DNA of 60,282 nt, filler included, from Porpidia crustulata (lineage: Eukaryota), in NCBI GenBank assembly GCA_964255105.1. It is 2 parts of 2 records of this genome, joined end to end, with 100 filler letters (N's around TTAATTAATTAA, not from the genome) between each part and the next. Parts side by side here need not be neighbours in the genome. Positions count along the whole stretch, not along the records: positions 30,332 to 60,282 come from CAXUWE010000022.1; 1 more part is not named here. The stretch is one strand, 5' to 3'. Positions 1 to 60,282 of this stretch are shown here, one piece after another. A program made the translations under genes and the position numbers. The notes below the pieces were generated by a model. It was not told the DNA's origin. It was given only the letters and a program-made list of their open reading frames with translations, and ran no database searches. How positions within the stretch are numbered: the first letter of the stretch is position 1; each line of letters starts with the position of its first letter.

Positions 1-79
1 GAGATGGGCATTTGGGACAGCTTTGAGGGGGCATCAGAGTGGTGTGCGTATTAGCTGACTTTTTCTTTCGCTTGGATAG

Positions 80-147
80 GTAAAGCTAGGTTCCCTGGGG
101 GGAGGCTTGGAGGCGTGGGTGGTCATGGGAACAACTTCATGAACTAG
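80..147 (+). CDS. Possible terminal exon of a gene starting left of the window (..KARFPGGRLGGVGGHGNNFMN*)
   Basis: Branch-like GCTGAC, a pyrimidine tract and a TAG acceptor at 77-79 precede a short Gly-rich frame ending in TAG at 145-147. No family recognised. Confidence 0.3.
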
Positions 148-3096
148 ACCAGCTAGACTTTTGGATATGCCGCTGCAGGAACCTCGTCCCACTACCCTCG
201 CACACTTCTACTCTGTCAAGGCTCGAATCTACGAGGATCCGAAAGGGGCTTCCATCATATTGACTCCATGCACATACTCATGACGGTTTTTTTACTCGAA
301 CTTAGAGCTAATGTGTTCTATTAAACTATGTACGACCGAGCTAACATTCGCCTCAACGTCTCGCCAAAAATGGCAACCGGCGACACTACGAGCGACTTGG
401 CTGATGCTTGTTCACTTGCTTATCAGATGGGTTACAGGCGATTACATGATATTCTCGGTGCTTATAGTGCTGTTGCTGAGAGCGGTAGTGGTATTGGTCG
501 TCCACGATCATGCGCTGGGAAGCATAAAGCACCGACTGCTCGGAATCGTCGTTCCCCATTTGCCCTGAGCCTGGAGCCCTGGCTGCCCTCTCTCCAGAAC
601 GTAGCTAGCTCCCTGGACCGACGGCCATTGAATTTGTTTCCCGTGATACACAACTACCCTAGGTCACCGCAGTAATTTAATCTATCTACTAAAGGATAGT
701 CAGCCAATCAATGATCGATCCACTTACCAAAGGACAGCAAAGTTGAGCTCGTGCCGACTGATGTCGTGCATCTTTCTGAAATCTATTTTGATTGTGATTG
801 AGTGGTAGCAACCCGACTATCGCTCCTTGGCTTCCGGGTGGAGGACCACGAGGCCCCCAACCTTGAAATGTGGCATGGTTATGCTCTTCGACAAGGGGAA
901 TTCCACGCTTTGTGTTTGAAGGAGAGAGGATTTGGGCGAAGCGTTCAGGGTATGACGCGGAGTACCTCCAGGGTCTGAAGCTCAAGGCGCAATGACGACA
1001 GACGTCCCACGGCATCAACGTGGTGAAATGGGCGCGCAGGCACAATAGTAGACTCGTTCGATGCATTGACCATGTGTATAACTCATCAATAAGATATCAC
1101 CCAGATCCCTTGGCCGGCAATCTCATAGTGGATCATTGTCATGTTGGCTGATGAAAGGAAGGTAAGATGAAGCGGATGAGCTTCTCATAGGAGGAGAAAG
1201 CGGCATGGGGGGGCTGGAGCTACCTTACATTTATTTGCCTACTCTGTACGCGTACAGTGAGATGTGTACTGTGCTGAGGATGCATGTGACAGTTTCGACA
1301 TGTGCATCTCCAGAATTCAAATACGAAATCATCATCATCAATCGTCTGTTTTACATCTTGCTACCCTACCTAAGGTACTAGCAAGTGCGTGCCTGGTCGA
1401 ATCCCGAGCGTCTCGTAGCTTTCAGTGGAATCCTCACAGCGTCTGAGATAGCTCCAACTCGACCCGTGGTTGGCTGTCTTGATGTAACTCCTGATGAACC
1501 CCACTCGGACGGCGGCAAATGTGACGATTATGCTCTCGCATCCCAGAAGCTCCGCCAGTCTCAGCTGATGCTGCAAGAAATTTTAATTCCCTGCCTGCCT
1601 ACCGTGCTTACCTCCGTGCCTCCCTACTTCCCTACTGTATTAAGGTACTTACCTACGTACCGAGAGTTTTCCGTATCACGTGTACTTCACGCCTGACCTT
1701 CCGGCTCCACTGCCCACTTTGGTACCTACCTATCTAGATCCTAGACACCAATGGCAATGGCGCGCTGAAAACCACCGATTATTAACATTGATTACCCTCC
1801 ACTATGCAGCGCTAAACACTGCTCTCAGCCATATGGAAGCCCCAAGAAAACTCCGGTACCTGAGTATAGCATTCAGATATTTACGTACTACCACTATTGC
1901 TGTTCATCTGCTCTGGTCCCTGCATCGGACATATACACCGAGGGCAAGTTCAGGATGCTTCTCTCTAAAGTCTGCATTGTGCCGTACAAACCAATCCTCC
2001 TGCTCAGATGCTGTGCTATCTTGAGACCATATCTAGGTGCTACTACGGCTATGATACTACCTCGATCTTGCGAAGTCCATCACGGAACCCCTGTCTAGAG
2101 CGTTCGTGATACTTCAATCTGATATGGACTTGGCCGTACCTGGGAGATGGGAGGCCATCGTGTCTGTTGTGCTACAGCGGGTAGACAGAAAGTAACCTGC
2201 GATACATTAGTTGCTAAGATTATGTTTGCTCCCGAACCCATCATCGTCTGAGGTGCGTATCTCGGGCCTCGAGAGATACATCATCTTCAGTCCTTCAACG
2301 AATCCACATGGCTTCAAAGCTGCAGGAGTGGACTTTATCCTTCCGTCCCGCCCAATCGACGCATCGGTAATGAGAAGATATCGACCGGCAAGTGTTTTTT
2401 GGTTTACTAGAAAGCTTCACAGTCATAAGCAAAATTCCTCTCTACAATGTGAGGGGAAGTCTGCGAAACATGAATCTGGTATGTTTGTAGACAGCTATCC
2501 AGCACCTCTCAGTCTCATGGCGCATGCTTCAATTTATGCCTAGGCTTAGTGCGCAAGTTGGGTACTAAGTGACCCTGATCTCACACTGAAATAGGCATCA
2601 TGATCTATTCGTACTTGGACCATGGTGGGACTGTATCTTGTGTATTATGCAAGGAGCACAAGACGGCGTTTGCAGAGAATGGTCAGGACAATCGCCGAAA
2701 TGCGGGTTGCACAAACAGCTTCAAAGACAACAAGAACTGCACTATAGTGATAAGATCATGGAGCACATGCAGAGAAACCTGATTAGTGAATTTTGTACAT
2801 AGAGCTGTAAATACAGTCGGTGCTAGGCCGACCTGAATTGAGTCTTGCTCGCCAAATAGTATGTGTGAAGAAGTGCAAGAACACGATACCTTATCTATAC
2901 CGTACACCCCATATGATTAGAGGAACATCGCTCATGCAGCTTCGGGATTTCAGAAGACCAAATGTGTCGCTAAGATCGAACGTCTACTTATAGATATGGA
3001 GGAGAGAAGGGAGGTGATCGTTGTGGAAGCTCTCACGAGATACGGAGGGAACAGCCACACAAGTATCGAGACGGGTCGGAGCGGGTCGCGTTACAA

Positions 3097-4314
3097 TCAA
3101 ATTGGCACAGCCGGAGGAGCCAACCCTTTCTCTTGTTGGTCTATGACTTCTTCACCAGCGGCCTCAATGGAGATGGCCAATCCAATCTTGGCTTGTTGCT
3201 AGATGACCAAGGCAATTAGTACGTGTGTTCGTGCGATCAACAGCCGATCAAGAAACACGGAAAGGAATCAAGAATGCCGCGAGATTAGCTTACCTTGAAG
3301 TGATCCAGCTCTCCAGCAAACGTTAATTGTACTGGTGGAAGAACCCTTTTCTCCAGCATACAGCTCAACCGGCCTGAGCTATCGACCTGTGCCCTAAACG
3401 TCGACATCCTGAAATCGTATTTGGCGCCTAATGTGGTGGTCCCTTCTTTTCGCATCCCACTTCCCATCAGGCCCTTCCCGCCCATACCAGGCGCAAACTG
3501 TAGATTAAGGTCCACTCCTGCTTCTACCTTGTCGGTCAGCCTTCGCCAGTACGATGTGCTTACGCCACCTTGCGCCAGTATTTGCGCGCTGGCAATCCAA
3601 TCTGATCCTTTGTATTTTGCGCAATAGGAAACAGCGGCCTCAGGACTAGCGTTCAGTGCTGCCCGTGACCATACCGCCTCTACGCCGAGTGCAAGGCTTG
3701 GCGTCAAAGACTGAAGATAGCTGGCTATAAATATACCGCTCAAGCCTCCTTCTATAATCGATGGATTGATGGACTTGAGAGAAGCGGTGAAATCTTTGCC
3801 GGTTACATCATTATCCACCTGGAGCATGGCTTGACCTGGTCCAGGCGATATTTGTGCGTTTGTTTTCGTGACAAAGAAGTCATTCCACTTGTAGTTTGCC
3901 CTTGCCGAAAGCTGGCCGTCATTATCGATATTGCCTTGTAGAAAAACCTGGGCCCTCAATTAGCAAGGTCTTATCTTCATCGTCCGACTGTGTCCGTACC
4001 CTGGGCGTTCCATAGAACGCGGCAAATGTGTAAGGCGGAAGGCTTTGAGAGCCCATAGCAAAGGCATGCGAGACTTGAAAGAGAGGAGAGACACTGAAGG
4101 GTTTCGTAAGGTCCGCCCGTAGCCCAGTGAACATGTAATTATTGAGAAATACATCTTTCTGAACCTCCCGGGCGATGTTCTCGACCGTCCCCGGATTAGA
4201 GAGACCTAAAGCTTCTCGTCTCTCCGATATTGAAAAGTATGTTCTCGTGAGTGCTTGAACCAAGCCATTTTCACTTGGAATTGCAGGTGAGATCGAGAAT
4301 TTTCCATCGGCCAT
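3097..4314 (-). CDS. TOM40: Mitochondrial outer membrane translocase subunit Tom40 (3 exons)
   Basis: MADGK..RREALGLSNPGTVENIAREVQKDVFLNNYMFTGLRADLTK; exon 2 VFLQGNIDNDG..GAKYDFRMSTFRAQVDS; last exon QQAKIGLAISIEA..AVPI*. GT-AG introns near 3950-4000 and 3200-3293. Confidence 0.96.
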
Positions 4315-4775
4315 TTTCCAAATACAGGACAGCGAATCTGGAACCCTAAGATATAAGTTCCTAACACAGGTAGCTACTGGTTGAATGATACCCAGGCGAT
4401 GGAGCGGGCGCAGAAAAGACCTCTTGGAAACTTCGATTTGCACAGCTGAGCGTGTGGATCTGGTCGTGCAGGTCTGCGAACTATTTTTTGGGACATGTAC
4501 CTACCTTATTGGTTGACGTACGGGTAGGGCTCCTGGATGATGATTTGCACATAGTGACATCCCAGCTCACCGGAGCTTATCGAGCCTTTGGATATCGATA
4601 AGCCAATGAGCTACTCGTGCTACTATATCTACAATAAAGCAAATAACTCGTCTAACCTCCACGGGGACGACTTCGTAAAGAGCATGTATGAACGGTAGGT
4701 TGTTTTATTCCGAAATTGCTCTGATATCGCTGGTTCCATTTCTATCCTAGAGTAGAGAGACAGGTTTCCTTAACC

Positions 4776-6510
4776 ATGGATACCTTGCTGTAAGTGGTGT
4801 TGTCCTCCACTCCAAGGCGTCGATGACATCTCCGAATTCATTGGCTGCCTAAGTACTCGAGCAAGCTGATTGTTATTACGTAGGACTGCTGACGTCGCTG
4901 CAAATTCTCCCCGGTTTCGCCGAAAGTCAAGCACATTCGTGGATGCCATTCATGATCTCCCAGCTAGAGAAGAATTGGCGCCAGCACAGCTGTATAGTAC
5001 TGAGTCTGGTCGCCTGTTCCACTCGGGTCGGATAGCTATAATCACCGTTGGCTTACCCGCGAGAGGTAAAACTCATATATCTGTAGCTCTAGCCAGATAT
5101 CTAAGGTGGCTTGGGGTAAAGACCCGTGTTTTCCATCTTGGGGATTACAGGAGAGAAAATGTCGGGCCCGGGCAAGACGTTCCAGACGATTATTTCTTTG
5201 TCAACGCATCTGCTAGCTCAGTGCTGCTTCGCCAAAAGATTCTGAAGAAATGCCGGGATGACATCTACCACTTTTTGAACCATGAAAATGGGCAGATTGC
5301 TATATACGATGCTGTCAATCCGCTTACAGCAGGCCGTCGATCTCTTGCCAAAGAATTTGCCAAGCATGACGTTGACACCCTTTTCATTGAGTCAGCTTGC
5401 GATGACGAGCGAATCATTGAAGAGAATGTCCGAAACGTAAAGATATCATCTCCCGATTACATCGGTTGGTCATCTGATGATGCCGTGAAGCACTACCTTG
5501 CGAGGATGGCTGCGAAAATACCACACTTCGAGACAATGGAAGAATCCGAGCTCAACTATATCAAGATGATTAACGCTGGGGAGCGCTTGACGGTGAACAA
5601 TTGTTCCTTTGGTTACCTTTCTTATAGGATTGTGTTCTATCTTCTGAACTTGCACATAAAATCAAGGCACACGTATTTTGTAAGAGCTGGTCCCTCTAGA
5701 GAGGAGGATTCATACAAGGCCGATGCTTCTCTTTCCGAGGCAGGAATCGAGTATTCACGGAAAATGGGCGAAGCTTTAATCCGTCATAGAGAAGCGGAGA
5801 GGCAAGCTCTCATTGATCGTGGGGGGCCAGATGTACCATTGAAGCTTCTGACAATCTGGACTTCAACCCGGCGCAGGACAATTGAGACATCACAGTACTT
5901 GTACGGACTCGGATACCGAGTACGTCAACGATCTCAGATGAGTCAACTAAACCCTGGAATATGTGAAAAGATGTCAGAAAAGAAAATTAGGGCGCTATTT
6001 CCCGAAGAGGTTTCCAAACACGAGGCAGACCCCTATCATCACCGGTACCCAAGAGCGGAATCATATCACGATCTTGCCGTTCGACTTGAACCAATCATTC
6101 TAGAACTTGAAAGGGAACAGAATGACCTCCTTATAATTGCCCACGAGAGCGTCCTTCGAGTTCTGTACGGATATCTCATGGCTTGCAATGCCGCTGACAT
6201 ACCTAGCCTTTCGTTTCCCAGAAATGAGATTATCGAAATTATTCCAGCCAGCTACAATAATGAAGCCAGACGAATCATGATACCTGATTTGCCCAATCAT
6301 ACCATTCCTGGTTCCCCTGAAGACCTCAAGATTCCTGTTCCTCCAAGCCTACCCCCAAGTGGCGCAGTCACGCCAATGAGGTTGGATACTCCCAAAACGG
6401 GGACAAACACCCCCAGGATGTCAACTGGGTCGCCCCAAAACGGCGTATTGACTCCACCTGAGCCTGGGGATGGAGCTCATTTGCTTGTTGAAAGGGCATT
6501 GAGAGATTGA
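4776..6510 (+). CDS. 6-phosphofructo-2-kinase/fructose-2,6-bisphosphatase family protein (yeast YLR345W-like)
   Basis: P-loop VGLPARGKT, RYLRWLG, RYPRAESY, IAHESVLR. ATG 4776 followed by a GTAAGT..TAG intron (4790-4883). A further in-frame ATG at 4684 via another intron is possible. Confidence 0.9.
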
Positions 6511-7177
6511 AAGCTGCGCCACTTACTCCGCTATGGTTGTTAACATTGAGGGGAGCGTAACCTGGAATAACAGAGAATCGGACAGAGACATTGGATGGCA
6601 AGGTACGGGACAGGCAGCAGCATAGCGCTACCGAGTCCTAACAAGACATGGGCTTCTAGCCCCCGTGGAGCGTAGACACGAACAGAATATTATCGCCCTT
6701 CTTCAGCTCATAATGATCTTCGCCTTCTAGCTCCCAGTCGGCGTCGTTGATAAGGACAAGGATTCCAGGGCGCCTGAAGGTCTGTCAGACCCATACATGC
6801 ATCCTCAGTGTGGGATATACACTGTGCCATTCACAATGAATAGCTCGCTTCTTGGGTCTCTCATCAAGTGCTGACACAGATAACGCACGAGGAAGGCTAG
6901 GTTGGCAGTCTGTCCATCTTCGTCAGTCGATGGTATATGTAGTTGGTGTTTCCGTTTATTGGAGAACAGCAGTTCGAGGCCACCACTGGTAGAGGTTAGT
7001 TATAAGTGTGAGCTCTATAGAGAGATGCGTGTATACGTAAACTCAATGGTAATTGCAATGTCGCTGTGAGCATCTGCCATTATGTACCTAAGGGGCTGCG
7101 ATGGTCTGACCAGGAATTGAAACGGTCATCTTCCGACTCCAACACACCGTAAGGGCCTCTACTGATAAGATAATAGA

Positions 7178-7273
7178 TACTCGGTTTTACCCAGCAACGG
7201 GCCAGTACCAGCCAAAATTCATTTAAAGCCCTAACCCTAGGTGGGTCAGCCCGTTGCTGGGTAAAAAGCAGTA
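7178..7273. repeat. Short inverted-repeat element (MITE-like hairpin)
   Basis: TTTTACCCAGCAACGGGC (7185-7202) is the exact reverse complement of GCCCGTTGCTGGGTAAAA (7249-7266). Outer ends are TACT..AGTA. Confidence 0.6.
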
Positions 7274-7441
7274 CACCGTAGCCGAGCGTGATTACAAGCG
7301 AAACCCTAAGCTGTCCTCAGCCCAAGGGTGACATAGGGGATACATGTAGAGCTCTGCTTCCAAGCTCCACTACTCTCACTGAATCTGCCCTTTTTCGTAC
7401 CTTTATGCTATTGAGGACCCATTGCAACTGGGTCGTCTTTG

Positions 7442-10017
7442 ATGAATCCTTTTATATGCGAGTATATCGCTGCGGGTGGCAATAGGCACCCAGCAGCTGC
7501 AGACTGGAACGCTAGCAATGGACTCGTAGCCTATGGATCAGACAGAAACATAGCCCTTTGGAAGCCATCGGTATTTGAATTTGCCAATTCCAAGTACCAA
7601 AAACGCTCATCGTTAAATTAGAATGATGCAGGCCAAGGCATATATGCCCTATTGAGTGGTCATTTAGACAAAGTCTGTGCTGTGAGGTTTTTTCCATCAT
7701 CACGGGACACAGCTCAAATACTGCTGAGCGGATCCGTGGACAGGACCGTCAGAATATGGCAGGCTCAACATGTTCCCACAGCGAGCTTCAAAGAAGCTGT
7801 TGTTCTCAAAGGTCACGGCAGTACTGTCAATTGCCTAGGTGTTGCATCTAGAACAGACATCTTCGCAACAGGATCGGCGGATGCAACAATCAAAATATGG
7901 AAGCTTTCACGGCAAGGCGAATCCATTTTGGCGGAACCGATACAGACTATTGAGACTAATCCTCGATTCTTTCCCTTGGCATTGGCATTGAGTGAGATCC
8001 CATCAACTGCGGATGTTGTACTTGCTGTGGCAGGGACAAAGCCCTTTGTTCAAATCTACACAAAAGAAGTAGAGGGCCAATTTGACCACCAAGCTACATT
8101 ACCAGGGCATGAAGCTTGGATTCGTTCGTTGGCAATTACCTGGGAAATTAAGGCGTCCAGTAGTGATTTGCTATTAGCATCCGCAAGTCAGGACAAGTAC
8201 ATAAGGCTTTGGCGAATCCACAACGAAGAAAAGTATCCGAATTCCTTGGGGAAAGCGAAGGATGACATGGCGGGGAGCTTCGAGAAGTTACTAACAAATA
8301 AGTCACACAAGCTCACTACTCCGAGCAGTTCCTATTCGGTCACTTTCGAAGCACTCTTACTTGGTCATGAGGACTGGATCTACACTGTATCATGGAGTGG
8401 GATTGATAGAGGCCTAAAGTTACTTTCAGCATCAGCAGATAGCTCATTGGCAATTTGGCAACCTGACGCTGACTCAGGTATATGGGTTTGCACGACACGT
8501 CTTGGTGAGATCAGCGCGCAAAAAGGGTCAACCACAGCGACTGGCAGTACCGGAGGGTTCTGGATTGGACTTTGGTCCCCAGGTGGTGATACTGTGATTA
8601 GTCTTGGTAGGACTGGTAGCTGGAGACGGTGGATTTATGACAGAGACCAAGCTCGCTGGATACAAGGTATCGGCGTGAGCGGTCACACAAGGTCCTTGAT
8701 GGACGTCGCCTGGGCAAAAGATGGCACGTACTTACTATCGACCGGATCGGACCAGACTACAAGACTGCATGCTGAATGGAGGCGGGATTCCGGAAACTCA
8801 TGGCATGAATTTGGCCGACCCCAGATCCATGGATATGATTTGAATTGCATAGATTTTGTCGGCCGATCTCAATTCATATCTGGGGCTGACGAGAAGCTCC
8901 TTCGTGTGTTCAACGAGCCCAAAGCTACTGCTGATCTGCTACGTAAGCTATGTGGGATTGAAATGCCAAGTGACCAGGAACTACCCGAGGCTGCAAATAT
9001 CCCAATGTTAGGCCTATCTAACAAAGCAGTTGAAAGTCTCGAGGCTAAGACTCATGTCGCTGATGACGAAACATGTGAGCATGAAGCCCCGGATCCCGCA
9101 CCTATCATATCCGTCGGTAATGACAGCTTTAACCATCCACCATTTGAAGACCAGCTCTCAAGACTTACCCTATGGCCTGAGCGAGAAAAGCTGTACGGTC
9201 ACGGCTATGAGATCTCTGCTGTCACAGCAAGCTACGACGGTTTCATCGTTGCCACAGCTTGTAAAGCAAGTTCGATAGATCATGCGGTAATTCGTTTGTA
9301 CGAAACAAACACCTGGCGAGAAGTCAAGCCTGCTCTTACCGTACACACCCTCACCGTCACATGTTTATGCTTCTCTCAAGACGATAGATTGCTGCTAAGT
9401 GTTGGTCGCGATAGACAATGGGCCGTATTCGAGAGAAATGAGACTGAACGAGGGAAATATGACCTCAAAGAATCTAACTCGAAGGGCCACTCAAGGATGG
9501 TTCTAAGCGCTGGCTGGGCGCCACTTGAGGCTGGAAGAGTCTTTGTAACCGTAGGTAGGGACAAGATGTTGAAAATGTGGAAAATGCAACCCAGTGGAGC
9601 AGAATGCAAGAGCACTCTTAACGCAACATCACCGATCACATCGGTCGACATTCACCCCCGCATAATCCGCGACAGCCTTCATGTAGCATTCGGAATCGAG
9701 GATGGGGAGGTTCGTGTCGATACATGTAGCAGCTCTACTCTGAAATTTCAGCAAACTTATGTGCTTGGAGGATCGTAAGTTGCTCTGCTAGATAACGCCT
9801 TGGTCCGAGAGATGCTGACGGTTCTAGCCTTCGGCCACCAAGGTCTGTCACGCAAGTGGCATGGCGACCACTGATGCCCTATCTGACTCCTGATAATCAG
9901 AGCGGCCAGCAGATGAAAGGTCGTGATACGCACCTAGCTGTGGCTAGCGAGGACGGTTCCTTGCGACTGTTCTCCGTGAGTGTTCCTTTTGAAGGTCAAG
10001 ATTCACCGTACTCCTAA
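7442..10017 (+). CDS. ELP2: Elongator complex subunit Elp2 (WD40 repeats; 3 exons)
   Basis: YIAAGGNRHP, SASQDKYIRLW, FEALLLGHEDW, WHEFGRPQIHGYD, TLWPEREKLYGHGYE. Last exon LAVASEDGSLRLFSV..TAA at 10017. Confidence 0.96.
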
Positions 10018-10154
10018 GCCCCCAAGATTCAATGGTACGCTGAGTACTTAGCTATCTAAAGCAGACCCACCATAGATGCCCATCAACCATGCGAGGCGCT
10101 GGATTCTATTCTAGTCGTCTATATGTTGAATACGCGTAGTAAATCTATCTGCTT

Positions 10155-11059
10155 CTATACTCTCTTCTCATTCCCGTATCCCCCCTTGCCTTCCAGACTT
10201 TCATATGTCTTTCCCTCTCCACTCAGCCCTTGCCTCGGCCCCCGATCTTTCAAATCATCCTTTAACCACTCGAGAACTAGTTCTCCCAACTGACTATTTC
10301 CACTCTTCTGCACAGCACTGATATCAAATTTCTCCATACTGCCCCATTCCTTCACCAGGCCCATGTGCATATGCACCAAATGCGTTGGCCATTGCGCTAA
10401 ATTATCCAAAATATGCGTTGCATACACAATCGTGCAAGCTCGAAGCTCGGTCTCGCACTTCAGGAATGCCAGGAAATTACTCCTCGTCAACAGGTCCAAA
10501 TCGACGGTGATCTCATCGAGCAACAGTACTCGCCACGGTCGGAGCAAACCCATTGCCAGTTGGACTCGTCTCCTCTCGCCATCACTGACGGCGTGCATGC
10601 GCCACGCTAGATCGATATCCAGGATCTCGACCAGCTCGTCTCGGCGTACGGAATAGTAGTTGCCGCCCACGGATGCAAGCAAAGTGGGGACATCAATGTC
10701 CGTGCGTACGATCGGGTTCAGCACCCATTCGAGGCCAAGATATGTGACTCCTTCAAGGCCGTCTTTGAAGGGGTCGACGCCGGCAATACTGACGGTTCCG
10801 GTGGGGGCGAGCCGTTTGCCAGAGAGGAGGCGTAGGAGCGTGGTTTTGCCGGCGCCATTGGCTTTGTCAGGTATTAGACTCTGTATTCACCAGAAGAGAC
10901 TGAACAAGCATTACCCCCGATCAGTAATGTCCGGCTCCCTGGCGGCAGGTCGAGGATCACGTTCCTGAGACCTGAGGAGCCGTCTGGAAAGCCGTAGGAG
11001 AGGGATTTGACATCGATTGATGGCGCTATATCTTTGGACACGCCATTTGGCTCTGACAT
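10155..11059 (-). CDS. CAF16: CCR4-associated soluble ABC ATPase Caf16 (2 exons)
   Basis: [26 protein letters not shown]alker A across an intron, [34 protein letters not shown]. No transmembrane domain. Confidence 0.92.
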
Positions 11060-11420
11060 TTGATCTGATTGGGAGCTTTTTGAGGATGCCTTGTGGGACC
11101 CTGAGTAAGATGATTCAATCGAAGTACAAATATTGGTCATCTACAAGTAGAGTAATGTTGAGATGCTGAGATGTATTCTTGGTGGGAATCAAGACCCTTG
11201 TAGACCCTTGAATGACGTTCCGCTCTCACCCCTCAGCGGACCACATGCCTGCGCTAAGGCAATGTCCCGCTAATTAGATTAGATCTTCGGGATATCCAAC
11301 CACCAACTTCGAGATCCAACCCTTTAATTCCGCGAAAAGGTCATTCATACTCCCTCATCCCTCTAGTAAAACACGCGTAATTGGAGTTGATAGAAGACCC
11401 GACTATCCGAGGTCTCTTGC

Positions 11421-12900
11421 ATGCTCCGTCAAGCTATACGACATGTGTCGATGTCACGCATAAGCCCGCAGCATCCATTGATTGCAATCGTTGGTGCTAC
11501 AGGAACCGGCAAATCCAAGGTTGGTCCTCTGCCTTACTTGTGCGTTCAATCATGGCATTGACGTTTCAAAGCTTGCTGTTGCCCTAGCTGAGCGCTACAA
11601 TGGTGAGATCATCAATGGCGACGCGCTCCAGATGTATGACGGACTGCCCGTGGTGACGAATAAAATCCCAGTTGAGGAAAGAAGATCCATACCGCATCAC
11701 TTGCTCGGATGTGTGAATTTAGACGACGAACCCTGGAGCGTGGGAAAATTCAAAGACAAAGCCGTCAAGATTATAGAAGAAATCAGGTCACGAGGTAAGG
11801 TACCGATACTCGTAGGCGGCACACATTACTACACACAATCTCTTCTTTTCAAAGACTTTATGATCGAGGACGAATCTAAAGGAGACACCAACATTCCCAC
11901 AAAATCACAGGAGGAGATCTGGCCAATATTGGTAGCAAGCACAGAAGAGATGTTATCAGAACTCGAAAAAGTCGATCCGATCATGGCCGCACGGTGGCAT
12001 CCAAAAGATCGCAGGAGGATCAGGCGTAGTCTTGAAATATGGTATATGATCGGCAGGAGAGCGTCCGACATTTACAATGAACAGAAAGCGCAGAGAACAG
12101 TCAGCACGATTGACCTTAACCTTGACGATGGGGTTTTGAACAATAACGCTGTTAGCAGTACGAGACATTTTTTGGTCTCTCCATTGCGCTACGATTCTCT
12201 AGTTTTATGGACTTATTCAGCTGGAGCAGAGCTAAAGTCAAGACTCGATGAGCGTGTGGACACGATGTTGGATAACGGGCTGATCCCAGAAGTGAGGTCG
12301 ATGCATGCCCTCATTCGCGATCTCAAATCTGAAAACAGATCCCCAGATATCACTAAGGGTATTTGGATTGCCATCGGCTATAAAGAATTCGTTCCCTACC
12401 TCAAGGCTCAACAGAACCCCCGTACATCCCCGAAGAGCTGTGAGCCTCTGAAATTGGAAGGGATTGCCAAGACCAAAGACCATATACGCCAATACGCTAA
12501 ACGACAGGTCCGATGGATCCGCTTGAAACTGATCCATGCCCTCCAATTCAGCAATCTCACGCGCTCGCTCTTCCTCCTCAACACTTCAGATCTCTCCGTC
12601 TGGTCTCACGACGTGGAAGGTCGAGCCGGTGAGCTTGTATCGGCTTTCATAGCGGGCGAGCCTCTACCGGACCCAATTTCGCTCTCCCAAGCGGCAGAGA
12701 CTATGTTGCAGCCAAGCAAAAAGGAGGAGATGTTTGCAAGATACTGTAAAGCGTGCGCAAAAACGCTCATGACGGAAAGCGAGTGGGAGAGGCACCTTCG
12801 AAGTAAGAAACACAAGAAAGGACGGAGGACTGAGTATAAAAAGGAACGCTCCCTGTCGGCAAGCGGGAATCGGCCTACTCACACACACGATTCAGACTAA
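11421..12900 (+). CDS. MOD5: tRNA dimethylallyltransferase (tRNA-IPT) with C-terminal zinc finger
   Basis: Exon 1 IAIVGATGTGKSK, intron 11520-11571, GEIINGDALQMY, PILVGGTHYY, WHPKDRRRIRRSLE, C-terminal CKAC..HLRSKKH. Confidence 0.95.
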
Positions 12901-14489
12901 TCTTCTGAGCGTCCTCAGTCGATGTGTATTATACACAGAAATGGGTTCTTCGACGGATGCTCACCGGAAAGCATACAAATATACACGGCAAATACCATCT
13001 TCAATCAGGCTAGTCAGTACAAATAAGTTCTATCTTGGACCAAAACTTACATGGAGATAATTAGGGGATTTTAAAACTTGAATCTAGGCATAGCGGGCCC
13101 TTCGATGGTATCTGAAGCCAAGAGCGGCTCGAGAGCGCCAAAGTCTCGAATTCGCAGCTCTCATTTCCGCGGCAAAGTATTGACGACAGCGATACGATTC
13201 ACTATATGATCGGGTTGATAGCATCCGAAGATCAATATTTTGATCACCTAATCAGGCATGGTGTCATGTGTCGGATGACACATTAGATATTGTCCCTAGA
13301 ACCTATTGCACCTTTGAGATGCCTGCATGTTTGGGAGGCCCTCTAACATCGCCTGGACGAGATGGGCCAGTGATAGCGATCGACTTGTTGACGATTGTTT
13401 CGCTACTGCCCTGGGCCTATCGTGTTTCATTTATCAGTAGCTCTGCTGTTGGCTACCGTGTCTCATGAGACTGCCATTCCATGCGCATCAACAGATACAG
13501 ATCTAGATACTACATATAGTGTTGTTCCTGGTCACCGCTCGTGCCCATATTTACGAAGATACGTTTTGGTCCCTCGAGCGCAAGGCACATGGTACTTTGG
13601 GCCCTTTAACGTTCTGGGAAGTAAGAAGCAAGGCAACTGGGTACCCCTCGCTTCATTTCGTGAACGTCAGGCAGGCATTATGAGCAATCCCAGGTTACGA
13701 TACACATTTCGGTCGCAATTGAGGTATTCTTGGTGTTCAATGACCAAGGCTGATTCGCGGAATGAAGAACTTCGCAATGCACGTTGCTAGATAGCGAAAC
13801 TCTCTTCAAATATCGAAAACAGATTCAAGGTTGAGATCTGATACTGAAACCAAATCAAATTATACAGGGGGCCCAGGCTTTATAGTCCCCGACCCAGCGC
13901 CTTCAGCCAGGCGAAGAGCTCTAAGACAGATTTCTGGATTCTTGGGTGAAGGGCAATGCTGAAAGTGGAGATCACGTACTCCTCCGCGAGAAAAAGCTTC
14001 ACATCCCCCTAAGCACAACCAGCGCGAACAGGAAAGCATGAAACCATGGCTGGAGAGCAAGGTTATTCTAATAATGAGCGTATAGAGTGAGTGGTGTTCT
14101 ATTAATATTTCCAGATGTTTTAGCCTTTTTATCGTTCTCCTTCAAAATTAAAAAAATCATAACTTTTCACATCCTTGAAATGACTTTTCGAATCATTGAC
14201 CTCAAGGACCACACAAGATTGTCGAGATCTCACTCCAATGGATGAGATACTGCGCACACTGATTCTCCAAGCCCTTCAAATACCATCTACCCAAATAATC
14301 AAAACATTTGCTCGGATGTTCATACCGAAAGATTGAAGAGGAAAAATATCCGAAAATCGTATCATGAGATCTGATGTCCACGCGAGTCTCGACCGGTTGT
14401 GGGGACTCTGATCCCGTCATTCGATTAATTCTTGATGATGCCAAGCATTATCAGGCCATCGAATTTGATCAGAGTCAGGAATGTCACTG

Positions 14490-14924
14490 TCACAACCAGG
14501 GTCTTTGCTGCTGCGTCAGCGAACCTTCCCAGTCTCCGCGTCCATATCCCCGTGCCGTGGCCTCGCGTATCATTGCTTGGATTCTTTCGTCGCGAGCGCG
14601 TTCTATTGGGTCCATAATTGCGTACTCATTTCTTAGCCTTGCGATGAATCTTGCGTTGGACTCGCGTCGCTCTCGCGCCAGGCTGTTTTCAACGTTAGAA
14701 TTTGTTGCTTCAACTATCCTGTGATCCGCGGTCCTTGAATGACCACCTCCATTCTGATTAACTCCGTTCTGACCAGCTCCATTTTGAATAGCTCTATTGG
14801 AACCAATTTCATTCGGTCTAGCTACCGTTGCAACTGCGCGTCCATTCTGATTGGAAGAACCACCATTCGCACTGTTGGTTTGGTTCTGTGTCGTGGAGGG
14901 TGTGCCTCCCTGTGTTATGTCCAC
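14490..14924 (-). CDS. Hypothetical N/Q/G-rich orphan protein (may splice on to the ORF at 14202-14444)
   Basis: ATG-initiated 144-aa ORF with a low-complexity QNG-repeat N-half and a charged helical C-half. No family recognised. Confidence 0.35.
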   Translation of the reverse strand: MDITQGGTPSTTQNQTNSANGGSSNQNGRAVATVARPNEIGSNRAIQNGAGQNGVNQNGGGHSRTADHRIVEATNSNVENSLARERRESNARFIARLRNEYAIMDPIERARDERIQAMIREATARGYGRGDWEGSLTQQQRPWL

Positions 14925-17880
14925 TTTTTAGTGGGGTCACACCTCCATGACAAGACCAACAACATACCGACATTTCTACACTGTTAAGTTGATTATGGCA
15001 ATTGAATGGCTAAATTCTATCTCTCGACACTCTTCAGTCAGTGTATCATTGGTAGTATACTTGGCAGACCTACATGAAGGGAGACTTTGATAGCTTATTG
15101 CTAGATATTGGTCGAGGGTCCAGAAGGAAGCTCGTTCTCTGTGAGGGCGAAGGAATTGAGATCTTGAACTTTGATGCCAGTAGAGACACGGAGGATCTGC
15201 CAGGCTTTATAGCCCACGAACCAAGGGCATCGGCTAGGCGGAATTCTCCAAGGACTGGCATAAGCAGGGCAATATTGGCAGCAGAAATCACACACATGTT
15301 CACAGCGCTCTTGAGTGATGCAAAGTGAAAGGGAGTGAGGACAAAGCATTACGTTGCCAATCTCAGAACGTCCGCTGATAGGAAGGATCGAACCAGATGC
15401 TGGGAGGACGAGTGATGGAGACGGGTAGAGGCAGCAATAAACGCGGAAGTGGGCAGTCAATTTGCCTCTGTACCCGAAGTAAACGTGAATGGCGGCTCCA
15501 AAGCCAGGTAGTGCAAGCATGTCTCGAACAGATTGGGATGTCAAGTTGTACAAGCTGAACGGATTGAGAAAGCTGACGGAGCCGTGTAAAGATATCTCAC
15601 AAGTGGGGACCAGGCAACGAGGTTGAAGAATGAACAATCAACGACGCTGAGCAAACCAAGTTTCTGATAGGAGGATCCCAGAACTCGTGTTGTACAAGTT
15701 GACGAATTGGGAAAACTAGAGAGACTGCATGAACTCATTGCAAAGATTGGGTAAAAAGTAGTGAAGTCGAAGATGAAGTATGAATTTCCTAAGCGAAGAC
15801 ATTGTGTAAAGGTTGGATAAATATTGTGCTAAGGAGGAGGAACGACAAGAGATTTGAAAGCGGATGGCAAGTTTTGGAGGTGAAGCACTGGCGACTCTTG
15901 GGCATTCGATTTCCTGAGAGAACAGAGGTTTTCTGCAATCATTCACGTTGAATAGATTGGAGAAACCAGAATAGCCTTGTTCAAAAAGATCAAGCAACGC
16001 AGGCTGATGCATGAATCGCAGCAAAAGTAGAAAAGCAGGCAGCAATATTCGGTATATATGCACTTGAGGCCTTGGCCTGGTTTTCTGATTCATAGAAGGA
16101 TCGGGATCGGGGAGTAACGTTGTATAGCTCGAACCGCTTTGGGAAGCCCTCTGTTCACTGCTTGTTCACCACCATGGTAAGAATTCCTGTTCTTGCTGTA
16201 CCGGTCACTTATGGCAGCCGACAAGCTATTGTTATATACAGGGCCATTGTGCTCTGTCCTTTCCTAATAGCAGATTGAGACAATTTCACTGCAAGTCTAC
16301 CGCACAGATTCGATACTCATCACCATATTAGGATACTAATAGGAGTAAAAAGACCCCAAGCTCAGATATTAATCACGACACGGTCGATGTCTGAATTAAT
16401 GGGCTCAATACCGGCGAGTCGATACTTCCGGTGCTGCCGGAGATTCTGCGGCATGCTCTATGATAGCGAGGAGATATCTGGTAGCATCTGATGTTTAATT
16501 TGCAGTCATGCATTTTGCGAGAAGTGTTGCGGCTACACCAGTAAGTTCTACATTTCCAAATAACGTTACATCGTATCGCATTTACTCATCTTCGTATACA
16601 GCACCGTATGACAATTTAGGTAATTTCATATATATTGTCTTACGAGAACCGAGTTTGACCTTTGGACAGCCGACAAACACATCGACGAAGCTGTTAAAGA
16701 GTTTGCAGCAGCTGCCGGTACTTCCTCCTGCCTCATCATCGAGCGTTGTCGCTTCGAGCGCTAAAATCTTCAAGCATTATCTGCCTAAATACTGCCAGCT
16801 TCCGCATCTTCTGCAAATCCGCCCCGAATATGTTCAAGCGATGTTCCAGATCTTAGACTGTTCATACCGGGCGTACATTCGATAGTGCGGATTCCGTCAT
16901 ATAAAAGCCATGTACACGAACCGGGCCTCGCTCTCAAGTACCGACGGGATGCCAATCCCCGTTGGCTTGCTCAACACACAACTTCCGAGGGATCATCGAG
17001 AACTGTTGGCAATCCGTCCTCAGCCTCCACTCATTTGAAGCCATCAACACCAGTACTTGAGCAGTTCCAACATCCAACAAGTCTACCAGCGCCACCAGAA
17101 CGCCGTTCGCGCCGAGAAGTAGAACGTCGTGTACCAAGTGGTGCCCAGGAACGGTCCCGTTGCGATGGGCATGACGGACAGGAAGCGAACGACAAACGTC
17201 AAAAACGTAACTAGTATTCGGTATCATAGCCGAAATCACAATGACATGATTCTTGTCGACAGATTCTCCTAATTTCTCCCCTCGTGAGAACAGCGGCAGC
17301 GGCTTAGATAGATATCAACTCGGCTCTGTGGAAAAAAAAAAACATCTAGCAACACAACCCGCGTCTCAATCGCCTCTCCACGCAATTCATCCATTCCAAA
17401 TATAACCCCTGCACGATCGTCTCAAAACCCAACCAGCCAGCACCGCTGTGGATCACAGAAACCGCAATCCCAGATATCAAAGTATAATCGTCCATGGCAT
17501 CAAAGTCAAAGTATACATGTATCAAAAGTACCGTCGAAGGCGGGAAGCCGACTTGTATTTTCTCATCGTTATAGGAAAGGTGGGATTTTGGAATTGGGAA
17601 AATAACCAACGCATTTATTTTTTGTTTTTTCCTAGATCTCCACCCCCCCCCCTCACCTCAAAAATAGAAAAGAAAAAAATGAGATACCACTCGCAGTGGA
17701 ATTATCTAGATAGGATGAGGAAAGTGGCTAAGAGGATATGACTCCCACATCCCAACGGCCTGCAAAATGGCGATCGTTCTTCTAGGAATTGAAACGAGGT
17801 CGGGTTTGGAGTGATGGAAAGGTGTTATAACTATTTGTTGCTTATCCAGGCCCATGGTCGCGGACGCCCTGAAAGATCCG

Positions 17881-18021
17881 TTCTATTACTCCTCTTTATT
17901 CTATTACAATTTCCCTTTCCATTACTCCTTTCCGTTTCATTACCCCTTTCCGTTCCATTACCCCTTTCCCGTCCATTACCCCTTTCCGTTCCATTACCCC
18001 TTTCCCTTCTATTACCCTTTT
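17881..18021. repeat. 18-bp minisatellite (~8 units, consensus TTCCATTACCCCTTTCCG)
   Basis: Directly visible tandem units; it produces the HYPFPF and LPLSVP periodic ORFs. Confidence 0.9.
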
Positions 18022-18131
18022 AACCCATCCAAAAAAATAATCCGAAAAATCATCTTCAATTTATCGACCGCAGACCCAAGTCTTTGGTCCTCCTACCCTC
18101 GAACATCGCCTCTTGACAATCCCATTCTCCC

Positions 18132-18707
18132 TCAGCCATGGCGTTTCCGACCCCTTTTGGAGCTTCTGCCGTTCCCGCCATCGTCGCGGGACTCGGTGTG
18201 TCTCTTCTTGCTGCTACTGCCTCCTTCACCGCCATGACCGCTTCCACCGCTTCGATTGACCGGCTGCTTCAGATGCTCGGCGGTATCGTCCAACTCCCAC
18301 TCCGCATCCTCACCCCTCCATAGCTTTGCCTTCCTTGCAGCCTCCTCCTGCTCCCACTTGGCCTTCGCTTGGTTGTACGCCGAGGCCAAGGCACGGTCGT
18401 GGGGGTCGCTGAAATCAGCTATATTTGCATTTCGCGGAGCGGGCCCCGGATGATTCTGAGAGATCGAACCGTACGGAGAGACGGCCGTTGACGCATGTAT
18501 TGGGCTACCAGAGGTAATCTGGGCTTCCGGGGGTGCAGTCGCTTCGGATGTCGATGACTGAGTAATTCTTGGATTGCCACAATCTTTATATAGCTCATGA
18601 CAACAAGCCTGATTGATGCAAACATTTCTAAATCTTTGTACCCAATACGGACTCGAGAGCTTGCACTTGCAGCATTGGTAGTATGGATTATAGGCTATCC
18701 TAGACAT
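18132..18707 (-). CDS. Hypothetical protein with Cys/His-rich N-terminus and basic C-terminus
   Basis: ATG 18707: YYQCCKC..C..C.CH....C pattern, a coiled segment and an NLS-like KRGRKR tail. Composition looks protein-like, but no named family. Confidence 0.5.
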   Translation of the reverse strand: MSRIAYNPYYQCCKCKLSSPYWVQRFRNVCINQACCHELYKDCGNPRITQSSTSEATAPPEAQITSGSPIHASTAVSPYGSISQNHPGPAPRNANIADFSDPHDRALASAYNQAKAKWEQEEAARKAKLWRGEDAEWELDDTAEHLKQPVNRSGGSGHGGEGGSSSKKRHTESRDDGGNGRSSKRGRKRHG

Positions 18708-19958
18708 TATAGGGATCAAGAAGCCAAGACTCGAAAGGTGATTAAACGATCGATGCTGTAGTAAAAAGCTGTTCCTAACTTAGACTGTATTGGTTTGCTG
18801 GGGGGAGGATGTCTCATAAGGGCGCTTGACGAAATAGTAAAGTAAGAGGAGGATACGTCTCCTAGATATGCAGTGGGATTGAAGAGGCCTGATCAAAAAA
18901 GAATCCCTAAGAAATTCATTCGCCACGAGTGAAGCTGTCAAAGTCGTTTTCGCATCACTTTGAGATGCAGAGTCCCGAGTGGTACAAGGTCTTTCACCAA
19001 ATTGGGAATCCACCCAATGTAACATGATCGACAGATTTGGGGCAGTAAGTGTGAAGAGCCAGTAACAAGACAAAGCAAGTGCAGGGAATGCATGAAATAG
19101 TGGTAGGCAGCAAAATTTCAAAAGTTCCCACATAAAAGATTGGAAGAAGCATTTGAAGCCCTTACAAGGACCTCAAAGACGGCCATTCCTCCAAAAATAC
19201 AAACCTCCGCCTGTTGTCGATCAAAACCCCGAAAGCACCGCAACGGACAGCCTCTGCTGTACAAATCAACCCGAACTCAGAAGCTGGAGAGCTCAAGTCT
19301 GCAGGAATTACAAGTGAATGTAGATCCGCCAAAGATGGAAAGTCATGGTTAATGCTATGGATGAAGCACTCGGGATTCCGAGGCTACACAGCTTGTTCAT
19401 AGCGAAACTGGAATTCCCTGATTGGCTTTCTCAGAATGACTTTGGAAGAAAGTGAAGAGGACGCGGTGGATGAGCGCAGGAGACTTGCATGGCTTTCCTG
19501 GTGAAGATGAAAAATAATGACGGGTGGAATTTTAGATGACGTACGGCTGAGTCGGAGGAGTGAAGATTTGATGAGGCGAATTTGGACCATTCACCAATTG
19601 ACGTGAACAACCTGCGGAACCTGTCCAGAGCCAGCAATCCAACATCAATCCTCCTCCCATGGTCTTGTACTCTGATCATCATGTTTCCTCTACTTTAGGG
19701 ACCAAGAAAGCGTTTGGTCTCATTATGGTAATGCATTAACGCTCCCATTTTCTCATCTTGCTGGCACTATTTGCGATTCCATCAGCATTTACAGACAGAG
19801 GACGCTTGTTGTTGCAGCCGCCTCCACCACTTTCCTCACAATCACCAGGGACGGTCTGCCGCTCGTACTTGTTCTTGAGTGGCCCCTGCGTTCTAGCGAC
19901 ATGTGCGGCCACCGCAGTCTTCTGCAACACTTGGTCTTATGGGCGGAGCTAGCATGGT

Positions 19959-20320
19959 GTGACCATCGGCGGAGTCTTCTGGATCGAGGAAATTATAAAT
20001 GAGATACAAGAAGCGGCCGCTGGAGATGAAGAGGATCGGTTTGGCGATGAAGATGAAGCGACAAATAAGAAAGGGCAACAAGCTAGTAAAGCGTGGAAGA
20101 TAGAAAACGATTATGAACCTGACGAAAGACATGGAGGCATTGGGACTGGATGAAAGAGCTCGCGGAGTATTCCAGGTCATGCGGCTTTACCCCCCAAGGT
20201 GGAATTGGCAGAATGGGCGATAGCGATTTCGATCTGACGAATAAGGCTTCCATGGCGAAGGCGAAGAAGTGGGCTCGGCGCTACGATGATGAGCGCTTCT
20301 GGAGTGGCGCCAGCCCGTAG
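19959..20320 (+). pseudogene. Probable frameshifted remnant of a hypothetical gene
   Basis: An acidic ORF (19959-20153) continues in another frame as HWDWMKELAEYSRSCGFTPQGGIGRMGDSDFDLT..ARRYDDERFW. No clear start. Confidence 0.3.
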
Positions 20321-20610
20321 AGACCTGCGGCTAAGGGGCATCTCTGTTGCATTGTACTGTAATTAGATAGACTGGCTTGCGGTCTAGTCTGAGGACTCCA
20401 GGGGCACCTCTCCTCCTATAAGGCATTCAGGATCAACCGTCCACTTCTGCCGTTGGCAAGACTTCTGGAGTAGCCTTCATGGATCGAAGTGGAGCAGTGA
20501 GCGGTCTCCAAAAGATTAGCTATCTCCTCGCGCTGGCTGTGGGCCGTGATGATCAGTGCGTTGTGTGTAGACAAGAGAAATCTTAGTGCATATGCACATG
20601 CTCAAATCAC

Positions 20611-22620
20611 CTATATGCTCTTTCCAAGCTTCTCCTCCACCGCATCTTTCATATCCTGACCTGCAGGCATACTTGCGCGCTTTTCTCGCCTCCTCATCGC
20701 CTCGACTTCATCCTTGATCTCCTTTACCGCTTCATCGATATCTTTCCCAGGATCACTAGGTAGACCCATGAGGGGATGTTCACTCCTCTCTTTTGGCTGC
20801 AGATGTTGCTGATTCCTCGCTTTCAATTTCTTGGTAAGCCATATTTTGGCAGGGGAAGAGAAGAACGCCATAGACGCCGCAGTGCCAAGCACAACGTAGA
20901 AGTAAACTCGGGACCATACAAGGAGGGAGTCAGGTAACGTAAGCAGGACAAACGGCGCCGTCGTGAAACTAAAGGCTGCTTGCGTGACTATATATGATAG
21001 GACGTCATAATAAGGCTTGTATGCTGTCGGTTGTTGGCCGTCCGGTGTGAGGAAAAAGGGGCGGACTTGGCGTCGGAAATCTATCAGAGTCAGTACCCCA
21101 TAGACTAGGAAACGTTTAAGGGTGAGCATACTCTTAGCTATGGTCTGCAAAAAGGCTGCCAGGACGAAGCTAAGGTAGTAGCCAGGGAAAAAACCATGCC
21201 AGAATGCACTGGTAGTGAATGTGGCTAAGCTCGCACGGAAGCCGGGCTTCTTGCCTTTAGGAGTGACCCGCAGGTACATGTAATTCCGTAGCCAGTTGTT
21301 GGTGTTCATATTCCAGTTTTCCAGATAAGCTCGTGAGTTTTGGGCTGTTTCAATGCCCCATGGGTTCACATTCTGCAGCCGATCCCACTGCACTCTCCCG
21401 GTCTTTGTGTCTATTCCTTTGTAGCCCATGCCTGACAGAATGCAAGCACCTTCAGTCAAGTACCAGACGCCATAATACTTCATCCTAGTCGAAACCCCTA
21501 GCATGTGTAACAGCCATAGTCGCCTTAGAAATCCGTACTGCATGTACTGATCCCCCAAAACAAGCTTAGAGTTGTACCACCCCGAGAATTTGAGAAACAG
21601 AAAGATCCAGACAAGCCCAATAACTGCTTTGATGGTGGCTGGCTTGCTACTTCGAGGTATCCTTCGCTTTTTGCGGGTCTGTGGTCTGTGCGCTGGGTCC
21701 GTACCTGCAGGTACCTCGAACATGCTCGTCTCGATCCAACGTCTGTAATCAACAAAATCAAACGCAGGCCCAGCAAACAAAGAGGGAAAAAAGAACTGTG
21801 CATTTTTAGGTCTGGTTCGTGGAATACTAGGTGACAACTCACAACATAACCAGCAAAGTCGATGATGGACGGCAGCTTAACAATGGCTCGCTCTTTCTGA
21901 AATTCAACAAGCTCCTTTGGCGGTAATCGTCCATCTTGCACATTCCAACAAAACGCAGTGAGCTGGTGGCTATCAGCACGGATATTGCATCTCTTTAATA
22001 AGCTGAGAATCTACCTTCATAACCATGACCATTTGTGCCCCTGTGTCTGGTGGTAAGCGTTAAGCCAGCCCTATGGGATACTTGACACACCAGTGATGTC
22101 GACCCTCTCCGGAGCATTGACATATTGTCTCTTTAGCTGGTTGATGGACATATGGCCCATAATGAACACAAAGCCTATCCATGGCATGAAAGGTCCTTGT
22201 ACATAAGCGGCAATAACATAGGCACCAACAGAGCTGATCAACAATGTACGAAGTCCGGCCCAGAGATCGAAAAGGCCAACCAAATACAACAGCGAGACAC
22301 TTTGAACACACTTAGCGTACTGGGTAATGTAAGCAGCGAGCAACAACGCACATTATGATGAATAGATTCTTTTGATAGGGTTTAGAATCAGGTATACGCT
22401 TCAGAACGCCAGCGAGAGGATACGAGAGTAGAAAAGAAGTGATAAGCTTCACTAGACTAGATCAGCCAGAATTTCGATGAGGACTCGCACGAGTCCTACA
22501 TTCGTCAACTGATGAGCCGGTCAATGAAGCGGCATACCGGAAAGCTGACCTGTTATTAGCTCAATCAAGCAATAGTATACCAATAGAATGAAACTTACGT
22601 ATGTCTATGTATGGCAGCAT
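20611..22620 (-). CDS. ALE1: MBOAT-family lysophospholipid acyltransferase (multi-exon)
   Basis: MLPYIDIP start, KLITSFLLSYPLAG, AQMVMVMK|LTAFCWNVQDG, FFPSLFAGPAFD, WNMNTNNWLRNY, SAFWHGFFPGYY (catalytic His). Confidence 0.95.
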
Positions 22621-22876
22621 CTCAGTTGACGACTTATGGGAGACTGGATTAGAGTTGCATAATTGCTACTGCAGGATTAGAAAAAAAAAGGGGGGGGGGA
22701 GGTTTGACTGTGACCGCCCGGCTGCGGTTCAACATCCCGCTAGCCCCTAGCTCCGCTTTGAATATGCGCCGACTCTTATATGTGGATATCGGCATTAAAG
22801 ACCTTGAATTCCTCGATTATCCTAAGAGGATGCTACTGCTTCGAGCGCTAGACCTGCAAAGCTTTCAGCATTCAGG

Positions 22877-24864
22877 ATGGACGTGGTCTCCGCAGTATCC
22901 GGCTACATATCGAAGATGGTGTCAGCTGGGGATTCTGCTTCAGGATCCTCATCTGCTAAAATGAAGATCCTCTTGCTAGATAGTGAGACAGTGCGAGTCT
23001 AGCGCAGTTATTTGATGGAATTCCTAGCTAATCTGCGCCAGGTGTCGATTGTCTCAACAGCTACCACGCAGTCAGCCTTGCTCAACCATGAGGTCTTCCT
23101 CACAGAGTAAGCCAGGTCCAACGCCGGAGTATCAAAGCTTATGTAACAAAAAGCCGTCTCGATAATACATCGCGCGAAAGGATGCGGCACCTGCGATGTC
23201 TGTGTTTTGTGCGGCCGTCAGCAGACTCAATACAATATCTCATAGATGAATTTAGGAATCCCAAGTATGGCGAATACTATATCTGTGAGCGAATCATGCA
23301 GTATTCGAGACAGTGTCATTATTGATACTCTCAAAGATTTTAGTAACATTATTCGCAAATCATCACTTGAAAGACTTGCGGAAGCCGACGACAACGAAGT
23401 GGTTCGCGGCATCCAGGAGTATTTTGCAGATTATATTATTGTCAATCCAGACCTACTATATCTCGATCTCGGCTTTCCTGAACACCGTTTGTGGAGCAGT
23501 ACACCAGACTCATGGAACCCTGACTCTCTCCAGCGATGCACCGACGGGGTTATAGCTCTACTACTATCGTTAAAGAAGAAGCCATTGATCAGATATGAGA
23601 AAAATAGTCTGTTGACAAAAAAACTCGCCACGGAAGTCCGGTACCAGATGACACAGGAGGAACAATTATTTGACTTTCGGAAAACGGATACTCCGCCAAT
23701 ACTTCTTCTACTAGATCGTCGTGATGATCCTATCACTCCTCTCCTGACACAATGGACGTATCAAGCCATGGTACATGAAATCCTTGGCATCTACAACGGA
23801 AGAGTAGATCTAAGTGATGTACCTGATATAAGGCCTGAGCTCAAACAGCTCGTTTTATCACAAGACCAGGACCCTTTTTTCAAGAAGAATATGTATCTGA
23901 ATTTCGGCGACCTTGGAAACAATATCAAAGAGTATGTTGAGCAGTTTTCATCAAAATCAAAGAGCACTGCTAGTATTGAATCAATTGCGGATATGAAGCG
24001 TTTCATCGAAGATTATCCCGAATTTAGGAAGCTCTCTGGGAACGTCAGCAAGCATGTAACGCTCGTCGGCGAACTTAGTAGACGAGTTGGTTCGGACGAT
24101 CTGTTGAGTGTCAGTGAACTAGAGCAAAGTCTAGCTTGCAGCGATAATCACAGCAGCGACCTAAAGGTAATTAGATTTGTCTTATTTGTAATTTTTCATC
24201 GCTTGCTGAATCTATATCTCAGAATCTACAGCGCCTCATTCAATCACCTAAGGTAACATCAGACAGTAAGCTTCGTCTCGTGGCATTGTATTCCTTGAGA
24301 TACGAAAAACATCCCTCGAATGCTCTACCCATGCTCCTCGATCTTCTGACTGCTGCTGGAAACGTCTCTCCGCGACGTGTCGAATTGGTACCAAAACTAC
24401 TCACCTACCACCATTCACTGCAATCGTCGCCTGCAGCTGGAGGCTTTACCGACCTCTTTGAGGCATCTTCCATATTCTCTGGGGCTCGTGATCGTTTCAA
24501 GGGCCTACGCGACGTTGAAAATGTCTACACACAGCATTCTCCTCGTCTAGAAGCCACGTTACAAAACCTTATCAAAGCCAAGTTGAAGGAGCAGCAGTAT
24601 CCTTTTATTGAAGGCGGCGGAACTACAAGAGACAAGCCACAGGACATTATCGTATTCATTATTGGAGGCGCAACATATGAAGAAGCCAAAATGGTTGCCC
24701 AAGTGAATGCTAGTTCTCCCGGAACAAGGGTTGTCCTAGGGGCCACTAGATTACACAATAGTACTACTTTCCTAGAAGAGGTAGACGATGCTGTGTCAAG
24801 TTGGCCTGCAACGGGGTCTTCTTCCACTGCTGCCAGGCTGAGGAAAGAATCTGGCAGACGTTGA
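22877..24864 (+). CDS. VPS45: Sec1/Munc18-family vacuolar sorting protein Vps45 (multi-exon)
   Basis: MDVVSAVSGYISKM..MKILLLDSET, LERLAEAD, DRRDDPITPLLTQWTYQAMVHE, ENVYTQHSP, GGATYEEA. Confidence 0.96.
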
Positions 24865-25171
24865 AAGTAGCGTGACTAAATATTAGAATGTAGGTGTTGT
24901 ACCTATCTACATTCATATTGAATGGACATCTACGGATAAGTCGGTGATCCTTCCTTCGTGTAGCATCAGTGATCTCAATTAAAACAGGGGTTGTAATACA
25001 TGATTTTGGGTACGTGAGACGATAACTAGTACAGTCTTTTCTCTAGGAGTGAGATATGAGATAAGTCTCAGAAATAGATTTAGACCGAAATGCGGCAAAC
25101 GCGGCTATCTAGCCAAGCGATCAGTCGCTGAATCGAAGCTCCCTCAAGAAGATTGCTTATACCTCCGTTAT

Positions 25172-27289
25172 ATGACCATGGCTCTTCCATTACGTTCTCC
25201 AGCACTTCTGTGCTGGGGCCATAGCCCGCGTGTGAGATCCGTAGCGTCACTTTGGCGGAGGGCATTCGCTACAGTCAACGAAGGGCCAAGGTATGTCTTG
25301 GATTCGGGAAACTTCGTCTCCTCATAGGTCCACATATACTCATATTTGACAAATAGAATGTACGATGTGATAGTTATTGGAGGTGGCCACGCCGGAACAG
25401 AAGCTTCAACTGCAGCAGCCAGATCAGGTGCACTTACTGCACTTGTCACCCCTTCGCTTTCAAATCTAGGGGTTTGCTCGTGTAACCCTTCTTTTGGTGG
25501 AATAGGCAAGGGAACAATGATACGCGAAATTGATGCTTTAGATGGGGTTTGCGGAAGAATTGTGGACAAAGCTGGAGTCCATTATCGCATGTTGAACAGA
25601 AAGAAAGGTCCAGCAGTATGGGGACCAAGAGCGCAGATCGACAGAGAACTCTACAAAAGGGAGATGAAGGCTGAGATACTATCTACGAAGAACCTTTCGG
25701 TCTTGGAGGGAAAAGTTGCGGATATTGTACTCAGTGAGAATACGGACGGGAAGCACAAGAGCATAGCAGGTGTTAGATTAGAATCAGGGGACATCTTGCC
25801 GTCAAAAAGGGTGGTCATCACGACTGGAACGTTTCTTGGTGGTGAGATACACATTGGCCTGGATGTTTTCCCCAGTGGGAGAATGGGAGAGGCTGCAACT
25901 TTTGGACTTAGTAAGTCATTGAGGGATGCTGGGTTCGAACTAGGGAGGCTCAAGACAGGGACACCACCCAGACTTGACCGGAAGACTATCGACTTTTCAA
26001 AGTTGGAAATTCAATCTGGCGAAGATCCCCCAGTACCTTTCTCGTATCTCAACAACACTGTGACGGTTCAAGATCAACTCGACTGTTACAGCACGGAGAC
26101 AAATCCGGCTGCTCATGAGATCATCCGAGCCAACTTGGACCAAAGTATACACATCCGTGAGACGGTCAGAGGCCCTCGATATTGTCCTTCCCTTGAATCT
26201 AAGATCATCCGCTTCCAAGACAGGACGCAGCACAAAATCTGGCTTGAACCCGAGGGATTCAGTAGCGATGTGATCTACCCGAATGGAATCTCCATGACAG
26301 TGCCGGCAGCAATCCAAGACCAGATGCTCCGTACAATTGCGGGGCTAGAAAATGTTAAAATGCTTCAACCTGGCTACGGTGTCGAGTACGATTATGTTGA
26401 CCCGCGCAACCTACGCTCGACCTTGGAGACAAAGCTGATCTCAGGCCTTTATCTAGCCGGCCAGATCAACGGGACTACAGGATACGAAGAAGCAGCTGCG
26501 CAGGGAATTGTCGCAGGCATCAACGCCGGTCTTACCGCTCAAGGCAAAGAGCAATTTACCATTAGCAGAGGTGATGGGTACATCGGAATTATGATCGATG
26601 ACCTCGTTACCAAGGGCGTCAGCGAACCATATCGAATGTTCACTTCGCGAAGTGAATATCGCATGAGTGCTCGCGCGGACAATGCAGACCTGCGTCTTAC
26701 AACTAAGGGTAGAATTGCGGGGGTGGTAGGCGACAAGCGCTGGAACCATTTCTCTGACTGTGCCACCCAAATGCGAGATCTGCAGCTGCTCCTTGAGGAT
26801 TGTAAAATGAGTTCGTCTGCATGGGCCGCAAAAGGGTTTCGAATCCGTCAAGATACGACTGCGCGCTCTGCCTATGATCTCTTGCGCCTCACTGGGATTT
26901 CTGTGGATTCGCTGATCGAACACTTACCAGCTATTGCATCATTCGCACCAGCAATTAGGGCACGCGTTGGGATCGAAGGTGTCTACGCTCCATACGTTGA
27001 GCTCCAGAAGGCGATGATCCGAACATTCGAGCGTGATGAGCTTTTGAAATTGCCAACAGATCTAGATTACAGCAAGATACCTGGTCTCAGTACTGAGGAG
27101 AAGACAGTATTGGAGATTGCACGCCCTGAGAGCGTAGGTATGGCGAGAAGATGTGAAGGCGTCACACCCTCAGGTGCTCTAAGGTTGCTGGGCTTCGTGA
27201 ACGGCGCGAAAGAAAAGGAAAGACGGAGGGTTGCATGGGAAGAGATAGATGCCAGGAAAGAACAATACATAGGTTTGAAATATTGTTAG
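25172..27289 (+). CDS. MTO1: Mitochondrial tRNA U34-modifying flavoprotein (GidA/MnmG family)
   Basis: Arg-rich presequence exon, intron ~25291-25356, [52 protein letters not shown]. Confidence 0.96.
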
Positions 27290-28733
27290 CCACGCCACCC
27301 GTCGGTCGAGGTGCAATAATGGTGGACGTGTAGATTAGTGTCGGGCATTACAGGAGTTGTCTTTTCTGCCTACGAAGATCTCTGCCGCCATAGCACTCAC
27401 TGCTCTCGTGGGCATTTGCAACTTATGGCGTTTTCTCCTTCATGAACCCCAGATCTGGAAGTGAGATCCCCGGATCGTACTGGTAGCCGCCGGCCTGTGC
27501 TTTGACGTCTCCTAAGGCCTGAGCTTCTTTGGCGATACCGAAATTCGATGCGCGTATAGGGGAGCTAGTCGGAACCAAATGAATACAGAGTCGCCTTAAG
27601 ATAACATAGGAATATACTCCAAGTAACTATTGGTTTGTCAAGAAACGTCATAGTACAATGGTGGGAAATTCGGCAGAACGTCCCCCCTTTCAGTACAATT
27701 GGAGAAGAAGATCATAATCAAACCATATACAGGAGCAACCAGCAATTGCAATTCTTAGAGATATGCAGGTCCAACGCCACGTCTTTGAATTCTCCTCTGT
27801 ACGATAGGCAGGCTGCAGCGGGATTCGATTGCCTATTGTCAAGTACTATAAAAGCTCATCGAACTCCAAAGCCAGACACAATTCCTTCAATGTATTTTGA
27901 CGAGCCGACAGCACTATCCTGCTTGTCTGTTATCCCATAGAGGCGTAAATGATAGAGCAGACATGGTTCTAGTGAGTCCAAGTACTCCGAAGTACCTTTT
28001 GCGGAGAAGAAAGCTGTTGCAGGACTTTTTGCGGGGAAGTCGGTACTCGCTTGTCGCAATGAGGGTGACGGCCCGCGCTGAGTGCAGGCCAAGTGTGTCT
28101 TCCCGCTCCACTCACCAGATTAATATCAATTATTATTAATTGTTCATTCTGGGCTTGAGTTGCTATTTCCTGCTGTCAGAGATTCCTGTCCTGTCGATCC
28201 CTTTTAGGCCTCTTAGGTAAGACCCATTACGGAAAGTGCTTCCCATGCCGCCATCACATCATAGAGCTGCTCTCTTGCTAACATCACGCTCTTGGCCGGA
28301 CAAACCGAGACTCTCGCTCTTGACACGCTCTGCCGCCTTGACAGCACATTGCACAGCTAAACATCATATTGTTATGTCACGCCTACCCCCCGGGCAAAGC
28401 TTCTTTCGCTCGGGCAAAGTCGCAAGCCGGACAATAATTTGGTACAACGTGCAACTTAACCTCTACCTGCATTGCGCTTTCCCCCATACGTGCCACTATT
28501 GAGTAATATGTACGCGGTCCTACACACGCCTTCACGCACTCTCATATGTGCTTGCAAGTTTCAGATCAGACTACTTAGTCGCTGCGTTTTCCTTGTCACT
28601 TTGCGTTGATTTCGCTTGTTCTCCCGCTCCAATACTCCAGACACACACGTGCTTCAACTGGATTGCTTAACATTCATTACCGCTTCGACCGAGTCAATAC
28701 AAGTAACCTGCTATCCCGCGCGCGTTGTCTGTC

Positions 28734-29270
28734 ATGCCCTCTTCCCCACAAAGAGAGTCAAGTTCCGAAACTATGCACAAGTCAAGCTCGTCTACTGCTG
28801 GGTTAATTCGGGGCCGTTCCAAAGCTACATACTTCCATGGAGGAATCGGCGGTGCGGGCAACTACCATGAGGTTGTAGGGGACAGCGGCGCAGAGCGTGG
28901 CCCGTATCCTCGGACCGCACAGCGCATGTCGAAACTCAATCGCTCCATCACTGCCTTGTTCAGCAGCGGAGCTGGCGGAGCTGGTAATATGCATCAAAGC
29001 TCAGAAGCACAAAACGTGAGGGAGGAGGAAGATCTCGCGCGCACCAGGATACGAGCTTCGCAATATCCGTTGAGATGGTTCGTTGGAATCGGCGGGTCTA
29101 GCAACTATCGAGGGCGTAGGCTAAAATCACCCAGTAGCGACATGTCACTATCATCGACCTCGGAATACAGCACTCAACCGCTACCTGTAGGAGCAGCGGA
29201 CGCCTTGAAGCGAAAGCTCCTGGGTGACAGGTCGCCAAAAGCGATAAAGGATAACCGGAATCAAAGATAA
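28734..29270 (+). CDS. DUF3602-like small protein
   Basis: Three GxGGAGN-type motifs (GGIGGAGN, GAGGAGN, GIGGSSN) and C-terminal GAADALKRKL. Confidence 0.75.
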   Translation: MPSSPQRESSSETMHKSSSSTAGLIRGRSKATYFHGGIGGAGNYHEVVGDSGAERGPYPRTAQRMSKLNRSITALFSSGAGGAGNMHQSSEAQNVREEEDLARTRIRASQYPLRWFVGIGGSSNYRGRRLKSPSSDMSLSSTSEYSTQPLPVGAADALKRKLLGDRSPKAIKDNRNQR

Positions 29271-29859
29271 AAGTAAATTCGAAAAGCGTTGCTACTGGTA
29301 CCTGGTCTGATGGAGTGGCTGGCTTTCCTCCAGCACTTGCTCTCGTTGGTTATGACGCACTTCCGGGTTGGCAGCCACGACGGCCTTGGCTTGCTTGAGC
29401 TACTTTCCACGAAAAGCATCGCATGGGCGGTGTTATGGGGCACCAATATGGCATATAAAATTCATTGCTTGCATTTACAGAAATGGCGTTCTAATGTCTA
29501 CTTCAGCGAGGCATAGCCCACACAATCGCATTGGGAGAAGCAAAATGCACTCTAATTCCTGGGGCGAGCCCATTTGTAAATTAATGCCGGTTCTCGAGAT
29601 ATCTAGCTGCCATCAAAGTTATTGCTTAATGACGTGTTGTTCTGTACCAATTGCACTAGCAACTCCGCATACTATCTCTGCTCTTATACTTTTTGTGTGA
29701 GCTTTGAATGATATAGTCAAAGGTATGCTTAGCCATTGAAGATGTATCGTAAGCAAATTACCAAGTGGCATTGGTCTATGACCATACATAATGAATAGAT
29801 GATTCTATCCTCGAATTTTATTTTTGAATATATATTATAATAAGCACGTTTTAATAAAG

Positions 29860-29931
29860 GCGTTCCTAGTTCAGGGGTTAGAATTCGAGCTTCCCATGCT
29901 CGAGAGCAGGGTTCGAGTCCCTGGGATCGCA
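29860..29931 (+). tRNA. tRNA-Gly(CCC), intronless
   Basis: Cloverleaf: acceptor GCGTTCC/GGATCGC (one T-T mismatch), D-stem GTTC/GAAT, anticodon stem CGAGC-TTCCCAT-GCTCG, T-arm CAGGG-TTCGAGT-CCCTG, discriminator A. AT-rich upstream sequence. Confidence 0.95.
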
Positions 29932-30171
29932 GATTTGATACCTCTTTGCCCCGCAGAGCCAATCGAATAATTCTTTTTTCTGCTCCCCGGAGTCCATTGT
30001 CCACAAGAAACATTATTACACAGGCGGTCTTATACACTGCCCAAGAAATCTCATAATTCTGTTCACGAGTCCATTATCATCGCGAAGCAAACCGCACTCG
30101 TCATCCATCTCTCAAGCCCGAGCATCCCACAGCCAACATTCAAAACTGCAACCAATACCACCACCACAACC

Positions 30172-30215
30172 ATGTCCTCCAAGATCGAAAAGACAATAGC
30201 CCGCCAGAAAGAGAA
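30172..30215 (+). CDS. GET4: First exon of Get4 (GET pathway), truncated by the sequence break
   Basis: MSSKIEKTIARQKEK followed by a GT donor; resembles the N-terminus of filamentous-fungal Get4. The rest is lost at the N-run. Confidence 0.7.
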
Positions 30216-30231
30216 GTCTGCTCCCCTCCCC

Positions 30232-30331
30232 NNNNNNNNNNNNNNNNNNNNNNNNNNNNNNNNNNNNNNNNNNNNTTAATTAATTAANNNNNNNNNNNNN
30301 NNNNNNNNNNNNNNNNNNNNNNNNNNNNNNN
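30232..30331. other. Artificial contig-joining linker (N44-TTAATTAATTAA-N44)
   Basis: Exactly 100 bp, symmetric N runs around a palindrome giving stops in all six frames. GET4 does not resume after it. Confidence 0.95.
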
Positions 30332-30529
30332 GAGTTGGTGGGGTCCAAGGATGAGTGATGAGACGGCGTTGGTGGGGGGTGCTTTTGATACCTGGGTCTG
30401 GTGGTTTTTGCGGTTTCTCTGGAGTGACGCTGCGGGTAAATAATATCAATGTTGTGACTGGGGAAAGTATTTCTAGAGCCTTGGGGCTTTTCTCTCTGGA
30501 TAGGATCAGGATATGGCATGTTGGAAACA

Positions 30530-33499
30530 TTACAGTATTCCGCCAGGGAGTGTCGCTGCGGTCTGAGCCTCTTGTCGTTGGTCAAATAACGTGGTATATT
30601 TCCCCAACAAGTCAAGAATCACTTCCTGCATCGCCTTCTTCTCAAATCCCTCTTTATATCCATCTGTGGAGCTGCCAGTCTCGGTGCCTTCATCCTCTTC
30701 GTCAAAGTAGTCGATCATCTCTTCTTCGGCCGGCTTGTCTTCCTTTACTACCTTATGAAGTAAAAGTTTTGATCTAAAAGACCGTGCTTTTGACAGGGAA
30801 GCCGTGACGTGGCTCATTCTAGAGGGAGTCGAGCTTGCGCTGGAGGCTTGTCCGCCTCCCTTGCGCCAGGCGAATATCCCTCCTTTTGCAGCAACAGTAT
30901 ACGGTGGCAGTGGATCTTCGTCGACTTCCAGTAAGCCAACAGCCCAGTCTACTCTTGATGCAGGATTTGCATGGACAAGTCTTTGGCTGTGCTCGTCACC
31001 GGATAGCTGAACGGGAAGGCTTCCACGAGGGCCATTTTCTTGCTGCTCGAAATATTCGTGCTCAGTCTCGCTTTCAGCCTCTACCTCTGCCTCTACCTCA
31101 GCCTCTGCGTCAGAGTAGTCGATCATCTCTTCGACTGCCCCTTCTTCTTCCAGTATATCATCAAGTGGAGCTTCCGTTGTAGAGGACGGTGCTTTTGACT
31201 GGTAGGGCGGGACGGTGATTGTTTTGGTACTGTAAACTTCGGGATGGTCATAAGGACCCGAGCGTGCGCTACAGGCTTTTACGTCTACCCTTCTGTTGAC
31301 GTTTTGCCTAGCCCTAACGGGTGACTGTATACTGCTTGCTTCAGTCAGAGGGTGTATACCTTTGTCAACCCCCAGCAAGCCAGGAGCCCAGTGCTCTCTT
31401 GACGCCGAATTGGCACGGGCAAAACTTTGATTGTACTCGTGAGGGTCATTTCCTTGCTGCTCGGAATATTTGTGCCAAGACTCGCTTTCAGCCTCTGCGT
31501 TAGAGGATTTTCGGCGTAACACAAACATGACTCTCGAGCCCAATTGCTCGACCAACGAGGAAGAGCTTTCCTCAAGTCCAATACGTCGCTCCAGACCGTT
31601 GAAGATTATAAAAAGGGAATATTTCTGCCAGTCGTCCTCGATATTGTGCCTTTTCAACAGCTCAGGCATCAGTTTACGGAGTGGGTCATGGCCAACCATC
31701 AAGGACTTAAAGACCTCGGTATCGACGGGCTTTGATTTTTCAGGGGCACCAGTACGATTTTCGGACGACGGCTCTTGATGGAGCGATGACTCACCATCAA
31801 GAGATGACTCCCCATCTATAGCTGACTTTTTACCTGTCTGTGCCATGTCGGAAAGCATTGCGAAATCAAAAATATCGACATCATCGGAAGATTCGACAGG
31901 ACCCATTGCTGATTGGTGAAAGTTTTTGATATCAATATGATGATGGAGCGTAGGCTCTGCCATGAATGGAGCTTGTCTTTCTGACACTTCCTGAAATGAT
32001 TCATAATACTCCTCGCCCGTGCTAGTCGTAACAGTTTCACGTTCAGAGTCTTCGTGAAGAGCTTGCATTTTTACCTTGATGGCGTCTAATGTTGCTGTCT
32101 TTCTAGCCGGTTCAGATTTTCTCAAACTCTTTTGCTCTTGAACAACCATTTGAAGGCCCGGTACACCTTGAAACAGGATTTCCCTATGTCGTATATCTAC
32201 TTTGGTCCGTTTAATCGATGCGAGTGAAGCTCCTGGGCCAGTAGTAGAGATTACATTGTTTATGACATTATGCTCATGGAGATGTAACGATTCCATCACT
32301 TCCCATACTGCGGGTATACCCTCCTGTTCGTTCCGAGCCAGCTGTTTGCGTATCTCATCTTGGCTGGTCTTGACAGTACGCAAACTCCAGCTAATCTGAA
32401 TCATATGGGGAAAATCTTGAACATCTGGTTTGAGAAAAAAGAGTCCCAGTTCGTAATCATGTGCTTTATCGCCATCAAAAGCAGACGCTGATCTAAGGGT
32501 TGAGAAATCGATTGATTGATCAATTGATGGTGAAATGGTATTACTTGTAGAATGGTATTGAAATTTCTCAGACGGAAACTCCTGAGCAGTGAGGAGAAGT
32601 CCGTTCATAGCTGACTTTTTAGTCTTCCACAACTCGACCTTCCTCCTAATTTCATCCATCGGGTTCTGATGACTCGGAGACTTCGTTTCCGAGTCCGATA
32701 TCGCAGGTGTCTGGCCTGCTGGATCTTGAGATGACATGGCCATGAATACAGTAGGTTTCAGACCGTTCTGATCTTGGACATTTTTCGAATTCGAGGCCAG
32801 AACGACTTGATTTTCGGAAACAGTCGGTGATACGCTTCTCAAAGTCCTCGTTACAAGTGGACCTCCCCCCTCATTATCATTGATTGACAGGCGACGCTGC
32901 TTCTCGTTTCTGCCAAGATTATTCTGTTGATCCGTCTGCATTGCCAAAATAGCATAGACCATATCTCGTTGTTCGCTCAACTTCATATACCCTGAATTGT
33001 TAAGCTCCGCCATCTGCTTGGACAAGGCCAACGTCGTAAGCTGAAGCATTAACATAAGTGTACCCTTGGCCTCTCTCAAATCGATTCTTAAAACCTCAAT
33101 GCTGGGTTGCAGAAACGGCCATTTGGCTTTCTCCGTCCTCGAAAGCTTGATTTTACCTCCTATGGATCGTGCTTTACTTCGAAGCTGCTCGCTTGCCGTT
33201 CTCGTCGCCTTGTCAATCTCCTCGAATATTGTTTGACACGTACTCGCAGAAGACTTGGTGGTCTCCAAGCCACTGGGGCTGAAGATACTAATACCACTTT
33301 CATCATCCGCAGCCTTCTGTGTCATCAGTTCCCCAAGCTGCTGAAGCACGCCAGATGTAAGGGATACATCATTACCTATGGAGCTGATGCGTTCAGATGC
33401 GGTGCTAATCTGATTTGCGAGTGTGATGAGCTTAATGGAGATTTGAATGCCGGCAGTGGCAATGCTGACGACGGACGCTGCTGCTCCAATCCCATCCAT
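30530..33499 (-). CDS. 989-aa protein: fungal HeLo-like N-terminal domain, Ste50-like Ras-association domain and acidic repeats
   Basis: MDGIGAAASVVSIATAGIQISIKL..KAKWPFLQPSIEVLRIDL (fungal N-terminal helical domain). EVFKSLMV..LLKRHNIEDDWQKYSLFIIFNGLERRIGLEE..MFVLRR resembles the Ste50 RA domain. Intronless and intact. Confidence 0.8.
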   Translation of the reverse strand: MDGIGAAASVVSIATAGIQISIKLITLANQISTASERISSIGNDVSLTSGVLQQLGELMTQKAADDESGISIFSPSGLETTKSSASTCQTIFEEIDKATRTASEQLRSKARSIGGKIKLSRTEKAKWPFLQPSIEVLRIDLREAKGTLMLMLQLTTLALSKQMAELNNSGYMKLSEQRDMVYAILAMQTDQQNNLGRNEKQRRLSINDNEGGGPLVTRTLRSVSPTVSENQVVLASNSKNVQDQNGLKPTVFMAMSSQDPAGQTPAISDSETKSPSHQNPMDEIRRKVELWKTKKSAMNGLLLTAQEFPSEKFQYHSTSNTISPSIDQSIDFSTLRSASAFDGDKAHDYELGLFFLKPDVQDFPHMIQISWSLRTVKTSQDEIRKQLARNEQEGIPAVWEVMESLHLHEHNVINNVISTTGPGASLASIKRTKVDIRHREILFQGVPGLQMVVQEQKSLRKSEPARKTATLDAIKVKMQALHEDSERETVTTSTGEEYYESFQEVSERQAPFMAEPTLHHHIDIKNFHQSAMGPVESSDDVDIFDFAMLSDMAQTGKKSAIDGESSLDGESSLHQEPSSENRTGAPEKSKPVDTEVFKSLMVGHDPLRKLMPELLKRHNIEDDWQKYSLFIIFNGLERRIGLEESSSSLVEQLGSRVMFVLRRKSSNAEAESESWHKYSEQQGNDPHEYNQSFARANSASREHWAPGLLGVDKGIHPLTEASSIQSPVRARQNVNRRVDVKACSARSGPYDHPEVYSTKTITVPPYQSKAPSSTTEAPLDDILEEEGAVEEMIDYSDAEAEVEAEVEAESETEHEYFEQQENGPRGSLPVQLSGDEHSQRLVHANPASRVDWAVGLLEVDEDPLPPYTVAAKGGIFAWRKGGGQASSASSTPSRMSHVTASLSKARSFRSKLLLHKVVKEDKPAEEEMIDYFDEEDEGTETGSSTDGYKEGFEKKAMQEVILDLLGKYTTLFDQRQEAQTAATLPGGIL

Positions 33500-35464
33500 T
33501 GTACAAGATTTGTATATAGTATGATAGCGAAGCCAGATACGATGTAAGTATTTTCAGGACCATCGGCCGGGCAAGAAGGCGAAGATGGAAGAAATTACCA
33601 ATAACACAAAATTGTCAGGAACAGCGCTTTACATTAGAGAATTCCACAGAAAGGCATACAAGAAAGCTAGAGAATGCATTCTGACGACTCTGTTGCGAGG
33701 TCGCAGGTGCAGCCTTGCAGGTCCGTATCGTGAACAGCTTCGATTGCAAACGACAGAAATCTTTGTTTATGTTCTAGCTGCTCACGATACGAAATCTTGA
33801 AGCACGCAACTCCTCTTCATTCCACGGATATAATATATCTACTTCCATCATCAAAGAAGACAGACGTCGCAATGGTTTCCGCGCCCCTCCGCTGAAGGAT
33901 TCCTGACCAATCAGATGGGATCCTCCTACCCGTTATCGTTGAGATACTTTATAATGAATTTACTATCTAGCTAGTCGTGAAACATCAAACTGGATTTATA
34001 TATCAACTATAAACTTTCAGCTTGATGGATCACTCTGCCTTTTACGTCTCTCTCTGACTAGGTTTACGTTCGAACTAAGAGACTGATGAATCGCCTTTCT
34101 TTCCCCATCGTAGATGAGATCTCGTCCTTCCGAAGAAGAGAATCTCCTCCTCTAGTGTCTATGGACATCTGCATAATCCCGTTTGGTTTCAATCAAAGTC
34201 TGTAGGAGTCATCCTTGACTTCTAGTAGCTCTTTGAAAGAGTTTTTGTTCAATAATGCATCATCGTTTGTGACGAGCATTGAATATCAATCTACTCAATT
34301 TGGTAGACTACGCTCTCCTTATTTAGGATATCAATCTAAATAGATTGGGGGAAATTCAAAGACAGAGAGGGCAGGTGGGCTTGGTCTCATTTGGCAGAGA
34401 ATTATGTCGGGAGATGCGAGAACAAGCACGAGGATAATTTTATATTCTATTTATATATTCATTCTTCATATATACTACCTTTGGTAGGGTAGTTATCTCT
34501 ACAGTACCGATAGCAGGTGCGGATGGCTCAATTAGAACTTGCCGCCCTCATTAGGTGAGCTGGATGAGCCAGATTATTCATAACCCACCTCTGGGTACTA
34601 TAAGTAGCTCACCCGCACTGAGTCTCTAATCATCCACTTTTGCTTATGCCTCATAATTGAACAGACCCACTGCATTTTGTGATGGCTGAGACTGTTTCCG
34701 ACCTCCTCCAGAGTTGGTAGGAATCTTCGACCGCCGCCAGCGTTGTGGGAAGTTGAAGACATTGAGTAGGAAACGCATGACGTGGTGTAGCTGATAGCCT
34801 CTTCACGAGCAGCATTTTGCCGCTTTGGTTGTGCCTCTGATTTCCTGGATGGATCGCTGGGACAGAGAAACATTGTAAAGGCGAAACAACGCAGGTCATC
34901 TTTGCCAATTGATACCTTGATGGAGGGAGGAAAATGACGACGTCCCCTGAAGCTCGTTCGCTTGATTACGTACGGCTTCGTAGATAAGGCCGTCGATAAT
35001 TTTCTCGCCCTCGAAGAGGCGGTCCGTGTATATCTTTGCTTATCAAAGCTAATCTATGTATGTGGCAACATTCTAAAAGCTCTTTCGTGTTCAATTTCAA
35101 GGGAGGTTCCGAGTTGGCAACCACAGCAACGAAGGTTTGTGACAAGCTGAGATCAAACCGGGCAGACCTTCAAAGATTATCGATACCACATGGAAGACCT
35201 AGGAGTTTTTTAAGGCTGGAAGAGATTTCGTCTCCCTAGGCTCTCCACAATACTAAGGCATTAGATGTGAAGCGTGACCATGCTTCTGATTGATCGGGAA
35301 ACCAGGTTTCAGTTCTTGAGAAGAGCAGCGCTATTGACGCAAGATACAAATCTGATCGTGAGCGGTCCAAGCGAAGATTGACCTTTGGCGTCAGTATCAA
35401 AATCGATTACTGGTTTTCCTGAAGAGACGTGCAAGACCTGATGTGGACTCGAGCAATTCAATCA

Positions 35465-38400
35465 TCATGCCTGGTCTAGAGATTGCGCCAGGCACATAGC
35501 GTAGTATCTGCCCTTGAGCTGCTGCAACTCTTCATGCGTGCCAGTTTCCGCAATCTTGCCATCGTCCATGACAAAAATAATATCCGCATGTCGAATCGTA
35601 CTGAGTCGATGTGCGACGGCGATCGTTGTTCGACTCGAACCCGCTTCATCGAGTGCTTTCTGTACAATGCGCTCGCTCTGAGTATCCAACGCAGAGGTTG
35701 CTTCATCAAGTAATAAGAGGCGTGGTTTCCGGATCAACGCTCGAGCGACTGCGATGCGTTGCCTTTGTCCACCGGAAAACTGAAGACCCTTCGACCCGCA
35801 AGGCGTACCCAGACCTTCAGGCAGTGAGGACACAAATTCCAGAGCGTTGGCCTGTCGACATGCTTCGTGCACTTCCTCGTCAGAGGGGTCGTACTCCAGA
35901 CCGATTGCAATGTTTTCGCGGACGGAGCCCAGATATAGAGGCGGTTCTTGCTGCACCAAAGACATGTAGCGGCGGTACAAATTTGGAGACATGAGCGAGA
36001 TATCGTCTCCGTTCAACGTGATGCGGCCGGACGTTGGATCGTAAAAGCGTTCCAAGAGCGAGATTATTGTGCTCTTGCCACAACCAGATGGCCCGACAAA
36101 CGCAGCATGCGTTCCAGGCTCAATCTTCATTGAAATGCCTCGTAACACCTTCGAGGCGTCCCGTTGCTTGTATCGGAATTCGACGTTCTCGACTCCAATA
36201 CACCCGTCTCCGGATGGCCCTTTGTCATGATTTTTATCGGTTTCGGAGATGCTGGCCTTTATAGTTCTAAGCCAGAGCATGTAATTTGCAGCCACCTTTG
36301 CCTTGGTAATTGAAGTCGTGTACGCAAAAAATTGCGCGGCACCCTGACCTGAGAAGATCACAGCAACAAAGATGACGAAGAACTGTGTCACAGTGTACTC
36401 TCCACTTCCGACCAGCCGAGATCCATACCAGAAGCCAAGGGCCATGATCAGAAAGTCGACTGATTGTGAAAGCGCATAGGGGATGAGTGTCAGCACCAGA
36501 CTTCGAATCACCTTGGCCACAATGTCTTCTAAAGCTTGACTGTATTCATGCAAAATCGAGGCCTCGAGAGTCAGGGAACTGATGGTCCTGATTGAGGTAA
36601 CAGCTTCCGTAGCTAATCCAGCGCTGCTTGCAAATTGGTCCTCTACTGAAGCCTCGAGCTTTTGATCAAGCCGGATGCGGACGTATCCAGCAGCAATGAG
36701 GACAGAAAGTCCGCCGAAAACGATAGTGAGGCCTAACTTCCAGCCGTAAGCGATACCCAGAGCACTACTGGACACAACGTTGACCATAAGATTCAGAATG
36801 AGGCCGAGGTTCTGGGACTGCATTTCCTGCAACGCTGTCGGTACAGACGATAACTTGGAGGTCACGGCTCCGGAAGAGTTCTCCGGGCGATCAAAGAAGT
36901 CCTGGTCAAAGCGAACTGTACGTTCAATCATCTCTCGACGATAGCGATGGGTTATGGCCTGCCCAATTGTATTACAGGCCCATCCAAGGGAGAAGTATCC
37001 GAAAAGGTTTGCAAGCGCTAGCACAAAGAACATGAGGGCGTAGAAGTTGGCCTGTTGTTTTGCTTCTGAGCCCTCCAACGTGAACACGTTGATGAGACGT
37101 GAGAAGAGTATCGCTTGTGCCGGGTACGTGCCACCGCCGATTATACTTCCTATGGCGATGACCAGGTACCATAGGTATAAGTCTGAATGTTCTGCGAGCA
37201 TAATGACGATGCACTTTCCAAGCGAGTATTCAACAGTTCCAGCCGTAAGCTGCTCAACATGGCGCTCTAAAGCCTTCGGCGTGGCTTCGGACTGCGTTCG
37301 TTGAAGTGAGACGGTTCGGTCGAATTTTTCCTTTTCATATCCTCCCTCGTCTGACTCTTCACGAAAATCCGGTTCTCCAGCCTCGGCGCCCAGATCTTGT
37401 GCACGCACCATAGCGGCGTACAGGCCATCGCGCTCGAGGAGTTCACTGTGGTTACCTTGCTCGACTACATTTCCATTCGCCATTACAGCGATGTTGTCAG
37501 CCGCCATGACCGTTGCGAGCTTGTGCGCAATGATGAGGGTCGTCTTATTGGCCGACACACGGTGAAGGGCATTTTGAACAATCCTCTCTGCACGAGGATC
37601 GAGCGCACTGGTGGCTTCGTCGAGCAGCAGGACTTTCGGATCCGAAATGATGCTCCTTGCGATGGCCACTCTCTGCCGCTGCCCGCCACTCAACATACTC
37701 GCTCTCTCACCGACTTGTGTGTTGTAGCCCTCGGGCAATTTTTCGATGAAGTCGTGTGCGTTGCTGGCCCTACACGCCTCCTGTACCAGCTCCATTTGCT
37801 TCTCCTCGGAGCAATTCCGTTGCTCGTCAACCAAACCTTTAGCGACATTCTGAAAGACTGTGCCTTGGAAGAGAATAGGCTCCTGCTGGACGAGTCTGAT
37901 ATTGCTCCGCAACCATTTCGTGTTGTAGACCGCGATTTCCTGGCCGTCCAAGAGAATCTGACCTGAAGTCGGCTGATACCATCGTTCCAGTAAGCTAACC
38001 AAAGTGGACTTGCCGCAACCGCTGGGTCCAACAAGAGCTGTAGTTTTTCCAGCCGGTATGGACAAGCTCAAATCCTGAAGTACTTGCGCTGTGGGTCGCG
38101 CAGGGTATGCGAAGCGTAAGTCACGAATCACAATTTCTCCTGTACAGGAAGTGGGTTGTATGCCATCGGAAGAGAGTGGATCAAGCAGAGATGACTTGTC
38201 AATAATGGAAAACAGCTCTGCAGCAGCGGAAGAAGCATTTGTGATGGATTGGATCTGTGGCGTTAGGAGCAGGACAGAAGTAGCACCAAGCGTCACGCTA
38301 AGGACAACTGTAAAGACTGGTCCTACACTGCTGATTTCTCCGCTTTGGAATAATCGAAAGCCTTCCCAGAAAGCGAGCGCAGTGCCTGACATGACTAGGA

Positions 38401-39473
38401 ACGTCTGAGTGGAGAAGAGGACGCCATAGATCAGCGACTTCTTCTTACCTTCCATGTGAGCTATTTGTAAGTATTCATCGTACTTTTTCACAATCTTTTG
38501 CTGCGCTCCGAATGCGTGGATGGTCTTAATGGAGCTAATGGCATCCTGAGCAAGGACTGCCGCGCGAGAGTAGATTCGTACCTGAACAAGAGGAGATATC
38601 AGGTACACATTGCCTCATAAGGAATGCTCTATTACTTACGATGCGGGCCTCCACGGGTGCATCGACGGCGATACATCCGCCTATTACCAGGGCAATTGCT
38701 GGCACTATACTCATTGTGATGAGAGCAAGCTTCCACTGGACAGCAAGTGCCACAATATATGACGAGAAAAAGAGCGAAATTGCCTGGACGGATGTGAACA
38801 GTTTCTCGGCAATGCCTTGATTGACACGGTTGCCGTCTGGTAGATCTTGTCAGCAACAAGTCTTCTTTGGTGGGAACCACGTACTCGTTGTAACCTGCGT
38901 CGCAGCAGATCCATTGCCCTGCTTGTCAAAATGCCATACCTCCTGCCTCAGCGTGCTCACCAAGAACGCCTTTCTCAAGGAGCATGTTGTTCTGGTAGCC
39001 GCAATACATATACACAGTGTTGCCACGTAACCGATGACGAAGCGAGCAACGAACAGATACACGAAGTAAAGGACGAGATGGTTGATCCTGTCTGTGAACT
39101 GCTGCGAGTTGCCCTGGCCAACGGCATAATTGTTGTACGAAGCTGTTGATGAGCCGAAGACCAACGTCATCAACGGTAGAGCAGCACCAACCACCAGAGC
39201 GCCTACAAGGGCAATTGCGTACAAGAGACAGCTGAAGCGGTCCGCATATCGGAAAATTCGCTATCCAAGCATCAGTCCAATACAACAAAGATACTCTCGT
39301 TCGTTGCTTACGAAGTAGTCTCGCATACTCCCTACGCTCTCCTTCTCTACGGTATCCTCTACTTTCTCAGTCGAGTTCCCATCATACGATGAACTCTCTT
39401 TGAGCTCGACCTTGTTCGGCATATTGTCCACAGCAGTTGGCTGTACACCAAGTGACTTCTCAACGTCAGACAT
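35465..39473 (-). CDS. Full-size ABCB/MDR-type ABC exporter (4 exons)
   Basis: TMD-NBD-TMD-NBD with two GPSGCGKST Walker A motifs, LSGGQRQR/FSGGQRQR signatures and LLLDEATSALD. Three GT-AG introns in the 5' part keep the frame. Confidence 0.95.
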
Positions 39474-40378
39474 CTTTCGTATCTTGCGTAAGGAGCCAAG
39501 TCTAATAGATCAGGCGAAAGCCGATTCGTAATGGTTTATAGGTACTCTACTAACTATTCTATCAGCGAGCTAACAAATATTAGTACATCGAGCAAAGAAG
39601 GAGGCATGAGTGAGTCTTACAGAATAATTAAAGGACAGGGTGTAGTATGTAGACTATAACTTAAGAAATGAAGCCGATATTACTGGATTAGCTACCGTTG
39701 CTGTCATGATCAGTGGATGGAGTCGTCGTGCAGTTTCGAAGACGAAATGGTGATAGAAAAATGTGTAGTCATATAAAGCGGTGCAGAAACCCATTGATGC
39801 CTTGCCGTCCTGCTAAGCGAAAGCAATAAGTATGATCTATTCAGCAATGGTCTCCATGTCTACCTTATCCATACGCCAAAGGACAACGCAGTCTTAAACG
39901 TCATCTTTAGGCTCCAGCGGGAAAGAACTCCATATTAACGATAACATGAAGCTTAAATTGACAGAACCCCTGGATAGGTACCTCGGTACGCGGGTGTCAC
40001 CAAAACCGAGAAACCCGAACCCGAAACGACCAGTGAGTGCTAAGACGCATCGCGCATATCTATGACGCATCGTGTTGACCCATACAATTGACCCATACAA
40101 ATAATCACAATTCATACCTACAGTATCTGGACCAGAGCCGTTTCTCAGTAGCAAGTCAATTGAATCGTCTTGAACGTTATCTAGTTACCTATATCGCTAG
40201 ATTTCCGCTTCGCAATTCAGATAGGCCTAACAGTAAACAGCGAAAAAGACTGTGAAACAGTCAAGATCATCGCGATTCTAGCGCGGTTTTAGACGCGTAG
40301 TCTGTATGCAGATTAATAACTTCATGCGATCAAGCGCGCCGCATTCGACTAGTCTTGATCTCGTCGTTCTTCGCTCTC

Positions 40379-40570
40379 TGTTACGAACAAACCCCTAACA
40401 TCCCGGCACGGTGGGCGATGCTGTTTAGGGTGATGGAAAATGGGCGAAGTCGGAAGGTAGCTAGGCCCAGTTAGGCTAAGCTGTACCCCTGAGCACCCTT
40501 ATGGCTAAGCCCTATCAAGGGGCTTGGGCCCCATTAGGGGTTGCTGAGGTTGTAGGGTTTGGTCGTAACA
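40379..40570. mobile_element. 192-bp TGT..ACA element with terminal inverted repeats (solo-LTR or MITE relic)
   Basis: Starts TGTTACGAACAAACCCCTA and ends TAGGGTTTGGTCGTAACA (imperfect ~18-30 bp inverted repeat). No clean target-site duplication. Confidence 0.55.
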
Positions 40571-40733
40571 ATCGGCTTTGTAGAAGGAAAGACAGAACAG
40601 ATTTTAATATATCGATAGGAACTTTCCATTTAGATGAGCCGATTCCCTGATCTATATAATTACGACTAGTCAAGCACATTGTATCTCTCCAACATTCCAG
40701 ATGTAATTCTCTCCTGTTGAAGAAACACCCTCT

Positions 40734-42138
40734 CTAGAACCAGCGATCGTTCCGCTTGTCGTCAAACATTCCGTTTGTGTGCCGTGTGTGCTTAGAATCG
40801 GTTTCCTCGCCTAACCTCTCGCCCTGTTTAATGTCTGCGAATAGTGCGTGATCACCACTAAAATAAGTGGTGTAGCCTGTCGTGATTTTAGAAAAAAAAA
40901 TTGCAATTCGAAGCTGAAGTTACTTACGATTAGCCTTTGCATACGATTCGCGATTTTCGACAAGCCATTCGTGCGAGGTGTGAAGCTTGGTCATTGGTAT
41001 ACGAGGTAGCAAGTGGTGTAAAAGATGATAACAGTCATTGTGTGGTTGAAGGAAGTACTGAAACATATTGCAGCAGGGCGTGTTTCGTGAGAAAGCCAGG
41101 ATGGTTGTTGGTTGCAGACCGGAATGGTCCACGGTTTCTCTCAGTATGTAAAAACAGTACGAAATGGTGCAGCGTGTGGTCTGGAAGAGCAAGAGAAATT
41201 GCCAGCCCACCGGGATAAACCCAATAGAGAGTGTTTTTGGTTCAAAAAGGCCCGTCAACACGGCTACAGTTGCCCACCAGATAGAGAGCTGCAGCGGGGC
41301 TTTTGCAAAAGATCCTAGCGCGTTTAGGGAGAATGCAACTGGATCTACCACATCGTAGAGAAATAAAGAAAAGATCGAGGTGTGGTCATGTCGACCAGTC
41401 TAAGCGTTGGTCAGTCTGTGTGCCATTGTACGTAGGGAATTCGACTCACTCGATAATGCCTCAAACTAGTCTCGTTATGGAGTCCGTGGTCGGGATCAGC
41501 AGCTGTTCCAAGATAGTGATGATGCGCGCCGTGTTGTTGGCGCTGCAGACTCGCGGTGGTCATGAAGCAAGGGGCGAGGAAACTGTTTGCGATGATGTCG
41601 TTCAAATGCTAATCTTCTATCAGAACATCCGCTTTTCAACCCGAGATAAAAGTCAATATCTCACCCTGTTTGCAACCAGATTACGATGGATGGAATCATG
41701 AGCGAGGTTATGGATGCCTCGTTGGCCCCAAGACATGAGGCAGATTGCAAAAAGGAAAGTCAATCCATTCGGTTGGTAGAGGTAGATCTGCCACGCCGCC
41801 AGGATGACTCCCCAGTCCCTCGCAATTGTACTGCACCTCCAGTTTCAGCAAACGTCCAAAGACAATACGATTGCTGAAGCTTACAGAAAAGCAGCATAGC
41901 CAGTGGGTTCTTCCCAGCTTCTCAAGATGTTTTTTGGGACCTGAGATCGAAACTCTCTCAATTGATGCAACACGGGAATTTTGTCGCCAGGTCTGAACTC
42001 CAAATCGGGCGCCGAAGGCTGTCTCAGCTCTGTGGTAGTAGACATAACCGATGCAAGATCTGTGAAGAAATTAGACTTGTGAAAGTCCAGATGCGAGGTG
42101 AGCACTTTATAATCAATCTTCGAGGCAGCCGTGGTCAT
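40734..42138 (-). CDS. Membrane di-iron fatty-acid-desaturase-superfamily enzyme, RtxC/GntB-like (5 exons)
   Basis: Spliced product has three His boxes: QRGIHNLAHDSIH, HGAHHHYLGTAADPD and HNDCYHLLHH, plus RETVDHSG. Four GT-AG introns keep the frame through to TAG at 40734. No cytochrome b5 domain. Confidence 0.85.
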
Positions 42139-42599
42139 TGTATATTCCGGGAATGTAAAGGCTTACCCATTTACCTCGAATGGATCGTCAGGACTCCTGG
42201 ATTTCTGTTGGGAAGCTCGGCTCAAGGGCATGAAGATGGTGTGGTGATGCGTCACAATCACCCTTCCCTTAGGATGATTGATCAGACAATGTGGCGGATG
42301 AAATGAGTTGGGTACATCTGCATTGACTGGTGATAGACGCTTGCATGACTATTGGAATCCACCCGGGGAGGACGAGTGGATGCCCATCTTCCGAATGTGA
42401 GCATGTGGGGCCACTTCTCTAGAGGGTCTGAAACAGCAGGTGCAACTAGTTTGTAGGAGTATGTGCAGTTGGGTCACCAATTGACTCGAATTGACGGAGA
42501 GATCGCCCGATATAACGCAGTACTGTGATGTGATGACTTGGTGGATTGCACATAATGTGTTCTAGATCTTGTTCGCCGTTGATTTAAAATTATAATAGG

Positions 42600-43035
42600 T
42601 TCGATTCCTATTGGCGCTGGTACAATGGTGTAATGGTTTTCTTTTCTGATCTATCCCTTCAGCTGGCTATCTTTTGAGGTTATAATCAAATTAGGTTTTG
42701 GTTCCTAATGGTGAATGGCGCTGGTACCATGGTGTAGTGGATTTATTTTCTGGCAGCGCCATTAGCTATAAGTCTTTAAAGTTTCGTATCTTCCCGGGGG
42801 CGATCAGGTCCGATTCCTAATGGATACCGACAAAATAAAATTTCCATAATTTCAAAATGCAACAATCGTTCTAATTCAATAATCCTGAATTCAATAATTC
42901 CGTAACTCATGCACCCGTGATCCACAATCTACACTTAATTTAGTGATTGTTGGATTGTTGGAGTATGGAAATTTTGTTTTGTCGGTACAATGGCCCGCCG
43001 TGCAATGGTGTAGTGGTTTTCTTTTCTGTGGCTGC
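42600..43035. repeat. Degenerate direct repeats in the divergent intergenic region
   Basis: ATGGTGTARTGGWTTWYTTTTCTG-like block at ~42623, ~42730 and ~43005; TTCCTAWTGG at ~42605, ~42702 and ~42814. Confidence 0.65.
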
Positions 43036-43755
43036 TTCATAGCCAGCTGAAGGGATACAACCTGGGTTTTCATACTATTTTTAGGACACTAAGCGAATCA
43101 TCAATACATGCAATGATCGCAGCTACAGATAGAATCTGTATAATGGAATTGTAGCTTCCATTCAATTGTACGATCTTCGGCTGTCCCGAACCTAAAAGCG
43201 GGCCCGATTAGATACCTTGTCACGCTTGTCTGTCCGGATCTCACCACCCATAGAACGTGGCGGCTGATCTACAGCAGGCCTTCCGCACGATTAAACAGAC
43301 ACCGTGGTGCGGATCTGATTCCCCGAACGTCTGTCCAAATCTAGAAAGTGAGGGTGAGCCATCAACGAATACCTATCTGATGCGGGCCTAACATCCAGAA
43401 GATTTGCTGGTGTTTAGAGAATGAAGGTGGGCTGACGGGAAGCCTCAAAATCTGATGCAGAATAGAGTACGGCAATCCTGCCCCTACAAGTTGTTGGAAT
43501 GGAAATTCTGTCGTATACGATCTTCGGAAATACATTGGAAGTTTCTCTCTGGGAGTGAGGGGCCAATAAAAAAGATGGTGCAGCCCTGAGGCGCTGTTTG
43601 AGCTACGTATGGTAGGGTTCGAGTCCAATTGCTCGAGGTGGATTGCCTGTCGACGTCTCCGCAATAGGGGCGAGACCGAACAGTCACCCACGTGGCGCAA
43701 TCGTTATATATCAATCTTCGTCAGTGTCCCGACACCACCGTCCTGCTAATCAACC

Positions 43756-46700
43756 ATGCATCGCCCTCATTCTGGCATGTTCAATTGTTGGACTTTTTCC
43801 AGTCGTCGATATTTGACCAAGCTACCATTACTGCTTTACCATGGACTCCCAGCTATTATCCTCGGTATACTCTTCAACACTCTCGATGCCGGTCAGTCTA
43901 CCCAACACCGCAATCGAAAGAGTCATAGCTAAGATACCTAGTTTCGACGGGGCTTTTGGTATTCCCGACCGAGAAGCAAAGGTCAAGTCTCGCGACGCTA
44001 CAAAACCAAGCGGTGTCGCTGTACATTATGAGGTGAGCGACTACCGCCGTACCCACGATACCTCTTGCTGATTTGGTGAGCACGATAATCTCGCAGTTGA
44101 CTTTGACTTTTGGGGGCTCACGTTTTCCGGGCGCGCTTGGATCCATGCTCATCGAAGTTCTTCCATTTCTGCGGGGTATTGCAAGCAAGATACAAACAAG
44201 ACTGGGGGATGAAAATCCAAGTTTGATACCCACGGTCTTCGCTGCCTACGCTCTCACCAGCATCCTTGTGGGCGCAGTATGCACTGTCCTAGGATTCTTC
44301 CGCTGTGGACGATTAGTAAAGCAGCAAATGTCCTCTTGGGAACATCAATCTGACTTGTGACATAGGTTCAATACTTTCCAAAAACTGTCCTCACTGGTGC
44401 TATCGGTGGGTACCCAAAAGCTGTCAAAAAGCATGAGATAGTAACATCGTGAACTCATCAGGTGCCATTGGCGTCTCTCTGTTCCTTCTCGCATTACAAC
44501 TTACTCTCCCTCCAACAGCGCCAACGTTAGACTTGGCATCAGCAGGTCACGTACTCTTCAACAACAGTCATCTACCACTCCTTTTCGCGTCCCTCCTCCC
44601 AGCCCTGATTCTGTCTCTGTCAATTCGCCTCCCATTGCTAGCAAAATTATCTCGGGGATTTACCGATCATGCACTGTACGTGCCGACCTACATGTTTACT
44701 ATTGTAGGTATTTTCTGGACCGTTGTGGCTAGTACGGCGCTGGCCAATAATGCCGGCATGACTCACTTAGCGGATCTCGGCTGGCTATTTACAGTGCAGA
44801 TGGATGCTACAAGTACTGCAGCTCAACATCACGCGTGGAATTATTGGGCTTCTTTCGACTTCCCGCTGGTCCAGTGGTCCGCTATGACTGCTGCCATCCA
44901 GGACATCGTGTTATTGGTCGTCATCGGAGTGCTGAATTTACCAATCTACATCCCAGCTATGGCTCTCACACTTGACGTATCGAAGTATGACATGGATCAT
45001 GAATTCCTGGGTCATGGAGTCTCAAACATTATGGCTGGTGCTGTTGGTACAATTCCCAATCTTGTGGTACGCGTCTGCATCGCTTTTAATCTACCTTAAA
45101 ATACCCATAGCGCCATCTGACTTTCCTAGGTCTTTTCCTACACCCGTCTCTTCACCCTTGCCGGTGGAGGCCGCTTCGAGGCCTCAGTTGTCATCTTGCT
45201 TACCGTGGCTCTCTTCTTCGTTTCTTCTTTGATCTTACCATATGTTCCAACAATCTTGGCATCTACACTAGTGCTGTTCCTAGGTCTAGAGCTAATGATC
45301 GAATCCTTATGGGAGTCGGCTAAGACGCTCATTTGGAGTGAGTGGGGGATCGTAGTTGGTACCCTCCTGGCGTGCACTTTCCTAGGCTTCGCTCCAGGAT
45401 TCGGCGTTGGGATAGCTCTTGCAATACTTATGTACGTAATTCTGGCAGCAAAAGATTCAGTCAGTACCCAAAGACAACATCCGATCGGTCGGGGATCACT
45501 CAAGTTAACAGTGGTTCAGAGTGTTCGGGTAGTCAAGCTCCCTAGCTCAGGAAGGCTGCACAAATACCGGGCGTCATCAGTTGAACATGCCTCCAACAAA
45601 ACATCTTTGATCTCAGAGCACCTTGGAAATTATCCTTTGTCCGAACGCCTATCCGTCCCAGTCATGAAACTATCTAGTGAAATTGCTGTCGACCGTGTCG
45701 CCCTGGCTCCCCCACAGCAACCCCGTGTTGAAGTCGAGCGTCCCGCAATCACTGTCCTGCGTCTTTCAGGCTATGTTTGTGCGTATCAGTGTTCTCCAAA
45801 TTAGATGCATGGACTGATTATCTTAGTCTTTGCCGCACTGCCGTCACTGGAACGCCAGATACAGCTTTTGCTCAATACTAAATTATGTCAAGTGGTTGTA
45901 GTTGACCTGACTAGTGTCTATCGAATAGAGACATCGGTTGCACGCTATCTTGAACGTCAAGGCCGAGAATTTGCCTCTCAGCCGTATTCTATATCCTTAG
46001 TATTGGCTGGATTCAACAAGCGCTCGGGCGTTCATGCTGATCTCTTGAGAGGAGGCATCATCTGCCGCTGGGTAGGCGACTCTGAACGCTGCGGAGCGCA
46101 TGTTGGTTCGCCGGCAACGACACGCGGAAATAGCTTGATAGCCTTCTGTAACCTCAAAGAGGCGTTACGGTGGATCGAGCTCCCAGGCGCAGGTATGTGA
46201 TAAGCCTTCCGACTGCGTACCATGCACCGAGGCTGACATCCTAGGAGATATAGATGACGCTCATATCTTGGACGAGGACATTATAACTTACTTTTTCCGT
46301 CTTCTCACACCAGAGCATTCAGACCATCTTTTCAGCCAACTCAGTAATCTTGGAGCACCACCACTCGAGCGTCTATCACGCTGCGGTATATCAGTGCGAA
46401 GACCTGCCGAAGGGGAGACCATTGCGGAGGCGGGTAAATGCTCATCATCGCTGTTTTGGCTACGAGATACTAAGAGAACAGTAGATGTTCAAGAAGAAGC
46501 CGCCGACACCACCTTCATCGTGATACGCGGTCGTGTCGCAGTGCGAGGGTCTTATTCAGCCATCATTCCCGCACCTGAAAGCCGTCCTGCCGTTGAGGCA
46601 GCGTTCCCATTGATGATCGGCAACGGCCTGCAACGGATTACTGGGTTCATTGATAAACACACGACCAAACGGCACGAGCAAATGGTGCTTCCTTCATTTG

Positions 46701-46927
46701 CTCCTCGGAGTGGATTCTACAGTGAGACGCAACTCCTCCCGGGGCACATGTTCGACATCGCGGAGTTCCACGGTAGAGGTAGGGGCCCCCAAGCGGCCGA
46801 CGTCTCTGCTGGGCCGTGTTGGATCCTGAGAGTTGACGCAGACAATGAACCAGGCGTAGCCTGGTTGCGGGTGGCCCGTACGCTGTTCCAGAATCAGGCT
46901 GAGCAGGACGAGAAGATTTTAGGATAG
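43756..46927 (+). CDS. SLC26/SulP-family transporter with STAS and degenerate cNMP-binding-like C-terminus (Vsb1/YGR125W-like; multi-exon)
   Basis: Spliced N-terminus GLPAIILGILFNTLDA|VSTGLLVFP, YIM|STIISQLTLTFGGSRFPGALGSMLIEVLPF, YFPKTVLTGAIGAIG, DMDHEFLGHGVSN, STAS LRLSGYV|F..VVVDLTSVYRIETS. Confidence 0.85.
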
Positions 46928-48062
46928 CCTGTCAAGCAGAAAACTACAGTCTGACATGACTTCTTTTCGCTTCTGGTTTGCATTTCCAATCCTTCTGTAA
47001 GAGAAAGCGCGTTAGATTTACTTTCTTGAGTGTGGGTGATGGTTGAGTGTGGGTGATGGTCGTTGATTGATATGCGTAGGCAGATATAGGTAGAGAAGAC
47101 GTCCCAAGACCACGCTGGGCTTCTCCCAGCTTTACTTCATCCATTGCTCCTCACCCTGCCCCGCGAGATCGCAAATCAACCCTCAATCTTCGAATCCGCA
47201 AAGGCCTTTCCCTCCCGAACTTGCCCGAACAGCCAACAACGTACGAAAAGATCTGCATCTGCAAAGATATCCCTATCCCGCACTCCATCGATGAAGCGAG
47301 CGCTGCCACCTCCCAGTCCGTGCCTGAGGTCGCTCTCTTCAATCTAGCAACTCCATTTCAACCGCATCCTATGGATATTGCGGCTTGTTCGCAACATTTT
47401 ACGTTATCATTCGCAGCATCTGCATTGATTTTTTTAACATTCTTTAAATTATATTTAAACTAGATCGTTGTGCGTATGAATCGCACAAAATGCCGATTCA
47501 GCGAAAGAAAAAGCCATCAGTGAATCAGAGCGCTCACGACAAGAGCTACCCGCCTGCCGATGTGGTTGGTAAAGGTACCGCCGAGGGATTGAGCCGGCGT
47601 TTGCACTCACTTTCCATAGCGCTCCGGCCAGTTTGCACCTCGCCGCCCTTTGCTTCTTTCGATTGTGGTCTCCTTCGCGTCTTTTTCAAAGTGGCTTTAC
47701 TCATCCCGCTGATGTTTCCCCATGGCGAATGACAACTTGGCTCAATTACAAGCTGAGAACTTCATAATGTTCTTTGCTAATATCGCTTCGCTATCTCGGT
47801 TTCGCAAATTCGTCCGTTTTGAGTGACTCTTTCCAGCTCACGACAGTTTCGAAAGCTGTCATGACTACGGTGACAGTCACGCGACACGAGATCTTCGTCT
47901 CGTTAATTTCGGCATCTAAGGGTAGGAAAGTCTACATGTTTGTCGCCAGCAATGTGAGAGGCAGCGGTATCGGTACTCTTCAACGATGGATAAATTCTAC
48001 GTAAACAGTAAAAGCATCGGGGTTTAAGAGACATCCTCGTCGCAGTGTTCCGTTTCTTTAAT

Positions 48063-51000
48063 TCAAAGTATGACGCCAATTCCTCTGAGCTTCGTTTTGT
48101 CGAGCTCGCCTCTTTGTTCAAGCACCTCTTGCATTCTTTCCGCCCAGTAACCTTTGAAAAAAGTGATCAGGGTATGGTCTCCTAAGTTTTCTTTGAATTC
48201 GTGCAGCACGCTCTCAAGTAGCTGAATTCTGTCGTGGTCTTCGTCCCGTATTTCTTCAATCTCTTCTTGCTCTGGCTCTGTGACGCCACCACGATCCCAC
48301 TCACAGCATGTATGTCTCAGCTCCAGCTTACGAAACGTATGGAAGCGAACGATTTCCCCGGTAAGCCATTCCCAGTAGCCGTTTTGAGGTCCGATGACAT
48401 CGATTAGGAATTCTGTCGCATGTAGGGACCAGTCAAAGAAATCTTTCGCGGGCACGAGATGGTCATCCTTGAAGTGCAACATTCCTTTCAGCATCATCGT
48501 GGATGCTAGACAGCCTCGGGATGAACATGCACATCTGCGGTTGCCATATGAACAATTTGAGAGAACGGTAGCTAAGACCAGCCTCTGATCTGGGCCAAGT
48601 CAACTCAGTTGACCTTGTAGGCAGACTTTGGAAGTTTTCAGACGGGATCGAAAAAGTGTTGATAATTCTTCCGCATTCAAATCTTGGGTAAGATATTTGA
48701 TGCTGTCAGCCCTGAAAGAAAATACAGCAATTTCTCCGATGGTGGCAGCCACATAGTGTAAGGCCAAACTTGTCGGCGGTAAATCCATCTCCTCTGGCAG
48801 CATTATGGGATCATCGTCTAATGGAACAACTTTTGCCCGATGGAGCTTTGCTCCTCTCTGGACCAGCCAAGTAATAAGTCTGACTGCAATTAACATGCTC
48901 TCTTTTTCGTCATAAGTCAAGCCTTTGTACAACATCAAGGGAGTCAGGCCTGTGAATGCCGGGATATCGATATCACGGAATCCAGCTTGCCAAAGCTTTT
49001 CTGCAATCTCAGCTGTCAATTGAGACATGTGATATACAGTCCGCAAGCGAGTAGGAATTGTTGATACTGTTGGCAGAGAGATACCATTCCTTTCTAGGAG
49101 TCTCTCAGCATGAGGAGCATAAGCATCGAGGACTGTCATTTTGAGTCCAAGAAGCACTATCTTTCCTTGTCAAAGCTGTTGCAACTAGCCGACTTTCTAG
49201 GTCGCGGCGTCTCTCAGCCAGCACTGTCATGACTGTCTCTAAAACCGCCTCACCGGAGTCGGAATGACTGTTGTACATAAAGGCTGCCAGATTTAAAACA
49301 TCACCTATACCCGTTTCGAAAACGTGCCCCATGGCGTGGCTCCAATTAGCCTTCATTAGGAGACCCGCGCTCTCCGCAAAGCCGAGTGAGATTGCGTACT
49401 CGAGCGGTGTCTTGCCACCTAGATCACGAGCGTCCACTCCTGAGCCGTGTAATAGCAATACCTGTACGCCAGAAGGCCAACCGACGGCCAAATGTAGCGG
49501 AGCTTGCGCCAATATATTCCCGTGGTTGATTAGCTGAGGCCATTCCTGCAGGGACTTGAGCAGCTCTGGCAACGATCGTCGAAGAGCAGAAATACTCATC
49601 TCACTACAGCCGAAACCTGCCTGGATCAGTAAGCCGACACATGATTGTTGATTGATTTGAGCCTACCATCAAGAACTTCCACGGAACCAGCAAATGCGAA
49701 TGTGCAACTACGAAAGTATATACGAAGGTAATACGGGTCCGAGCAACTGCCAAACTCTGCTCCAGACTCAAGCAATTGAGTAGCTGATTTGCAGAGAAGA
49801 TCGTGATCCATATCATCATTGTATGGAGACATGACAAAATTGTCCAGGAAAGTCCTGACGTTGTTACTTTTCGCTTGCTTGGTTGGACTCAAATTGGGGG
49901 TGGTTTCCTTACTGATTGAAATCGTTGGTCCAATTGAGTGGGACGCCAAGCTCTTTAAGCCTTCGATAAAACCAGAATACCGCTTCAACAAACGGAACAA
50001 TAAAAAGATGGAGCGAGCTGGAACGCGCAATCATAATAGAGTAATTGAAATTGGCGCTTGCATACTATAGAGATGTCAGTGCGGGCAGGAATCCAGAAAT
50101 ACTGAGTTTATGAAAAACGAACATGGAGTATTGTGCTGCCATAGAGATCAACGTCATAAGGAGAGGCTTTTTTGTTGTTGAACAACTGCTCAATTCCGTT
50201 CAACCTGTTCTGCAAACACACTTGCCAATCATTCAAACTTTCGATCGACCCGTCTCCGATTACGCTTCTAAGACTGACGTGCTTGATAAGAGCGCTGCCG
50301 GCAGGAATTACGTTCGCACACTGTAAGCTCGGGCTAATTGAGAACCCACCAGCACCTCTAGTAATGGAGATCGACGCCTGGATTGCTCTAGCGAGGAGTA
50401 TCCAACAGCTTCCGATGGAAATTTTGGCAACCGTAGTTCTCACTGCGTCCCGAAACAGCGGGCACGTACGGTGGTGGCTCAAAGATTCGGTCTGGAATTT
50501 CAGTTTTCACCTGGGGTTGGGCGCAATTCCAAATTGAGAACTCTTTGAACCACTATGGGATGCTAAGTCAAGGTGCTTTAAGTGGCAGTTGCACGTTGCA
50601 TGTCCACGTCGACCTCCATTCTGCAGTCTGAGCTGGGTGTGCAATGCCGATGTATCTGGTGTCGAAAACTCAAAGCGATTGTTCTCATCGCAGACTGATC
50701 GCATAAGAGCTGGCTGACACATGACGCCCAGTTGGATGCTTGTGATCATCTTTCGCTAATGAACGGTGAGCACACGGTCGTAAAGCAGAAGGTAATCCAT
50801 ACTAGATTTTCCATTCTTACGGTATGCTGCTTGACTTCAAGGCTTTGTTCCAAAAATGCGTGTTTCATTTCCTGTTTTAATTCATTCATTTCGACACCAT
50901 AACAAGCCAGATTCCTCTCTATAGTGGCCTCGATGCTTTGTTGAGAGCCATTCGCACGTTCAGCGAGCGCCATAAATTCTTCAAGAACATTTTCACGTAA

Positions 51001-51715
51001 AGTAAGAACATCCTGGTGAGAATGTCGGGCCTCATGATGCAGAGTTTCTACGTTGATGGCTATCTCTTCAGTCTGCTTTTGCAGCGGCGAAATGTCTTGT
51101 TTGCTGTCCTCGTTTGCTCGAACAAGTTCCCGTATTCCTGTTTCATTGCTCTGAACGACTGCCTTAATATCTGTCGAAGTCATAAGTAAGACCTCGAGGT
51201 CTTGATCAAGCCCGGCCGAAAGGTGACTGCGGACTGGATTCAGCACTCTATGCTTGCTCAAATAACCCTCTGACATACAGTTGCAGTATTTGCAATGCAC
51301 AGCCGAGGTTCACCTGTGTGCTGTGCACGATATCCTTCAGTGTTTGAAGTGTCTGCTTTCTCAATGGGTAGAACATCTTGTTACGATATAACTCCAGCTT
51401 CCCAGCAAGGTTCTGTGGAATATGGCTGGAGCTGCATCGGTCCAAGGCGCTCCGGAGGTTTTCGATCCCATTTTGGCAGGAGGCGATGAGCCTAACAACC
51501 TAATCAATAACGCGCCCTTCTTTTTGTGCTGTCCTTCTTATCACTCCTTCCAGATTCTCACAGGTTATCTTGAGCTCGTTGATATCTTGATAGGCTTGGC
51601 CAAGCTCATCATCAATTGACTTGAAGGCCGAGTAGTACAACGCCAAACCCTGGCAAGATTGGAGGCCCAAAGTGATCAACCCAACCACACTCCCGGCAGC
51701 CGCAAGCTCCGCCAT
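48063..51715 (-). pseudogene. Disrupted gene: HeLo-like N-terminal domain, ankyrin repeats and Cys-rich C-terminal domain
   Basis: MAELAAAGSVVGLITLGLQSCQGL start; ankyrin QAPLHLAVGWPSGVQVLL..GKTPLEYA and GLTPLM; C-terminal CACSSRGC..RFHTFRKLELRHTCC. In-frame stops at 51500, 50507 and 48600, and frameshifts near 49800 and 49140. Confidence 0.85.
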
Positions 51716-52953
51716 TCGGAAGCGGTCTCGCCTTGACAACTGAGATTATAGACGAAAAGAGTTTTTAGTTGCAGGCGATGAAACAGAGCCGTCAGTGACT
51801 CCAATACCTCAGCGATCACATGGTCGATATTGCAGCAACTCAGCCCTGTTGCTACGGCAGTCTAAGGTAGGCAGCCATCGAATCAATTCTGAAATACCGT
51901 TACACATACTCAAGATGATAAATGTTAGCGTGACAAGGATGCTTCAAGTGAAAGCTCCAGAGAGAAAGTGCTAAAAAAGGTCTTCGCGATCAATTGTCAT
52001 GACTTTCAGTCCTTCTCATTCTCAACCGCTCTTTTCTCACAAGACCCAACGTTTCCATTGGTGATACGATAACATCCACACTGTTTAAAGTGAAAATTGA
52101 TCTCGCGCAGTTCAACGAATCTCGACCGCAGTCGAGATTCGTCACGACGACGCACTCGAGCAAGATCTTCGGAAAATCAGAGCTTATTTCATCTTGATTA
52201 AAAGACTTTCGCGATCCATTGTCATGATTTTTAGTTCTTCTTATTCTTGATTCGTGCATACTTCTAAATAGATTGTTTATCGTTCATTGTGCTACGACCA
52301 CCCCCAGGGGCACACGTTTACCCGGGGGAGGCCCATGTGCTACTACCTAGGTAGATATACCGAGGCTAGGGCCCTAACATTTATTAACATTGAATTAATT
52401 AATTAATTTCGTTTACTTGACTATTTGTTGATAAGAGGTTACTTGAAAATGTTTCTAACATATAGTTATCTTCTATTATAGTTACACTTCTTTATCTGGT
52501 AGTATATTTATTTGTTATTTCATAATTAATTTTTCTTTTATTAAAGAATCTATAAATAAGAAGTCTTGAAGAAATAAATATCCAGAATTTAATATTATGT
52601 AGATAGTAAGCCACCTGAGGGACTGGTGTGAAACCGAGTCGTTCTCGTCTCGCCTGCATTAGACTTTCTCTTCTATTTGTTTGATACGTTGCTACTTTTG
52701 CGCCGTCGAGAATGCGGCAGCTTTATGGACGAGTACAGAGACGGCGTTACCACTCAAAGCGAAAAGCTTTGCCAAATGCTCCGGAGAGCACCGCAGCAAT
52801 CACCTGAACAGACCCTATTCTCGCGGCTCTTGTCCCTTTTAAGGGCACTATAACTAGCTCCTTATGGACTGGTGATGGCCGGGGCTGCCATCGTCGCTAA
52901 TGCCATATGCCCGTAGCGACGCCGAGATTCGACTCGATTTCTAAGTGGGAATC

Positions 52954-54797
52954 TCACACCAGAAAACTACCGGGAATATGAAGCTCCTTGTCAAGTTCTC
53001 TCCTTGCAGGTTCCTTGTCAGGCTGTCTCCTCGCAGGTTCCTTTCCAAGTTGCTCCTCGGCTAGTCTCTGCATAGCTCGCTTGGTAGATAGAGCTCTCGG
53101 CTTCGCAATACCATCCCGACGCGCCCGGATCGGCTGCAGCACCGGCTTTTGTGGCCTGACAGAGGGCTTGGGCAACAGAGCATTGCTCGGCTTCGTCTCT
53201 TGCGTTCGCCGACGATGGTGCGTGGGATACACGATCAATGGCTGCACCACGACCGCCTCTACGGGAACCTGGGAAACTGGAACCGATCTTGGAGCGTCCT
53301 CAGATGGTCGGCTCTCGCCCGGCACCGCATCTTCTGGTCGGGGGCCGATTGGCCGGACTGCTGCCTTCGGCGTCGTCAAGCCCTGGCCGCCGAAGTGGGC
53401 CACGAGCAGTTGCGCCGCCGAGGCCCGGTGTGCGGGGTTCTCTCTCGCCAGGTCGCCGAGGTCGGGCACTAGCACCGCCGCAGCCCGGACGGCCTGTAAG
53501 ATGTCGCCGTAGCTCTTCGCATGCTTAGGCGGAAAGGCGAGCTTTGGGTGCACATCGATAAGGGTGGCGAAGAGGGACCACACGTCCATCTTAGGGCTCT
53601 GGGGAAATCTGCCGTACTCCGGGTAGAGTTCGGGAGCCTGGTAGTAGCCAGTGCCGCAGAAGGTGGTGGCATATCGTTGATGATTGACGAGACTAAAGTC
53701 GGACAGTTGGAAGCTGTATGTCCTCTGGCCAGTGTTATCCCAGTAGAGGATGTTCTCGGGCTTAACATCTCGGTGGCACATACTGTGGTGTGCCAGGTGG
53801 TCGAGGGCACTCAGTATCTGCTCGAGAACTTGCATGCACAGACTGTCGCGTGTGCACAGCCTGTCCTTGGCTTGGGCAAGCGATCTCAAGTTCCCTGGGC
53901 GCAGGGGCATGAAGATCTCAGGCTTGAGGGTATTCCACTCCACAGTGCATAAACACTCGATGATGTTCTTCTACTGCGCGATTAGACGGCGGCTACGGCA
54001 AGAACGATATGACGTACATGTTTGAGCCTCTCGAGAGCCTTAACCTCCCTATGCAGGGCGGCTCGCGCCTGCTCGACGTCGGTGTAGCGATCTAGGCTGA
54101 CCACTTTCACGGCCAAGGGATTGCCAGACTCGAGATCGACTGTTCGAAAGACCTCACCGAACTATCCCCGGCCAATGAGAACACGAGGCTCTCCTTTGGC
54201 TTCACGAAAGAGGCCTTTTCTAGCCGTATGCAGCCTGGTATTATACCATGTGTAAAGTTCCGACTCGTCAAACTCGGTTGGGAGGTCGCGCGATCGTACG
54301 TATTGTAGCCGCTCTAAGGAGTGCTGGTACCCTTGTATTGCTAGATCCCTTAGCGACTCTACCTTGCGCCAAATCAATTCAAACTCATACGACACGATCG
54401 TGATATGATATTTTTGCCCGTAGACGATGACGCAGTCTCCGTCGATTTCTTGTTTCTTCGACTTCGAGCTTGCAACCTTGACCGAAGACAAGTGCTTCGA
54501 TCGGACCGACAGCACTACAACAAGGGTCTCGGGGTGAATCTCGAATGCGACGTGGACTTTCGATATAGGGCGTTTAGGGAGGATCAGATCGGCGTCTCGA
54601 CCGATTCTGGTGATGACACGGCCACTGGATATCGATGGGACGTGGAAACCGATTTCTAGTCCTGGCTCGCTCTGTCCCATCTGGTTGGCGCTCGCCGACA
54701 CGAAGCGGCTGTTGTCAGGATGGAGAAGTGCATCGTGGGCCGCTTCGTTCGCCGGTACCAAATGGAAGAGAGTATTTGCATTGACGTTTTGAGTCAT
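52954..54797 (-). pseudogene. FHA-like domain plus Ser/Thr protein kinase with an in-frame TAG in the glycine-rich loop
   Basis: IGRDADLIL..ISKVHVAF (FHA). LIGRG*FGEVF..LAVK..HREV..LKH|intron|KNIIE, HRDVKPEN, SDFS, CGTGYYQAPE, DVWSL. The stop is at 54162-54164. Confidence 0.85.
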
Positions 54798-55173
54798 GGC
54801 GACGAAGCTGTTTAGGGCGAGAGACGAGGGCTAAAGGCATCATCTTCATATTATACGAAGAGACTGAGTGTATTCCCGCCTGAGGTGACAGGCAAATATT
54901 GGAGTTTTAGACAAGGCGTGTTAGCCCACATTGATTGGCTGATTGTCGCGAAGAGGTGTAGGCAGCAGCTCTCCATTTCGCTTTGTAGCCTAGCATCATA
55001 CAATGCATATCCTCATTTGCCATCTAGGGTGCGCGCATGCGTGCCGTCTTTGTTTCCAACTCGGTGTGTTAGCCCGCATGGATTATTTGGTGATCGCTGG
55101 GAGGCCTTTCACGTGAAGGTGTGCCATTACTGCCCTAATTTTTTCCATCTTCCTCTTCGCAATATGTCGGAAA

Positions 55174-56780
55174 ATGCCGCCCTTATTCGACGAAATGCAG
55201 GTGCACAATGCGCTCCAGACCGAGGCCTTGCCAGCTCTTGAGCGGCTTGCAGACAACTCCCGTCTGCGCGGCCGTTCTCTCAGCCGTTTCGATCGCGATG
55301 ACCCACCGCAGTACGAATCCTCGACCGACGACGAGGAATATGCCATATTTCACCCGGCACTTGGGCTTAGGGGAGACGCTGTGTTTGATGAGTTCGAGGA
55401 TCTGATGGAGGACCCTCTTAATGACCACGAACAATTCAAAGTTGCAGATCACTTGTGCGACGCCCGAGTCTACGATCCCAAAGAACGCTACGGTACGGAG
55501 GCGCGCATCGAAAATTTACGAGTAAAGTCGTTCTCCTGGTCACCCAGCAACGATACAAAGAAACACCTCCACTTCGCCGGACGGGCGGGTGATGAGCGGA
55601 TGAACATCATCGTCCGACGTAATATCAAGCGACGCTGGCAGAAGCTCGGCGTGTGGAATCCTCAGTGGGGAATTCCCGGCCGGCTGAACAACCCACAGCC
55701 CAACGATGACCTATCTAGGTGGAAGTGGAGGTGGCAGCACGGCAGCTCTGCTGCCGAGTGGACCAGTGGCCCCGACGGGACTGCCTTACACCTGCAGCAT
55801 CCCATCATACGCGCTGTACGTCTGCGCGAGGGCCTCCATCGCGGCGAGCATAGCCCAGTGCCTCCGCTTTCTTGTCTCCAAGATGATACTTCAGCTCCCC
55901 AGGCCGAATCCTTTATCATCTCCCGGCCTTGGTTCATATACGAGGCCGAATTGCAGGAAGAGAGGATGAGGTTCAAACGCGTACCCTTAGAAAAAAGGTG
56001 GCATTATCACGAACCAATGTCTTTGCGTGTAATCGAACAGTGGAAGCAAGGCGGGACTGGAGAGAGGACTGGGAAGATCCGGGGGTAGATCCGATGGAAA
56101 ATCCGGGGGAAAAATTTGTTCCCGGGTGGAAGTGGCGGCATGAGAGCCCGTCTCCAGAGCCCGAAGACTTGACGCCCCTCAACACCATGGACATGGAATT
56201 CACTCCGTCCGAGGTGGACGCACTCGAGGCCATCCCGGCCCCAACTCCTCCGCCCGAGCGCATCTACTATCCCCCGGGCGATCCACGTCGTGAACCGGGA
56301 AGTGGACTCTTCGCTGGCCCTCTTATTGATCTGCCTACACCCTCGAACTCGATCGACGGGCTGGAAGCCCCTGGGCCTAAACAACCTCCAATACTACGCC
56401 AACGCCGACGCCAGCGACGAGACGAGAACCCCGCCCAATCACCACGGCGCAGCGCCAGGATTGCGGCCAAGAAGGCCAATCTGCCGCTGCCGCCAGCGGA
56501 AAGATCGACCCTTCCGCCTATTCCCGCACATCCATCTGCAGATAAGCCCAAGAAGGGCCATCCGAGGAAGGCCAACCCCTCACCGCCGCCGATGCAGGAA
56601 AGACGCTCAACCGCTCGGCCTATACCCGCCCGTCCACCCACAGACAAGCCTAAGAGGGGCCGTCCAAGGAAGGTCGATGGATCGGCCGTGTCCAAAGCGC
56701 CGGCTCGGCTCAGGCGAGGAGCGACAACAGGCCAGAAGCGGCCGAGAGGTCGCCCGAGGAAAGATACGGTTTATACGTAA
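55174..56780 (+). pseudogene. Trp-rich hypothetical protein with C-terminal AT-hooks; one frameshift near 56047
   Basis: ORFs 55174-56088 and 55929-56780 join as ..VIEQWK/ARRDWREDW..GWKWRHESPSPEP. AT-hooks KRGRPRK and PRGRPRK, plus degenerate KKGHPRK. Confidence 0.7.
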
Positions 56781-57639
56781 ATCTTCGACGGCTGATAAGG
56801 GCGAGTAATAGGGGTCAAGAATGAAAGACAAAAGCCGGTTCTGATTGCAGCTTGGACGAACATAAACAACGATAGCTGCGGCCATGGCTAGCTTATCATA
56901 CACGGCGGCATGTTTACCGAAGACGATGACTTTTCTTAGACTAATACCGTCACCATAAATGTAAGCGCCATTAGCGAGACAGGTTCTTCTTTCGATAATG
57001 ATCTAATATCCCAGACCTGATGGATCTGTCGACCGAGGTGACGGTGCCTACGGAGGGGATAATAAAGAGTCGAATCTATCTAGATGCAGGACCTTCGATA
57101 AGAGAAAGCAGAATTTGTCCAGTCCGGCCTTGTCTTTGCCTTCGCTAAATGTGTGACTCAAGCGCTTTTTCATTTCTAGGCTTCTCCTTTTTATTCTGCA
57201 ACCAACAAGCCAGAAGAGAAAAACCTTAGGTACACAATACGTGATTATCCCTTCGACTGAGCAACGAAACTAGATAACTGGTATGGAATTTTAAACTGTA
57301 CTAATAATCGAGCATTTAATCCTCTATACAAGTGATTCCTTCTCTATAATTTCCATAATTAGATTTCTTAAAGCAGGCAAATATAGATAAGGCTAGGCTT
57401 TACTCCTCCACCTTCTTCAAATAAATGGAAGGAGTTGTCTTGTCCTCGTTGGCGTTAGGGCGTGCTCTCTGGATTAGAGACTTGGATTTATCGCCTTGAA
57501 ACTACTTATGATCGTGTTAAAGACGTTTTAAATAAAGCTTCTCCCCGAGGAACATTCTTCTGTATAATGATTAGTGTTCAACGATACTGTAGACCTATAC
57601 TTAGTATCGCTCGAAGCTTGTCCGATCGACTTCTCCCTC

Positions 57640-59301
57640 GCGTGCGCGGTGATGATGAATGTGGACGGATCTAAAAACCCTACAAAGCACCCGAGATCTA
57701 CGAGTCAGCCCAGACTGTTGTTCGCATGGTTGGGCCCAGAAGATATAAGTATACAAAAGACGCAACACGAGAGACTTAGGAAGCCTAGCGTTTGAAAAGC
57801 ATGAATCCAAAGAGCAATTCTTCCGCACTTACGACCTTGTCGATAGTGACCAAAGGGCTGCATACTCTTTGCTCGATGTTCCAAGCTTCTCAGACGGGCG
57901 GTGGGAACCAGGATCTTCGTTCTTGCGGCGAAGCTGGTTTGGTAGAGCCTTGATCAATCAAGAAGTACAGTTTTAGTCTTTCTGATAATATGAAATGTAC
58001 TTGCGAATCCAAAGTAGGTTGTATTGGCTTCGGATGGTGAGACTGTATTTCCTCCTCGGCTCGTTATCCAGTTCTCAGCGAATGGAGCATACATCTGGGT
58101 GAACTAGCTAGACGCCCGTTAGTTGGAGAGATGCCATTTACATTAGATCGTACCAGGCGCTTTCGGAATATTCTGATGAAATTCTTAAGCTCAATAGGCA
58201 TGTTGTTTTATGCTGAGGCTGCAATGCCGTCGACCCAAGAGACATAAAATATACCGCTTGCTTGGCTTCACTGTAGCCTTACTTCAACCCTCTAAAATCA
58301 GCGAAATCACCATTCCGGATTACAAGAAGTTTGTTCCGGAGATATACATCGAGGCCGGTAAAGTCATCCTTCCGAGTTCTGAAGATCTCTGGCTTTTCTC
58401 CATGGTCGCAGAAGAATGCCAGGGAAGACGTCAAGATCTCCCATCCTGGGTTCCGGACTTTTCCGTTCGTGGAAGCAGACCAGGAGGCCTAATTGCATTC
58501 GGCGCCATGATCGAGGGTAGGCATGGAAAGTCTTTTTACAACGCTGCGGCTGCCTTACCGCGGCAATTACGCTATCCCTCAGACAATAAAACGATATGCA
58601 TTGATGGACATCGCTTTGACCGTATCAATTGAATCGGTGAATCAATAAGTGAAATAGGTAAATCTTCGCGTTCGTTCCTTGGTTTACTGAACTTGGTTCT
58701 GTCTCTTGAACCAAATTGTTGCACCGGTGAAGGGAGATCAGATGTATTTTGGAGAACAATGATAGCAGATCAGTGCGGCGACCAGCATCCTGCGCCCCCG
58801 TGTTTGAAGATTTCATTTATGAAACTCATTTACCGAATGCTGGTAGATGTTACACGCCCACATTTAGCCCAGGAAGCCTCCGAAGATCGGACCAAGGCTT
58901 TATTTGAAGCTCATTCTGACGGAATATTGCGTCTTGATTTACGATTGCATCAAAGGGACTTGGACGATTCCGCACGTGAATTAAAATCTCATACAATTGT
59001 CGCCGGTGACTTTAGATCCGGCCATGAGTACTTGGTGCCATGGCGTAATGCATATGCGTGGAGAAGACTGTTCAGGACCCAGTCAGGGTATCTAGGAATT
59101 GGGCCTCAATCGCTCCAAATCGGTGATGTGGTTTCGATCTTGCCTAGTTCGAATGTGCCATTTCTACTTCGACAAGTAGAAGACAACCGATATCGATTAA
59201 TCGGCGACGCATACGTCCACGGAATAATGCACGGAGAAGCCCTGGAATCGGAGGAATGGGGCCTGGAAGAGATAGTCCTGGAAGAGATAGTCCTGGAATA
59301 A
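57640..59301 (+). pseudogene. Decayed HET-domain (HET-6-like) heterokaryon incompatibility gene
   Basis: Scattered family motifs in broken frames: RRSWFGRALINQEV (~57926), DPRD/KIYRLLG (~58232), DLPSWVPDFS, RRLFRTQSGYLGIGP..GDVVSIL..PFLLR..YRLIGDAYVHGIMHGE. The 5' boundary is approximate. Confidence 0.85.
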
Positions 59302-59528
59302 TAACATATGTGAATGGCTGTGGAAGCAATAAATTCTACTGATCATGAAGAAAGAGAGCTAGAGAGAGAGGAGAGCACAAGTGGTAGAGCAAGTGAAAAC
59401 GGTGCCCCTGAAATAATAACATACGTACATGGCTGTGGAAGCAATACGTTCTAATGATCATGAAGAAAAAGGGCTAGAGAGAGAGGAGAGCATACGTGGA
59501 AGAGCAAGTGAAAATATTGTCTATGAAA
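59292..59528. repeat. ~115-bp tandem duplication spanning the HET stop codon
   Basis: ATGGCTGTGGAAGCAATA..GATCATGAAGAAA..GAGCAAGTGAAAA occurs at 59314 and 59429. It is preceded by a 15-bp duplication giving EEIVLEEIVLE. Confidence 0.9.
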
Positions 59529-60282
59529 TAAATCTATGTGTTGTAACCAATATTCGTTGGAAGATATTTAAGCATTGTGTCGTACTGTATAATGTCTTTG
59601 ATAAATACGTTTTATTCAAAAATTAATTCCATAGAACCATATATAAGACTTATTGAAATCATGGAGATTTGAAACTTGACGACTTCTGGAGCTTCGATAT
59701 TACGCCTTGTCAAACTTAGAGTCAATGTTTGGAGATTGAAGCGACAAACTAATACTGGGATGTATCATCATTAGCTTAGCAATCACTCATGCTTGCAATA
59801 TCATTCTAAGAATCGCCAATAAGACTTCATAGATAGTCTTGAATCAGCCCAATGATGCTGCAACCAAGGCTCTCTATGTCATTGTTGATGTCGGACTCTT
59901 ATTCTCGCTCTGCTCTTTGATGAATGACAAGAGTTTAAGCAGCAGAGCGAGCTTGAGGATCTTCGGAAATTCAGTGACGGCTTGAGCCGAGCATATCTAA
60001 GATAGATTAGCCGATTCAGAACCGCGCATGTTGCTGCGGCTCTTCAGGGTGGTTTGAAAAGTAGACGGTTTCATCTAGATAACGTGATATCTAAACACTT
60101 CAGACAGCCATTTCGAATAGGTTTAAGAGTTATCGTTCAGTACTGTTATTTAACTCGGTCTTACATCTCAGACACAAAAAATGACAAGTGAGAAGATCTC
60201 GTAAAACAGGGTCGACATCATCGCGAATCGAGCGCCTTCTCACCCGCACAAAAAATATCCGCCGCCTGTCTCGCGCCAAAGG

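What the first reader, a model, noticed from the sequence alone, without database searches (positions are those of the whole stretch)
35465..46927. Candidate amino-acid-modification cluster: RtxC/GntB-like oxidase, Vsb1-like transporter and ABCB exporter, with no PKS/NRPS core
Seen: three adjacent genes whose spliced frames appear intact while most neighbours on this contig are decayed; the oxidase and the SLC26 transporter are transcribed divergently. Known: b5-less desaturase-family enzymes such as RtxC (rhizobitoxine) and GntB (guanitoxin arginine hydroxylase) act on amino acids rather than lipids; yeast Vsb1 moves arginine and other basic amino acids across the vacuole; ABCB pumps export metabolites. 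Inference: a minimal pathway supplying a basic amino acid, oxidising it and exporting a non-proteinogenic amino-acid product. Standard cluster finders would miss it.
Basis: partly seen in the sequence, partly recalled or inferred. Interest (0 to 1): 0.78.

Follow-up and report, generated by a model that had tools for sequence, protein, structure and literature searches.

The report
Conserved fungal oxidase and transporter pair
A fungus carries an intact iron-dependent oxidase gene next to a vacuolar-type transporter gene, a pair that recurs side by side in distantly related fungi and probably oxidises and stores a basic amino acid such as arginine, while the neighbouring export pump looks like a bystander.

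Summary
All three genes are intact. The real unit is two genes, not three. The oxidase (PF00487, nine conserved His) and the SLC26 have adjacent accessions in 8 of 17 named fungi that carry the oxidase, spanning Boletales, Polyporales, Agaricales and Pleosporales. The ABCB is an ordinary lichen/Dothideomycete gene (92% to Psora); none of its 35 species-named top hits is an oxidase-bearing species. The oxidase is not GntB (72-96 bits, cut-off 380) or RtxC. It forms its own fungal clade, nested among bacterial and unnamed relatives and far from lipid desaturases. Bacterial relatives sit beside ArgP, LysE/ArgO, CtdA-like B3/4 editing proteins or amidinotransferases (68 of 98 loci; 20 of 80 more distant ones). 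The SLC26 is a Vsb1 paralogue that keeps the cation-site Asp and Glu but has lost the essential Tyr. Best reading (0.4): the oxidase makes an oxidised arginine-type antimetabolite and the transporter stores it in the vacuole. Main rival (0.25): uptake and oxidative breakdown of canavanine-like analogues. No substrate or expression was shown. I found no description of the pair in the searched literature.

The parts
40734..42138 (-). Membrane-bound His-box diiron oxidase (PF00487, no cytochrome b5 domain), 397 aa; exons 42138-41885, 41830-41665, 41608-41450, 41399-40928, 40876-40734. Core of the cassette.
   Evidence: Open spliced frame. PF00487 on exons. H129/H133, H166/H169/H170, H285, H318/H321/H322 are shared by 15-16 of 16 fungal and 160-161 of 161 bacterial/unnamed relatives. 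The AF2 model of homologue P0002 (pLDDT 82) matches desaturase/AlkB/SCD1 folds.
43756..46927 (+). SLC26/SulP transporter of the Vsb1 type (TM + STAS + cNMP/RmlC-like tail, short N-terminus), 898 aa, 10 exons. A paralogue of the genome's canonical Vsb1. Core of the cassette.
   Evidence: Open spliced frame. PF00916. Weak STAS and cNMP hits in homologues. D44 and E101 correspond to Vsb1 D223 and E278; T48 replaces Y227 and M98 replaces E275 (Y position read by eye). A canonical Vsb1 with DALSYG and SEMIEV lies on G000:C124.
35465..39473 (-). Full-length ABCB (MDR-type) exporter, 1283 aa, 4 exons. Intact, probably an unlinked neighbour.
   Evidence: Open spliced frame. PF00664/PF00005. 92% identical to a Psora testacea protein and about 72-82% to other lichen and Dothideomycete proteins. 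0 of 35 species-named hits among the best 120 come from an oxidase-bearing species.
42139..43755 (.). Divergent intergenic region holding three degenerate copies of a short dispersed repeat (42612-42648, 42716-42752, 42992-43028) and a 43-nt inverted repeat (42825-42987).
   Evidence: One search lists 39 matches: 3 on this contig and 36 on 34 other contigs. Unitigs break here.
40379..40570 (.). 192-nt element with TG...CA ends and 16-nt terminal inverted repeats between ABCB and oxidase (solo-LTR- or MITE-like relic).
   Evidence: I3. Single match in the genome.

Best explanation
The oxidase and the Vsb1 paralogue are a conserved two-gene module; the ABCB is a bystander. SHOWN: intact genes, conserved adjacency, family assignments, retained cation-site residues, and arginine/lysine-linked neighbours of bacterial relatives. 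INFERRED: (1) the oxidase is a membrane diiron enzyme that uses O2 and a separate electron donor (cytochrome b5 type, from general knowledge of the family) to hydroxylate or desaturate the side chain of free L-arginine or a close basic amino acid, most likely at C4 as GntB does; (2) the product is an arginine mimic that is toxic in the cytosol; (3) the SLC26 pumps it into the vacuole, as Vsb1 does for arginine and lysine, giving storage and self-protection, and the Tyr-to-Thr change fits an altered ligand. This is the eukaryotic counterpart of bacterial cassettes that pair the same oxidase family with an exporter (LysE/ArgO, DMT) or a tRNA-editing protein.
For: Adjacent or near-adjacent accessions in 8 species: Hydnomerulius KIJ65767/68/69 and KIJ65786/87; Melanogaster KAF9230933/34; Rhodonia KAF9814400/01; Polyplosphaeria KAF2727544/45; Setomelanomma KAF2035003/04; Mycena albidolilacea KAJ7340707/08; M. 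venus KAF7363231/32; M. capillaripes KAJ6566174/76. The best named match among 18,950 NCBIfam models is GntB. A fungal-only profile scores bacterial relatives 118-205 bits, RtxC 71-79 and the genome's other seven PF00487 frames at most 23. The fungal clade is monophyletic (support 0.999) and nested among bacterial and unnamed sequences. ArgP, LysE, B3/4 or amidinotransferase lies within 5 kb in 68 of 98 loci and 20 of 80 more distant loci. One ArgP neighbour passes the curated cut-off; one B3/4 neighbour matches CtdA, PDB 9F7E, at E 1e-17; the amidinotransferase matches HsvA/SxtG. One relative is fused to an ADI/DDAH-family domain. The named bacterial branch nearest the fungi (myxobacteria) has biosynthetic partners: heme-oxygenase-like oxidase, NRPS, amidinotransferase, B3/4. 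D223 is kept in 44 of 47 and E278 in 68 of 68 homologues that cover the column. In yeast D223, Y227 and E278 are essential, E275 is not, and vsb1 mutants are canavanine-hypersensitive (PMC13160679 passages).
Against: No substrate, product, localisation or expression data. Y227, essential in Vsb1, is lost in the whole paralogue family. For 9 of 17 oxidase-bearing species no linked SLC26 was shown, including the three lichens closest to this gene; 7 of these had no SLC26 hit, which scored only 8000 candidates. Many SLC26 family members (Mycena, Armillaria, Alternaria, Ascosphaera) have no shown oxidase partner, so the transporter has a life of its own. Pairwise identities of linked oxidases and transporters correlate weakly (Spearman 0.29, p 0.14, 8 taxa). 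The 68 of 98 count is inflated: about 50 are one Burkholderiales cassette. Other relatives sit with adenylation domain + MBOAT-like proteins (12 of 98) or are fused to an N-acyl amino acid synthase-like domain (P0361). Identity to any bacterial relative is only 22-33%, enough for substrate change. The branching between fungal and myxobacterial sequences has modest support (0.88 and lower).
Confidence: 0.4

Rival explanations
1. Scavenging or detoxification module. The transporter sequesters an environmental arginine analogue (canavanine or another guanidino compound) and the oxidase breaks it down. Hydroxylating the carbon next to the heteroatom would give a hemiacetal or hemiaminal that collapses, for canavanine to aspartate semialdehyde plus hydroxyguanidine (chemistry inferred).
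For: The recurring partners are all known canavanine-resistance functions: CtdA (PMC10018355 passages), ArgP/ArgO (PMC12546413 passages) and Vsb1. The commonest bacterial cassette (ACT - oxidase - transporter annotated sodium:solute symporter - ArgP) has no other biosynthetic gene and lies next to mobile-element genes, including on Paraburkholderia symbiont plasmids.
Against: Canavanine is described as limited to legumes (PMC9533460), whereas carriers include lichens, wood rotters and a chytrid. No guanidine riboswitch in 21 of 21 bacterial loci scanned at Rfam gathering score. No CtdA-length B3/4 match in this incomplete genome: one short PF03483 hit, probably PheRS. Both characterised relatives are biosynthetic.
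Confidence: 0.25
2. The pair is real but the substrate is something else: another amino acid or amine (an ether- or thioether-linked amino acid as in RtxC, a polyamine, a betaine), an N-acyl amino acid or a lipid chain.
For: Low identity to all characterised enzymes (23-24% to RtxC). The nearest solved fold is a plastid fatty-acid-desaturase-type chain (8XKS_K, Z 18.5, rmsd 4.1 over 277 residues; the identity of that chain is recalled). A sphingolipid delta-4 desaturase cluster ranks third by language-model features. Tyr227 is lost in the transporter. 60 of 80 distant bacterial loci lack an Arg/Lys marker.
Against: The profile scores the genome's other desaturase frames at most 23 bits against 71-205 for RtxC and cassette relatives. 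A lipid enzyme has no evident reason to stay beside a cation-site SLC26 across two phyla.
Confidence: 0.2
3. One reading: Vsb1-like supply, oxidation, and export by this ABCB.
For: The ABCB is intact, 1.26 kb from the oxidase and on the same unitig. Bacterial cassettes often include an exporter. Local recruitment in one lineage cannot be excluded.
Against: The ABCB follows the host lineage (92% to Psora) while the cassette's best relatives are 50-60% identical and include Boletales. 0 of 35 species-named hits among the best 120 of 651 are from oxidase-bearing species. The one metagenome locus has no ABCB, though it is a broken copy. Limits: orthologues could rank below 120, and I could not read the other flanking genes in the 8 species.
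Confidence: 0.07
4. Linkage without shared function in this genome: a hitch-hiking block or a recent relic in an accessory, decaying region.
For: The contig carries pseudogenes and repeats. The closest lichen oxidases have no shown SLC26 partner. A frameshifted, 5'-truncated oxidase copy lies alone on L002.
Against: Both genes keep open frames over 13 introns and every conserved metal ligand. Adjacency recurs in four orders of two phyla and is multiplied as a unit in Hydnomerulius.
Confidence: 0.08

Closest known systems
GntB, guanitoxin-pathway L-arginine gamma-(S)-hydroxylase (NCBIfam NF041365)
   Same: Best named family for the fungal proteins (72-96 bits, E 5e-20 to 2e-27). Described as a transmembrane enzyme that makes 4-hydroxyarginine (10.1101/2023.03.21.533663, passage).
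   Different: Far below the 380-bit cut-off. No PLP cyclase or other gnt gene nearby. No GntB sequence was available for the tree. One review (PMC12371840, passage) calls GntB 2-oxoglutarate-dependent, which conflicts with the family model; I did not see the original paper.
RtxC, dihydrorhizobitoxine desaturase (Paraburkholderia phymatum WP_012406803.1, assigned by its rtx operon context; PMC5789663)
   Same: Same His boxes plus the DPD and E-x-x-[DE]-H motifs; 71-79 bits on the fungal profile.
   Different: 23-24% identity. A separate clade. RtxC scores 305-322 on the GntB model against 72-96 for the fungal proteins. No RtxA/RtxD partners here.
Saccharomyces Vsb1 (SLC26A/SulP-type vacuolar importer of cationic amino acids; PMC13160679)
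   Same: TM + STAS + cNMP/RmlC-like architecture; D223 and E278 equivalents kept.
   Different: A paralogue: the genome's canonical Vsb1 is elsewhere (G000:C124), with 23-58% identity over exon segments. Y227 is replaced by Thr and E275 by Met. The long N-terminal tail is missing.
Bacterial canavanine-handling loci (CtdA, canavanine-gamma-lyase, ArgP/ArgO; PMC10018355, PMC9533460, PMC12546413)
   Same: CtdA-like B3/4 proteins, LysE/ArgO-type exporters and ArgP flank bacterial relatives of the oxidase.
   Different: The word 'desaturase' does not occur in the main text of PMC9533460. The published route uses a PLP lyase. The PLP enzyme beside some Bacillus relatives is of the methionine-gamma-lyase family, which that paper treats as distant from the canavanine lyase.
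Acyl-lipid desaturases and AlkB (membrane diiron superfamily)
   Same: Fold and His ligands.
   Different: At most 23 bits on the fungal profile for the genome's seven other PF00487 frames. No b5 domain. Patchy distribution.

Membership tests
Membrane-bound His-box diiron superfamily (PF00487) | Three His boxes plus the extra His ligand | tested here: met
   H129-x3-H133; H166-x2-H169H170; H285; H318-x2-H321H322. PF00487 above cut-off on exon 4 and on full homologues.
Membrane-bound His-box diiron superfamily (PF00487) | Desaturase/AlkB fold | tested here: met
   Model of homologue P0002: Z 18.5 (rmsd 4.1, 277 aligned) to 8XKS_K, 12.6 (4.0, 249) to AlkB, 7.1 (5.3, 210) to SCD1; next unrelated hit 4.0.
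GntB (NF041365) | Score above the curated cut-off of 380 bits | tested here: not met
   72-96 bits for three full-length fungal homologues; 34.6 bits for window exon 4.
GntB (NF041365) | C4 hydroxylation of free L-arginine | not testable with these tools
   Needs an enzyme assay.
RtxC | Groups with RtxC in a tree | tested here: not met
   RtxC lies in a separate clade (support 1.0, 37 tips) from the fungal clade (FastTree, 185 sequences, 294 columns, root unreliable).
RtxC | Clustered with rtxA-type aminotransferase/PLP transferase and rtxD | tested here: not met
   No such family among the window ORFs scanned; present beside the rhizobial genes.
Acyl-lipid desaturases of fungi | Closer to lipid desaturases than to amino-acid oxidases | tested here: not met
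   Profile scores of at most 23 versus 71-205 bits. The genome's frames are partly exon fragments, which lowers their scores, and raw identity does not separate them (17-24% vs 23-24%).
Vsb1 cationic amino acid transporters | SLC26 TM domain + STAS + RmlC/cNMP-like domain | tested here: met
   PF00916 above cut-off in 3 of 3 homologues; STAS above cut-off in 2 of 3; cNMP weak (E 0.007-0.04) in 3 of 3; atlas neighbours carry all three domains.
Vsb1 cationic amino acid transporters | Asp223 and Glu278 at the substrate site | tested here: met
   D44 and E101 in the window protein; 44 of 47 and 68 of 68 homologues covering the columns.
Vsb1 cationic amino acid transporters | Tyr227 at the substrate site | tested here: not met
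   Thr in the window protein and in 34 of 49 homologues covering the column; Tyr in none.
Vsb1 cationic amino acid transporters | Orthology to Vsb1 | tested here: not met
   A separate gene with the canonical motifs exists on G000:C124.
Vsb1 cationic amino acid transporters | Vacuolar location and proton-coupled import of Arg/Lys | not testable with these tools
   Needs localisation and vsb1 complementation.
Conserved gene cluster: oxidase + SLC26 | Adjacency in independent genomes | tested here: met
   8 of 17 named oxidase-bearing species, by accession order.
Conserved gene cluster: oxidase + SLC26 + ABCB | ABCB co-occurs with and adjoins the pair elsewhere | tested here: inconclusive
   0 of 35 species-named top hits are from carriers, but flanking genes in those genomes could not be read.
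Conserved gene cluster: oxidase + SLC26 | Co-expression | not testable with these tools
   No RNA holder listed.

The most novel reading that the evidence does not exclude
Fungi from three phyla hold a bacteria-derived, undescribed membrane diiron enzyme that in one step turns arginine into an antimetabolite (or oxidatively cleaves canavanine-type analogues). In many of them it travels with a re-tuned Vsb1 paralogue that serves as the vacuolar self-protection and storage gene. The same oxidase family forms widespread, uncharacterised 'oxidase + basic-amino-acid transporter or tRNA editor' cassettes in bacteria, so one logic has been rebuilt with different transporter families (SSS-annotated, LysE, DMT, SLC26).
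Probability: 0.45. Interest if true: 0.75.

Novelty: new variant of a known kind. Interest (0 to 1): 0.56.

Why it matters
[quoted passage not shown] It gives a first function for a fungal SLC26 subfamily that is expanded in mushrooms. It also points to a large bacterial family of uncharacterised desaturase-like amino-acid oxidases beside canavanine-resistance genes. Each claim is directly testable in yeast, and a free-arginine C-H oxidase would be a useful biocatalyst.

Tried and rejected
Fungal neighbourhoods as DNA: the single metagenome scan gave 1 locus from 63 pattern matches, a broken oxidase copy without SLC26 or ABCB, so synteny rests on accession order. The fungal profile patterns found no prokaryotic locus (0 of 136). 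Expression: no RNA holder listed. Solved relatives by sequence: none below E 0.17. Guanidine riboswitches: none in 21 loci. Mirror-tree test: not significant, and linked transporters are not monophyletic against unlinked ones. The tree root with the genome's lipid desaturases is unreliable (long branches scatter), so donor and direction of transfer are not established and no clade test was run. GC3 of the pair (0.51-0.54) lies within the range of the five other window ORFs measured (0.45-0.54), so there is no sign of recent transfer. Adenylation-domain signatures beside bacterial relatives were read by a recalled motif scheme and were too uncertain to use. The root-exudate-induced 'fatty acid hydroxylase' of P. 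phymatum is a different, sterol-desaturase-family gene. The intergenic repeat is not a tRNA gene by ARAGORN. Earlier scan notes: nothing relevant. Literature: no listing described this pair in searches (open-licence PMC and bioRxiv only; listings plus passages of 11 papers; no supplements opened, and the proteome tables of PMC9533460 and PMC10018355 might list such an oxidase).
Full report
SETTING. The window joins two contigs of a fragmented 22.9-Mb fungal assembly at an N gap (30232-30331). The finding lies on the second contig. The ABCB's closest named relative is from the lichen fungus Psora (92%), so the host is probably lichen-forming (inference).

OBSERVATION. Joining exons by coordinates gives three open frames: ABCB 1283 aa, oxidase 397 aa and SLC26 898 aa. 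The oxidase has five exons; the apparent stop at 40920 is inside an intron, and exon 5 matches the C-terminus of homologues. Oxidase and SLC26 are divergent. Three of four neighbours examined are broken, and the 989-codon ORF at 30530 is open. The oxidase-SLC26 spacer contains a repeat with 36 matches on 34 other contigs. Unitigs of the one available run break there, so that joint is not spanned by one piece, whereas ABCB and oxidase are.

WHICH GENES TRAVEL TOGETHER. A search with oxidase exon 4 gave 15 proteins among 317 candidates; 13 are named and all 13 are fungal. With cluster members (10 of the 15 looked up, one more) this makes 17 named species: lichens, Onygenales, Hypocreales, Pleosporales, Boletales, Polyporales, Mycena and one chytrid. 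A search with an SLC26 exon gave 68 proteins among 8000 scored candidates, and its top hits came from the same species. I looked up 9 of the 68, chosen for matching species and contig length. Accessions are consecutive in Hydnomerulius (two oxidases, flanked by transporters), Melanogaster, Rhodonia, Polyplosphaeria, Setomelanomma, Mycena albidolilacea and M. venus, and two apart in M. capillaripes: 8 of 17 species. For 7 species (three lichens, Arthroderma, Conoideocrella, Moelleriella, Geranomyces) no transporter appeared, and for two Mycena species only copies on other contigs appeared. The cap makes these absences weak. Many transporters of the family have no shown oxidase partner. The ABCB behaves differently: of the best 120 of 651 hits, 35 carry a species name and none is one of the 17. 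It looks like a vertically inherited lichen/Dothideomycete gene. I could not read the other flanking genes in the 8 genomes, so a third member is not excluded.

THE OXIDASE. All nine conserved histidines are present, and a model of the Hydnomerulius orthologue has the membrane desaturase/AlkB fold. The best named family is GntB at 72-96 bits against a cut-off of 380; RtxC from rhizobitoxine-type operons scores 305-322 on the same model. A fungal-only profile gives 118-205 bits to eight close bacterial relatives, 52-92 to the RtxC-side clade and at most 23 to the genome's seven other PF00487 frames. In a FastTree tree of 185 sequences the 17 fungal proteins form one clade (0.999), with three unnamed sequences as nearest neighbours and a myxobacterial group further out (0.88); RtxC is in another clade. 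The root is unreliable, so bacterial origin is likely but not shown. The enzyme probably works like GntB/RtxC but is a member of neither.

BACTERIAL CONTEXT. In 98 of 99 prokaryotic loci with a usable match, markers within 5 kb were: a transporter annotated as sodium:solute symporter 52, ArgP 50, ACT protein 46, adenylation domain 26, MBOAT-like protein 12 (label by eye; no Pfam hit), B3/4 9, LysE 9, amidinotransferase 2. Sixty-eight loci have at least one Arg/Lys-linked marker, about 50 of them one Burkholderiales cassette. In a second set (16 repeated contigs dropped, 80 of 84 with a match), 20 of 80 had a marker: ArgP 15, B3/4 3, LysE 2. Many of the rest cluster with PLP and ATP-grasp enzymes. 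Independent contexts are therefore few but varied: Burkholderiales and Rhodobacterales ArgP; Bacillota LysE, MocR and B3/4; myxobacterial B3/4, heme-oxygenase-like oxidase, amidinotransferase and NRPS; a Polyangium LysE; a fusion to an ADI/DDAH-family domain; and a two-gene oxidase + DMT cassette on a plasmid. I ran no shuffled control. With about one ArgP or CtdA-like gene per genome, chance adjacency should be well under 1% (estimate).

THE TRANSPORTER. PMC13160679 (passages) reports that yeast Vsb1 imports cationic amino acids into the vacuole, needs D223, Y227 and E278 but not E275, and protects against canavanine; anion-carrying SLC26A proteins have Gln at the D223 position. The genome's canonical Vsb1 with these motifs is on another contig. 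The cassette protein keeps the Asp and the Glu278 equivalent, has Thr for the Tyr and Met for Glu275, and this pattern holds across the family. It is a paralogue with a cation-type but altered site.

MECHANISM. Every recurring partner either senses, moves or edits out basic amino acids and their mimics. Two readings fit. In make-and-store (0.4), the oxidase turns arginine or a near relative into a hydroxy- or dehydro-analogue and the paralogue locks it in the vacuole; this is favoured by the biosynthetic role of GntB and RtxC and the biosynthetic partners in myxobacteria. In scavenge-and-destroy (0.25), the pair sequesters and oxidatively cleaves a foreign analogue such as canavanine; this is favoured by the match to known resistance functions (PMC10018355, PMC9533460, PMC12546413; passages) and disfavoured by the hosts' ecology and the lack of guanidine riboswitches in 21 loci. 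Another substrate class (0.2), the three-gene export pathway (0.07) and non-functional linkage (0.08) remain. Substrate, direction and location are all inferred.

AGAINST MY READING. The pairing is not universal, the mirror-tree correlation is weak (0.29, p 0.14), the essential Tyr is lost, identity to any characterised enzyme is about 24%, and no expression data were available.

NOVELTY. Ten literature searches listed nothing describing this pair or a fungal member of this oxidase branch. The library omits most subscription papers, and I read passages only and no supplements. Other papers seen in passages: PMC13725569, 10.1101/2025.05.04.652006, PMC12623156, PMC5789663, PMC6304460, PMC12371840, 10.1101/2023.03.21.533663. 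Verdict: a real, conserved, apparently undescribed two-gene module and a new variant of the RtxC/GntB kind; interest 0.56.

Noticed in passing
L055-L114 (Burkholderiales), L031-L033: A widespread bacterial cassette, often beside ParA, T4SS-like or integrase genes: ACT protein - desaturase-like oxidase - transporter annotated sodium:solute symporter (no Pfam hit) - ArgP. About 50 loci, no function found in my searches.
   Followed up: partly
L017-L029, L034: Bacillota cassette: MocR-type regulator, oxidase, LysE/ArgO-type exporter, often a CtdA-like B3/4 protein or a methionine-gamma-lyase-family enzyme; also on a staphylococcal plasmid.
   Followed up: partly
L012-L015, L140, L143, L221: Myxobacterial clusters with the oxidase plus a heme-oxygenase-like oxidase and B3/4 protein, or plus an amidinotransferase between NRPS genes; candidates for unknown guanidino or arginine-analogue products.
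   Followed up: partly
L043-L069: Oxidase beside a stand-alone adenylation domain and an MBOAT-like membrane protein (label by eye) in 12 loci from several bacterial phyla; resembles a Dlt-like system for attaching a modified amino acid to the envelope.
   Followed up: no
window 42570-43045: Three degenerate copies of a short dispersed repeat with motifs resembling tRNA A and B boxes (recalled consensus), in B-then-A order; matches on 34 other contigs; not called as tRNA.
   Followed up: partly
window 40379-40570: Single-copy 192-nt TG...CA element with terminal inverted repeats between ABCB and oxidase.
   Followed up: partly
Hydnomerulius pinastri KIJ65767-KIJ65790: The cassette is multiplied on one scaffold: two oxidases and five transporters within 24 accession numbers.
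   Followed up: no
In both the oxidase and transporter trees Boletales group with ascomycetes apart from Mycena and Rhodonia, hinting at transfer between phyla or old paralogy; support is moderate and untested.
   Followed up: partly
L002:10001-10568: Frameshifted, 5'-truncated oxidase relic in a metagenome contig among housekeeping genes, with no transporter nearby.
   Followed up: yes
window 30530-33499, 48063-51745, 52954-54830, 55117-56780, 58633-59301: Accessory-type genes: an open fungal-N-terminal/RA-domain ORF, a broken fungal-N-terminal/ankyrin gene, a broken kinase, a frameshifted orphan, and a fragment resembling HET-protein C-termini (recalled; no Pfam hit).
   Followed up: partly
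P0242, P0248, P0276: Three unnamed proteins are the nearest neighbours of the fungal clade and share its DPDHG motif; their source kingdom is unknown and matters for the origin of the clade.
   Followed up: no
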